Assembly (NCBI GenBank): GCA_964016885.1
Contig: OZ024741.1
Location: forward strand, 35,588,001-35,652,000
Source of the DNA: Eledone cirrhosa
Taxonomy: Eukaryota
Direction of reading: 5' to 3'
Length of the DNA stretch: 64,000 nucleotides
Part shown: positions 1 to 64,000 of the stretch, piece after piece
Layout: each line of letters begins with the position of its first letter
Position numbering within the stretch: position 1 is the first letter of the stretch
Notes under the pieces: model-generated
The model's input: only the letters and a program-made list of their open reading frames with translations
The model's database searches: none
Told to the model about the DNA's origin: nothing
Translations under genes and position numbers: made by a program

Positions 1-173
1 TATTGGTCAGGTCAAGGTTCGACCTGTGTCGATCTGGCCTGACTCTGGAATCAAAAGCTCGTTGGACCTCTGTTGTAGTAATGTCATTACTACATTGTCA
101 TTGCTAATAAATAGCGAAATGCACGTCACCAACCAACAAATGTAATGAAGGCTTAACCAATCGTCCTTGTATT
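1..173. mobile_element. Decayed copies of the HHR-A element in inverted arrangement
   Basis: 1-70 aligns with 12997-13065 with the core mutated; 111-173 (gcgaaatgcacgtcaccaaccaacaaatgtaatg...tcgtccttgt) matches the opposite strand of the HHR-A 3' half. Confidence 0.75.
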
Positions 174-398
174 GAGCTCAAATCCTGCCGAGGTTAACTT
201 TGCCTTTCATCCTTACAGGGTCGATAAAATAGAGTACCAGTAATCCACTGGGATAATTGCTGGCCTTGTGCCAAAAATAGAAACAATTATTATATTACAC
301 TCTGTCTAGCTCTACACTTCCATACTTACGTGAACCTAAACATTGAGTGCTCACCTGGTTGAAGCTACAGTAACTTCATGTTACACACCCTGGAATTT

Positions 399-434
<36 letters not shown>

Positions 435-725
435 GTTTAACGTCTATCTTCCATGCTAGCATGGGTTAGATGGGAGTTGTCTCACTTGAAGCAAGATTGG
501 TCAGGTGACCGTGTCTCGCTCGTATAGGACTGTCTGGCAGGTTTTCTACGGCTGGATGCCCTTCCTAACACCAACCACTTTTACAGTGTGGACTGAGGTT
601 TTTACCATGTTACCTACACGACCACATTACAGCGTGGACTGTGTGTTTTTTTGTTTTTTTTGTCATGATACCTACACGACCTCATTAGTTTGGACTGGAT
701 GTTGTGGTACCAATATAACTTACAG
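399..725 (-). mobile_element. Short copy of the RTE long 3' UTR (SINE-like) with (ATG)n tail
   Basis: Near match to 33037-33325; related copies at about 4760-4965(+), 5880-6140(+), 6220-6475(+), 9040-9315(+), 16340-16640(-), 30870-31210(+), 45772-46080(-). Confidence 0.85.
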
Positions 726-1166
726 CATCCAAAACTCACTGAAGCCACCCATTACCTTAGTAAAATATAACACGTTTCTCATTATTTTACAAAGTCCCTC
801 TAAATTCTTGATTATTTAAAGAAATATAAAGTAGAAATATAGGCTTGAGTATTGAAGTATGTCAATACTCATCCTTTTTCCATTGAGAAGGTTTAAAAAA
901 TTCCCACTTATCAAACTAACTTCATTAGTCAAATATGGGGTCAGCTTATATTTCTACTTTATTTTCAAACTTCGCTCGCTGTTTCATAAACCAAGCTTGC
1001 TTTGTCTCTTTAAAAAAAAAATATATTTGAAAATCATAGACAGTCTTTCATAAGGAATATGGTAAGGAAAGTGTGAAGAGGATTAGCTACTTTGTCATGT
1101 GATACGTAGTTTTGTATTGACTATCATACATCGTTATAAAACTTATCTCTGTCTTGAAATAATTTA

Positions 1167-1380
1167 ACACTGACCACATGGCAAGAGTGGACACTCTGTT
1201 GTACACTGACCACATGGTAAGAGTGGACACTCTGTTGTACACTGACCACATGGCAAGTGGACACTCTGTTGTACATTGACCACATGGCAAGAGTGGACAC
1301 TGTTCCACACTGACCACATGCCAAGAGTGGACACTCTGTTCCACACTGACCACATGCCAAGAGTGGACACTCTGTTCTAC
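1167..1380. repeat. ~36-bp minisatellite, ~6 copies
   Basis: acactgaccacatggcaagagtggacactctgttgt repeated. Confidence 0.95.
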
Positions 1381-1467
1381 ATGTTGAAAAACCTTGACCA
1401 TGAGACAGTGTGTCCTCCCTTGGCAGGGGTCAAACTGCTGCTGTTTAAAAACAATTACAATTGCTAA

Positions 1468-1760
1468 TAGAAACAATGGCTCACAACAGAAACAATGGCT
1501 CACAACAGAAACAATGGCTCACAACAGAAACAATGGCTCACAACAGAAACAATGGCTCACAACAGAAACAATGGCTCACAACAGAAACATTGGCTCACAA
1601 CAGAAATAATAGCTCACAACAGAAATAATAGCTCACAACAGAAATAATAGCTCACAACAGAAACAATAGCTCACAACAGAAACAATGGCTCACAACAGAA
1701 ACAATGGCTCTCAACAACAATACTAAAAACAAACAATAGCTCATAACAATACTAAAAACT
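1468..1760. repeat. 19-bp minisatellite
   Basis: cacaacagaaacaatggct repeated about 13 times, then decaying. Confidence 0.95.
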
Positions 1761-2193
1761 GTAAGCTGACTGTTTTTATGATACAAAATTGTTTACTTTG
1801 AAATGCTTACATTTATCTAAAAATGTTACAGGCAACTGACCAACACTGTAGGAACTAGAAAGTGGATGTAGTTGAAACTCAGCAACCATGGCACATGTGT
1901 GCCTCACATGTGTAGGCTAAGACACCTGTGTGCCTCATACATGTGGAGGCTAAAGTTCAGATATCACACAATCTGATTCTAATCTCCAACTAATAACATC
2001 TACTTAAAAGACATCAATGCTGATACTGTGTGTGAGTGTATGTGCTTGTTTCGAAATTTGAAAATGGCTAACTTCTTAGGAAGAACAAACTGATCTCACA
2101 TTTAAAATGTTCTGTGAGACAGTGTGTCCTCCCTCAGGGGTGAATCTCCAACAGCCACTCCGTCAAGAATCACAGATTTATGCTGGCGCACGC

Positions 2194-2709
2194 ACATACA
2201 TACATACATACATACATACATACATACATACATACATACATACATACATACATACATACATACATACATACATACATACATACATACATACATACATACA
2301 TACATACATACATACATACATACATACATACATACATACATACATACATACATACATACATACATACATACATACATACATACATACATACATACATACA
2401 TACATACATACATACATACATACATACATACATACATACATACATACATACATACATACATACATACATACATACATACATACATACATACATACATACA
2501 TACATACATACATACATACATACATACATACATACATACATACATACATACATACATACATACATACATACATACATACATACATACATACATACATACA
2601 TACATACATACATACATACATACATACATACATACATACATACATACATACATACATACATACATACATACATACATACATACATACATACATACATACA
2701 TACATACAT
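2194..2709. repeat. Perfect (ACAT)n microsatellite, ~515 bp
   Basis: Seen directly. Confidence 0.99.
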
Positions 2710-2726
2710 TTTAGTTCTTTCTTCAG

Positions 2727-2828
2727 ATTGACACCAGGTGTTCAAGAATTACTGTTTTGGAGGAAGTTCTGAATGTTGATTTAGTTCTTGTAGATAAATC
2801 AAAGATTTTGATGGAAAATTACAAACCT
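2727..2828 (+). CDS. Candidate internal coding exon of an unidentified plus-strand gene
   Basis: ttagttctttcttcag acceptor and GTAAGT donor; 102 nt; only phase 0 is open: IDTRCSRITVLEEVLNVDLVLVDKSKILMENYKP; protein not recognised. Confidence 0.5.
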
Positions 2829-3469
2829 GTAAGTAGAGCCTGGAATATAACACAAGAAGTATTCTAAAGCCATTTCTCCTGCTAAAGTAACAGTTAAGCT
2901 TTTCATTCACCATAACAAGTTTAACCTTTGCATTCTGTACTTCTAATGAAGTACACTGCCTATGCCTTATAATTAATTTTAAAAATATCTAAGCATATTG
3001 AGAAATTTAATAAAATAAGTAGAATTTTCAAGAGTAAGCTGATATTTAAAACTTCTAAAATGAAATTATAATGGAAGGTTTTAATTTAAGAATAAACAAA
3101 GGTGGTGAATTGGCAAAATTAGTACTGTTGGATAAAATGACAATACAGCATTTATTCTAGCTCATTAGATTCTGGGTTCAAATCCCGCCAAGGTCAACTT
3201 TGCCTTTCCTCTTGAAAGAGATGATAAAGTACCAGTCAAGTACTGGGGTCTAAATTATAAGGATAAATATTTTCAATAAGCATGTTTGTATCATAAATCC
3301 AGAACAGTTTCAGGTGGTTTGGTATCGAGATTATATTCAACAATGGGTTTTTTTTATTTGAGCCAATGATCTTCAGCTAGGTGCCCTTCCTTACACTGAC
3401 CCTTTAAGTCACCACTTAGAATGAGGGAGTCGAAAAGACAATCTTAGCTTGCAAATATATGAGGTATCA

Positions 3470-4004
3470 AATGTTGAGTGAGGGAGAGGAGATTGTGTTG
3501 GTATGGACATGTGATGCATATAAAGGATAACAACTGTATAAAGTGCAGAACGATCAAAATTGATGGAAGCTACAGAGCTGGTAGACTGAGAAAAACCTAG
3601 GATGAGGTGATAAAAAACTGACCTTGCTCACTTAAACCTCTGTAAGACAATGTCACTGGATCAATTATGCAGTTATACAAAAGACTTTGCAGTTATACAG
3701 AAGACACACCTTCCCTTACATACGAACTTAAACCTAGTGAGTAGGCACCTCTTAACCTAATATACACCCCACCTCACACTTCCATCCACTGTAAAGTGGT
3801 TGTGTAGGTGACATGACAAAAAGCACCCAGTCCACACTGTAAATGTGGTTGGTGTTAGGAAGGGCATCCACCCGTAGAAAACCTGCCAGAAACAGTTCTG
3901 TACTAGCGAGTCACAACCACTTGACCAATTTTGCCTCAAATGGGACAAATCTGTCCAACTCATGGTAGCGTGGAAGATGGACATTAAACGATGATGATGA
4001 TGAT
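3470..4004 (+). mobile_element. RTE LINE 3' fragment with long 3' UTR
   Basis: Decayed ERRLCWYGHVM coding sequence, then ggaagggcatcc element and (GAT)n tail. Confidence 0.8.
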
Positions 4005-4464
4005 ATCAGTGTTGTAGTTTGCTTGAAGTTCTGTTGAATAGGAAATATAAATTTAAATAATTTTGAAAACCATACAATCCATTAGAAAATTATGGTTTGC
4101 AAAAGTATTTGAATTTTTATAATATATATATCATCATCACCGTTTAACGTCTGTCTTCCATGCTAGCATGAAGGAAGTGTGGTAAGGAACCAGGTGGACC
4201 ATAACGCAGATCTAGCTGTCGAAACAGCCGGAGCTCAGTCGTACTCAATTTAAACTAAGGTTACCCAAGAGATACAGTGGGCTGACAGGCAGGTAATCAG
4301 AGATGAACTTCATATGTTGCAGATGCACAGGATTAGTTACCAATACAAGAGGTTCATCAAGCTGGAACTTATCTCAGTTTCACTGGTGTAAAGTGACTGT
4401 GGTGTAACAAGTGATGAGATTTACCCTGAAGAATACGATGCAAGTATAGAAAAACACAAGTAAA

Positions 4465-4504
<40 letters not shown>

Positions 4505-4712
4505 ATTTATTTTTTTTTTTTATACATGTATATATGTCCATATAATTCTGTGTATAAAATGTTTTGGATGTTTTCTCTGTTATTCATTACTTTGGTAAAT
4601 AAATGATATATTACTATTGTTGTTGTTTTTGTTTTTGATGTTATCAGTTATTGTACTGGTAATGCTTATAGCAGACCCTCTATAATTAAAATAAGATGGT
4701 AATAACATTAAT

Positions 4713-4755
<43 letters not shown>

Positions 4756-5384
4756 GTCATGTCATGTAGGTGTCAAGACAAAAAGCGCCCAGTCCACACT
4801 GTAAATGAGGCTGGCATTAGGAAAGACATCGAGCTGTAGAAACTAAGCCCAAATCAGTTCTGTATGAGCAAACACGGTCCTCCGAACTGGCTTGTCTTGG
4901 AATGGTACAGCTCATCTAACCCATGCTAACATGGAAAATGGACATTAAACGATGATGATGATGATATTAATCATTTTAATGTCTGGTTTTAGTAAACATC
5001 AGTACTCAATAGCATAGTAGTGTTGAATATTTCATGAATCCAATAGTCTGTTGCTCTGGGGTTTCCTAGCATATGGAAAGTTCTTCAGACTGGAAAAGAC
5101 TGATTCAGATTTAATTAATATATTTCTGATATACAGTACACTCTGTATGTTAGAGAAGTCACCAGTGAAGCAGTTTATAAAATAAAATGATGTATTATGT
5201 CATCAGTTTAGCAGCAGGTAATATTAACTAGAATATGTAACAATAATGTATTATGTATGTAATTGGAAAAGTATGGTTTGTTATATCAATACATGTAAGT
5301 TGAATTTGCAGGTTGCTGTAAGTCTCAGTTCTGTTGTTGCTCTGGAAAAAAGGAAAAAATATTTCCATATCTCATTTAAAAGCA

Positions 5385-5805
5385 ATGGCGGTGGTAAATA
5401 GCATCACAAGACTTTACAACGTTTTTTTATATGATTTATTAACAAAGCTGGATTAAGCTTGGTTGGCATGCCAAGATAAATGAAACAAACATAATTATGG
5501 TTTCAGAAAACAGTCTACTGGCTGAGTTGAGAAGCCAGGCCGCAGTAATGTTTTGTCGTTACATATTGTTTGTGCTTGCGGAACAAAAGAAGAATAGGTG
5601 TTTACCTTAGCAAGGTCAAGCTGCAAGAGATCGAATTTATATAAAGAAGCGGGAAATACATATCCATATGCGGGCAACGATTGGCTTAACTTAGTCAAAT
5701 CACATACGGACAGCATATCAATGCGCCAAAGGGAAAGTAGCTTGCGACAAGATAAAATTATCTCAAGGCAACATAACTGTGATGCAAATTTAACTACACC
5801 GCCAT
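5385..5805. mobile_element. Putative MITE with ~27-bp imperfect TIRs
   Basis: atggcggtggtaaatagcatcaca versus tgtgatgcaaatttaactacaccgccat; interior is more CpG-rich than the flanks. Confidence 0.55.
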
Positions 5806-7368
5806 ATCTACAACACAGACACACTCACCACACAGACAGATATATAAAAATAAAATGCACCCAATCTGCACAGTAAGCTGGTAGAGCTGGTACCATGACA
5901 AAAAGTTCCCAATACATGTCAAAAGGTTGTTGGTGTTAGGAAGGACATGAAATCATCAAAACCAAACCCCAAATGAGACATACAAGCAAGATATAGTTAC
6001 CTGACCTGTCTAGCCTCAGTACCTGACAGCTTATCTAACCCATGCAAGCATGGAAAATAAATGATGTCTGGTCAGGTCTCAGTGTGACAGCCTTTCTGAC
6101 CCAGGCAGGCATGAAAAATAGATGTTTAATGATGATGATACACTTCTACCCCCTGCCACACCTCTAATACACCTTTTATGTCCCCCTCCCCATGCTTGCT
6201 TTCCCTCAGTGCTATTTCCATGACAAAAAAGTACCTAGTATACTGGTGCCATGATGAAAAGCAGCAAATCTACCTTGTAAAATGATAGTAATGGTACCAA
6301 AAAACGCTCTCAGTACATGCTGTAATGTGGTTGATGCAAGGAAGGGCATCCTGCACCTCCCCCCCTAAAAAAAACAAATAAAGAGCCTATGAGAAAGGTA
6401 TTGTCACCTGGTATTGTGACAGCCAATCACATCCATGCAAGCATGGAAATTAGACATTAAATCATGAGGATGATGCCACATACATACTATACAAAGAGAA
6501 CAGTAGTTTTCTGTTACTATAAAGATGAGTGTGGGTAGCAGTAAAAGCTAGAGATACTTGCTATATTTGAAGTGGAGGTAGGAACTTTAATGCAATTCAA
6601 GTCACTTGCTGGTCTTCATTTTTAAAAAACAATTTGCACTATATATATACAATTTATATTATAAGTATGATTTACAAAAGAAACGAATCAAAATTACACA
6701 TTGCTGGTTACGTGCTTGTAAGGGTGCTTGGCTTAATGAATGGTTTAAATGAAATTTATGACAAAACCAGAACCCTGCTTAATTCAACATTTCATGTATA
6801 TTGCTGTATCATTAAAAATAAAAATTCGAAGCAAGTTAATGTGAAGCATAGCTACAATTTGGCTAATTTCAACCCCATCCTCAAATTTATTTCCTCACAA
6901 AATTCTTAATATTGATTTCTAATTTAGATACAAGCAATCTGCATAGAGTGTAAAGTCATTTATACCAACTACAGTATTTGACTAGTACCTTATATTTCGA
7001 CCAGTATATGGATGAAAGGCAAAGTTGACCTCAATGAGGTCGATAAATAAAGCACCAGTAATGCACTGGGATTGATTTTAATCAACTTTCCCTTCCCTTA
7101 AAATTACTGGCCTTGTGCCTATAATATAAACCATTATTATTATATTGTATTTCATGGGTAAATTGCAATAAATTGTATTATGAATATTAAAACAGGTTAA
7201 CAAAATTGTTCTACTGTTAGCCTACAAACTACTTTTTTATGGCCATGTGTTTGAGACCCCTGATGTAGATTATGTTCAGGACCAGCTGAGCTCAATTGTA
7301 TGTTATATATTGCAATGTCTTGTGAGCACTTGACTAACCGAGATTAGATTACTCTAAAGTAGGGCTCC

Positions 7369-7772
7369 CTTAACCCTTTAGCATTTAAACTGGCTATATC
7401 TGGCCAGAATTCTCTATTCAAACCGGCCATAATCGGCTGCTAATGTTAAGGTATTGTTCTCAAAATAAATAACATCAAAATCTCATAGATTCAATATTAA
7501 AGAGTTTCTACTTTTGGCACAAGGCCAGTGATTACCCCAGTGCATCACTGGTACTTTATTTTGTCGACCTCGTAAGGATGAAAGGCAAAGTTAACCTTGA
7601 CGGATTTGAACTCAGAACACAAAGAGCCATAACTATGCTGCAAAGCATGGCGGCTGATGCTCTCCCAATACTACCAAACCACTTCAATATTATGTGAGAT
7701 TATGTGAGGTAAAGCCTTTTACTACAAAAATACAATAGTAAATATAGAGTAATGTAAATGCTAATGGGTTAA
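7369..7772. mobile_element. TTAA-flanked piggyBac-like MITE with nested SINE
   Basis: ttaaCCCTTTAGCATTTA ... TAAATGCTAATGGGttaa; second copy at 8378-8794. Confidence 0.75.
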
Positions 7773-8931
7773 GTGTAGGATCAAATTAGCTTATGTTCAG
7801 TCATGATAATGCTGACAACTGTTTTTTTTTTATTTTTTTTTTTTTTTTTTTTTTAAATCAAACTCTTCTTTTAATACTTCCACTATGGTAAATAATTCCA
7901 TTCATTAATGCTTTCATTTACTGAAAACTTTAAATTTGTATTTGTAGAAGGCTAAATGTAAAATCAGAAATTTTTTCCTGCTTTCCAATTTCATGTTGTA
8001 TAGGATGATATCATAGATTTTTCTATAGGAATGTAATGACATTTCTACAAATATAAATTGTAAAAAAACTTTTTTTTTTAAATTTCAGTTTCATCAACAT
8101 AACCTATCTCGGCAAAAACTTGTTTAAACTTTATATAAAATGTTTCTATGCTGCCAACATCGTATCTCTCTAAAAATTCTATTTAAAAATAAACTTCATT
8201 AAGAAGCCTTGTACATCTTTGAAAATGTATATCTGCAGAAAAAAAAAAAAAAAAAAAAAAAAATAATATATATATAAAGTTAAAGAGGAAACAAAGTAAG
8301 GACATTACACTGTAGTTTTGCCAAGCATGAAACAACAGATATAAGGTGTAGCAGCAAATGAGAATGTGAGGGTAGGATTAACCCTTTAGCATTTAAACCA
8401 GCCATATCCAGCCAGAAGTCTCTCACCTCTTTCTGTTCAAACTGGCTATAACTGGCTACTCATACTGATGTTAAGGTATTGTTCTCAAAATAATTAATGG
8501 TTTCTTCTATAGGCACACAGCCAGCAATTTACAGGAAGAGGAAAGTTGATTAAAATGACCCCAGAGCATGACTGGTACTTTATTTTATTGACCCCCGTAA
8601 GGATGAGAGGCAAAGCTAACCTTAGCAGGATTTGAACTCAATGTAAAAGGCCGTCATTCTATACTGCGAAGAAGAGTCTCGAATGCTCTACTGATTTTGC
8701 CATCAAAATCTCAGATTTAATATTATTTGAGATGAAGCCTTTGCTGCAAAAATACAATAGTATTTATAGAGTAATGTAAATGGTAAAGGGTTAACTAGTA
8801 TGTGACCAGAAAAGCAGATGACACCAATATTGTTAGTATGTGTATGAAGATTTTTTTTCAAATAACTATTGAATAAAACAATAATATTGAACAAGAAAAG
8901 TAGCAAAGAATAACATGTAAACAATTTTTCC

Positions 8932-8962
<31 letters not shown>

Positions 8963-9569
8963 CTTCTGTTGAGAGGACCCTTCAGCCACATCAAGGCGTG
9001 ACAACCTCCCTAGTATTTGGTGATCTATATAATAAACATACCCAGTACATATTGTAAAGGGGTTGGTGATCGGAAGGGCATCTAGCTGTAGAAAACTTGC
9101 CAAACAAAGGGTTGCACCTCAGTTGTGTAAAAGACATGACAACCTCCCTTGTGCACTTGATAGAACGTGAGACAGTACATAAGCAAGATGATAGATCCCT
9201 AGCCTGTCTGGGAGATCAGTAACCACCACTTCAGTACTGACTTAATCTATGTAGACCCATCATTCCCTTGCTAGCAGGGAAAGCAGACATTAAGACGATG
9301 ATGATAATGATGACTTTTCATTAAAAAATAATTGTTTCTACTTTTGGCACAAGGCCAGTAATTATTCCATTGTATTACTGGTACTTTATTTTATCGACCC
9401 CCGTAAGGATGAAAGGCAAAGTTAACCTCAGCGGGATTTGAACTCAGACCATAAAGGGCCGTAACTCTATGCTGCAAGGCATGGTGTCAGACCCTCTATC
9501 GATACTGCCAATCCACCATAGATAGATATTTATAACTGTATAGAAACAGTAAAGGATTTAACTGAAGCT

Positions 9570-10772
9570 GTGAGAAGGGTGTATGTAAGCAGTAAGAGCA
9601 CATATGATACAGGTGCTATCAAATGCTCAGATAGATTCCTTGAAGTCGTTGGCAGCTTCTGTTACCTGGGTGACTTAATTAGCAGGGGAGGGGTGTTCTG
9701 AAAGTACGGTAGCCAGAGTAAGAACCAGGTGGAAAAAGTTCATGAAGCTACTACCTCTGTTGGCTTCAAAGGATTCTCTTTCAGAGTGAAAGGCAGATTA
9801 TTTGAGACCTATGTGTGAACTGTGATGCTGCATGGAAGTAAGACTTGGACCTTGAGTGGAAAGAAATGAGGTAAGCATGTTCTGATGATACATGCATACA
9901 TTAATGTATTTAGAGAAAAACTGGGCATAAGAGGTATCAAAGACAAAGTGCAAGAGAGGAAGCTGTGTTGGTATGGACATTTGATGTGTATGGAGGATGA
10001 TAGTTCATAAAGAAGTGCAGGACACTCAAAGCGGAGGGAACAAGTAGAAGATGACCTAGGAAAACATGGGATGATATAATGATGGCTGATCTCATGAAGT
10101 TGGACCTCAAGCAGAATATGACACAAGACACCTGCCTTCCAGTACCATCAGGATGAGACATACGGGGTGTGGGTCATACAGTAGACAGCTATAAGGCTTT
10201 CCCACTTCCTATTGATACACCCACCATCTTTGTTATCTGAATACAATGTTTCCCACATTAAAAAGGTGTATTTTGTCCCTGTATGTACCCACCAATCTTA
10301 CAGATTTACTTCCTCCCTTTTCTTCAACTTCCTTCCTTATCCCACTCAATACACCAAGCTGCCAGTCACCCTCCATGACATGGCTCCTCCCTCCACTCTC
10401 TGGTTCTCCTTCCTGCCTGGAGGGAAGCAACATGTGACTGCCACCTCCACCATCACACTTTCTTCCTGTCCTGTTGAGGATATAACAATTGCTCTGTTAA
10501 AGCTTCACTGGAATGCATCCTGTGCATTTTGCAAGTGATGCCATGATAAAATGCACCCGACCTACTCTGTAAAGTGGTAATACAAGTGTCACAATAAAAT
10601 GCACACAGTACATACTGTAAAGAGGTTGGTGTTAAGGACATCAAGAAACCATGTCAAAATGAAGCATGAGCCTGACAGGATTGTCTGACATGTCTAGTCT
10701 CAGAATATGGCAACCCATCCAGCTTATATCAGCATGGAAAATGGATGTAAAATGGTGATGATGATGTTGATG
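9570..10772 (+). mobile_element. Old RTE LINE 3' fragment with 3' UTR and tail
   Basis: Decayed FCYLGD, WKKF, WYGH motifs at 9650-10130; tail element at 10540-10772. Confidence 0.75.
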
Positions 10773-11459
10773 GTATATATATGGACATATTATTCTTACT
10801 CATCTCTTAGATTAAGATGATAAAAAAACAAATAATGGATATAAGGATATATGTGGAATGTTCAATCACTTGTACATTAATTTCATGAGCAGGCTGTTTG
10901 TTGAAACTGACAGACCTCTCTATAGCAAGCTTGGATGTTGATAACAGCAAGATACCTTAACTTACGCAAATAATCCTCACATAATTGTCTAATAATGAAG
11001 TGATTTATTGATACAACTAAAATCTGGCTAACTACAACATTATCGTCATTAGAACCAATATACATAATTAAGATGGAAACAAATGATCACTCGATAAGTG
11101 ATTATTTCACTTGAATATTTAAGCAGTTTTAACCCATTTTATGTCAAACCACCTCAAATCAACCCTGGTTATATAATGCATGCATGGTTTTGTAACTCCT
11201 GATGGAGTTGTAGGGACACCATATTGACATACAGTGTCTCTAGGGCATTTTAAAACCTGGTGGAGCCTATCTCTCCAGGTGTGAATACAGCAAATTTCTT
11301 CTGAAGAAGGATAGAGTGTGAGAAAGAGCTATAGAGGAAAAATCAACCCCAGTATTAGACTCCTACTTTTTTTTATCAACATTGAAAGGATGAAAAGCAA
11401 AGTTGACCTCGGCAGAGTCCTCAGACACACCTTCACATGGGTCCTATCAGAAATAACCA

Positions 11460-12410
11460 TCTCTAATTAATCTGGCTAGATCTCTAAGCGAGACCAACTG
11501 AGTTCATGGATGTTATCCAGCCAACTTGCTCATGGTCTACTTTTAGGTCTCTTGCCACACAGCTTTACTCATAAAATCTATCCAGCAATTCTTTCCTTAA
11601 ACATTTTAATATCATGTTCATAATATCAGAGCTGTGATCTCTCAATTCAGAGAAGTAGTGGCTCTTCTTGGAGCAACACCCTGATCTCCAAGCTACACAT
11701 GCTATTGAGTAACATTACTGGAAAGATTTTTCTGAGAGATTCCATTTCAGCCATTTGTATTTGCAATCATATTCTTTCTGTCATTACCCAAGATTCATGA
11801 CCATAGGTAAACATCAAATTGAAGATAGTGAGTTTGGCTCCCCTATTCTGATGATCAACTGCTGAAGCTAGTACATTACTGAACTAGCTCCAGCAATTCT
11901 TGCATTTAATTCAGCATCCTGCCTTCCATCACTTGTGAAAACAAACTGCACAGGTTTCCTTGAGAGGATAAGTGTCTCAGTTTTCACAGCATTGATTCTC
12001 ATTCCTGCTATACAACATTCAGCAGCAAACCTATCAAGTGTAAGTTAGAGATCACCTGACAAGTTAAGTAATATCATGTCGTCTACCAGTACCAGCCAAC
12101 TGATCCTACACCCACTGGTCTTTATACCACTTCCAACCTGACTGTGCATGTCAATCCTGTTCATGAAGATTATGAACAGGAGAGGTGGCAGTATGCCCCT
12201 TGGTAGAGTCCAATACCCACATTGAATGGTTTCGACTTAGCACCATTTATCCACACACAAATACTCAGGCATTCATATAGCGACTTCAAGACAACAAGAA
12301 ATTGTCCGTCAATTCCATACTTCTGCAGAACTTTCCACATAAAGACCTGTGGAATGCAGTTATATGCCTTTTTGAGGTCTACAAAACAATCATACAATTT
12401 CTTGATGACC
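11460..12410 (-). mobile_element. Decayed RT fragment of a second RTE/Expander-like LINE family
   Basis: CFVDLKKAY, GL.QG..LSPLLFI, DGRQDAELNARI and YGHESWVMT-like motifs with frameshifts. Confidence 0.8.
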
Positions 12411-12539
12411 TGTGAATATTTAGTTGGCTGTGGTGCATCCGGGTTGAAAACCAGACTATTCATCAATTAGCTTGGACTTATCCCTACATCTCTCTGCGAG
12501 ACACTTAGTTATAACCAGGCTTTATTGAGGAGACTTAAC

Positions 12540-12750
12540 AAAGAAATTCCTGAAAGAGGGTTCAGAAGTGAGCAAATTTTAACAATTGGCAACTGGAATG
12601 TTAAAAACCCTTACAGGTAAGGAGCAGGAACTAGTAGAGGTCAGATGTTATCAGCTAGATATAGTCAGGGATCCTCAATAAAGTTCCATAGTTCTGATGC
12701 TGTAGATTTAAATGGAAGATGAAAACTCCGCTATTCAGGTATGGTTCCAG
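12540..12750 (+). mobile_element. APE-endonuclease N-terminal fragment of an RTE-like LINE
   Basis: attggcaactggaatgttaaa..cttacaggtaaggagcaggaactagtagag reads IGNWNVK..LTGKEQELVE, then YQLDIV. Confidence 0.7.
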
Positions 12751-12766
12751 AAATGATTGCTCAGGC

Positions 12767-12890
12767 AGTCTTGTTACTCTAGAGTTTCGTCTGTTTATCA
12801 CTGTTGTCAGACAAAAACTCACTTCGGATGACCCTGTGATAAACAGGCAAAACTCCCAAGTAACAAGACTCACTATTTAGCCTTAATAAA
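12767..12890. mobile_element. Inverted pair of decayed hammerhead-bearing repeats (PLE pseudo-LTR-like)
   Basis: Minus copy 12767-12817: TTGT CTGACAA..CAGAC GAAAC TCTAGA GTA ACAAGACT. Plus copy 12821-12870: CGGATGA CCCTGT GATAA ACAGGC AAAAC TCCCAA GTA ACAAGACT, then AATAAA and (TA)n. Confidence 0.65.
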
Positions 12891-12934
<44 letters not shown>

Positions 12935-12977
12935 AAATAAAACAAGGACGAGTGGTTACTCCATTACGTTTATTGGT

Positions 12978-13064
12978 AGGTGACGCGCGTTTCGCCATTG
13001 ATCAGCTCAAGGTTCGATCTGTATCGATCTAGCCTGACTCTGTAATCAATGGCTCATCAGACCC
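12978..13064 (-). ncRNA. Minimal type I hammerhead ribozyme (HHR-A)
   Basis: Minus strand reads GGGT-CTGATGA-GCCATTGAT...ATCAATGGC-GAAA-CGCGCG-TC/ACCT: intact core, 9-bp stem II base, palindromic stem III, GUC triplet; AATAAA a few nt downstream (12969-12974). Confidence 0.85.
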
Positions 13065-13095
13065 TGGATATATATTATATATATATATAGGTGGT

Positions 13096-13189
13096 GTCCA
13101 GCAGAAGCAAGGGGGACAACCGTCTATGCATTTCAGGCTTGACTGACCTTCATCAGGACAGTCCCTCCCACTGCTTGCAACTGCTGGAC
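13096..13189 (-). ncRNA. Minimal type I hammerhead ribozyme (HHR-B) with long stem I
   Basis: Minus strand reads ACTGTC-CTGATGA-AGGT cagtcaa GCCT-GAAA-TGCA-TA/GACGGT; stem I extends through GGGAC/GTCCC, GCAA/TTGC and GTCCAGCAG/CTGCTGGAC. Confidence 0.82.
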
Positions 13190-13281
13190 TTGAAAATAGT
13201 CGAGAACATATAGTTTTCTCGTCTGTGTAAATGAGGTGATTAATCTCATTTGCATATGAAGCTGCATAAGTTGGCTCAACT

Positions 13282-13643
13282 TATATATATTTATGTGTGT
13301 GTTAAGTAATTCCAAAGACAAAGCAAAGGAAAAAAGAGTGCTCTATGTATAGAACAGAGCTATTTAATTAAAAAGTGAACAACACAAAATATAACTACTC
13401 CATTACCAAAGGTTTCTGGATCCCAGACAATATTGATATACGTCTGGATCCAGACGTATATCAACATTGTCTGGGATCCAGACGTATATCAACATAGTCT
13501 GGGATCCAGAAACCTTTGGTAATGGAGTAGTTATATTTTGTGTTGTTCACTTTTTAATTAAATAGCTCTGTTCTATACATAGAGCACTCTTTTTTCCTTT
13601 GCTTTGTCTTTGGAATTACTTAACACACACATAAATATATATA
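13282..13643. repeat. ~360 bp near-perfect spacerless palindrome (foldback) in TA repeats
   Basis: Arms are reverse complements around GGATCC at 13446-13451; the right arm has a 28-bp tandem duplication (acgtatatcaacat[t/a]gtctgggatccag). Confidence 0.95.
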
Positions 13644-14043
13644 TATTGCACTTCAGGCTATTTATTTTAATATTTTCATTAAAAAAAAGAGGATATTTTC
13701 AATAAGATGGCATTGCCCAGAGAATTAAACACTCAGTTGGTGGCCAACTTATTGAATGAGAATGGTGGTAATTCTGTGCTAGAACTTACTATTCCAAACA
13801 CACTGTTTATATAATTCTTTATTGAAACAACAGGATTTTATTTTTACCCAAATGACAAAAGTAAAACATAAAAGAAATGAATTCTGTATTATTTCTTGAA
13901 AAACTAACAAAAGTAAATTACGACCAAAATTATGAAACTTTAAAATCTTTATATAACATGAAAAAAAAAACAATTCACACAACATTTCACGATTTCTAAA
14001 CTTCTTTCTCCACATGTTCATATGACATGAACAAAGCATTGCT

Positions 14044-16141
14044 TGTGTATGTGTATGTTTTTCTCTATGTACGTCACATGTGTGTGTATGTGTATCTTTT
14101 TCTCTATGTATGTTACATGTGTATGTATGTTTTTCTCTATGTACATCACATGTGTGTGCGCGTGTATGTGTACGTTTTTCTCTATGTACATTATGTATGT
14201 GTGTGTGTATGTGTATGTTTTTCTCTATGTACATCATGTGTGTGTATGTGTATGTTTTTCTCTATGTACATCATGTGCGTGTATGTGTATGTTTTTCTCT
14301 ATGTACATCATGTGTGTGTATGTGAATGTTTTTCTCTATGTACATCATATGTGTGCGTGTGTATGTTTTTCTCTATGTACATCACATATGTGTGTGTATC
14401 ATCATCATCATCATCACCGTTTTACGTCCGTTCTTCCACGCTAGCATGGGTTAGACGGGTTGTCCTGTTGTGGGCAGTGTCTGGTCGGCTGACCATGCCT
14501 TGCTCATACAGGAACTGATCTGGCTTGATTTCTACAGCTGGATGCCCTTCCTAACACCAACCTCATTTACAGTGAGTGCTGGGTGCTTTTTCGTGGCGCC
14601 TACACGTCCACTTTACAGTGTGGGCTGGGTGCTTTTTTGCCGTGGCACCTCCACGACCACCTTGCGGTGGGGGGGGGGCATATTGTTTATATGCTTCAGC
14701 ATGTACCCATGGGAGGTCGGGTACCCTATATTACTGCGTGACGCCAGAAGTCACGGTCGTGTGTCATTGACTTTGAGAGGTGTAGTTGGGTAAGGTCGGC
14801 TTTTATCACCTCATCCCAAGTCATCTTGGGTCTCCCCACTCCGCGGTTTCCATCAACTTCTAGTGCTCTGCACCTTTTTATGCAGCTGTCATCCTTCATA
14901 CGCATCACATGTCCATACCAGCGTAACCGCCTCTCCTGCACGCAGCATTTGATTCCTCTTATGCTCAGTCTCTCTCTCAATTCCTTTATGCTTTGTCGTT
15001 CACGTATATTACTGTTACACATCCATCGGAGCATGCAGGCTTCGTTTCTCTCTAATCTACGTAAGTCTTCCACCTTCAGCGCCCAGGTCTCACTACCATG
15101 CAACATCGCTGTTCGGATACACGCATCATACAGTCTGCCTTTCATTCTGAGGGAGAAGCCTTTTGCAGCTAGCAGTGGTAGTAGTTCCCTAAACTTCTTC
15201 CATCCCGTTCTTACCCTAGTTATTGTACTTTCTGAGCACCCACCTCCGTTGCTAATTCGGTCACCTAGGTAGCAGAAGCTGTCTACTGTTTCTACAGGGC
15301 CCTCCCAGAGATTGGTGGTACTTGTTTCCTGTGGCTGTTTGCTTGCTGTTTCAGCACAGCTGCTGCATGTGAATCCTACATTCTTAATTAAGCTTCCTGA
15401 GATCCCGCTACATCTCTTGTGTACCCATTGTTTGCATTTGGGGCAAAGAATGGAGTTCCTACCTACACCTTTCCTACATACTGAGCAAGGCCATTTCCCT
15501 GAGGGGATCTGGGTTCTGTTTTCTCGTCTACTTATAAGGACCTTAGTCTTTGTCATGTTGACTTTGAGGCCCTTTCTCTCTAGTCCCTGCTTCCAGGTTT
15601 GGAATTTATTCTCTAGTTCTACCATAGATTCAGCTATGAGTGCGAGGTCATCAGCATACAGGAGTTCCCATGGGCATCCGGTCTTAAACTCCTCCGTTAT
15701 TGCCTGCAGGACTATGATGAACAGGAGAGGGCTAAGAACAGAGCCCTGGTGGACCCCAACCTGTACGCTAAATTCCTCGCTATACTCATTGCCAATCCTA
15801 ACTTTGCTGACTGCTCCCCTATACATGGCTTGTACCGCTTTCACAAGCCATTCATCTACTCCTAGTTTTCTAAGAGCCCACCAGATTACTGTGTATGTGT
15901 ATGTTTTTCTCTATGTACGTCACATGCGTGTGTGTATGTGTATGTTTTTCTCTATGTTTGTTGCGTGTGTGTTTTCTCTATGTACGTCACATGTGTATGC
16001 GTATATTTTTCACTATGTACGCCACATGTGTGTGTGTGTGTTTTTCTCTATGTACATCATATGTGTGTGTATGTATGTGTATGTCTTTCTCTATGTACGT
16101 CACGTGTGTGTATGTGTGTATGTTTTTCTCTATGTACGTCA
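14044..16141. repeat. ~30-40 bp minisatellite (tgtatgtttttctctatgtacatca(tg)n) split by the RTE insertion
   Basis: Same unit at 14044-14398 and 15890-16141. Confidence 0.92.
14399..15889 (-). mobile_element. 5'-truncated RTE-clade LINE with uninterrupted RT C-terminal ORF, PHD-like finger, long 3' UTR and (ATG)n tail
   Basis: ORF 14726-15844: GVHQGSVLSPLLF, LYADDL, CSVC..CPKC..HKRC..CSSC, YLG, RLRWYGHVMR, RGVGRPKMTW; inserted into a minisatellite. Confidence 0.93.
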
Positions 16142-19100
16142 TTTTATCTTGCAAATATGTCTTTGTATTGCATTGTAATATGTGTCTGTATGTTTTATCT
16201 GTTGTGCTTGTACATGTCCTTTCACTAGCAAATATGTTTTCTTTAGTTTTGTCTGCATATTTATGTGTGTGTGTGTGTGCACATTTGGCATGTCTTGTCT
16301 ATGTATCTAAGTCTTGAATTTGTACATGTGTGTATGTTTTCATCATCATCATCATCATTTAATGTCTATCTTCCACGCTAGCATGGGTTAGACGGGAATT
16401 GTCCCACTTGAGGCAAGATTGGTCGGGTGACCATGTCTCCTTCATATAGGACTATCTGGCAGGTTTTTTACAGCTGGATGCCCTTCCTAACACCAACCAC
16501 ATTTACAGTGTGGACTGGGAGCTTTTTACCGTGACACCTACACGGCCACATTACAGCGTGGGCTGTGTGTTTTTTGTTGTGACACCTACATGACCTCATT
16601 AGTTTGGACTGGATGTTGTGGTCCCAACATAACTTTATAGAGAAAGGGTGGTGTTGGTGGGAGTGGGAGGATGGGGTAGGGGTAGTGGTATATATGACTT
16701 TTCCATATTGACAAAATAAGGAACAACATTGTTTAGATTTAACAGTTCCAGGGACCTAAAATATACTGGAAATTATTTGAGGTAAAAAACTTGTTTAAGA
16801 GTGCATTATTGAAACATTTTTGCAGTACAATGGACTGTTTTCACTAAATTTGTGGTACACACAAACAGTAATATAGATTGCCAATTTTAATAGTATACGT
16901 ATATATGTATGACCCTGTAACTCCTGATGGAGTCAGAGAGATGCCGTAGGGACTTATATCTTTTGTATTTTAAACCTGGCAAAGCCTATCCCTCTCCATG
17001 TCTGAACATAGCAGATTTCTTCCAGAGAAGAGAGAGAGAAAATGAGAGAGGGAGTGAGAAAGGAATGTAGAGGGAGAATCAACCCCAGTACTGGACTGGT
17101 CCATTTTTTTTTATCAACCTTGAAAGGTAGAAAGTCAAAATTGATACAGACGGGATTTGAACTCAGAGCACAGACAGTCAGAACAAATACAACAGAGCAT
17201 TCTTTCTGATATTCTTATGACTGTGAATTTGCTGGCTTTTAATAGACTCTATAGATTTGTTAAAGATAGTTAATATCAGGGCTGTCTTAGCAGCATACCT
17301 AATACCCCGAGAGAAGGAATCTATTAGAGCCAGACTTTCACAGAAATTTTTGCGGGGGAAAAAATTCCACAAAGATGATGAAAATGGTGGGGAATAGCAG
17401 GTGACTTTGTCTATGATATGTAGGTATTTCAAACATATCAGTTAGCTGAAGCTCCATGAACTCAGCACACGCAATATTATTATGTAGCACCTCTATAATT
17501 TACACTGTCATGAGATTTATACCTATAGCTATCACCATCATCTATAAAGCAGGAGTAACATTTTGGACAAGAGTTTTCTTCTAAAGCTTCAGGTTAACCA
17601 GTGCCTTGTGAGTGAAATCTAGTAAATAGAAACTATACTGCAGCCTGTTGTATATATGTGTCTGTAGTTACATTGCTCTTTGTTTATATATCCCATAACT
17701 TACAAGGGTAGACTGAGAATTGAAATGAGATGACTGAGTCAAGCATTGAGACCGGGCTGATGGGAATAGAGCTAGTGATGAATGTTGCTATTGCAAAGAG
17801 AAATGGAATGAAATGGCTGGGTCATGTGTTGAAGGATGAAAGTGATTTGGTGAGAGGGGTGAGAAGAGTGATGGGAAATAAATGTGGAAGGAAGTAGAAG
17901 ACAAAGAAAAACTTGGCTAAAAATGGAGGAGGAAATAAAAGCCAGGGGATTGGTGAGGGTTGTAGAGTATAGGGAAAAGTGGAGAAGCTTTTTATGAGGA
18001 CCTCACAAAAGGTTAACCCTTGTTCTAGCAGGGAGAATGGCTTTAAAATATTTGTTGTTTTTATTACCTTTTCTATTTCTTCGTTACTTCTGCATAAATA
18101 TCCACATATCATCATAACAACAAAATTATAATCCTACTGGATGGCTCTGAAGTAGAACATGTCCCTGTATATTACCAAATAGACCAGAAAACATTAAAAA
18201 AACAGGCTCAATAGCATCTACAACAGTGATTCCCCAAGTAACTGCTACTGCACCTCCAGCCCTACTTCGGGGACTCTTCGAAAATCAAGATGAGCACTGG
18301 ATAGCAAGGGGTTGCTTAAAGGGACCATTGGAACGTAAGGAGTGGTGAAGGTGAAGGAAAAGAGGCAAAGAATACAAATTTGTAGTAGTTTGTAAAACTC
18401 ATCTTTATTCAATAAATGCTTAAATAAAATCTTTTAACATTTTAATTTTTAATATAATTTTTTTTATCAACTTTACAGTAGAAGTGATGATGTACTGATG
18501 ACCTATATTCTCTAAAACCAATTTGAGAAACTGGTCTACAACAATTAGAAGAATAAAAAACATGAACATGCAGGATACCAACCAGCAAATCAAAATTAGG
18601 TTGTACAATGCCCTTATTTTTCTAATTACAACCTTCATCCTGGAAACATGGACTCTAAAATCTAAAAACACACAGACTAGAAGTTTTTGAAATGTGATGT
18701 TTACAGCCTATACTAGGGAGATTGGGAGATGACAGGTGTAAAAATACTCCTAAGACATATACTGTTACTGAGGTAAGGAAGAGGAGAAGGAGGCTATAAT
18801 GGTTTAACCACGTGATAAGAAGGCCACCTAATAAGTACATAGTACTGGTGTTTTGCTAAAACTTCTGAAACCCTAGACGTTGTAGACAGCCTAACAGGAG
18901 ACACTCTCAGATCTGTGAAAATACATTGGTCCTGGAATGGCTGGGGATCCATGTAGAATGATACCTGAGATGATACTATCCATATAATGCACCAAAATTT
19001 GGGTGATTCCTAGTGGATAACTGATGTAAAAAAAAAAAAAAAAGGATGTTTCTGTTTGTCTGTTTTGCTTCAATTTTTCAGTCTGTTGTTCTTATCTGTG

Positions 19101-20134
19101 CTCAGATTTTGACGCGTGCATTGGGTATATACATGTACACATAAACACATGTTAGAATGGGTGGGATGATTCTGTAAAGTCAGACATTGCACAGGGGTTG
19201 TCGGAGAAAGTGATTCACTTTACAAAACCTAGTTTTCTACGAACTCCAAGGTGAGAGACTGATATTTATTTTAAGCAATGTGGCAAGAAGTTACAATATC
19301 TACATCAAGGTTACAACTTGTAAACATTTAACCATTTATTTCCATTGAGAAGCATGATTAATGTCCACAGCTACACTATGGTGCCCTATATGCTTTGTAT
19401 GTTCCTGAGAGCACCTTAGGAATATTGGTAGTCAGAGAGATATTATCTGACCTGTCAGTCAGAACTGTTGATTTATACACACAAGTCAACAACTTGACAT
19501 TTATTACTAAAAAAAGACAATTGTCATTTAAAAAAAGGACAAAAAAAAAACCCCCTCAGAAATTCAAATGAGAACAATAAGTTAAAAAGAACTTTGATAA
19601 AAAGAAAAAAAAACAGATAAAAATATGAATAAATACACTAAAAGACATTCATTTGTCCATAAAATGTCAATTTAGTAAATGCAAAACTCCTTCATACTTG
19701 CCAAAAAAATAAAATTAAATTAAAATAATGTTAGTCTGTGACTAATATTGTTTTTTTTATCAGCAGATAATTATTTTCAATTATCTGCCACTTCCACGTT
19801 TTAGTCTTTTAATGCTCCCTGCATTAAAATATATTAACACTAAATTATTTAACTTGTAAATGTGAAACCTATCTGCAGTACTGGATTTACTTAAGGGCTA
19901 AGAGATCCTGTCTCATTTCAGATATATATTAAAATATAGCTATGAAACAACATTTTTGTCAAAATTTGAGTATTATAATTGTTATTAAATATATTTCCTT
20001 AACTTTTTGTGTAACCTCTGTTTTAGAGATTTGGTATGGACTGATGCTGGAATCTCAGCATCATTTTAAGTGTACACTTACATTCATGTACTTTTAATTG
20101 TCATAAAGTTTCTTGTGCGCTGCTAGGAGCCCTG

Positions 20135-20314
20135 AGTATTCTTTAACCCAGAGCCCTTAGTTGCTTTAAACCAGAGCCTCAAATATTCTTTAACCCAGAG
20201 CCTTTAGTTGCTTTAAACCAGAGCCTCAAATATTCTTTAACCCAGAGCCTTTAGTTGCTTTAAACCAGAGCCTCAAATATTCTTTAACCCAGAGCCTTTA
20301 GTTGCTTTAATCCA
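20135..20314. repeat. 47-bp tandem repeat, ~4 copies, itself a dimer of ccagagcct..ctttaa subunits
   Basis: ccagagcctcaaatattctttaacccagagcctttagttgctttaaa. Confidence 0.92.
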
Positions 20315-20790
20315 GTCCTGCCTCTTTGTAGACATGGTTTCTACACATATACAAGTAATATTATCTCAGTTAAATATGGAGATGAGAATTGTTTTTGCTT
20401 TGTTGTTGTTGTTTATGGTTTTCTAATTAGTATTTTTTTCTTTTTTCACAAATGTTTACACAGGATTAGAGGTGCTTGTTTTCTCTTTACTTTACGTTTT
20501 TGACTGTCGTATATATAACAGGCAACCGTCGATAATTAAAAAGAGTGTCTCTTAAAACAGAGTGCCATATGTGCCAAACATATATGGCACAGAATTTGAC
20601 TGTCAGTTTGAGCAGATGAAGTCTTCTAGTTCTTGGTGAGAAAAACCACAAGAAACTTAGAGCAGATGTTGGAAGGATGAAATCAAACTTTTTAGTCCTG
20701 TCTTTTTTTGTTTTGTTTGGTTTGAATTTTGTTATAAATATATCCATTTTATCCTTTTTCTATTCCATTATTTTCCTATGGCTTGAACTT

Positions 20791-20880
20791 TCATGATTGA
20801 TTCTCTTTTATATTTTGTTCAATTTCTTCGGATTGTCTTTCATAGAATAAGAGTGCTGTTTCAGCTGTTCTTAATAAGGT
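20791..20880 (-). CDS. PDE9: PDE9-like terminal coding exon to TGA stop
   Basis: Strong pyrimidine tract ttcatttttctcag; phase 0 reading TLLRTAETALLFYERQSEEIEQNIKENQS*; position fits the last helix of the catalytic domain. Confidence 0.75.
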   Translation of the reverse strand, partial: TLLRTAETALLFYERQSEEIEQNIKENQS

Positions 20881-21261
20881 CTGAGAAAAATGAAGAAAGA
20901 AAAAAAGTAAAACTGTTAAAATTTATCTAAAGAGATAACAATAAATATATAGAAATTGACTAAGAATTTACATATAATTTAGTGTTATAAAGACATGAGG
21001 TTGAATCCATTTGAATAATATATCTTACATTATCACATGGATGTTTATGTAGGTGTGGCACGCCGCATATATTCTAGCCATTAGAAAAAACAATATGAAT
21101 GTTTCACCTTTGGAAAAGGGATGACTCAAGAAGAATATAGGGGCGGGGGGGGGGGGGGGGTACTATAATCTTTTGAGGGCTTAAGGTCTTAAAAGGATTC
21201 AATCTGGCCCTGACAAAACTATGTTATGAGTATGGCTGAGATATTTAATCATCATTATTAT

Positions 21262-21450
21262 TGGATTGGCAGTATCGGTAGAGAGTCGGACACCATGCTT
21301 TGAAACATAGAGTTACGTCCCTTTATGATCTGAGTTCAAATCCCGCTGAGGTTAACTTTGCCTTTCATCCTGACGGGGTCGATAAAATAAAGTACCAGTA
21401 ATGTACTGGGTAATTTCTGGCCTTGTGCCTAAAAATAGAAACAATTATTA
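21262..21450 (+). mobile_element. tRNA-derived SINE
   Basis: A-box-like tggcagtatcgg, B-box gagttcaaatccc, conserved body gcctttcatcc..ggggtcgataaaataaagtaccag, (ATT)n tail; other copies at about 173-290(+), 3105-3250(+), 7503-7680(-), 8495-8700(-), 9328-9520(-), 17080-17180(-), 36970-37157(-). Confidence 0.85.
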
Positions 21451-21598
21451 TTGGATTGGCAATCCACTGCCAATCCAATAATAATTGTTTCTACTTTAGG
21501 CACAAGGCCAGCAATTACCCAGTGTATTACTGGTACTTTATTTTATCGACCCCGTCAGGATGAAAGGCAAAGTTAACCTCGGCGGGATTTGAACTCAG
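21330..21598. repeat. SINE-derived inverted repeat with ~130-bp arms and a very short spacer
   Basis: 21330-21460 is the reverse complement of 21469-21598 with few mismatches. Confidence 0.92.
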
Positions 21599-22177
21599 GT
21601 CCCTTTACGTATCAGCCACTCAGGGGTCAATACCTTCCCCCAAAATTGCAGGCCTTGTGCCTAAATCAGAAACCATTATTATTAGCAATGGCAGTACTTT
21701 AAAAGCAATAAATATTTTTATCAGATTTCAGTATTGTCGAGTTCAAATCTCAAGTAGCTCCATCCTCTGTTGTTGAACTGTTGTTAGATACAACTTTTCT
21801 GTCTTTTAACTGTTCTTTAAAAGACATTTCAAATACTTTAATCTCCATTTGTCATTAACTGTCATGTTGTATGATGATGGTGATGATAATCCTTACAGTA
21901 GATGATGGTGACTATGATGAAGGTGATAATAGTGGTCATGATGATGATGATGTTTGATGGTGAATATGGTGGTTAATGATGATTGATGATGATGATGGTG
22001 GTGGTGACAATAACAATGATAATATTGAAGGTGACAAAGTTGGTTGCTGATGATGTGTCATAGTTCAGACAGTTTATATTGTATACAAATAGCATTCAAA
22101 ATCTCTCAATAAAAATGACTATAAAAAATGAAACAGGTATCATAAACTAAAGAAGTACAAAATTTTGGTCAACTTAC

Positions 22178-22324
22178 TACTGCTTTAGGGAAACACTGGC
22201 AGAGGGCCTTGAGCAAAGGTATCAAAATATTACTTATAAAGTAAACCTGAGATTTAGATTTCACATGAGTGTCTCTGTCCATGAAACTGGTCACAGGCAA
22301 CCCTTCAAGTTTTTCAGTGTCACT
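22178..22324 (-). CDS. PDE9: PDE9-like exon (invariant Gln and clamp Phe region)
   Basis: ttacag acceptor and GTAAGT donor; 147 nt, phase 0-0; SDTEKLEGLPVTSFMDRDTHVKSKSQVYFISNILIPLLKALCQCFPKAV. Confidence 0.94.
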
Positions 22325-23600
22325 CTGTAAAATAAAAAAATTAAAAGAATTAAAATTTACATTTTTCAAATAAACAATAACAAAACAAGCATTTTAACCC
22401 ACATATTTCTAATGAAAAACACTGATTATGATTTTCAAATAATTTTCAAAATAATCAAGAATTTTTAGGGATTTAGCAATATAACTAATTTTCTCATTTT
22501 CTGGTGTTTGAAACATAACTTAACAAAGGTGCTTATATAAAATAATGGCTAAATGTTTTCAGATACACCAGCATGGAGGAATGCACCTTAAATGAGATGA
22601 TGGTGGTGATGATAAACATTTTAACCCTTTTGTTACCATTCTAATGAAAGATTACCTATAATTTGCAGATAATTTTGAATTTAGAGGGATTTAGTAGTAT
22701 ACTTAATTTTCTCATTATTCATGTAAGAACATAAAGGTTCTTACATAAAATTATGCTGAAAGGTTTTTAGATAAATATAAACACTTTAAAATAAACAGTT
22801 TTGTATTGTAGAACCAGGGATGGTTTCTGGTGGTATGGTATCAAAGCGGTAGAACATAGTTCACCTACATCATAGGAAATCTCATAAGCTGATCTTCTCC
22901 AGAATGTGATATAGCTGTGGTCATTAAGCGTCCAGCCCAACTCTACTCTATTACCAGAAAATGTCCTGACGTGACCTCTACACACAAAGCAGAAAATCAC
23001 ATGACCTTCTTCCCTAGAGATCGTTGATGAAGAGAAGGAGAAAGCCTCCAATGCTATTGCTGCTTTCTGCCTTCCCTGCCATGACCTCACAGTTACCTGT
23101 CACTTTTGGCATAGCCCTCAAGCCCCATGACATCACTGACCCCTACACTTCTGGCTATTTCCCCTACTAAAGCAAATAAACCTTGTGGGGCCCTGTAACA
23201 GGCATAATCATGGAGTCCTTTTTGACACAATGTTTTACCGCCAGATGTCCTTCTTGATGCCAACACTTTTAGCTGCCATCTCTTTGGTTACAGGGATACA
23301 TTGTACCTATTCTAAACCGAATACACAAAATATACACAGCAAACCAACACCAACAACACCACCACTGCCAACACTGATGACATCACAAACACCAACACCC
23401 TGACCAACAACACCAACACCCTGATCAACAACACTACCAACATGACCAATAATCTCATTATCACTACCAACACCACCAACACCCCCACTCCCAACTACAA
23501 CGCCGCAACCAACTACAACACCACTACAACACCACCATTAACAACAACAACACCCTCAGCTCTATTATAAAAGGTCAATATTTAGAGGTTGAGAACTGAC

Positions 23601-23705
23601 CTGTGCAAAGAACTCATTTAGCAGACAATCCAGCCATACCTCAGCCACTGTAGTAGGTCGGAGTTCATTAGAAACATCTGCAACTTTTATAAGCACTGCC
23701 ATTAA
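23601..23705 (-). CDS. PDE9: PDE9-like exon (K.AD.SNE.RP motif); absent from the supplied ORF track
   Basis: ttttgtag acceptor and GTCAGT donor; 105 nt, phase 0-0; hand translation [35 protein letters not shown]. Confidence 0.95.
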
Positions 23706-24029
23706 CTACAAAATAGAGAGGAGAAAACGTCAAATAGAATTCTTGTCATATTTTACAAAACATTTGTAGAAGTAAAACAAACAGAAAGTAAAACTAGTAA
23801 AAAGTAATCCCTTGGCAGAGGTTTGGCTGTGTGGCCAAGGAGTTGGCTTCACAACCACATCGTTTGAGTTAGGTCCCATTGTGTGGTACCTTGGACAAGT
23901 GTAAAATTTGGTAGACAGAAGCAGATTCATTATCATCATTTAATGTCCACTTAAAGACAAAAGACAAGCATAGAAGGATTGGGAAAATGGGGGAAGTAGA
24001 GACTGATACTCAGTCACTAAAAGAGCAGC

Positions 24030-25995
24030 TAGATGTCAGGTATACTTAGCATGCAGAGAAGCTGAGAGTAGGAGGTTTGCCAATGTTTTGCAATGAGAGG
24101 ATCAGAGGTGTGAAGTGTTCCGCATTGCAAGGCAGTGTGTCAGTGTAAATCAAGATGTTGTTGGAGATAAGTGTGTCCGAAATGATACTGGTACACTTAG
24201 AGTCACTGATGCTCAGAAAAAGGAAGCCTGGAAATGTCATTACAAGAGACTGATGGATGTTGAGAATGAATGGGGGAGAGAAAAACTACTCCCAACAGAC
24301 TCAATAGAGGGACTAGCTATTGAGAATGATGACTATAAGGTCAAAGAGGCAATTAAGGAAATGATAAGACTGCTGGACTGTCAGGGATAGTTGCTGAGAT
24401 GCTGAAGGCATCAGGAGAAGTAGAAACTAAACTGGTTGCATGCATAGTCAATCAAGCTATATATGGTTCAGTCATACCCAAAGACTGGTTTAGCAGTATT
24501 CTTGTAAATTGCTACAAAGATAAAGGGGATGCTCTGCAGAGGAGCAATTATAGGGGCATAAAACTGATGGATCAGGTTATGAAAGTGACAGAAAGAGTGC
24601 TAACACAACTAATTAGAGAAAGAGTCAAATTAGATGAGATGCAGTTTGGTTTTGTGCCTGGGAAGAGTACAACAGATGCCTTCTTCTTAGTGAGACAACT
24701 ACAAGAGATGTTCTTAGAGAAGAATAAGCCATTATATTTAGCTTTTGTTGAAGTAGAGAAGGCCTTTGACAAAGTACCCCGATCTGTCATCAGGTGGTCC
24801 CTAAGGAAACTAGGTGTAGAGGTATGGCTTGTGATGACAGTGCAAGCTATGTACAGAGGACCTGTCAGTAAAGTGAGAGTAGGAATTAGTTTAGTGAGGA
24901 ATTCCAGATACAAGTAAGAATTCATCAGAGTTCGATCCTCAGTCCACTCTTATTCATTATAGTTCTCCAAGCCATAACAGAGGAGTCTAAGACTGGCTGC
25001 CCATGGGAACTTCTCTATGCTGATGATCTGGTACTTATAGCAGAATCAGTAGAGGAGCTAGAGAATAAATTGTGGTTATGGACACAGCAGTTGGAATCAA
25101 GAGGACTGACATTGAACCTAGCTAAGACAAAAGTGTTGATAAGTAGAAAAGAGGACAAAACTCTGTTTCCATCAGGGAAATGGCCATGTTCAATATGTAG
25201 AAAAGGAGTTGGCAAAAATTCTATAGAATGTACACAATGCTGATCTTGGGTACACAAGAGGTGTAGTAGTATAGCAGGCAAACTAACAGGAAGGGAAAAC
25301 TTCATATGTGGTAGATGTTCAGGAAAATTTTATAGTAGAAGTATCAGTGATAGGCACACTTTTCAAATGCAGCCAGGATCTATAGAGGTGGTTGATAGCT
25401 TCTGAATCCTAGGTGATCAGTTTAGCAAGAGAGGAGGATGCTCCGAGGTCATAGTATCTAGAATAAGGACAGGATGGAAGAAATTTAGGGAGATGCTTCC
25501 TCTGTTGACAACGAAGGGTTTCTCCCTACAAATGAAAGGTTGGTTATATGATGCCTGTGTGAGATGCATGATGCTGCATTGTAGTGAGATATCGGAGGCA
25601 ACTGCAGAGGATATGTGATGGCGGAGAGAAATGAAGCAACCATGCTCCGATGGATGTGTAATGTCAATGTAGTTAACGACCAAGCATAGATGAGTTGAGA
25701 GTGAAACTGTAGTGTGCAGGAGAGAAGACTATGTTGGTATGGCCATGTGATTCGCATGGAAGATGACCGCTGGGTAAAGAAATGCCAAGAAATCCCAGTG
25801 GAAGGAAGACGCAGTAGAAGAAGACCACGAAAAACATGGGCGGAGGTGGTGAGAGCTGACCTTAGATTGCTGAACTTTACAGAGGAGATGACGAGGGACC
25901 GTGACGAATGGAGAGATGCTGTGCTGAAGAAGACCCGTCTCACCCTTGCAAGTAGGGAAAAGCAGACATAAAATGGTGATCATGCTGATGATTTC
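24030..25995 (+). mobile_element. Decayed RTE-clade LINE (short 3' UTR subfamily)
   Basis: Frameshifted fragments SNYRGIKL, MQFGFVPGKSTTDA, KAFDKVPR, YADD, PHD-like Cys cluster, RLCWYGHVIRM; ATG-like tail. Confidence 0.92.
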
Positions 25996-26488
25996 CCTGC
26001 TAGCAACAGTGTGGCAGATTTTTATAGACCAAGTCAGTACTGAAGCAGGGCTACTGATCTCCCAGAGAAGCTGATTGTATCATGTAATGTCTGTGTGTGT
26101 AGGTCTTGTAACTTAGTGGATCATGGTTCAACAAAAAAAGAGATTGATAAAATAAGTACCAGATTTGAAAAAAATAAGTACTAGGGTTGATATAGTAGAC
26201 TATCCCGTTAACCTTTAGCACGCTATACATTTTTATAAATTGTTTCCCTTGACACTGCATTATGTATTAAGGGGAGATTACTCTATTGGAAACATAATGC
26301 GTCTATAACGTCCAGAAGATTAAAGCAGAGTCCCAGCATGGCTGCAGTTCATTGACGGAAATCAATAAAATACTAAGAGAGCAGAGAAAAGTGTCTAAGG
26401 AAATTGATGGAGATGTGTGGCAGTAGGAATTATACAGTAATTGTGTATTTGAGTATGTGCGTGTATTAGAGATATTTGTCAAACATAC

Positions 26489-26591
26489 CTGCAAACGGTG
26501 CTCTTTTTTATCAACATCAAACTCGAGCAAAATAGTCTCAAAATTTTTTAAGATGCTAAAATGGTTAGCCATGTCTGTACTTAAAATAGAG
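26489..26591 (-). CDS. PDE9: PDE9-like exon (IL.TDM..H motif)
   Basis: ttttcag acceptor and GTATGT donor; 103 nt, completes the split codon AG|C; SILSTDMANHFSILKNFETILLEFDVDKKEHRLQ. Confidence 0.93.
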
Positions 26592-27009
26592 CTGAAAAGA
26601 GAAACCAAAAGTGATATTTGTCAAACATGCTCCTTCTTCTGCACAAAATAAACTTAACCCATTTATTACCATATTTCTAATGAAATACTGCCCATGATTT
26701 GGAGATAATTTTGAAAATAATCAAGAATTTGGAGAGATTTAGTGAAATAACTTTCTCATTATTAAACTTTTCATTACCATATTTCTAGTGAAAGTAACAA
26801 ATTATTTTTAAACAATATAAACATTTTAAAATAGGCAGTTTTGTGCCATTAGAACCACGGCTAGTTTTAGGTAGTTTGGTATACAAAATGTTAAGCTATA
26901 GTTTGGAGCATTAATTAACAAAATTTTCTGATATAAAAATATGATAGAAAGTCTTTAAATAAACAAAAACATTTTAAAGAAAACAGCTTTGTATCACAGA
27001 ATCAAAAAG

Positions 27010-27480
27010 GATGACTGTATGACAGCTGTGTGTGAAGTGCAATGGTGCATGGTAGATAAAACATGAGCTGTTACTGCAGAGGAACTGCAGAGGACATGCA
27101 TAGACTGGAAAGAAATGAAGCAACCATGCTTCATTTGATGTGCAATGAAAATGTGAGAGAAAGACAGAGCTTGTGTGAGTTGAAGGAGAAGCTGGGTTTA
27201 AGAAGAATCCAAAGTGGTGTGTAGGAGATAAGACTGAATTGGTATAGACATGTGATGTGCATGGATATTGATTGGTGGGTGAAGAAGTGCCAGGAAATCC
27301 CAGTGGAGGAAAACCAAGAAAGACCTAGGGAGAGGTGGTGAGAGCTGATCTCAAATCATTGAGACTCACAAAGGAGATGATGAAGGAAAGTGGTGAATGG
27401 AGAGATGCTGTGCTGAAAAGACCTGTCCAACCCATAAATAGATGGAAAAATTGGAAGTAAAAATGATGATGATGATGATG
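27010..27480 (+). mobile_element. RTE LINE 3' fragment
   Basis: Similar to 25550-25990; (GAT)n tail. Confidence 0.8.
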
Positions 27481-27684
27481 AACCAGGGGTAGTTTTAACA
27501 GAAAGGTTAAAGGAAATTAAATCAAGTAATAACTTAACTGTTTATCATTTTAAAATAAATTATTACATGTTTGATACTGGTTTTGGGAATTATTACATTT
27601 TACTAGTTTAATAAGCAGAGAATTAGAGTTATTAGAGTATAGGGCAAAATACTTTGCGCTATTTATTTTGGCTCTATACACTTT

Positions 27685-27870
27685 GAGTTCAAATCTTGCC
27701 AAGATAACTTTGTTTTTCACACTTTTGAGATCAGTTCAAACCATACCAAGATCAACTTTATTTTTCACATTTTGGGGATCAGTTCAAATTTTGCCAAGAT
27801 CAACTTTGTTTTTCCTATTTTGGGGATCAGTTCAAATCTTACCAAAATCAACTTTGTTTTTCACATTTTC
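27685..27870 (+). repeat. Tandem amplification (4 copies, ~48 bp) of the SINE B-box segment
   Basis: agttcaaatcttgccaagatcaactttgtttttcac..ttttggggatc repeated. Confidence 0.8.
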
Positions 27871-29884
27871 AAATAAAGTAGCAGTTCAAGGCAGTAGCAA
27901 ATTAGTGGGATTGTTAATGTATCAAACAAGATGCTTTGCAGTATTTGCTCCAGCTTTCTACCTGAGTTTAAATCTTGCTGTTGCCTACCTGAGTGGTAGA
28001 CTTAGTCTATCACTTGGTTTAACAACACCACCTCACCCTTGGGTGTCTTTAGCGGAGCCTACTCTGTAAGCATTAAAGCCAGATTTCTGGTTTGAGAATA
28101 CCTTCCTTTCTGTCTCCTCCTTCAGTTTCAGAGGTCCTGAAAAGGATCAAAGGCACAGCCTGTCTATCCCTGACTAAACAGTAAAAATAAAAATAAAAAT
28201 TCTATAGGAATTTTCAGGTATCATTTTTGTTCTATATACACCTATCCTGGTGCTACAACTAAACTCACAGACCTTTATTTGTAACAAAAGACACACTTCA
28301 CAGAATGATGGGAATAGAACCAGTGATAAATGTTATGAAGAGAAATAGAATGAGATGGCTGGGTCATGTGTTGAGGAAAGATGAAAGTGATCTGATGAGA
28401 AAGAAATGATGGAAATGAATGTAAAAGGAAGTAGACATAGCTAAAGATGATGACGGAGGAAATAAAGGGATGTAGACAATAGGGATAAATGGAGAAGTTT
28501 GTCATGGGGTCATCATTAGCAGGGAAGATGGCCTTAAAATGCTTGTTGTTCTTGATGATGATGATGTTTGACTGGTAATTATTTTATTGACTCTGATGAA
28601 GGTGGATGAAGGTCAGTGAAATAACAAACCTGCCAGAATATGGACTTAATGGTAAAAGCTGGTGATGATGATGATGATAAAAGGCATTCCAGGCCCGACT
28701 ATTTAAACTTTCTAGGAGTATATAGGACTAAATTATTTAATATCTCCTTTGCTTCTTAACTCAACTGATACCAGCTAACTTGAAATTTACCCTGGTTCTC
28801 TCATACAAAAACTGTGTTTTTTCTTTTTTAATCTAAACCTCTTCCATCATGAATTTATAGAGGAACCTTTAGAGTTTTTCATTAGAAATGGGTAATTAGA
28901 GAAGAGTTAAGATGTGGTTTATGTGCTTTAGAAGATCCCTTATTTGCTTGTATCTTTATGCAGTTACACAATGAAGTGTTTTTTAATTCTAATTGCAAGA
29001 AGAACTGGCCTGATTCTATTTTTAATTTTCCTGCTAATCTTCAGCATTAAAAATATAAAACAACATTATAGAAAGAAGCAGACAACAAAATTAGCTTTCA
29101 TTCCACTTGTTAAATCTAAATGTGTAATGAAGGATTAAAGTAATCATATAACAGGAGTGATGGTATAATGGTATAGTGACATTATGGAATAATTGGATTA
29201 AACAATGTCATTTCATTTGGACGATGCTGTTATCATCATTAATTTTCCACAGTAATTACAATCTCTGAGATTATGTTGATTAGGAAAATAGTAACTGAGT
29301 GGTAGAAGTTGTATTCAAAGTAGAAGCAAGAAAACAACAACAGCTACAACAGTAACTACATCAATAACAACAACAGCAACTACAGCATCAACAACAAGAA
29401 TAACAAGCTTCTCTGTTATACTTACACTGCTAACTATAGCAGCCAAATCCCCTCTAATCAGACCACATTGTCTTTCTTCCATTACTATACTTCTAATGAA
29501 AGACACTTCATATGATTTTCAAATAATTTTGGAAATAGAAATTTGGAGGGATTTAAGCAATATAATTAAATTTCTCATTATTAAGTTGGTTTTGGGAACA
29601 TAGCTTAACAAAGATTCTTACATGAAACACGATGGACAGTTTTTAGATGAAGATACACACTTTAAAGCAAACAACTTTATATCATAAAACCATGGGCACT
29701 TTCAGGAGATTTGGTATCATCATCATTTAATGTCCATCTTCCATGCTAGCATGGGTTAAGAAGTTAAAAACCAAAGGATATATTAGATGATATAATCCTA
29801 GATATACAATACCTGAATAAAAAGATCTGAGACAGTCATAATTAGAATGTATTTAATCACAGGTCTAGCATTGCTCTATTGGGT

Positions 29885-30200
29885 GTGTTGAGAGAAAAAA
29901 CTGTGTGTAAGAAGAATTAGATGTAGTGTGCAAGAGAGAAGATTGCCTGGTGCAGGCATGTAATGTGTATAGATGATGAATATTAGGTGACGAAATTCCA
30001 GGAATTCCCAATAGAAAGATGTTGTAGACATAAACTGAGGAAAAGTTGGGCAGAGGTAGTGAAAGTGGATCTCAGGATGTTGAACTTCACAAAGGAGATG
30101 GTAAAGGAAAGGGACAAGTGAAGGGACAGTGTACTACAGAAGCCACATCTAACACATGCAAGCATAGAAAATAAAAATGGATGTAAAAGTGATGATGATA
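29885..30200 (+). mobile_element. RTE LINE 3' fragment
   Basis: Similar to 25700-25990; (GAT)n tail. Confidence 0.75.
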
Positions 30201-30225
30201 AAACAACAAGAGAGAAATGTCTTAC

Positions 30226-30380
30226 CTAATAACACCTTGACGGATAATAGTGAATTGTTGTTGAGTTACATTCTTCAACAGTTCATATTTTTCTATTATT
30301 TGGAAAGCCACATCACAGTGATGGTTCTCTAATGGTGACATGTCATTATAAGTCCGTGCCAGTATGGTATGTGCATGCAC
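30226..30380 (-). CDS. PDE9: PDE9-like exon (YND.SPLENHH motif)
   Basis: cttcag acceptor and GTAAG donor; 155 nt, phase 0-2; VHAHTILARTYNDMSPLENHHCDVAFQIIEKYELLKNVTQQQFTIIRQGVI. Confidence 0.95.
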
Positions 30381-31511
30381 CTGAAGTGGAGAGAATAACA
30401 CATTGTTAACCATATATATAAAAATAATGATTAATTTGGTTAAAATGAAATCTGGAAAGATATGGTTGAAAATGCTAGAGAAAATAGAATTGAATAAAAA
30501 CTTTTCTGTAACTATTATTATTATCCATTCCTAACATTTTCAGTTATTAACTCAAAACATCCTGTAGTGATTCAGCAGAAAATATCTAAAAGCTAACTTA
30601 TTATTCAAATGTTTATAGTATCTTTATTAGTGAACAGAGCATTGTAAAATTTTGCAGTAAACTAAAGTAAAAACTTCAATTTTTAATGAGATGCAGTCAT
30701 ACTGCTATTTTATACTTTTCAAAAATGTCTTCCTAATGTGGTTTCATGTGGTACAGGTTGTTAAGAATTAAACATTTTTAATTAAAATCAAAAACTACAG
30801 AATGTCAAATTCAAAAATAAGTGTTTTTTCCATCCAGTCTGAAAATACAAATATCCTTAGTATTGGTGATCTACACGATAAACACACCCTGTAAAGTAGT
30901 TCGGGATAAGAAGGAAACCCAGCCATAGAAAAAATAAATAAAGAGTTAGGAGGACTCTTTGACTGTGTGAAAGACATGTCAATCTTCCTTGTGTTGATGC
31001 TATGATAAAAGGCATTTGGTACAGTTCTGGATGGTATGCAAATGAGATGAAGACTACTGATGTATTTGAATAGTCAGTACAGTACAGGAACATATGTGAG
31101 ATGTAAACCCCCAACTCATCTGAGAAGTCAGTAGCTCTGCTTCAGTATTGACTCAGTCTGTCAAGACCTGTCCAACCCTTGCTAGCATGGAAGCCAGACG
31201 TTACAAGATGATAAATTTTCATTGTCATCATTGCCATCATCGTCGTTACACCTGCTTTTCTATGCTGGTATTGAAGCAGATATAGCAGTGCTATAGGTGT
31301 GTTTAATCACAGGGGACTTGATACTAAACAACAATAACATAAATACTGGATTAAAGGAAAGATTAAATGTAGCTTTAAATGTAACTTTCTTTTTCTACTT
31401 AGTAGATCTGGAGGAAAGAGCAGTGACCATAACGTTTGCAGGCTCCAGGAAACTAATGAGGTTGATGTCAATGTCATCTCTAAACCATTGCAAGTTATAA
31501 GATTCAATAAT

Positions 31512-31818
31512 TTTAACCCTTTTGATACCAAACTGCCTGAAGCCACCTCTGGTTCTATGACACAAAACTGTTTGTTTTGAAATATTCTCATATTTCCAAT
31601 GAAAGGCACTGCTTATGATTTACAAATATATATTTTTTAAGTAATCAATAATTTGGAGGGATTTAGTAATACAACTAATTAACTTTCTGTGGAACTTAAC
31701 TAAGGTTATTTATAAAATTGCAATAGGTTTTCAGACAAATATAAATACTTAAAAAAAAATAGCTTTGTATCATGGAACCAGGGGTGGTTTCAGCTAGTTT
31801 GGTAACAAAAGGATTAAA
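31512..31818. mobile_element. TTAA-flanked MITE with ~70-bp imperfect TIRs (second family)
   Basis: ttaacccttttgataccaaactgcc.. / ..gctagtttggtaacaaaaggattaa; related partial copies near 2922-3330, 22394-22850, 26655-27000, 29490-29720. Confidence 0.7.
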
Positions 31819-33036
31819 ATGCCAATATATTACACATCTGAATGGTTAACTGTAGAAAAAGCATCTAGCCGCATAAACACTTGCTCTGAAAGAGAAATGG
31901 CCCATTTCACTTGTTAGGAGTTCAACTAATGTTTGAGAATATCACTATCCCTTAGGCCTTCTGTCATTCACTTTAACCCGTCCATTACCATATTACTAAT
32001 GAAAAACACTACCTTTCATTTTCATATAATCAGACCCGGTATCAGAATGAGTACAGCTTTCATTATGTAAAATCTCCCCATTTTGGGGCACTTTTTTTCA
32101 TAGTACTCCTTGCTTAGGTTTTTAGAGGTTGGCAGGTCTGTACAATCTTGAAAATCCTCATTATCTTGCTGTGCTGGTTGCATGGATCATCATGACTCTC
32201 CTACATCCATTGCTCATGGCAGGTCCTCCAGATTGCACTCAGCATCCTTACAGCAAGAATTTGGAGAGATTTAATAATATAACTGACTTTCTCATTATTA
32301 ACCTGATAGAAATAACAGCTAAATATATCCTCAATCCAACCCTATCATTTTTAAAAAGTAAGAACACACTGAAAAATGTACTCCTAGCTAAACAGAAACG
32401 ATGGGATGGTCAATGTTAGAATGTCTCTTATGATGGGACTGCTCAATCATGTCTGATCTGTGGATAAAGAACAATGTCAACAACATTTGTTTCCATAAAT
32501 TGTGAAGAAAATATCCAAATCATCATCATCATTGTTTTTATGTTCATTTTCTTTTTCATGCTGGCATGATGTGGATGAGACTTCATGAAGTAGTGTTTCT
32601 ATGGTTGGATGCCCTTCCTGACACCAACCCACTGCAGGACATAAATAAATGTCACTGGTTGCTTTCATCATCATCATTTTACATCCGCTTTATGTTGTCG
32701 ATATGAAGATGTATACAGTAAACTGACACACATATAAACATGCATACATAATGGGCTTCTTTCTAGTTTCCATTGACTAAGTTCACTGACAAGATATTGG
32801 TCAGCCCAAAACTTTAGTAGAAGACACATGCCTAATGTGCTATTGAGTATGATGAAATCTCATATCATGAGCTGCAAAGTAAAATTCTTAATCACAGTCA
32901 TGCCTGCACCTATACACACACACATACATACACACACACACACATATATATATATATACATACACACACATATATACATAAATGTATATATATATACATG
33001 CACACACATATATACATAAACGTATATATATATATA

Positions 33037-34045
33037 TCATCATCATCATCGTTTAACGTCCCTGTTCCACGCTTGCATGGGTTTGGACGGGGGTTTTCCC
33101 ACTTGAGGCAAGAGTGGTTGTCTTGCTCGCATAGGACTGTCTGGCAGGTTTTCTACAGCTGGATGCCCTTCCTAACACCAACCACATTTACAGTGTGGGA
33201 CTGGGAGGTTTTTACCGTGTTGCCTACATGGCCACATTACAGCGTGGACTGTGTGTTTTTTTGTCGTGACACCTACACGATCTCATTTGTTTCGGCCTGG
33301 ATGTTGTGGCACCAACATAACTTTGCATTGAAGGGGGCGGTGTGGATGGGGTGGGACGGGAGTGTATTTTGTTAGAGATGCCTACTGACTAGTAGGTTTT
33401 ACTTTGTATTTAGGTAAGGCGGGTCTTCTCTGTTACTGAGTACCGCCAAAGGTCTCAGTCCAGTGACATTGTCTTGGAGAGGTGTAAGTGTGTGAGGTCG
33501 GAATTTATCAGCTCGTCCCAGGTTTTCCTGGGTCTGCCTACTCCGTGGCTACCATCTATCTTTATTGGCCTGCACTTTGTTATACAGCTGTCGTCTTTCA
33601 TGCGCATCACGTGACCATACCAACGTAGCCTTCTCTCGAGTAAACAACATCTGATCCCTCTTATTTCTAATTTTTTCCTTAGTTCGTTTATGCTTTGCCG
33701 TTCACGTATATTACTATTACACATCCAGCGGAGCATGCAAGCTTCGTTTTTCTCTAGTCTGCGTATATCCTCTGCACACAATGCCCAGGTCTCACTGCCA
33801 TGCAACATTGCTGTTCGTATGCAGGCATCATACAACCTGCCTTTCATTTTTAGGGAGAACCCTTTAGCGGCTAATAGTGGTATAAGCTCTCTGAACTTTT
33901 TCCATCCAGTTCTAACTCTAGCTACTGTACTTTCAGAGCACCCTCCCCCACTGCTGATTTTGTCACCCAGGTAACGGAAGCTGTCCACTATTTCTATAGA
34001 ACCCTCTGCGCAATTGAAAGAGTTAGTATTTTGTGGGCACTTGCT
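33037..34045 (-). mobile_element. 5'-truncated RTE LINE with long 3' UTR
   Basis: ORF 33455-33988 closely similar to 14726-15844; followed by the same type of 3' UTR and (ATG)n tail. Confidence 0.92.
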
Positions 34046-34163
34046 GCTACTTACACATACACAATATATACATACTCATACATATACACACACACACTCA
34101 CACATATATATATAATCTGATAACTTCCACCTCAAAAAAGATAGCCCATGATGAAGTACTTAC

Positions 34164-34286
34164 ATGATAAAAATTGTTAAAACCAGAATGTTCCAGATCA
34201 TGACAGATTGCAGCTAGAAGTAATGCGAGGATCTCTTCTTCAGAAAATATGCTGCACAAATCTAAAAGCCAAATAAGGCAATACAA
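34164..34286 (-). CDS. PDE9: PDE9-like phosphodiesterase, internal coding exon with HD metal-binding motif (first exon seen in window)
   Basis: ttccag acceptor and GTAAGT donor; 123 nt, phase 0-0; LYCLIWLLDLCSIFSEEEILALLLAAICHDLEHSGFNNFYH resembles the class I PDE AAICHDLDHPGYNN segment as I recall it from PDE9A. Confidence 0.93.
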
Positions 34287-34856
34287 CTGGAAAAGAAACA
34301 AAAACGACATGAAAACTCCAAGAATTATTACAACAGTTAATAAATTAAAATATTTCATCATTTTACGTCTGCTTTTCCGTGACCAAGGCACCCTATCTTA
34401 GGAGATCTCAAGGACTCCAAGACTTTTCTCCAAGACTGTAACGGAAGAGAAATAATTCCTAGTCTTACGTGTTATCTTTACACTCTGGGAGGAGGAAGAG
34501 AGAGACTGTGAGAGGGAAGGACAGAGAGAAAGATATGGAAGAGTAGAGAGCAAAGGGATGGAGGGATAGAGAAAAAAGCTGGAGGGGAGAGGGAGGAGGG
34601 AGAAAGATGTGGGTTTCCAGTTACGATTCAAGAAATTTGGGCTTCTAATAAAATATATAAAATACTTCACATATTGAACACATACATATATATATAGGAC
34701 AGTGAATTAGCAGTACCATTAGAACATTGGATATTATACTTTGCAGTATTTGTTCTAGATCTCTGTAAATTAGGTTCAAATCTCTCAACTTTGCCATTCA
34801 TCCTTTAAGGTTGATAAACAAAACACTAGTCCAGTATTGGGGTATATACATATATA

Positions 34857-36214
34857 CAGAGTGACTAAAAAAATGGTCCCATTTTATTTTTAGACTGTAT
34901 TATGCATTTTTTGAGAAAAAAAAAAAAATCAAGCTTTGAATATATTTGGGTTCAAACCATTAAAAACAACATCAAAAATTCACTATCTTCTGATGTTTCT
35001 GTTCAGAGTTACAGCACATCTTCCAAGTAATTCCCATTTGAATTCATGCATTTTTTGAGGCACATGTTAAGTTTAGCATAACATCTTTATAAACAAACCT
35101 AGGTATGGTTCTGATCTCCTCCTTGATGTTTTCCTTTAACCGTGATGATCCTGGGTTTGTTGACATATACCCTATCCTTCAGATAGTCCCAAAGGAAGAA
35201 ATTTGTGGTGGTTAAATGAAAGCTGTGTGGGGCCCACTTACAGTCTTCAAACTGATCACATGATTTCCAAAGTTTTTTTTTTCAGCCATTCTCACAACTC
35301 ACTGGAGATGTGAAGGCTTGTCCATCTGGCTGGAACCAAAACTTATTAATTAGAGATGGGTATATGGTCTGTAGCTCTTTTTTTGGAGTCTTCCAGGACC
35401 TCCACATAGTGTTCCTTTGTGACTGTAGCAGTGATACCATTGTCTTTGAAGTAGAATGGGCTAATCAACCCTCTCTCAAAAATGGCAGCCCATATAAGAC
35501 ATTTAACTGAGTGGAGAGGTTTTACAGTTACTTCAGTGGATTTCTTTGATCCCCTAGAACACATTGTTCTTAGAGTTGATCTTTCCCTTTAAGTGAAACT
35601 GGACTTCATCAGAGGTTTACAGAAGATTCAGAAACTTTGGGTTGTTTTCAACCTTCTCCAGAATTTTCTCAGTCATAGCCTTTCTCTTGGTTTTATAAGC
35701 TATAGTAACCTTTTGTTTAATCTGTATTCTATAGGGGCACTTCTTAAGATTCTCTTTGACAACCCTTCTGCAAGTTTCTCTGGAGATACTCAAAGATTGG
35801 CTTTTCCTGTGTAGTGATTGTTTTGGGTTCTATTCACCAAACAGTCAGACCATGTTAATAACATCCTGTGTACACTTCCTTAGTTATCCAGGGTGTGTAG
35901 GATGGTCCTCAGCTATTGTTTTGAGGTTCTCCACTGACCCATACGTCTCCAACTTCTCTAGTTTCATATATTGGCATAGAGGAAGATTTGTCTATTCCAA
36001 AAAATACATGAAATTGCTCCTGGACCTGCTTGTATGAGTCATATTTAGAGTAGTGTTTCACACAGAAAATCCAGTGCTGGAGCTCCCATTGGGATCTTGT
36101 TGTCTTTTAAGATGTTGTGTATGGCATGTCCTGAAATTTAGGGTTGGTTGGTTAGAAAATGAATATACAGTAACACAAAACATACACGGGACCAGTTGTT
36201 TATGACTCAACCTG
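34857..36214 (-). mobile_element. Decayed Tc1/mariner-superfamily DNA transposon (~1.36 kb)
   Basis: TA-flanked imperfect TIRs (cagagtgact..tggtccc / gggacca..tgactcaacctg); transposase remnants SDEVQFHL, HSVKCLIWAAI..GLISPFYF, WFQPDG, WAPHS.HLT..NFFLWDYLKDRVY. Confidence 0.88.
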
Positions 36215-37609
36215 TATATATCATCATCATCATCATTTTCCCTGCTTGCAAGGGCTGGACGGGTTCTATTCAGCATATATAAACATCTTAAAATGTTACA
36301 ATCAAAATACAGAAAGATATAACAGTTTCAAGAGGAAATGTTCAATAGAGCTTATAAGTAGAATAAATAGAATGAGTTTTACAGTATTTGATGAGATGAA
36401 GAAAGCTAGTGCATGCGTACTAATAAGCTAATGGTATATATAACTTAAGTAAGCCAAATACTCAAATATATTGTTAATTGCTATCACACATAAAAATATG
36501 TAATATTAATCCTAATAATACAGGGAATAATAATAATTTCTTTGACAACATTTAATTGTTTTAACAACTGTTCTAGCAATGAGTTTTCTGATTTTTATAT
36601 ATAATAATTTCTTTATTTTTAATAATTTCTTAATTAATACTAGTAATAATAATAATAAGTAAATGAAGTAATTATGTTGAAAGTAAAATATATATAAGGA
36701 TACACAAGCTGTAGTACTAATGTAACTTTTACCACAATTAATAAACATGATTCAGATATATCACAATGTTTCTGTCATTTCCTATTCCTACATTAAAATA
36801 TTTATGAATAGCAATTGTCAACACACACATATATATGCATATACTCGGCCAATTATTTACACACACATATGTAGCTAAACTGCGTCATATTTTTCTCACA
36901 ATGGTTTTCAAAGTCTGCCACATACGACCACCAAAAGACTGACCTACAACATCAGAGCCACAAAATTAGATAATTGTTTCTACTTTTGGCACAAGGCCAG
37001 CAATTATCCAGTGCATTACTGGTACTTTATTTTATCGACCCCGTAAGGATGAAAGACAAAGTTAACCTCGGCTGGATTTGAACTCAGAATGGCAAGGGCC
37101 GTAACTCTATGCGTCAAAGCATGGCGTCCGACCCTCTACCGATACTGCCAATCCACCAAGAAGCTCACGGCACCAGATTGTCTGAAAAGAGGACAGTTCT
37201 AAAGACCATCGATCTAATCTTTCTGGGCAACCTAATCCTTATATATACAAGAGATTTCGACCCCCAAAGATAGTCTGCTTTTCGACTCTGAAACAGACAG
37301 ATAGCTTGTGTGGACAGCCTTACAATGTAACCACACACACATACACACACACTCGCTAGCCAACCCTGCTGAGATCGACACTAGTTGAGCTTGCTACCAA
37401 CATTCATCAAATAAACAGGTTAGTAAAATTACTTCTTTGGAATTCTATATTTGCACACATAACACACTACAACTATATGTGCATCTTTTTTGTTGTTCAT
37501 TGCTGCACATGATTTCGAATCATGTTACGAATAAAAACATTAAAATTAGCAGCATCTTGTTTATTTTTTAATTCTTATCCATGTGATTTGGGAAAATCAT
37601 CTTCCTGAT

Positions 37610-38111
37610 GGTAATATCACTTCACACTACCTCCAGCCACAACCTGGTGCAGTCTGCGACTAACCCAGGTTCTGCTGCACGTTGGGCTGAGGAGGCCAAA
37701 CTCTTCAAATACCGGTCGCTCCCCGACAGGTTTGTGGTTGTACCCTTGGCAGTGGAGACTTCTGGTGTCCTCGGCCCTAGGGCTACCTCCCTACTCACTA
37801 ACATAGGCGCTGAGTGGGCCAGCCGCAGGTGTGAGCTTCGCAAGCTGGAATGGCTTTTCCAGCACATGTCCTTTGCCATCCTCCGGGGAAACCACCTTCT
37901 CCATTCTGTCTGCTGGGGCTGTGGGGAGGCCACCAAATGATTGACTGACTTGTCATTTTATCAGTCAGATGTTCTAATGATTCTATATATATACATACAC
38001 ACACGTTCATTGTCCCCAGCTGGCAGCTATTTATGGCGTTAATGGTGTTATCAACATTGACCAATAATTCCGGTGTTTAATAGCAACAGTAATAATAATA
38101 ATAATAATAAT
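37610..38111 (+). mobile_element. 3' fragment of a CRE-type (restriction-like endonuclease) non-LTR retrotransposon
   Basis: GSAARWAEEAKLFKY...VPLAVETSGVLG...LFQHMSFAILRGN fits the RLE C-terminal pattern A..AE..K..KY / P.A.ET.G / QR.S.A..RGN; locally GC-rich; (TAA)n tail. Confidence 0.8.
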
Positions 38112-38779
38112 ACATGAGAAAACTTTTTATCAACCTAAACATGATAAATAATCATGACTAATGTTCAGCTGGCTCCTCCATTTGTATCCATTAAATCTAA
38201 TATATCCCCACAAGCAAGTACAATTACTTGTTTCCTCAAACATGTCAAAACCTCAATCAACTCATTGACACACACTTCCCTTACTTGCTATATCTTGACC
38301 AACAAGCTACTCATTCAACTCTGTACTTCACTACCACTACAAATGAACATATCCAACAGGCAACTAAGCCACAACTAAACCAACATTTACTCATTATCCT
38401 GCTAAACATATGTAGGTATATATACATAAACATAGGTATTTGCACATGTCTGCATATGAATATGGCAGTGTATACACTCATATACATGTATAAACAATAG
38501 TATGCATAAGCATGCATCATCATTATCACCATCATTCATGATATTTGGATATGGTTGGAGACAATGTTTACAGCAAGATGCCCTTCCTAATGCCAACTCT
38601 TTTACTCACCTCTTACAATATACACAGATATGGTGTACCTGTACTAAAAACCAGGATACACATGACTTGTACATACATATTCATTTACATGTCAATATAC
38701 ATACATATACATACGTATAACATGTATTTACATATTCATTATATACATGGCATATATACACATATTCATATACCTAGCT

Positions 38780-39646
38780 ATGACAAAAGTGTTGATGAGT
38801 AGAAAAGAGGACAAAACTGATTCCATCAGGGAAATGGCCATGTTCGTTATGCAGAAAAGGAACTGGCATAAATTCTATAAAATGTACACAATGCAGATCT
38901 TGGGTACACAAAAGATGTAGTGGGATAGCAGACTAACTAACAGGCAGGGAGAAATATGTATGCAGTAGATGTACAGGGAAATTTGGCAGTAGAAATTGCA
39001 TTGATAGACACATTTTTCAAATGCAGGGGGTTGCTATAGAAGTGGTTGATAGCTTCCAGTACCTAGGTGATCAGATTAGAATGGGAGGGGGTGTGTTCCG
39101 AGACCACAGTATCTAGAATAAGGATGGGTTGGAAGAAGTTTAGGGAGCTGCTTCCTCTGCTAACAAAGAAGGGTTTCTCCCTGCATACGAAAGGCCAGTT
39201 ATATGATGCCTGTGTGAAGTGCGCAATGCTGCATGGTAGTGAGGCAAGAGAAGCAACTGCAGATGATATGCAACAGCTGGAGAGAAATGAGGCAAGCATG
39301 CTCTGTTGGATGTGCAATGTGAATGTGCGTGAATGACCGAGCATGGATGTGTTGAAAAATAAACGGTGTCTGAGAGGGATAAATTGTAGTGTGCAGGAGA
39401 GGAGAGTGCGATGGTATGGACATGTAATGCGCATGGAGGATGACCGATGGGTAAAGAAGTACCAAGAAATACCAGATGAAGGAAGACGTAGTAGAGGAAG
39501 ACCATGAAAAACATGGGCGGAGGTGGTGAGAGCAGACCTCAGGTCACTGAAGCTCATAGAGGAGATGACAAAGGACCGTGACAAGTGGAGAGATGCTGTG
39601 CTGAATAGGACCCATCCCACCATTGCAAGCAGGGTAAAGCAGACTT

Positions 39647-39679
<33 letters not shown>
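38780..39679 (+). mobile_element. 5'-truncated decayed RTE LINE (short 3' UTR)
   Basis: PHD-like remnant, GWKKFRELLPLL, WYGHVMR; (GAT)n tail. Confidence 0.9.
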
Positions 39680-39789
39680 TAACTAAACATATGTATATAC
39701 ATATTTCGTAAGGTAAAGAAGATTGTTTGTCTGTTTAGTTCATTTGTTGGATGGTAGTATGAATTGCAAGATAAAGTTGTTGACATTGG

Positions 39790-42258
39790 TTTGTTGGTCA
39801 AGTCCATGGTAAGAGAATGAAGTATCTGTTGGTCAAGTCCATGGTAGGAGAGTGAAGTGTCTCTGTTGGTCAAGTCCATGGTAGGAGAGTGAAGTGTGTC
39901 TGTTGGTCAAGTCCATGGTAGGAGAGTGAAGTGTGTCTGTTGGTCAAGTCCATGGTAGGAGAGTGAAGTGTCTCTGTTGGTCAAGTCCATGGTAGGAGAG
40001 TGAAGTGTGTCAGTTGGTCAAGACCATGGCAAATGAGTGAAGTGTGTCTCTCTTGGTCAAGTCCATGGTAGGAGAGTGAAGTGTGTCTGTTGGTCAAGAC
40101 CATGGCAAGAGAGTGAAGTGTGTCTCTCTTGGTCAAGTCCATGGTAGGAGAGTGAAGTGTGTCTGTTGGTCAAGACCATGGCAAGTGAGTGAAGTGTGTC
40201 TCTCTTGGTCAAGTCCATGGTAGGAGAGTGAAGTGTGTCTGTTGGTCAAGACCATGGCAAGAGAGTGAAGTGTGTCTCTCTTGGTCAAGTCCATGGTAGG
40301 AGAGTGAAGTGTCTCTGTTGGTCAAGTCCATGGTAGGAGAGTGAAGTGTGTCTCTGTTGGTCAAGTCCATGGCAGGAGAGTGAAGTGTGTCTCTCTTCGT
40401 CAAGTCCATGGCAACAGAGTGAAGTTTGGCTGTTGGTCAAGTCCATGGCAAGAGAGTGAAGTGTGTCTCTGTTGTTGAAGTCCATGGTAGGAGAGTGAAG
40501 TGTGTCTCTGTTGGTCAAGTCCATGGCAACAGAGGTGAGTGTGTCTCTGTTGGTCAAGTCCATGGTAGGAGAGTGAAGTGTGTCTATTGGTCAAGACGAT
40601 GGCAAGAGAGTGAAGTGTCTCTGTTGGTCAAGTCCATGGTAGGAGAGTGAAGTGTGTCAGTTGGTCAAGACCATGGCAAGTGAGTGAAGTGTGTCTATTG
40701 GTCAAGATCATGGCAAGTGAGTGAAGTGTGTCTCTCTTGGTCAAGTCCATGGTAGGAGAGTGAAGTGTGTCTCTGTTGGTCAAGTCCATGGTAGGAGAGT
40801 GAAGTGTGTCTATTGGTCAAGACCATGGCAAGTGAGTGAAGTGTGTCTCTCTTGGTCAAGTCCATGGTAGGAGAGTGAAGTGTGTCTCTGTTGGTCAAGT
40901 CCATGGTAGGAGAGTGAAGTGTGTCTGTTGGTCAAGACCATGGCAAGTGAGTGAAGTGTGTCTCTCTTGGTCAAGTCCATGGTAGGAGAGTGAAGTGTCT
41001 GTTGGTCAAGTCCATGGCAAGAGAGTGAAGTGTGTCTGTTGGTCAAGACCATGGCAAGAGAGTGAAGTGTGTTTGTTGGTCAAGTCCATGGTAGGAGAGT
41101 GAAGTGTCTCTGTTGGTCAAGTCCATGGTAGGAGAGTGAAGTGTGTCTCTGTTGGTCAAGTCCATGGCAGGAGAGTGAAGTGTGTCTCTCTTCGTCAAGT
41201 CCATGGCAACAGAGTGAAGTTTGGCTGTTGGTCAAGTCCATGGCAAGAGAGTGAAGTGTGTCTCTGTTGTTGAAGTCCATGGTAGGAGAGTGAAGTGTGT
41301 CTCTGTTGGTCAAGTCCATGGCAACAGAGGTGAGAGTGTCTCTGTTGGTCAAGTCCATGGTAGGAGAGTGAAGTGTGTCTATTGGTCAAGACCATGGCAA
41401 GAGAGTGAAGTGTGTCTATTGGTCAAGACCATGGCAAGAGAGAGAAGTGTGTCTGTTGGTCAAGTCCATGGCAAGAGAGTGAAGTGTGTCTCTGTTGGTC
41501 AAGTCCATGGTAGGAGATTGAAGTGTGTCTATTGGTCAAGACCATGGCAAGAGAGTGAAGTGTGTCTGTTGGTCAAGTCCATGGCAAGAGAATGAAGTGT
41601 GTCTCTGTTGGTCAAGTCCAGTCCATGGTAGGAAAGTGAAGTGTGTCTGTTGGTCAAGTTCATGGCAAGAGAGTGAAGTGTGTCTCTGTTGGTCAAGTCC
41701 ATGGTAGGAGAGTGAAGTGTGTCTATTGGTCAAGACCATGGCAAGAGAGTGAAGTGTGTCTGTTGGTCAAGTCCATGGCAAGAGAGTGAAGTGTGTCTCT
41801 GTTGGTCAAGTCCATGGTAGGAGAGTGAAGTGTGTCTATTGGTCAAGACCATGGCAAGAGAGTGAAGTGTGTCTGTTGGTCAAGTCCATGGCAAGAGAGT
41901 GAAGTGTGTCTCTGTTGGTCAAGTCCAGTCCATGGTAGGAAAGTGAAGTGTGTCTGTTGGTCAAGTTCATGGCAAGAGAGTGAAGTGTGTCTCTGTTGGT
42001 CAAGTCCATGGTAGGAGAGTGAAGTGTGTCTATTGGTCAAGACCATGGCAAGAGAGTGAAGTGTGTCTGTTGGTCAAGTCCATGGCAAGAAAGTGAAGTG
42101 TGTCTCTGTTGGTCAAGTCCATGGTAGGAGAGTGAAGTGTGTCTCTGTTGGTCAAGTCCATGGTAGGAAAGTGAAGTGTGTCTGTTGGTCAAGACCATGG
42201 CAATAGAGTGAAGTGTGTCTGTTGGTCAAGTCAATGGTAGGAGAGTGAAGTGTGTCTC
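39790..42258. repeat. 37/39-bp minisatellite (~2.5 kb) with internal block duplications
   Basis: tgttggtcaagtccatggtaggagagtgaagtgtgtc(tc); identical spurious ORFs 795 bp apart (40285/41080) and near-identical ones 307 bp apart (41536/41843). Confidence 0.97.
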
Positions 42259-42571
42259 AGTGAGTCGAGAGAATTGTTTCTATGAAGTGTCGCCGAGGAA
42301 TCAGAAGTTATAGTCACCTGTAGTGACAATGTGATATTACCATGGGGAAAACAATTTTCCTCAATCACATGACTATGAATTAACAAATAAATAAGAGAGT
42401 GGTATTTTTGTTTTTATTGGTTGCATGATTGACTTCAAAATCATATGCAGTAATAATTAACAACAGGAAAAGCTACACGTATAATTATATTGTGTTGATT
42501 GTGTGTGTGAATATAAAATCTGAAAGTAGTGAATTTACTAACCTGTGTGTTGATGTCGGTAGCCAGCAAGG

Positions 42572-43593
<1,022 letters not shown>

Positions 43594-44285
43594 CAACAAC
43601 ATCATGAACTGTGTTGTCTGTATGTTACAAAGCAAAGAAGCCGGCTGTACTCTGTAGCAGAGTGAAGAAAAAGACTGTTTTTCTGGGGTCAAAATAATTT
43701 GTATTTATAAGGATTGTGGACCCAGAAAACATTAAATGCAGGGCCTTTGAAAATTATAATTTCCTTTTAAACAAAGACAAATTAAAAAGATGACATTGTT
43801 AGCTCAAACAAAAGAATTTTTATCTCAGTCTGGCTGAGGTTAAAGGTTAGTGTGCATTGATAAAGAGACCACCTGAGAAGATGGGAATGGTTTCGCTACA
43901 CATACACATATGTACACATATATACACTCATACACATACATATGCACTTATACATACATATGCATTCACATATACAAGTACAAATTTGTTCTCAATTAAA
44001 AGTGCTCACAATACCAATTTTCAATATAACTATATAATATATATAAAATTATAAGGACTTTCTGCACTTCAGTTAAGCTTTTACCATTTTTATAGCTATC
44101 ACAATGATAAAAGCTTCAAATGTAGGGCAGAAAATACTGGCAATATCTACACTCTACTTTTCTTAAGTCTAGAGTAGTAAGTTAAATAATGGTCTTATTG
44201 GTCATAACTAATAACAGCACATCCATTAATATATATAATATATCTATAATATATAATTTTATAATATGCAGCTATATATATATAT

Positions 44286-44757
44286 AATTGTTAAATGTTA
44301 AGTACATCACCTAACAAGATTGTAAATGCTGTAACGGTATGTGTGTATGTGATATATTTGACCAGTGTGTTTAACGAATTCAATGATATCTTCTGGGAGT
44401 AGAAGTAGCAGTTAATTGTGTGTATGTATGTGTGCCTATATATATATATATATCTGTGTGTGTGTTAGTTAAATGTGTAACTACTTACTTGATATATATA
44501 TATCATCACCGTTTTACGTCCATTTTTCCATGTTTATATATATATATCATCATCATCATCATCTTCGTTTAACGTCCATTTTCCACGGTAGCATTATATA
44601 TATATATAGGCATACATATATACACACAATTAACTGCTACATCTACTCCCAGAAGATAATTGAATTTGTTAAATACACTGGTGAAATATATTACATACAC
44701 ACATGCAGTTACAGCATTTACAATCTTGTTAGGGGATGTACTTAACATTTAACAATT
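44286..44757. repeat. Inverted repeat with ~150-bp arms around a TA-rich/LINE-tail spacer
   Basis: 44286-44432 is the reverse complement of 44611-44757 with moderate divergence. Confidence 0.88.
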
Positions 44758-45633
44758 TCAGTCCTCAGAGACTCACAAATGCTGAAGTTCTAAAGTCACT
44801 GAATGAAAGATAATTTATGGCCTGAGAGTTGGGGGAAAAGGTGTAGGTTGATAATATAAAAGATGGATGTCAACATTTAAACCAAATATACCGAATATAT
44901 GCTTTTATTCTTTCAGTTGTTTCAGTTATTAGACTGTGGCCATGCTGGGGCACTTCTTAAACAATCATATTGATTCCAGCACTTATTTTTTTCAAGTCTG
45001 TTACTTATTTTATCAATCTCTTTTTGCTGAACAGCAAAGTTAATTGACAGTTTCCACCCACCAGATTTCACTAACAAGGCATTGGTCAACCCAAGGATAT
45101 AATAGAAGACATTTGCCTAAGGTTTCATTCAGTAGGAGTCAACTTGAAACCACATTGTGGTGAAGCAAACTCCTTAACCACATAGCCATGCCTGCATCTA
45201 TATATGAAGATTTGTGCAATTATCAATTGCTTCAGGTATATACAAAAAAAAAATAATATATATACATATAATGAAATTTCCTGAAAGCAGTCAAGCAGTA
45301 TGTAATACATTTTAACTATAATCGCAGTATGATGAGGATAATGTTGTTGATGATTATAGTGTGTTACAGAGAGTGATAGAAGGAGACACTAAGAAAAATA
45401 AGACAGCTAAGTGGATCTTGACCATTTTCATGCAATCATCCAATAGATAATTTTATTACTCTTTTTCAAATTCCCAATAAGTAGCTGTCAACACATATTT
45501 TGCCCATATTCATATATGCCTGGAGAAAGTAGAGATAAAATACTTATATGTATGCATGCATATACAAATATGTGTGTGTGCGCACATATATATATAATAT
45601 ATACAAATATATATATATATCTATATATATATA

Positions 45634-45693
<60 letters not shown>

Positions 45694-46215
45694 TAGAGAG
45701 AGAGAGGAAGAGAGATACAGACTCTATTAAAAAGAATCATCCGATTTTATTTACAATTTTTACAAATGCTCAATCATCATCATCATCACCTTTTTACGTC
45801 CATTCTTCCACGCTAGCATGGGTTAGACAGGTTGTCCTGTTGTGGGCAGTGTCTGGTCAGCTGACCTTCCCTTGCTTATACAGGAACTGATTCTGGCTCG
45901 ATTTCTACAGCTGGATGCCCTTCCTAACACCAACCTCATTTACAGTGAGTGCTGGGTGCTTTTTTCCGTGGCGCCTACACGTCCACTTTACAGTGTGGGC
46001 TGGGTACTTTTTTGCCGTGGCACCTCCATGACCACTTTGCAGTGGGAGGGCGTGGGGGCATATTGTCAATATGCTTCAGCTTCGGCTTGTACCCGTGTGT
46101 GTGTGTGTGGGGGGGGGGGGGTCAATATGTAAATAAACCTTATAAAAAAAGAATAAAACTTTATATTCAGACATGTATTGTACAAGTTACCTCTTGATTA
46201 TATGGTCATTTGTTT

Positions 46216-46246
<31 letters not shown>

Positions 46247-46249
<3 letters not shown>

Positions 46250-47685
46250 TACAAAACATCCAGCCCACACCGTAAAGTGGTCGTGTAGGTGTCACGACAA
46301 TAAGCACACAGTCCACACTGTAAAGTGGTCGTGTAGGTGTCACGACAACAAGCACACAGTCCACACTGTAAAGTGGTCGTGTAGGTGTCACGACAACAAG
46401 CACACAGTCCACAGTGTAAAGTGGTTGTGTAGGAGACACGACAAAAAGCACACAGTCCACACTGTAAAGTGGTCGTGTAGGTGTCACGACAACAAGCACA
46501 CAGTCCACACTGTAAAGTGGTCGTGTAGGTGTCACGACAAAAAGCACACAGTCCACACTGTAAAGTGGTCGTGTAGGTGTCACGACAACAAGCACACAGT
46601 CCATACTGTAAAGTGGTCGTGTAGGTGTCACGACAACAAGCATACAGTCCATACTGTAAAGTGGTCGTGTAGGTGTCACGACAACAAGCACACAGTCCAC
46701 ACTGTAAAGTGGTCGTGTAGGTGTCACGACAACAAGCACACAGTCCACACTGTAAAGTGGTCGTGTAGGTGTCACGACAACAAGCACACAGTCCACACTG
46801 TAAAGTGGTCGTGTAGGTGTCACGACAAAAAGCACACAGTCCACACTGTAAAGTGGTCGTGTAGGTGTCACGACAACAAGCACACAGTCCATACTGTAAA
46901 GTGGTCGTGTAGGTGTCACGACAACAAGCATACAGTCCATACTGTAAAGTGGTCGTGTAGGTGTCACGACAACAAGCACACAGTCCACACTGTAAAGTGG
47001 TCGTGTAGGTGTCACGACAACAAGCACACAGTCCACACTGTAAAGTGGTCGTGTAGGTGTCACGACAACAAGCACACAGTCCACACTGTAAAGTCGTCGT
47101 GTAGGTGTCACGACAACAAGCATACAGTCCATACTGTAAAGTGGTTGTGTAGGTGTCACGACAACAAGCACACAGTTCACACTGTAAAGTGGTTGTGTAG
47201 GAGACACGACAAAAAGCACACAGTCCACACTGTAAAGTGGTCGTGTAGGTGTCACGACAAAAAGCACACAGTCCACACTGTAAAGTGGTTGTGTAGGTGT
47301 CACGACAACAAGCACACAGTTTACACTGTAAAGTGGTTGTGTAGGAGACACGACAAAAAGCACACAGTCCACACTATAAAGTGGTTGTGTAGGAGACAGG
47401 ACAAAAAGCACACAGTCCACACTGTAAAGTGGTTGTGTAGGAGACACAACAAAAAGCACCCAGTCAACAGTGTAAAGTGGTTGTGTAGGTGTAACGGTAA
47501 AAAGCACCCAGCACACACTGTCAATGTGCTTGGCGTTAGGAAGGGCATCGAGCTGTAGAAAACTAGCCAGAAACAGTCCTATACAAGTGAGACATGGTCA
47601 CCCGACCCAACTTGCCTCAAATGGGACAAACCCGTCTAACAAATGTGTGGAAGATAGAAGTTAAACAAGGATGATGATGATGATA
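46247..47685 (+). repeat. 48-bp tandem array (~26 units) expanded inside an RTE 3' UTR copy
   Basis: Unit cacacagtccacactgtaaagtggtcgtgtaggtgtcacgacaacaag runs to about 47520, then continues into ggaagggcatc...(GAT)n tail. Confidence 0.95.
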
Positions 47686-47836
47686 TATATATAAATATAT
47701 ATATCTAAATGGTAAACAGAAATAACAAAAGTAACAAAACAAATGCACAGTACATGGAAGAAATATATTAGTATATTGTCAACAGAGAAATGGATATACA
47801 CTACACCCTGTTGAATAACAATCTTTAAACTACCCA

Positions 47837-50800
47837 CATACAGTACAGTCTATATACTATACATACAGTGACATTATACAGTACAGTCTATATACTATAC
47901 ATACAGTGACATTATACAGTACAGTCTATATACTATACATACAGTGACATTATACAGTACAGTCTATATACTATACATACAGTGACATTATACAGTACAG
48001 TCTATATACTATACATACAGTGACATTATACAGTACAGTCTATATACTATACATACAGTGACAGTATACAGTACAGTCTATATACTATACATACAGTGAT
48101 ATTATACAGTACAGTCTATATACTATACATAGTGACATTATACAGTACAGTCTATATACTATATATACAGTGACATTATACAGTGCAGTCTATATACTAT
48201 ATATACAGTACAGTCTATATACTATATATACAGTGACATTATACAGTACAGTCTATATACTATACATACAGTGACATTATACAGTACAGTCTATATACTA
48301 TAGATACAGTGACATTATACAATACAGTCTATATACTATACATACAGTGACATTATACAGTACAGTCTATATACTATATATACAGTGACATTATACAGTA
48401 CAGTCTATATACTATATATACAGTGACATTATACAGTACAGTCTATATACTATACATACAGTGACATTATACAGTACAGTCTATATACTATACATACAGT
48501 GGCATTATACAGTACAGTCTATATACTATACATACAGTGACATTATACAGTACAGTCTATATACTATACATACAGTGACATTATACAGTACAGTCTATAT
48601 ACTATACATACAGTGGCATTATACAATACAGTCTATATACTATACATACAGTGACATTATATAGTACAGTCTATATACTATACATACAGTGACATTATAC
48701 AGTACAGTCTATATACTATATATACAGTGACATTATACAGTACAGTCTATATACTATACATACAGTGACATTATACAATACAGTCTATATACTATACATA
48801 CAGTGACATTATACAGTACAGTCTATATACTATACATACAGTGACATTATACAGTACAGTCTATATACTATATATACAGTGACATTATACAGCACAGTCT
48901 ATATACTATACATACAGTGACATTATACAGTACAGTCTATATACTATATATACAGTGACATTATACAGTACAGTCTATATACTATACATACAGTGACATT
49001 ATACAGTACAGTCTATATACTATATATACAGTGACATTATACAGTACAGTCTATATACTATACATACAGTGACATTATACAGTACAGTCTATATACTATA
49101 CATACAGCGACATTATACAGTACAGTCTATCTACTATACATACAGTGACATTATACAGTAGAGTCTATATACTATACATAGTGACATTATACAGTACAGT
49201 CTATATACTATACATACAGTGACATTATACAGTAGTCTATATACTATACATACAGTGGCATTATACAGTACAGTCTATATACTATAGATACAGTGACATT
49301 ATACAGTACAGTCTATATACTATACATACAGTGACATTATACAGTACAGTCTATATACTATACATACAGTGACATTATACAGTACAGTCTATATACTATA
49401 CATACAGTGACATTATACAGTAGAGTCTATATACTATACATACAGTGACATTATACAGTACAGTCTATATACTATACATACAGTGACATTATACAGTACA
49501 GTCTATATACTATACATACAGTGACATTATACAGTACAGTCTATATACTATACATACAGTGATATTATACAGTACAGTCTATATACTATACATAGTGACA
49601 TTATACAGTACAGTCTATATACTATATATACAGTGACATTATACAGTGCAGTCTATATACTATATATACAGTACAGTCTATATACTATATATACAGTGAC
49701 ATTATACAGTACAGTCTATATACTATACATACAGTGACATTATACAGTACAGTCTATATACTATAGATACAGTGACATTATACAATACAGTCTATATACT
49801 ATACATACAGTGACATTATACAGTACAGTCTATATACTATATATACAGTGACATTATACAGTACAGTCTATATACTATATATACAGTGACATTATACAGT
49901 ACAGTCTATATACTATACATACAGTGACATTATACAGTACAGTCTATATACTATACATACAGTGGCATTATACAGTACAGTCTATATACTATACATACAG
50001 TGACATTATACAGTACAGTCTATATACTATACATACAGTGACATTATACAGTACAGTCTATATACTATACATACAGTGGCATTATACAATACAGTCTATA
50101 TACTATACATACAGTGACATTATATAGTACAGTCTATATACTATACATACAGTGACATTATACAGTACAGTCTATATACTATATATACAGTGACATTATA
50201 CAGTACAGTCTATATACTATACATACAGTGACATTATACAATACAGTCTATATACTATACATACAGTGACATTATACAGTACAGTCTATATACTATACAT
50301 ACAGTGACATTATACAGTACAGTCTATATACTATATATACAGTGACATTATACAGCACAGTCTATATACTATACATACAGTGACATTATACAGTACAGTC
50401 TATATACTATATATACAGTGACATTATACAGTACAGTCTATATACTATACATACAGTGACATTATACAGTACAGTCTATATACTATATATACAGTGACAT
50501 TATACAGTACAGTCTATATACTATACATACAGTGACATTATACAGTACAGTCTATATACTATACATACAGCGACATTATACAGTACAGTCTATCTACTAT
50601 ACATACAGTGACATTATACAGTAGAGTCTATATACTATACATAGTGACATTATACAGTACAGTCTATATACTATACATACAGTGACATTATACAGTAGTC
50701 TATATACTATACATACAGTGGCATTATACAGTACAGTCTATATACTATAGATACAGTGACATTATACAGTACAGTCTATATACTATACATACAGTGACAT

Positions 50801-53800
50801 TATACAGTACAGTCTATATACTATACATACAGTGACATTATACAGTACAGTCTATATACTATACATAGTGACATTATACAGTACAGTCTATATACTATAC
50901 ATACAGTGACATTATACAGTACAGTCTATATACTATATATACAGTGACATTATACAGTACAGTCTATATACTATATATACAGTGACATTATACAGTACAG
51001 TCTATATACTATACATACAATGACATTATACAGTACAGTCTATATACTATACATACAGTGACATTATACAGTACAGTCTATATACTATACATACAGTGGC
51101 ATTATACAGTACAGTCTATATACGATACATACAGCGACATTATACAGTACAGTCTATATACTATACATACAGTGACATTATACAGTACAGTCTATATACT
51201 ATATATACAGTGACATTATACAGTACAGTCTATATACTATACATACAGTGACATTATACAGTACAGTCTATATACTATAAATACAGTGACATTATACAGT
51301 ACAGTCTATATACTATACATACAGTGACATTACACAGTACAGTCTATATACTATACATACAGTGACATTATACAGTACAGTCTATATACTATACATACAG
51401 TGACATTATACAGTACAGTCTATATACTATATATACAGTGACATTATACAGTACAGTCTATATACTATACATACAGTGACATTATACAATACAGTCTATA
51501 TACTATACATAGTGACATTATACAGTATAGTCTATATACTATACATACAGTGACATTATACAGTACAGTCTATATACTATATATACAGTGACATTATACA
51601 GCACAGTCTATATACTATACATACAGTGACATTATACAGTACAGTCTATATACTATATATACAGTGACATTATACAGTACAGTCTATATACTATACATAC
51701 AGTGACATTATACAGTACAGTCTATATACTATATATACAGTGACATTATACAGTACAGTCTATATACTATACATACAGTGACATTATACAGTACAGTCTA
51801 TATACTATACATACAGCGACATTATACAGTACAGTCTATCTACTATACATACAGTGACATTATACAGTAGAGTCTATATACTATACATAGTGACATTATA
51901 CAGTACAGTCTATATACTATACATACAGTGACATTATACAGTAGTCTATATACTATACATACAGTGGCATTATACAGTACAGTCTATATACTATAGATAC
52001 AGTGACATTATACAGTACAGTCTATATACTATACATACAGTGACATTATACAGTACAGTTTATATACTATACATACAGTGACATTATACAGTACAGTCTA
52101 TATACTATACATAGTGACATTATACAGTACAGTCTATATACTATACATACAATGACATTATACAGTACAGTCTATATACTATACATACAGTGACATTATA
52201 CAGTACAGTCTATATACTATACATACAGTGGCATTATACAGTACAGTCTATATACGATACATACAGCGACATTATACAGTACAGTCTATATACTATACAT
52301 ACAGTGACATTATACAGTACAGTCTATATACTATATATACAGTGACATTATACAGTACAGTCTATATACTATACATACAGTGACATTATACAGTACAGTC
52401 TATATACTATAAATACAGTGACATTATACAGTACAGTCTATATACTATACATACAGTGACATTACACAGTACAGTCTATATACTATACATACAGTGACAT
52501 TATACAGTACAGTCTATATACTATACATACAGTGACATTATACAGTACAGTCTATATACTATACATACAGTGATATTATACAGTACAGTCTATATACTAT
52601 ACATAGTGACATTATACAGTACAGTCTATATACTATATATACAGTGACATTATACAGTAGTCTATATACTATAGATACAGTGACATTATACAGTACAGTC
52701 TATATACTATACATACAGTGACATTATACAGTACAGTCTATATACTATACATACAGTGACATTATACAGTACAGTCTATATACTATACATACAGTGACAT
52801 TATACAGTACAGTCTATATACTATACATACAGTGACATTATACAGTACAGTCTATATACTATACATAGTGACATTATACAGTACAGTCTATATACTATAT
52901 ATACAGTGACATTATACAGTACAGTCTATATACTATACATAGTGACATTATACAATACAGTCTATATACTATAGATACAGTGACATTATACAGTACAGAC
53001 TATATACTATACATACAGTGACATTATACAGTACAGTCTATATACTATACATACAGTGACATTATACAGTACAGTCTATATACTATACATAGTGACATTA
53101 TACAGTACAGTCTATATACTATACATACAGTGACATTATACAGTACAGTCTATATACTATACATACGGTGACATTATACAGTACAGTCTATATACTATAC
53201 ATAGTGACATTATACAGTACAGTCTATATACTATATATACAGTGACATTATACAGTACAGTCTATATACTATACACAGAGACATTATACAGTACAGTCTA
53301 TATACTATACATACAGTGACATTATACAGTACAGTCTATATACTATACATACAGTGACATTATACAGTACAGTCTATATACTATACATAGTGACATTATA
53401 CAGTACAGTCTATATACTATATATACAGTGACATTATACAGTACAGTCTATATACTATACATACAGAGACATTATACAGTACAGTCTATATACTATACAT
53501 ACAGTGACATTATACAGTACAGTCTATATACTATACATAGTGACATTATACAGTACAGTCTATATACTATACATACAGTGACATTATACAGTACAGTCTA
53601 TATACTATACACACGGTGACATTATACAGTACAGTCTATATACTATACATAGTGACATTATACAGTACAGTCTATATACTATATATACAGTGACATTATA
53701 CAATACAGTCTATATACTATACATAGTGACATTATACAGTACAGTCTATATACTATACATACAGCGACATTATACAGTACAGTCTATATACTATACATAC

Positions 53801-56800
53801 AGTGACATTATACAGTACAGTCTATATACTATACATACAGTGACATTATACAGTACAGTCTATATACTATACATAGTGACATTATACAGTACAGTCTATA
53901 TACTATATATACAGTGAGATTATACAGTACAGTCTATATACTATACATACAGTGACATTATACAGTACAGTCTATATACTATATATACAGTGACATTATA
54001 CAGTACAGTCTATATACTATATATACAGTGACATTATACAGTACAGTCTATATACTATATATACAGTGACATTATACAGTACAGTCTATATACTATAGAT
54101 ACAGTGACATTATACAGTACAGTCTATATACTATACATACAGTGACATTATACAGTACAGTCTATATACTATACATACAGTGACATTATACAGTACAGTC
54201 TATATACTATACATAGTGACATTATACAGTACAGTCTATATACTATACACAGAGACATTATACAGTACAGTATATATACTATACATACAGTGACATTATA
54301 CAGTAGTCTATATACTATACATACAGTGGCATTATACAGTACAGTCTATATACTATAGATACGGTAACATTATACAGTACAGTCTATATACTATACATAC
54401 AGTGACATTATACAGTACAGTCTATATACTATATATACAGTGACATTATACAGTACAGTCTATATACTATACATACAGTGACATTATACAGTACAGTCTA
54501 TATACTATACATACAATGACATTATACAGTACAGTCTATATACTATACATACAGTGACATTATACAGTACAGTCTATATACTATACATACAGTGACATTA
54601 TACAGTACAGTCTATATACTATACATACAGTGGCATTATACAGTACAGTCTATATACTATACATACAGTGACATTATACAGTACAATCTATATACTATAT
54701 ATACAGTGACATTATACAGTACAGTCTATATACTATATATACAGTGACATTATACAGTAGAGTCTATATACTATAGATACAGTGACATTATACAGTACAG
54801 TCTATATACTATACATACAGTGACATTATACAGTACAGTCTATATACTATACATACAGTGACATTATACAGTACAGTCTATATACTATACATAGTGACAT
54901 TATACAGTACAGTCTATATACTATATATACAGTGACATTATACAGTACAGTCTATATACTATACATACAGAGACATTATACAGTACAGTCTATATACTAT
55001 ACATAGTGACATTATACAGTACAGTCTATATACTATATATACAGTGACATTATACAGTACAGTCTATATACTATACATACAGTGACATTATACAGTACAG
55101 TCGATATACTATACACACAGTGACATTATACAGTACAGTCTATATACTATACATAGTGACATTATACAGTACAGTTTATATACAATACATACAGTGACAT
55201 TATACAGTACAGTCTATATACTATACATACAGTGACATTATACAGTACAGTCTATATACTATATATACAGTGACATTATACAGTACAGTCTATATACTAT
55301 ACATACAGTGACATTATACAGTACAGTCTATATACTATACATAGTGACATTATACAGTACAGTCTATATACTATACATACAGTGACATTATACAGTACAG
55401 TCTATATACTATACATACAGTAACATTATACAGTACAGTCTATATACTATACATAGTGACATTATACAGTACAGTCTATATACTATATATACAGTGACAT
55501 TATACAGTACAGTCTATATACTATACATACAGTGACATTATACAGTACAGTCTATATACTATAGATACAGTGACATTATACAGTACTGTCTATATACTAT
55601 ACATACAGTGACATTATACAGTACAGTCTATATACTATACATACAGTGACATTATACAGTACAGTCTATATACTATACATAGTGACATTATACAGTACAG
55701 TCTATATACTATACACAGAGACATTATACAGTACAGTATATATACTATACATACAGTGACATTATACAGTAGTCTATATACTATACATACAGTGGCATTA
55801 TACAGTACAGTCTATATACTATAGATACGGTAACATTATACAGTACAGTCTATATACTATACATACAGTGACATTATACAGTACAGTCTATATACTATAT
55901 ATACAGTGACATTATACAGTACAGTCTATATACTATACATACAGTGACATTATACAGTACAGTCTATATACTATAAATACAGTGACATTATACAGTACAG
56001 TATATATACTATACATACAGTGACATTATACAGTACAGTCTATATACTATACATACAGTGACATTATACAGTACAATCTATATACTATATATACAGTGAC
56101 ATTATACAGTACAGTCTATATACTATACATACAGTGACATTATACAGTACAGTCTATATACTATACATACAGTGACATTATACAGTACAGTCTATATACT
56201 ATACATACAGTGACATTATACAGTACAGTCTATATACTATACATACAGTGACATTATACAGTACAGTCTATATACTATACATACAGTGACATTATACAGT
56301 ACAGTCTATATACTATACATACAGTGACATTATACAGTACAGTCTATATACTATACATACAGTGACATTATACAGTACAGTCTATATACTATACATACAG
56401 TGACATTATACAGTACAGTCTATATACTATACATACAGTGACATTATACAGTACAGTCTATATACTATACATAGTGACATTATACAGTGCAGTCTATATA
56501 CTATATATACAGTGACATTATACAGTACAGTCTATATACTATACATAGTGACATTATACAATACAGTCTATATACTATAGATACAGTGACATTATACAGT
56601 ACAGTCTATATACTATACATACAGTGTCATTATACAGTACAGTCTATATACTATACATACAGTGACATTATACAGTACAGTCTATATACTATACATACAG
56701 TGACATTATACAGTACAGTCTATATACTATACATAGTGACATTATACAGTACAGTCTATATACTATACATACAGTGATATTATACAGTACAGTCTATATA

Positions 56801-59800
56801 CTATACATAGTGACATTATACAGTACAGTCTATATACTATATATACAGTGACATTATACAGTACAGTCTATATACTATACATACAATGACATTATACAGT
56901 ACAGTCTATATACTATACATACAGTGACATTATACAGTACAGTCTATATACTATACATACAGTGGCATTATACAGTACAGTCTATATACGATACATACAG
57001 CGACATTATACAGTACAGTCTATATACTATACATACAGTGACATTATACAGTACAGTCTATATACTATATATACAGTGACATTATACAGTACAGTCTATA
57101 TACTATACATACAGTGACATTATACAGTACAGTCTATATACTATAAATACAGTGACATTATACAGTACAGTCTATATACTATACATACAGTGACATTACA
57201 CAGTACAGTCTATATACTATACATACAGTGACATTATACAGTACAGTCTATATACTATACATACAGTGACATTATACAGTACAGTCTATATACTATATAT
57301 ACAGTGACATTATACAGTACAGTCTATATACTATACATACAGTGACATTATACAATACAGTCTATATACTATACATACAGTGACATTATACAGTACAGTC
57401 TATATACTATACATACAGTGACATTATACAGTACAGTCTATATACTATATATACAGTGACATTATACAGCACAGTCTATATACTATACATACAGTGACAT
57501 TATACAGTACAGTCTATATACTATATATACAGTGACATTATACAGTACAGTCTATATACTATACATACAGTGACATTATACAGTACAGTCTATATACTAT
57601 ATATACAGTGACATTATACAGTACAGTCTATATACTATACATACAGTGACATTATACAGTACAGTCTATATACTATACATACAGCGACATTATACAGTAC
57701 AGTCTATCTACTATACATACAGTGACATTATACAGTAGAGTCTATATACTATACATAGTGACATTATACAGTACAGTCTATATACTATACATACAGTGAC
57801 ATTATACAGTAGTCTATATAATATACATACAGTGGCATTATACAGTACAGTCTATATACTATAGATACAGTGACATTATACAGTACAGTCTATATACTAT
57901 ACATACAGTGACATTATACAGTACAGTCTATATACTATACATACAGTGACATTATACAGTACAGTCTATATACTATACATAGTGACATTATACAGTACAG
58001 TCTATATACTATACATACAGTGACATTATACAGTACAGTCTATATACTATATATACAGTGACATTATACAGTACAGTCTATATACTATATATACAGTGAC
58101 ATTATACAGTACAGTCTATATACTATACATACAATGACATTATACAGTACAGTCTATATACTATACATACAGTGACATTATACAGTACAGTCTATATACT
58201 ATACATACAGTGGCATTATACAGTACAGTCTATATACGATACATACAGCGACATTATACAGTACAGTCTATATACTATACATACAGTGACATTATACAGT
58301 ACAGTCTATATACTATATATACAGTGACATTATACAGTACAGTCTATATACTATACATACAGTGACATTATACAGTACAGTCTATATACTATAAATACAG
58401 TGACATTATACAGTACAGTCTATATACTATACATACAGTGACATTACACAGTACAGTCTATATACTATACATACAGTGACATTATACAGTACAGTCTATA
58501 TACTATACATACAGTGACATTATACAGTACAGTCTATATACTATACATAGTGACATTATACAGTACAGTCTATATACTATATATACAGTGACATTATACA
58601 GTACAGTCTATATACTATACATACAGTGACATTATACAGTACAGTCTATATACTATACATACAGTGACATTATACAGTACAGTCTATATACTATACATAC
58701 AGTGACATTATACAGTACAGTCTATATACTATACATACAGTGACATTATACAGTACAGTCTATATACTATACATACAGTGATATTATACAGTACAGTCTA
58801 TATACTATACATAGTGACATTATACAGTACAGTCTATATACTATATATACAGTGACATTATACAGTAGTCTATATACTATAGATACAGTGACATTATACA
58901 GTACAGTCTATATACTATACATACAGTGACATTATACAGTACAGTCTATATACTATACATACAGTGACATTATACAGTACAGTCTATATACTATACATAC
59001 AGTGACATTATACAGTACAGTCTATATACTATACATACAGTGACATTATACAGTACAGTCTATATACTATACATAGTGACATTATACAGTACAGTCTATA
59101 TACTATATATACAGTGACATTATACAGTACAGTCTATATACTATACATAGTGACATTATACAATACAGTCTATATACTATAGATACAGTGACATTATACA
59201 GTACAGACTATATACTATACATACAGTGACATTATACAGTACAGTCTATATACTATACATAGTGACATTATACAGTACAGTCTATATACTATACATACAG
59301 TGACATTATACAGTACAGTCTATATACTATACATACGGTGACATTATACAGTACAGTCTATATACTATACATAGTGACATTATACAGTACAGTCTATATA
59401 CTATATATACAGTGACATTATACAGTACAGTCTATATACTATACACAGAGACATTATACAGTACAGTCTATATACTATACATACAGTGACATTATACAGT
59501 ACAGTCTATATACTATACATACAGTGACATTATACAGTACAGTCTATATACTATACATAGTGACATTATACAGTACAGTCTATATACTATATATACAGTG
59601 ACATTATACAGTACAGTCTATATACTATACATACAGAGACATTATACAGTACAGTCTATATACTATACATACAGTGACATTATACAGTACAGTCTATATA
59701 CTATACATAGTGACATTATACAGTACAGTCTATATACTATACATACAGTGACATTATACAGTACAGTCTATATACTATACATACGGTGACATTATACAGT

Positions 59801-62800
59801 ACAGTCTATATACTATACATAGTGACATTATACAGTACAGTCTATATACTATATATACAGTGACATTATACAATACAGTCTATATACTATACATAGTGAC
59901 ATTATACAGTACAGTCTATATACTATACATACAGCGACATTATACAGTACAGTCTATATACTATACATACAGTGACATTATACAGTACAGTCTATATACT
60001 ATACATACAGTGACATTATACAGTACAGTCTATATACTATACATAGTGACATTATACAGTACAGTCTATATACTATATATACAGTGAGATTATACAGTAC
60101 AGTCTATATACTATAGATACAGTGACATTATACAGTACAGTCTATATACTATACATACAGTGACATTATACAGTACAGTCTATATACTATACATACAGTG
60201 ACATTATACAGTACAGTCTATATACTATACATAGTGACATTATACAGTACAGTCTATATACTATACACAGAGACATTATACAGTACAGTATATATACTAT
60301 ACATACAGTGACATTATACAGTAGTCTATATACTATACATACAGTGGCATTATACAGTACAGTCTATATACTATAGATACGGTAACATTATACAGTACAG
60401 TCTATATAATATACATACAGTGACATTATACAGTACAGTCTATATACTATATATACAGTGACATTATACAGTACAGTCTATATACTATACATACAGTGAC
60501 ATTATACAGTACAGTCTATATACTATACATACAATGACATTATACAGTACAGTCTATATACTATACATACAGTGACATTATACAGTACAGTCTATATACT
60601 ATACATACAGTGACATTATACAGTACAGTCTATATACTATATATACAGTGACATTATCCAGTACAGTCTATATACTATACATACAGTGACATTATACAGT
60701 ACAGTCTATATACTATACATAGTGACATTATACAGTACAGTTTATATACTATATATACAGTGACATTATACAGTACAGTCTATATACTATACATACAGTG
60801 ACATTATACAGTAGAGTCTATATACTATAGATACAGTGACATTATACAGTACAGTCTATATACTATACATACAGTGGCATTATACAGTACAGTCTATATA
60901 CTATACATACAGCGACATTATACAGTACAGTCTATATACTATACACACAGTGACATCATAGAGTACAGTCTATATACTATATATACAGTGACATTATACA
61001 GTACAGTCTATATACTATACATACAGTGACATTATACAGTACAGTCTATATACTATAAATACAGTGACATTATACAGTACAGTATATATACTATACATAC
61101 AGTGACATTATACAGTACAGTCTATATACTATACATACAGTGACATTATACAGTACAATCTATATACTATATATACAGTGACATTATACAGTACAGTCTA
61201 TATACTATATATACAGTGACATTATACAGTAGAGTCTATATACTATAGATACAGTGACATTATACAGTACAGTCTATATACTATACATACAGTGACATTA
61301 TACAGTACAGTCTATATACTATACATAGTGACATTATACAGTACAGTCTATATACTATATATACAGTGACATTATACAGTACAGTCTATATACTATACAT
61401 ACAGAGACATTATACAGTACAGTCTATATACTATACATAGTGACATTATACAGTACAGTCTATATACTATATATACAGTGACATTATACAGTACAGTCTA
61501 TATACTATACATACAGTGACATTATACAGTACAGTCGATATACTATACACACAGTGACATTATACAGTACAGTCTATATACTATACATAGTGACATTATA
61601 CAGTACAGTTTATATACTATACATACAGTGACATTATACAGTACAGTCTATATACTATACATACAGTGACATTATACAGTACAGTCTATATACTATATAT
61701 ACAGTGACATTATACAGTACAGTCTATATACTATACATACAGTGACATTATACAGTACAGTCTATATACTATACATAGTGACATTATACAGTACAGTCTA
61801 TATACTATACATACAGTGACATTATACAGTACAGTCTATATACTATACATACAGTAACATTATACAGTACAGTCTATATACTATACATAGTGACATTATA
61901 CAGTACAGTCTATATACTATATATACAGTGACATTATACAGTACAGTCTATATACTATACATACAGTGACATTATACAGTACAGTCTATATACTATAGAT
62001 ACAGTGACATTATACAGTACTGTCTATATACTATACATACAGTGACATTATACAGTACAGTCTATATACTATACATACAGTGACATTATACAGTACAGTC
62101 TATATACTATACATAGTGACATTATACAGTACAGTCTATATACTATACACAGAGACATTATACAGTACAGTATATATACTATACATACAGTGACATTATA
62201 CAGTAGTCTATATACTATACATACAGTGGCATTATACAGTACAGTCTATATACTATAGATACGGTAACATTATACAGTACAGTCTATATACTATACATAC
62301 AGTGACATTATACAGTACAGTCTATATACTATATATACAGTGACATTATACAGTACAGTCTATATACTATACATACAGTGACATTATACAGTACAGTCTA
62401 TATACTATAAATACAGTGACATTATACAGTACAGTATATATACTATACATACAGTGACATTATACAGTACAGTCTATATACTATACATACAGTGACATTA
62501 TACAGTACAATCTATATACTATATATACAGTGACATTATACAGTACAGTCTATATACTATACATACAGTGACATTATACAGTACAGTCTATATACTATAC
62601 ATACAGTGACATTATACAGTACAGTCTATATACTATACATACAGTGACATTATACAGTACAGTCTATATACTATACATACAGTGACATTATACAGTACAG
62701 TCTATATACTATACATACAGTGACATTATACAGTACAGTCTATATACTATACATACAGTGACATTATACAGTACAGTCTATATACTATACATACAGTGAC

Positions 62801-64000
62801 ATTATACAGTACAGTCTATATACTATACATACAGTGACATTATACAGTACAGTCTATATACTATACATACAGTGACATTATACAGTACAGTCTATATACT
62901 ATACATAGTGACATTATACAGTGCAGTCTATATACTATATATACAGTGACATTATACAGTACAGTCTATATACTATACATAGTGACATTATACTATACAG
63001 TCTATATACTATAGATACAGTGACATTATACAGTACAGTCTATATACTATACATACAGTGACATTATACAGTACAGTCTATATACTATACATACAGTGAC
63101 ATTATACAGTACAGTCTATATACTATACATACAGTGACATTATACAGTACAGTCTATATACTATACATAGTGACATTATACAGTACAGTCTATATACTAT
63201 ACATACAGTGACATTATACAGTACAGTCTATATACTATACATACGGTGACATTATACAGTACAGACTATATACTATACATAGTGACATTATACAGTACAG
63301 TCTATATACTATATATACAGTGACATTATACAGTACAGTCTATATACTATACATACAGTGACATTATACAGTACAGTCTATATACTATACATACAGTGAT
63401 ATTATACAGTACAGTCTATATACTATACATAGTGACATTATACAGTACAGTCTATATACTATATATACAGTGACATTATACAGTACAGTCTATATACTAT
63501 ACATACAGAGACATTATACAGTACAGTCTATATACTATACATAGTGACATTATACAGTACAGTCTATATACTATATATACAGTGACATTATACAGTACAG
63601 TCTATATACTATACATACAGTGACATTATACAGTACAGTCTATATACTATAGATACAGTGACATTATACAGTACAGTCTATATACTATACATACAGTGAC
63701 ATTATACAGTACAGTCTATATACTATACATACAGTGACATTATACAGTACAGTCTATATACTATACATAGTGACATTATACAGTACAGTCTATATACTAT
63801 ACATACAGTGACATTATACAGTACAGTCTATATACTATAGATACAGTGACATTATACAGTACAGTCTATATACTATACATACAGTGACATTATACAGTAC
63901 AGTCAATATACTATACATAGTGACATTATACAGTACAGTCTATATACTATATATACAGTGACATTATCCAGTACAGTCTATATACTATACATACTGTGAC
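47837..64000. repeat. 38-bp satellite array, >16 kb, running off the window end
   Basis: Consensus atacagtgacattatacagtacagtctatatactatac with 36-bp deletion variants; three TACAGT sub-motifs per unit. Confidence 0.99.

Follow-up and report, generated by a model that had tools for sequence, protein, structure and literature searches.

Minimal hammerhead ribozymes with a palindromic stem III and the need for a dimer partner are described in PMC4209133 and PMC6765202. The hammerheads analysed here resemble the pseudo-LTR hammerheads of Penelope-like elements (PLEs), as characterized by Cervera and de la Pena (2014, PMC4209133), in the long helix II, the short helix I and the palindromic, dimer-requiring stem III. 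As in that account, most copies are single and truncated, and inverted pairs lie 100-700 bp apart. The U3-A8 core variants reported there are also present in the genome of Eledone cirrhosa. In contrast to the examples given in that source, the stem II domain of our family A is unusually long (60 nt), the relatives of families C and D are mismatched at the base of stem II, and no ORF-bearing partner was found here for A, C or D.

PLE copies with 5' truncation, an inverted 5' copy, an optional tail and a microsatellite bias were described for Neptune-clade (and Naiad/Hydra) elements on (TA)n by Craig et al. (2021, PMC8557442), and these copy features are also described in PMC3846280. All four are common to those elements and to the present families, and the Cys linker before the C-terminal GIY-YIG is also found in E. 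cirrhosa ORFs. The tails observed here are apparently longer, about 50-100 nt compared with the 30-40 nt given for the Neptune PLEs in PMC8557442.

The description of animal non-LTR retrozymes (PMC7229834; preprint 10.64898/2026.07.22.740005) is the one that family B fits: an AT-rich, self-paired, head-to-tail 326-nt monomer with a type I hammerhead, co-occurring with PLEs. Unlike the retrozymes of these sources, B consists almost entirely of dispersed copies of 1-1.5 units instead of arrays, and bears PLE-type ends directly (inverted arms and TA targets). According to the same two sources, the mode of transcription and the mobilizing enzyme of animal retrozymes are open. With its PLE-type insertion marks and a candidate U6-box promoter, B brings both questions within reach of tests on a single small element, and this family, not the cluster in which it was met, is the part that matters more. 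A hammerhead repeat with an internal promoter, as predicted for B, is reported for newt satellite 2 (snRNA-type promoter) and for the schistosome hammerhead satellite (pol III promoter) in PMC2220036. The octamer and TATA of B and of a further family, G, resemble the U6 genes of their own genome, whereas the newt promoter reportedly drives pol II. In the mostly open-access literature covered, with Repbase outside its scope, neither the present families nor a U6-like promoter in a retrozyme was found.

Structure of the hammerhead cluster

The window, i.e. the whole 64-kb stretch of DNA analysed, belongs to a 3.0-Gb genome; its sequence is AT-rich, with abundant microsatellites and fragments of LINEs. 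At 12767-13646, units D, A, B and C follow each other end to end, each of them set between (TA)n runs. A (TA)19 run (12894-12931) lies between unit D and the 3' end of unit A, further (TA)n runs separate A from B (13068-13089) and B from C (13282-13290), and a run at 13635-13646 closes the cluster after unit C. A layout of about 900 bp with all these units and their (TA)n spacers had been proposed, and every component was found where it was expected. Genome searches assigned the units to four separate, high-copy dispersed repeat families; the families had rightly been taken as separate, and their number, put at three or more, is four. The genome-wide check of copy number yielded 2,713, 2,172, 1,675 and 787 first-look candidates for A, B, C and D, respectively, so that all four units are high-copy, not single-copy. 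These counts are lower bounds, and 40 candidates were scored per family. The identities of the best full-length relatives were 91-95% for A, 94-96% for B, 91-97% for C and up to 87% for D. In sixty 10-kb stretches at round coordinates A was encountered three times, C and D once each, and B not at all.

The search of both strands with a strict type I hammerhead descriptor gave exactly two matches in the 64-kb window, units A and B. Each of them lies on the minus strand and has a palindromic stem III. They are the two hammerheads that the original prediction had marked as intact-looking. In 200 shuffles of positions 1-47800, the mean was 0.035 descriptor loci and none had a palindromic stem III. 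Both units have the CUGANGA, GAAA and NUH core with three stems and end in stem I, which corresponds to a type I hammerhead. The hammerhead models of Rfam did not match the units at the gathering score or at E ≤ 10; the Rfam matches obtained on them were generic hairpins only. A 600-kb genome sample contained 25 descriptor matches, compared with 0 in 5 shuffles; extrapolated to the whole genome, this is about 10^5 hammerhead motifs. The cluster is a real pile-up of the ends of known kinds of retroelements, its units carry the predicted palindromic stem III hammerheads of the PLE/retrozyme type, and the cluster itself is ordinary for the genome of E. cirrhosa.

Unit A and its family

Unit A (12930-13066, minus strand) comprises an intact minimal type I hammerhead and the short 3' end of the family. 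The descriptor matched the core at 13060-13054 and GAAACGCGCGUC at 12993-12982, both on the minus strand. Stem I has 4 bp, stem II is long and carries a 60-nt stem-loop, and stem III is palindromic (ACGCGCGU); the predicted cleavage site lies after GUC at 12982. A stub, TATATCCAGGG (13062-13072, minus strand), matches the start of the inverted tail of the family, and an AGGG common to stub and unit apparently links the two. A join of the AGGG type is also present in two relatives, L006 and L020. The 3' ends of the family fall into two clusters. The 11 nt shared by A and C, GTAATGGAGTA, were not taken as homology; two additional bases at this position in most A relatives point to a chance match.

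Families A and C run on upstream for several hundred to more than 1,000 nt through microsatellite-rich sequence that resembles the UTRs of PLEs in this genome. The units had been designated small self-cleaving retroelements. Among them, intact hammerheads are confined to A and B, and A and C have the appearance of 3' ends truncated from longer elements, not of small self-contained ones. At one of the 25 loci examined upstream of A (L242, extended as L324), an RT-EN fragment, its UTR and A follow each other on one strand. The sister elements of this locus (L125, L129 and L202) have a terminal hammerhead that differs from A. Since the sisters end differently and the join sits at a poly-C run, the locus looks chimeric: at G000:C7:36.88 Mb, the ORF and UTR of one family are joined to a family A 3' end. 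The comparison of all four units with the 3' ends of 30 GIY-YIG loci resulted in a single match, to A (L127), and that with the 3' ends of 20 long-ORF PLE loci also in one, again to A (L202, on the opposite strand and far away).

Units C and D and their families

Unit C (13291-13634) is a palindrome in which two copies, each cut short within stem II, are arranged head to head. Its 175-nt arms are 98% complementary, with a 28-nt duplication at the centre. Both arms retain GAAAC..GUA (GAAAC-CUUUG-GUA at 13509-13521 on the plus and 13416-13404 on the minus strand) and have lost CUGANGA; unit C is therefore not a ribozyme at this cluster.

Unit D is an inverted pair of decayed hammerheads, consisting of an inverted 5' arm (12767-12815, minus strand) and a direct arm with the 3' tail (12820-12893, plus strand). 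The paired arms, 12767-12801 and 12836-12870, are 86% complementary, and both cores are mutated. In the inverted arm, CUGACAA replaces CUGAUGA at 12810-12804, GAAAC-UCUAGA-GUA is located at 12788-12775, and the 5' strand of stem II is damaged. In the direct arm, CGGAUGA occupies 12825-12831 and AAAAC replaces GAAAC at 12849. The identity of the pair to the relatives listed was 77-87%, and because this is the lowest in the cluster, D is likely its oldest unit.

The cores of the window copies of C and D are thus not intact. Intact core boxes were present in 66 of 102 segments of family C and in 19 of 47 segments of family D. In the majority of C relatives the base of stem II is mismatched at two positions (CC/CA in 40 of 66). 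Among the relatives of both families there are inverted arms with a tail on one side only. The upstream walk from C reached only microsatellite-rich sequence, and an ORF of its own was not found there; no common upstream extension of D was seen among 19 D pattern matches. The ORFs near C in L318 and L319 were considered and rejected as its own, as they appear to belong to other elements.

Family B as a retrozyme-type tandem unit

Unit B (13090-13280, minus strand) represents 191 nt of the 326-nt family monomer, a tandem unit of the retrozyme type, with the hammerhead intact. The descriptor matched the core at 13156-13150 and GAAAUGCAUA at 13134-13125, both on the minus strand. Stem II has 4 bp, stem III is AUGCAU, and stem I is long and bulged; cleavage is predicted after AUA at 13125. 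The 3' tail of the family is missing from the window copy.

Two B hammerheads are 326 nt apart in L043. In 24 of 29 copies the 191-nt block is preceded by the downstream tail of B, and the join between tail and block is spanned by 363 exact matches. The monomer has a GC content of 40% and a fold z-score of -4.2. The monomer size (170-400 nt), GC content below 50%, type I hammerhead and head-to-tail arrangement of non-LTR retrozymes were found in B, which by its structure is a non-LTR retrozyme. A head-to-tail dimer was present at only one of the 29 loci (L043), and no 326-nt arrays were detected in the first 100 of the 363 junction matches. An inverted 5' arm was found in 9 of 29 copies.

Substitutions were counted in an alignment of 38 copies, of which 35 were used and three, with truncated rows, were dropped. 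The non-CpG changes were 12/35 at the free core position 7 and 6/420 at the other core positions, and 2.1% in stems compared with 4.7% in loops; such counts are inflated by shared ancestry. The distribution suggests that the ribozyme is under selection in the B source copies. The stem pairs were 95.5% paired in the 38 copies, and the covariation among these approximately 95% identical sequences was weak and amounted to 3 double-change pairs, compared with 1.2 after shuffling (35/500).

We infer that B is a non-autonomous 326-nt retrozyme whose RNA, tandem or circular, would be freed by two hammerheads and then copied. Alternatively, B could be the pseudo-LTR of an undiscovered autonomous PLE, or a tandem unit spread by duplication at the DNA level. 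The presence of only one true dimer and the PLE-type ends agree with such an origin, as does the homology of Xenopus retrozymes to PLE termini reported in the preprint 10.64898/2026.07.22.740005. However, what lies upstream of the block is B's own tail, and beyond this tail a longer unique extension shared by the copies was not seen. In addition, B had no match in 30 GIY-YIG loci or 20 long-ORF PLE loci, and its copies are dispersed over many contigs. Both of these alternatives are regarded as rather unlikely.

Candidate promoter of families B and G

The octamer-containing box ATGCAAATGAG of unit B (13245-13255, minus strand) is a predicted promoter element of the family, and the same box occurs at -76 of a U6 gene in the same genome. 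At the TATA position (13205-13213, minus strand), the window copy is mutated to TATATG; the box-plus-TATA cassette is intact in 25 of 29 B copies. The octamer lies 94-96 nt upstream of the B core in at least 24 of the 29 copies. In family G, a 482-nt tandem hammerhead unit with an array (L291:455-3365) and many dispersed copies, its commonest distance is 86 nt upstream (8 of 18 copies). The octamer was found in 1 of 138 copies of seven PLE-type families. All nine occurrences of the cassette in the 600-kb sample belonged to G.

The spacing between the box and TATATA, counted by eye, is 42-43 nt in B and G, compared with 46-50 nt in the U6 genes, i.e. 3-8 nt longer in the latter. The candidate promoter regions of B and G aligned better than 300/300 shuffles, the region having been chosen after the motif was seen, and at the sequence level the two families are distantly similar. 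The alignment to one U6 promoter beyond the box was not significant (115/300 and 106/300 shuffles). A PSE was not identified in the candidate promoter region of B and G.

Among the 29 U6 loci examined, 9 had no start match and one had a false one. The sequence ATGC(A/T)AAT(G/T)AG at -76 to -78 together with TATA at -30/-28 was present at nine loci, belonging to one tandem cluster and two dispersed genes. In six copies of the cluster the box is missing from that position; in one of these, L351, it is further upstream, past an inserted stretch. Four U6 loci with TA-rich flanks have no box. The upstream box and TATA of B and G resemble three U6 promoter types of the genome. A tandem cluster of about 30 U6 genes is located at G000:C19:31.78-31.84 Mb, and in some of its genes other sequence replaces the box directly upstream of TATA. 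Promoterless U6 copies whose start directly adjoins upstream TA-rich or (TA)n sequence were observed at L359, L362 and L363; these are possibly U6 retrocopies inserted into TA repeats.

The box and TATA are probably the promoter of family B, from which it would be transcribed. A more tentative proposal, which we hold to be possible but somewhat short of likely, is that B and G are self-transcribing elements combining a U6-type promoter (ATGCAAATKAG + TATA), the ribozyme, a 326-nt circle and insertion into (TA)n by a PLE enzyme. The RNA would then start about 20-25 nt before the hammerhead core, the transcript would run through the next unit, and the two hammerheads would cut out the 326-nt circle. 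If true, B would be a three-part parasite made up of the promoter of an snRNA gene, a ribozyme and a 3' end recognized by PLEs, and its insertion scars would show directly that PLEs mobilize animal retrozymes. The scarcity of T4 runs in B was also considered as a sign of pol III read-through and was set aside as weak, since G has four.

PLE hallmarks and the origin of the cluster

A stretch of (TA)≥3 was found at the 3' end of 24 of 28 A copies and 22 of 29 B copies, compared with 10.6% of random positions, which confirms the proposed preference for TA microsatellites. The (TA)n at the 3' ends of C and D was judged by eye. The copies of the families have variable, truncated 5' ends, frequently a head-to-head inverted 5' arm, an optional tail and two preferred 3' ends.

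The genome yielded 10,594 GIY-YIG candidates, and its ORFs combine RT with a C-terminal GIY-YIG and a Cys linker. With the clade assigned by motifs, the genome is rich in Neptune-type PLEs. An RT/GIY-YIG partner had been noted as absent from the window, which was borne out; such elements are abundant elsewhere in the genome. A strict hammerhead on the ORF strand, at most about 2.6 kb downstream, was present at 6 of 20 long-ORF loci (L203, L204, L205, L208, L215 and L218). At L203, two hammerhead matches 459 nt apart lie downstream of the PLE end and represent another tandem unit of about 459 nt. The 3' ends of L202, L125, L129 and L217 belong to Neptune-type PLE families whose hammerheads have the U3-A8 core variant. 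Concerning the expected link of the units to PLE ORFs, such ORFs proved to be abundant, but none of the families A-D was firmly tied to an ORF of its own in the 30 GIY-YIG loci, the 20 long-ORF loci and the upstream walks. A and C may derive from full PLEs, of which they would be the 3' UTR ends; D may be a comparable, short remnant.

The membership of the units in the families was observed directly, as were the variability of the 5' ends, the inverted 5' arms, the two 3' ends and the 3' (TA)n. The cluster very probably consists of four abutting pieces of four dispersed hammerhead families that were inserted successively into TA repeats by the RT and GIY-YIG activities of PLEs. In this process (TA)n would be nicked by the PLE endonuclease, and reverse transcription, beginning 30-130 nt downstream of the hammerhead, would in most cases end prematurely. 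The inverted arm could arise through a template switch. Every insert would leave (TA)n flanks open to further insertion. The window copies of all four units are likely inert, because neither C nor D has an intact core and a nearby partner for the dimeric stem III is missing for A and B; the stem III pairing of A with B was -3.1 kcal/mol, compared with -13.3 kcal/mol for A with A.

Density of the units and the hotspot question

The original prediction regarded the locus as an insertion hotspot, which the neighbour counts did not substantiate. In 600 kb, 40 units of nine hammerhead families were detected, i.e. one per 15 kb, the nine being those found so far. The 600-kb sample contained 2.4 TA runs per kb. 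Around 101 copies of A-D, with C-related families merged for the co-clustering count, 7 members of other families were observed within 300 nt and 3.7 were expected (P=0.08). At 300-1200 nt the corresponding values were 13 and 11.1 (P=0.33). The unit counts per 10 kb were mildly overdispersed, with a mean of 0.67 and a variance of 1.14. About 7 clusters of four units in 900 bp are expected by chance genome-wide, and about 105 if the true density is doubled. The TA targeting is real, and a special locus is unnecessary.

A special hotspot, or a selected cassette of several ribozymes cutting a host transcript such as the phosphodiesterase pre-mRNA of the same strand, is considered very unlikely. 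It would account for the adjoining of four units within 900 bp, for the mild overdispersion and the excess of neighbours within 300 nt, and for the location of both intact hammerheads, A and B, on the strand of the phosphodiesterase exons at 34.2-22.2 kb. Against it, neither enrichment was significant and chance alone would give 7-105 such clusters, two of the four units are broken, the stem III pairing of A with B is poor, and a phosphodiesterase exon was looked for past about 22.2 kb and not found. A further reading takes the units for DNA transposons of the MITE type, or for hairpin repeats, that duplicate a TA target and contain hammerhead boxes only incidentally. It would explain the TA-flanked palindromes of C and D and the generic hairpins of Rfam, but is hardly credible, being largely refuted by the variable copy ends: arm and centre lengths differ from copy to copy, many copies have no inverted arm, C extends in one direction into a long unique region, and the core boxes, stems and stem III palindromes recur across unrelated families at the frequency given above for the 600-kb sample and its shuffles.

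Other features of the window

Exons of a cyclic-nucleotide phosphodiesterase extend over 34397-22170 on the minus strand, with Pfam PDEase_I matches at 34.2, 30.3 and 26.5 kb and additional exons close to 23.6 and 22.3 kb. The cluster is located about 8.5 kb beyond the last exon found. Fragments of LINE reverse transcriptase were detected at 14726-15910 (minus strand), 24097-26079 and 33455-34075, the first of them also containing a PHD finger by Pfam. Decayed reading frames at 12560-12766, which presumably resemble the start of a LINE endonuclease, end at the left arm of unit D. More than 16 kb of the window (47838-64000) is occupied by a 38-nt satellite, and minisatellites of 37 and 48 nt are located at 39792-42258 and 46261-47521, respectively. 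An Rfam match to mir-1994 above the gathering score, at 1356-1425, overlaps the end of a 36-nt tandem repeat.

Follow-up and report, generated by a model that had tools for sequence, protein, structure and literature searches.

A type I hammerhead with an unusually long helix II from a very high-copy repeat of Eledone cirrhosa, probably the truncated end of a Penelope-like element

A 64,000-nt stretch of the Eledone cirrhosa genome (contig OZ024741.1, positions 35,588,001 to 35,652,000; hereafter the window) carries on its minus strand a short motif that an earlier note, made from the letters alone, had described as an intact minimal hammerhead with a rod-like stem II, young or constrained, and dependent on dimers for cleavage. 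The locus raises the question of whether this motif is a hammerhead ribozyme, what kind of DNA carries it, and whether this copy could act. The repeat context, helix I, and the neighboring hammerhead-bearing units, which that note had omitted, are considered here together with the core. Our analysis indicates that the segment, termed unit A, carries a type I hammerhead motif, belongs to a very high-copy repeat, and is probably a truncated end of a Penelope-like element (PLE). Because no PLE coding sequence could be linked to it, we infer the family membership. This particular copy is probably a passenger, that is, ordinary transposon debris.

A descriptor scan of unit A defines a complete type I core on the minus strand, with the CUGANGA, GAAA, and UH elements arranged around three helices (Table 1). 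The positions previously assigned to CUGAUGA, GAAA, the palindrome, and the cut all hold on this strand, and AAUAAA, claimed within ~10 nt, begins 7 nt past the predicted cut. Helices II and III are closed and helix I is open, and the pairs G10.1-C11.1 and A15.1-U16.1 are present. Helix I comprises only 4 bp (13064-13061 with 12978-12981), the last of which is a G-U pair. No nucleotide is left unpaired between A9 and position 10.1, as G13053 pairs with C12994. A check for the contact between loop 1 and loop 2 found neither a terminal loop after 4 bp of helix II nor a loop 1 in this copy. The designation "minimal" applies loosely, as the min-HHR of PMC4209133 lacks helix III, whereas unit A has 2 bp and a palindromic tetraloop. 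A SECIS-like reading of helix II, compared by eye with the SECIS motif, was rejected, since no AA lies at the expected distance.

Table 1. Positions of the hammerhead-bearing units and of the elements of unit A in the window.
Feature	Position	Strand	Description or evidence
Unit A	12932..13067	-	3' end of a hammerhead-bearing repeat of very high copy number, likely truncated on its 5' side, 136 bp; (TA)n bounds, depth, loose ends
Unit A helix I, 5' strand	13061..13064	-	4 bp with 12981-12978, last pair G-U
Unit A catalytic box CUGAUGA (C3-A9)	13054..13060 (13060-13054)	-	
Unit A helix II	12994..13053	-	60-nt rod, 9 Watson-Crick bp at base and three inner helices
Unit A catalytic box GAAA (G12-A15.1)	12990..12993 (12993-12990)	-	
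Unit A palindromic helix III, ACGCGCGU	12983..12990	-	8 nt; 2 bp and tetraloop as monomer, 8 bp as predicted dimer
Unit A predicted cleavage site	12981..12982	-	After GUC, C17 = 12982; hammerhead consensus
Unit A AAUAAA	12969..12974	-	Starts 7 nt past predicted cut
(TA)19	12894..12931	.	At 3' end of unit A, common to unit D (tail to tail)
Interrupted (TA)n	13068..13089	.	Between units B and A
Unit B	13090..13277	-	Different high-copy repeat, intact hammerhead, long extended helix I; core scan, folding
Unit C	13277..13648	.	175-bp inverted repeat, hammerhead-bearing end and inverted copy, (TA)n at both ends
Unit D	12767..12890	+	Decayed hammerhead, AAUAAA 12885-12890; alignment, reads

Statistical evidence supports the hammerhead identity. 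Scanning both strands of positions 1-47800 yields exactly two hammerheads, unit A and its neighbor unit B, compared with a mean of 0.02 matches in 300 block-wise dinucleotide shuffles of the same region. Any match at all occurred in six of these shuffles, and none of the 300 contained one with a palindromic helix III. Helix II of unit A alone is markedly stable (z = -5.06, 0/200 shuffles equally stable), and its 9-bp base shows pair probabilities of 0.82-1.0 in all five contexts folded. The three inner helices of the proposed stem of ~60 nt are present as well. The Rfam model RF00163 (Hammerhead_1), which has a short helix II, is covered in full by its match to unit A on the right strand (span 12980-13062), scoring 14.3 bits against a gathering score of 34 (E 6.9). 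At gathering thresholds, the whole window gives mir-1994 alone. A looser scan allowing core mismatches pointed to three further places, none convincing, and did not recover two other neighbors, units C and D. Pattern scans of microbial and viral collections returned 1, 0, 0, 2, and 3 matches, and all six loci are chance occurrences without helices.

Folding predictions indicate that a single copy would not adopt this structure readily. The earlier note had proposed folding a 116-nt stretch around unit A; this stretch is not unusually stable as a whole (z = -1.68, 15/200 shuffles equally stable) and its lowest-energy monomer fold pairs the core with the cleavage site. Across five contexts, the hammerhead fold of the monomer lies 4.3-8.3 kcal/mol above the minimum, with a helix III probability of at most 0.07. 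The probability of helix I is 0.3-0.6 when the construct is short but only about 0.01 when it is longer. Unconstrained co-folding of two 93-nt copies gives a double hammerhead with open cores, containing an 8-bp inter-strand helix III (probability 0.79-0.98) and both helices I, at about -10.7 kcal/mol relative to two monomers. In the fold of the full 136-nt dimer, helix III forms and helix I does not. These models agree with the dimer requirement put forward earlier as a prediction, in that a single copy of unit A would misfold and cleavage is predicted to need paired copies. No tandem partner in cis is available at the locus, as the neighboring hammerhead of unit B carries another palindrome. 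An A-B heterodimer in cis was considered and rejected (duplex -3.1 vs -13.3 kcal/mol for A-A). In the literature, PLE hammerheads with a short palindromic helix III show weak cleavage and act as dimers (PMC4209133), and the combination of a short palindromic helix III with dimer cleavage also appears in PMC6765202. For an axolotl ribozyme with a helix III of 2 bp and a tetraloop, 22% of the monomer was cleaved in 1 h, whereas the dimer cleaved far better (PMC7229834). Because a helix III of this kind allows some monomer cleavage, the dimer dependence of unit A may be partial.

The repeat context of unit A was defined by aligning four sequencing runs, RAD reads included and X1 in the form of contigs, to positions 12600-13800 at 80% likeness. 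Summed contig depth in X1 over unit A amounts to 306,758 and 204,960 in two bins, compared with 9.95-16.4 in unique flank, and RAD reads are about 1,000-1,400 deep, compared with under 1 in unique flank. Since summed depth is no copy number, only its order of magnitude is used, which puts the number of related copies in the thousands or tens of thousands. Coverage is as high over the distal part of helix II as over the core, and record 9 of run X4 aligns ungapped over 12962-13062 with 17 other letters; therefore, the long helix II is a family trait. This helix tolerates change within the family. A 10-nt deletion at 13022 occurs in 120/1189 and 145/1459 reads, with one start and thus perhaps at one locus, and a 2-nt deletion at 12985 in X4 leaves a shorter palindrome (depth 114.9/2072.7). 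Variant evidence rests on 40 of 320 variant rows, one of them in unit A, which is too few to show covariation within its helix II. For joints, the listing covers 15 of 45, for loose ends 24 of 1111, and for pieces 16 of 11,277. Likeness of at least 99% over the whole 12600-13800 stretch is limited to 1173/10,680 contigs and 161/6026 reads, and these proportions give no hint that the family spread very recently around this copy.

The description of this copy as intact is not supported. Only 7 nt separate C3 of unit A from the (TA)n run in the window. Contigs clipped at 13049 (99 in X1 and 7 in X4, consensus agreement 0.65-0.66) extend by a median of 65-83 nt into non-(TA) sequence. Because reads of other copies continue upstream with different sequence, unit A is likely 5'-truncated inside helix I. 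The loose ends behind 13049 represent a sister subfamily. Its low-agreement consensus has CCGACGA as the first box, with C in place of U4, and contains CAUUAC farther upstream. By eye, this CAUUAC is the complement of GUAAUG, which comes after AAUAAA in the window. Hence, helix I of the family is likely longer and encloses AAUAAA in an internal loop, a form that was likely lost from unit A. AAUAAA is retained in all three consensuses listed for loose ends at 12980. Depth and loose ends together place unit A in a dispersed high-copy family with 5'-truncated copies. Units A and B were also considered as one element, which was rejected, as the listed pieces on A or B (16 of 11,277) run into other sequence; none of these listed pieces spans the (TA)n between them, in an alignment that skips TA runs. 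Another candidate link, GTAATGGAGTA common to units A and C, is likely due to chance, because most reads carry three more letters there in A.

The borders of unit A and its composition provide further clues. (TA)n flanks the unit on both sides, and on the 3' side a U-rich tract is followed by (TA)n without poly(A), with both sides of the cut site retained. Eight CpGs occur in 136 nt, an observed-to-expected ratio of 1.17 compared with 0.27 for the window, and this level is reached by 0.4% of 4767 sliding windows. The earlier observation of retained CpGs is thus correct, yet the youth deduced from it is not upheld: four of the eight sit inside the palindrome or the C11.1-G12 step, and the copy departs from most covering reads at 12978 and misses 3 nt at 12961. 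Moreover, octopus transposons have been reported as unmethylated (PMC9476566), so that CpG content is a poor clock for unit A.

Four hammerhead-bearing repeat ends that are unrelated to one another, unit A among them, lie side by side in less than 900 bp. (TA)n runs stand between them, and each has a helix III sequence of its own. The hammerhead of unit B lies 96 nt upstream of unit A on the same strand (C3 at 13156, palindrome AUGCAU at 13131-13126, predicted cut after 13125; folding z = -4.29), with summed X1 contig depths of 107,530 and 41,300. Within its family, letters at 13146 and 13160 convert two wobbles into C-G pairs, the free N7 position (13152) varies, and a both-sided change at 13147/13137 turns G-C into A-U in helix II, each at depth 53.6/65.7 in X4. 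The adjoining stretch 13174-13296, upstream of hammerhead B, is multi-copy (depth up to 180,040 in X1) and contains two small hairpins; multi-copy sequence also lies beside the cluster at 12600-12760, with depth up to 5,211 in X1.

Units C and D carry an inverted truncated duplicate, which unit A lacks. Unit C is likely a fold-back duplicate of a third hammerhead-bearing end, with 168 of the first 170 columns identical between its arms and a summed X1 contig depth of up to 161,602 over the inverted repeat. It is truncated at the start of helix II, so that the sense arm retains helix II, GAAA (13416-13413), and helix III and has lost the first box; reads continuing past 13450 (282 and 268) supply the missing CUGACGA. 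This family also has a long helix II, of about 36 nt. At its center, a 28-nt unit is repeated 2.5 times, and a transcript across the unit would form long double-stranded RNA. Unit D has two core changes at this locus, in the first box (12825-12831) and at position 12849. The consensus core letters are found in family reads and in its own inverted arm (12767-12801, 30/35 identical), and the family letter at 12826 completes the box in 32/33 and 26/26 plus-strand reads. The unit ends in AAUAAA-(TA)19, tail to tail with unit A. By eye, helix III of units C and D resembles the kind listed for (TA)n-targeting Hydra-clade PLEs.

The surrounding window contains a cyclic nucleotide phosphodiesterase (PDE) gene, represented on the minus strand by six exons that begin at 34304 and reach a stop near 20793 (20788-34304). 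These exons are 48-82% identical to an Octopus vulgaris protein, the match of the last exon being weak (E 4e-4). In a search with six candidates, the single match was a PDE exon 86% identical to an Octopus vulgaris protein, and this match and mir-1994 both indicate an octopod host. Unit A lies about 7.7 kb downstream of the likely stop, and units A, B, and C share the strand of the gene. A location of the cluster in an intron was rejected: the last coding exon likely ends near 20793 (on the same weak match), and the cluster is thus outside the PDE coding introns. No exon for PDE residues 1-246 was found in the window; therefore, the upstream intron may include the terminal satellite. Positions 1-47900 contain 248 ORFs of 55 aa or more, and the 147 that passed a complexity filter were scanned with Pfam, giving four PDEase_I and three RVT_1 matches. 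None of the 147 matches a PLE reverse transcriptase or GIY-YIG nuclease, an outcome in keeping with truncation. The ORFs with reverse transcriptase matches at 14729-15910 (-) and 24357-25240 (+) look like ordinary LINEs, presumably of the RTE type, and are unrelated to the motif. The former is an open LINE frame of 394 aa with a PHD-finger match, flanked by the same 37-nt minisatellite.

Comparison with described systems supports the likeness to PLE-type hammerheads that had been suggested for this motif. As in unit A, the PLE pseudo-LTR hammerheads of PMC4209133 (Aedes and Drosophila types) are of type I, with consensus boxes, G10.1-C11.1, a short helix I, a palindromic helix III, and an A/U-rich 3' flank. 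They too occur mostly as dispersed single truncated copies with predicted dimer activity. Unit A lacks the additional nucleotide that PLE min-HHRs typically have after A9, as do several published PLE rows. Unlike these pseudo-LTR hammerheads, unit A has no linked ORF. Hydra-clade PLEs (PMC8557442) share with the locus their (TA)n targets and a hammerhead near the 3' end, and an inverted 5'-truncated copy, as seen here in units C and D, is described for one of their families; both (TA)n targets and inverted 5'-truncated duplicates are thus described for PLEs in that paper. Insertion beside other PLE copies has been reported (PMC6765202), as has an expansion of Penelope in octopus (PMC8967140). 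The sequence of unit A does not match the Hydra-1_Obim hammerhead (PMC8557442).

The main difference lies in helix II. The boxes of unit A are 60 nt apart, compared with about 23 nt at most, counted by eye, in 56 rows of Fig. S3 of PMC4209133, and its GC palindrome is combined with a 60-nt helix II, compared with about 26 nt at most, again by eye, in 26 animal rows of 34 in File S2 of PMC8557442. Among the 82 animal rows in these two published tables, even the longest helix II has only about half the length of that in unit A. In the same File S2, Selaginella PLE-X1 has a long helix II region of 9 bp with a 35-nt loop, flagged as deviating; it differs from unit A in being a plant element that lacks an endonuclease and targets 28S. 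Two spike-moss PLE-X rows show box distances of about 48-54 nt. Hence, a long helix II has a precedent in plants, outside animals in the compared tables. The hammerhead search of Craig et al. used a 7-17 nt spacer (PMC8557442). In that paper, eight Naiads, including Naiad_Ovul, are flagged with half cores 35-50 nt apart. An identity of the octopus Naiad "HHR_half_core" with the motif of unit A was rejected, as the sequences differ and GAAA precedes CUGAUGA in Obim and Ovul. Four short motifs of unit A have no match in the available supplement of PMC8557442, where line breaks could hide matches, and the last ~600 nt of the Naiad consensus from Obim, Ovul, Omin, and Esco show no resemblance to unit A by eye. 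Searches of mainly open literature gave no account of octopus hammerheads that share a long helix II as a family, and the repeat itself may already be catalogued in Repbase or Dfam.

These features can be joined into a likely history. Unit A is predicted to behave as a dimer-type PLE hammerhead, distinguished from published animal examples by its long helix II. Most likely, a (TA)n microsatellite was the target of a Penelope-like retroelement, of which unit A is the 3' end (pseudo-LTR), truncated on its 5' side. Cleavage by the family ribozyme is predicted after GUC and chiefly in dimers that the 8-bp palindrome keeps together. A full element would rely on the motif to reduce tandem or read-through transcripts to RNA of unit length and to part the body from AAUAAA. 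The DNA of unit A was likely copied from uncleaved (or re-ligated) read-through RNA by an EN+ PLE reverse transcriptase, since both sides of the cut site are kept and a poly(A) tail is absent, and copying likely stopped about 7 nt past the core. For a Poseidon element, uncleaved RNA served as insertion substrate in vitro, insertion did not need cleavage, and no RNA-seq ends were reported at the site (PMC11167929). This copy would have lost the upstream sequence that could extend helix I in the sister subfamily. Given that loss and the lack of a cis partner with the same palindrome, unit A is probably a near-silent passenger that would cut only in trans, with the transcript of another copy.

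Other origins were weighed against this one. Unit A could be a solo monomer of a non-autonomous, non-coding element similar to retrozymes, mobilized by PLEs via circular RNA, which we regard as fairly unlikely. Non-LTR retrozymes (PMC7229834; bioRxiv 10.64898/2026.07.22.740005) resemble unit A in their high copy number and in a type I fold whose helix III has 2 bp and a tetraloop. They are better cleaved as dimers and are related to pLTRs, from which their widely dispersed monomers derive (bioRxiv 10.64898/2026.07.22.740005), and mussel retrozyme hammerheads likewise lack the usual tertiary-loop nucleotides. The very high copy number of unit A and the lack of a linked ORF would suit such an origin. 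Nevertheless, unit A lacks the canonical 4-bp helix II with terminal loop, and no tandem array is seen: the window holds no head-to-tail repeat of it, none of the 15 listed joints (of 45) loops back within it, and a 1905-nt contig among the 16 listed pieces (of 11,277) has one ungapped piece on it. AAUAAA beside the cut and the targeting of (TA)n also fit PLE ends.

That the host has kept this copy to stop read-through transcription of the PDE gene, by self-cleavage or as a poly(A) element, appears very improbable. The position of A, B, and C on the PDE strand, about 7.7 kb past the likely stop codon, the intact cores of A and B, and the retained CpGs speak in its favor. However, an intact core is nothing special among thousands of look-alike copies, helix I is cut short and has a pairing probability of about 0.01 in context, neighbors C and D are broken, and unit A is not inside a coding intron. 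Least credible, to the point of being nearly negligible, is a chance arrangement of short motifs around an unrelated hairpin repeat. Such an accident would account for an Rfam score below the cut-off and for a lowest-energy monomer fold that is not a hammerhead, but it conflicts with the absence of palindromic matches in 300 shuffles, with three more hammerhead units within 600 bp, and with the variation of family B, which affects N7 and changes both partners of a helix II pair, each at the same depth in X4. The preferred reading remains that of a truncated PLE end.

A broader possibility, unlikely but of wider consequence, is that octopods carry a PLE-derived family of some ten thousand hammerheads that their 60-nt helix II conceals from Rfam and published descriptors, with the arm under selection and activation in trans. 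If so, the long arm might act as a protein-docking site or as a substitute for the loop-loop contact, the family-specific palindrome would let transcripts of dispersed solo copies activate each other in trans, and any read-through transcript carrying a copy could be cut. Limits on helix II length, as in the Rfam model or in the 7-17 nt spacer of PMC8557442, can miss a very abundant animal hammerhead family; therefore, PLE ribozymes have probably been undercounted in cephalopods. The four PLE-type ends at this locus also provide a convenient set for studying family specificity and trans activity of dimer cleavage.

Elsewhere in the window, the mir-1994 hairpin scores 51 bits at 1167-1425 (+) and is directly preceded by about six tandem 36-nt copies containing the start of its 5' arm. 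At the opposite end, a 16-kb array of a 38-nt satellite occupies 47838-64000 and runs off the window.

Follow-up and report, generated by a model that had tools for sequence, protein, structure and literature searches.

The window, i.e., the whole 64-kb stretch of DNA that was analysed, carries on its minus strand a highly structured segment which a first-pass annotation had regarded as the monomer of a small non-coding retroelement, approximately 190 bp in length, bounded by TA repeats and equipped with a hammerhead ribozyme (HHR-B). A second hammerhead (HHR-A) is located nearby in the same orientation, and the locus thus raises the question of whether HHR-B is a genuine ribozyme motif, to what kind of repeat it belongs, and whether the two hammerheads constitute a single unit from which a small circular RNA could be released.

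Anatomy of the HHR-B hammerhead

When both strands of the window were scanned with a hammerhead descriptor, exactly two motifs emerged, HHR-B and HHR-A, the former of which lies within a repeat designated family B. The visible part of this repeat and the elements of the ribozyme, in the order in which they are read on the minus strand, are as follows:

13091..13285, minus strand: the portion of family B that is visible here (44.6% GC, non-coding)
13157..13189, minus strand: 5' strand of the extended helix I of HHR-B (26 predicted pairs in total, three internal loops)
13150..13156, minus strand: HHR-B core CUGAUGA, with N7, a variable position, at 13152
13135..13149, minus strand: HHR-B helix II (4 bp) and the 7-nt loop 2, which ends in A13139
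13125..13134, minus strand: GAAA (13134-13131), helix III (AUGCAU, 13131-13126) and N17, an A
13096..13124, minus strand: 3' strand of the extended helix I, with U1.7 at 13118

C3 corresponds to position 13156 and N17 to A13125, and the predicted cut is at 13125/13124. Helix II is composed of the pairs A-U, G-C, G-C and U-G (13149-13146 with 13135-13138), while helix III consists of the single pair A15.1-U16.1 and a palindromic UGCA tetraloop. Helix I starts with six to seven contiguous base pairs and continues as a looped extension, which brings the predicted pairing to 26 pairs overall (13157-13189 with 13124-13096). A CUGANGA core, GAAA, the UH dinucleotide and three helices, with helix I open, are all present, and HHR-B is, as judged from its sequence, a complete and canonical type I hammerhead motif for which cleavage is predicted. 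All components named by the first-pass annotation, i.e., the core, the 4-bp stem II, GAAA, AUGCAU, the AUA triplet and the cut, were recovered at the same positions, as was a stem I that is interrupted and longer than 20 bp; the two further hairpins and the octamer that it had described were found at 13201-13221, 13229-13251 and 13248-13255, respectively.

The same annotation had cautioned that the AUA triplet, or the A-U pair that closes stem II, might disable the ribozyme. Neither concern applies and both were rejected: three natural hammerheads have AUA ahead of their cut, and this triplet is active, though slowest in a purified-RNA assay (PMC1636495), and in other copies of family B the closing pair is swapped from A-U to G-C. 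The bases expected to make tertiary contacts are also present, namely U1.7 (13118), which is predicted to lie inside a G-U pair, and the last A of loop 2 (13139). These two bases represent a pair that has been tied to fast hammerhead cleavage (PMC11875169), and loops 1 and 2 of HHR-B may interact through them.

A motif of this kind might have arisen through fortuitous folding of repetitive DNA. An Rfam search left HHR-B unscored, while it assigned HHR-A 14.3 bits against Hammerhead_1, which is below the cut-off of 34, and otherwise returned hairpin-type matches. Furthermore, the active fold of HHR-B is not its lowest-energy fold: in the latter the core is mispaired and the pair probability of helix II is ~0.05, and the active fold is less favourable by 3.5 kcal/mol if helix III is left open and by 8.9 kcal/mol if the monomer is closed. 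In 100 dinucleotide-shuffled versions of the first 46 kb, on the other hand, the mean number of loose hammerhead matches was 0.04, and a motif with the short palindromic helix III of HHR-B was present in none of them. The unit around HHR-B is more stable than 199 of 200 shuffles (z -3.39), with the ribozyme half of B reaching a z of -4.0. Together with the retention of the core and the double-sided changes across B copies described below, these results rule out the chance reading for the most part, and we consider it scarcely credible.

Copies of family B and their sequence variation

Contigs of four of nine sequencing runs were mapped onto positions 12930-13300 at 80% likeness, a filter that favours similar copies; two of these runs (X1 and X4) represent organism A, while X5 and X6 represent organisms B and C, respectively. 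The nine runs listed include none of RNA, a fact without bearing on whether the family is expressed. To the combined stretch of A and B mapped 6822 contigs in X1, 153 in X4, 1393 in X5 and 15 in X6, and single B variants were common to 105 to 109 X1 contigs; summed contig depth was not taken as copy number. Family B is a many-copy, non-coding repeat family in the contigs of three organisms.

Among the 40 of 112 variant rows listed, the majority changes in the X1 ribozyme comprise U to C at N7 (85% of depth), conversion of the helix II wobble to C-G (99%), conversion of a helix I wobble to C-G (85%) and replacement of one loop-2 base (65%), while each of the other changes in the HHR-B core accounts for at most 2.6% of depth. 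The majority ribozyme changes in B copies hit positions that are either free or at which pairing is improved. N17 alternates between A and C, with C representing 4%, 18%, 53% and 58% of depth across the four runs, and the triplet across copies is AUA or AUC.

Variants from these 40 of 112 rows were also assigned, by depth sums, to eight long records of X4, X5 and X6, while the X5 change at 13137 was taken from the mapping, in which it is carried by all covering contigs. Four of the eight records (13, 15, 21 and 22) display nine double-sided helix II changes, which affect three of the four pairs and include the A-U to G-C swap of the closing pair in records 13 and 15. Because the B records are related copies, these nine changes perhaps represent three or four events. 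A core mutation is present in each of records 15, 21 and 22, i.e., in three of the four co-varying records. The conserved core and co-varying helices that would be expected of a type I hammerhead are seen, yet in the other four of the eight records (14, 20, 27 and 28) one helix II pair seems to be disrupted. The picture is that of a ribozyme which is selected in source lineages and decays in individual copies.

Depth along the repeat is far from uniform. At 13151-13189 it amounts to 7-15 thousand in X1 as compared to 135-213 thousand on both sides (a 10- to 30-fold drop), and in X5 it is ~50 at the HHR-B core versus ~4000 at the octamer-bearing module further 5' (~80-fold lower). Several contig joints skip 73-119 nt, starting at 13119 or 13134. 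Relatives of B with a different or deleted middle clearly exist, while private changes of the window copy may explain part of the depth drop.

Motif scans for B returned no matches among viral contigs. The only match among genome contigs (20 of 21 letters) lies within an apparent bacterial coding sequence and was dismissed as a chance match, while two matches among metagenome contigs were rejected as B relatives because they have no blastn homology to B. The latter two (L001, 399-441, and L002, 1647-1683, minus) are unrelated hammerhead-like motifs with the same UGCA palindrome, of which that of L001 has an extra base after A9 and that of L002 precedes a charged ORF. We take this ORF to recall a Penelope N-terminus; an ESM Atlas search with it gave no match.

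Extent of family B and the foldback element

The boundaries of the B copy are defined by the following features:

13069..13090, unstranded: TA microsatellite separating B and A
13277..13648, unstranded: foldback element with TA ends and 175-nt arms, complementary at 171 of 175 positions
13645..13658, minus strand: likely resumption of family B beyond the foldback (14-letter motif, 2 mismatches)

Of the TA bounds originally proposed for the unit, the one at the 3' end stands, as B abuts (TA)n there, but the TA at the 5' end is the edge of the foldback. The proposed length of ~190 bp does not hold either, since other copies run past 13283-13286 in common non-TA sequence. Loose ends beyond this point possess one common non-TA consensus in all four runs and, among those listed, were found in 40 + 65 contigs of X1, 1 of X4, 51 of X5 and 1 + 2 of X6. 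Family B extends 5' of 13285 and its unit is longer than 195 bp.

The foldback is likely to have been inserted into B, because a motif of the 5' continuation of B resumes just past it at 13645-13658. This 14-letter motif was picked after the match was seen, and the site is one of only two within 2 mismatches of it in 46 kb; a 19-letter motif of the same continuation had no match in the window at up to 3 mismatches. The foldback itself measures 372 bp, its arms are 98% complementary, it contains an internal 28-nt tandem and it has an 11-mer in common with the 3' tail of A. It possibly represents a MITE, or else the inverted end of a Penelope-type element.

No tandem arrangement of B is present in the window. 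A wrap-around B joint was likewise absent among the 15 of 25 joints listed, where it could have been missed given that the B unit extends beyond the mapped stretch, and no second B piece is listed for record 15 despite its 372 further letters. ARAGORN, applied as a test for a SINE head, found no tRNA gene in the window, the true 5' end of B lying outside its visible part.

Genomic surroundings

Six minus-strand exons of a spliced cyclic nucleotide phosphodiesterase gene are located at 20794-34304, on the same strand as B, and end ~7.5 kb upstream of it. An intronic position of B within this gene was considered and rejected, the last detectable coding exon being 20877-20794 (E 0.036). A decayed LINE-type reverse transcriptase fragment is found on the minus strand at ~11830-12640, with further reverse transcriptase remnants at 24357-25243 and, accompanied by a PHD-like finger, at 14726-15910. 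The LINE remnants of the window resemble those of octopus. The fragment at 11830-12640 was rejected as a parent of A or B, as it resembles the other LINE reverse transcriptase of the window and is separated from A and B by a hairpin and (TA)19.

An imperfect inverted repeat of ~105 nt (12767-12870) lies just beyond (TA)19. Satellite DNA is represented by a 38-bp array at 47838-64000 (more than 400 copies, ~97% identity), which extends off the window, and by arrays of 37-39 bp at 39792-42258 and of 48 bp at 46261-47521. The window also holds a mir-1994 hairpin that scores above the Rfam cut-off. This microRNA is lophotrochozoan. At the present locus (1167-1425), ~6 tandem copies of a 36-nt repeat derived from its 5' arm lie upstream, and the precursor is thus preceded by additional star-arm copies. 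The hairpin, the spliced exons, the LINE remnants and the satellites identify the window as animal DNA, and the microRNA and the octopus-like LINE remnants make a mollusc the likely source.

Family A and the 143-nt spacing

HHR-A belongs to a repeat designated family A, which is represented in the window by two copies:

12932..13068, minus strand: 5'-truncated family A copy with HHR-A (core 13060-13054, cut after 12982)
12894..12931, unstranded: (TA)19 at the 3' end of A
2..173, inverted arrangement: second, decayed A copy, with no B beside it

HHR-A has C3 at 13060 and N17 at 12982, an 11-bp helix II and a 4-bp helix I; it is without an extra base after A9 and is followed just downstream by AATAAA. 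In the contigs, A continues past 13049 in a common sequence that is neither TA nor B, with loose ends beyond this position, among those listed, in 100 contigs of X1, 7 of X4 and 110 of X5. In the second copy the 5' half of A occupies 2-68 and the 3' half is inverted at 103-173, the core being mutated, and 2-68 carries A's own 5' continuation as in other A copies. Such an inverted arrangement is described as typical of Penelope-like insertions (10.1101/2021.04.23.441226, PMC4209133). Family A is independent of B, because it has its own 5' continuation that recurs at 2-68 without B, and HHR-A is likely the truncated 3' end of a separate Penelope-type family with the same TA target as B. At position 4 of the core the window copy has the standard U, whereas the consensus of other A copies is C there in each of the three runs listed, and the A-like segment at 12995-13020 has the greatest depth of the whole mapped stretch.

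According to the first-pass annotation, HHR-A and HHR-B are co-oriented and could together release a 143-nt RNA able to circularise. Their co-orientation and the 143-nt distance between the cuts were confirmed (N17 at 13125 and 12982), the fragment is more stable than shuffles (z -2.63), and read-through transcription is possible from the phosphodiesterase gene, whose detectable minus-strand coding exons end ~7.5 kb upstream. Moreover, the TA spacer was skipped in the contig mapping (7 joints and 52 loose ends there were left out), and an A-B linkage at this point could escape view. A two-ribozyme unit that works in this manner is nonetheless not supported. In the contigs, as at window positions 2-68, A usually continues 5' in its own sequence, and none of the 32 contig pieces listed, with the TA-spacer rows left out and a further 8464 pieces lying beyond the listing, belongs to a record holding both A and B. 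Records 9, 18 and 19, which contain A, have 271-318 letters toward B and no B piece, while the B record 15 has 154 letters toward A and no A piece.

The structural evidence points in the same direction. The helix III palindromes of B and A measure 6 and 8 nt, respectively, and do not swap; one arm of the cross makes a single pair, and a swapped dimer is impossible. Helix I of HHR-A is predicted to be unformed, with a pair probability below 0.01 in the downstream fragment. A circle joined at 12982-13124 would pair at two of seven helix I positions and would rebuild no ribozyme, and therefore could not propagate as a retrozyme. We hence regard the two-ribozyme unit as very improbable. Since A is a different family on the same TA target, nested insertion is likely to have produced the 143-nt spacing by accident, and the circle is probably accidental; read-through from the phosphodiesterase gene might yield an incidental 143-nt product.

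The octamer module of family B

The part of B that lies 5' of the ribozyme forms a module of its own:

13201..13285, minus strand: 5' module of B, which contains the octamer ATGCAAAT (13255-13248) together with three short hairpins (z -2.87)

Within B, depth peaks at 13216-13283 in X1, X4 and X5 and is there, in X5, ~80 times that of the ribozyme core; in organism B, no other part of B is shared as widely as the module. The octamer is expected 0.012 times per 192 nt. An octamer is also included in the promoter of newt satellite 2. This promoter is of the snRNA type, as cited in PMC2220036, and offers a parallel for the view that B is mainly a promoter-bearing short element, driven by its octamer, in which the hammerhead represents one of several exchangeable middles. 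That view appears distinctly unlikely: the depth profile may partly mirror private changes of the window copy, retrozymes seem to lack promoters according to a review (PMC7761336), and the finding that 13248-13255 has no variant row among the 40 of 112 listed does not establish conservation of the octamer across copies. A more elaborate proposal, which we put forward as a long shot, is that B belongs to a mollusc retrozyme lineage which is equipped with an snRNA-type promoter of its own, based on the octamer, and in this respect converges on newt satellite 2, which spreads in TA microsatellites in the form of solo copies, and which can cleave only if two transcripts pair in trans through AUGCAU.

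Proposed mode of spread of family B

The explanation that we favour, with a probability of roughly 0.6, is that the B copy of the window is an interrupted solo member of a non-coding repeat present in many copies, whose mode of action is likely that of an animal non-LTR retrozyme and which is probably spread by Penelope-like enzymes. By analogy with known families, tandem source copies of B would be transcribed and RNA of unit length released between two cuts, the transcripts being predicted to self-cleave, likely as dimers by means of the palindromic helix III. A host ligase would then circularise this RNA, and a Penelope-type reverse transcriptase and endonuclease would insert the resulting copies at (TA)n. 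Solo monomers would represent dispersed offspring, with the window locus being a solo and probably dead-end copy. Tandem transcription, dimer cutting, circularisation by ligase and Penelope-type copying have been described for such systems (PMC7229834, PMC7761336, bioRxiv 10.64898/2026.07.22.740005), as have solo retrozyme monomers and a Penelope origin (bioRxiv 10.64898/2026.07.22.740005), and (TA)n is reported to be a favoured target of Penelope-type elements (10.1101/2021.04.23.441226). Activity of B should not be assumed, however, because only one of nine predicted retrozyme dimers cleaved and eight did not in bioRxiv 10.64898/2026.07.22.740005.

The visible 195 bp of B combine a canonical type I hammerhead with a non-coding repeat of less than 50% GC, which is in keeping with retrozymes. 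A reverse transcriptase ORF was not found in this visible part, beyond which the family extends in the 5' direction. Retrozymes are also expected to occur head-to-tail with a period of 150-450 bp, while the window copy and the long contigs listed are single; as no tandem arrays were seen, we class B as a candidate retrozyme monomer, on the strength of its likely mode of action. The initial description of a 'monomer of a small non-coding retroelement' consequently survives in that B is many-copy and non-coding, with a canonical hammerhead whose helix II co-varies in some copies, and fails in that the copy is interrupted and the unit exceeds 190 bp.

Some of these observations would also suit a different origin, in which a longer Penelope-like retrotransposon, either autonomous or truncated, would have B as its 3' terminal repeat (pLTR). 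Other B copies extend 5' of 13285 in common sequence, the 3' end of B adjoins (TA)n, no tandem B was seen among the contig pieces and joints listed, and most Penelope hammerheads are, according to PMC4209133, dispersed single motifs of truncated elements. The anatomy of HHR-B is canonical, however, and departs from the minimal hammerhead of Penelope pLTRs, with its long helix II, short helix I and extra base after A9, although some Penelope elements of plants do possess canonical motifs (PMC4209133). Furthermore, two ORFs over B were without a match in a Pfam search, and the 400 bases past the foldback hold short ORFs only, bar one that enters from an adjoining minisatellite. A Penelope ORF was not found among 30 of the 64 window ORFs of at least 100 aa, nor among 10 further ORFs, and none of the window ORFs scanned encodes a reverse transcriptase with GIY-YIG that is linked to A or B. 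We therefore consider a pLTR origin of B unlikely and retain the retrozyme-like solo copy as the preferred reading.

Comparison with known systems

Canonical metazoan hammerheads have been described as having a helix I of 6 bp, a helix II of 4 bp and a helix III of 1-2 bp with a palindromic loop, and as being active as dimers, while in the minimal hammerheads of Penelope elements helix II measures 7-8 bp, helix I is short and A9 is followed by an extra base (PMC4209133). HHR-B fits the canonical metazoan type, and HHR-A is closer to the Penelope minimal type. Penelope pLTR hammerheads (PMC4209133) share with the present locus a palindromic helix III, dispersed truncated copies, TA targets and inverted pairs, and family A fits this system well in its long helix II, short helix I and inverted copy (2-173). 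Family B differs from it in that helix II has 4 bp, helix I is long and no extra base follows A9; in addition, neither A nor B has a linked ORF among the window ORFs scanned.

The animal non-LTR retrozymes resemble B in that they are short, non-coding, structured and many-copy repeats of less than 50% GC with a canonical type I hammerhead (PMC7229834; 10.64898/2026.07.22.740005), for which solo monomers as well as a mussel, i.e., molluscan, example have been described. They are known as tandem arrays and circular RNA, whereas B is known here from contigs and single copies, with a unit that exceeds 195 bp. B further differs from them by its octamer-bearing 5' module and by its helix III, which is of the weak amphibian type, the usual invertebrate type having two pairs.

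The closest structural parallel to this helix III is found in the axolotl HHR_Amex1, where it is the same as in HHR-B, i.e., one pair and a palindromic tetraloop, and where the monomer was 6% cleaved in 1 h and the dimer much more efficiently (PMC7229834). Newt and axolotl satellite 2 (HHR_Amex1) also shares with B an internally looped extended helix I and a predicted need for dimers (PMC7229834; PMC6155905), and possibly an snRNA-type promoter element. Unlike B, satellite 2 is a ~330-bp amphibian tandem repeat, and its triplet differs from the AUA or AUC of B; the comparison is one of structure.

No description of family B was found in the full-text literature searched, Repbase, Dfam and most subscription papers lying outside this search, and B is likely a new family within the known class of animal hammerhead repeats. 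The class itself is not new, since many-copy type I hammerhead repeats are known in many animals and hammerheads have already been counted in a cephalopod, with 235 Hammerhead_1 loci reported for the giant squid genome (PMC6962438). Within this class, the weak amphibian-type helix III of B is a modest oddity for an invertebrate. Family B, which shares its TA target with a Penelope-type end, provides a test case for whether animal retrozymes are moved by Penelope-like elements, as well as for whether any animal retrozyme carries its own promoter.
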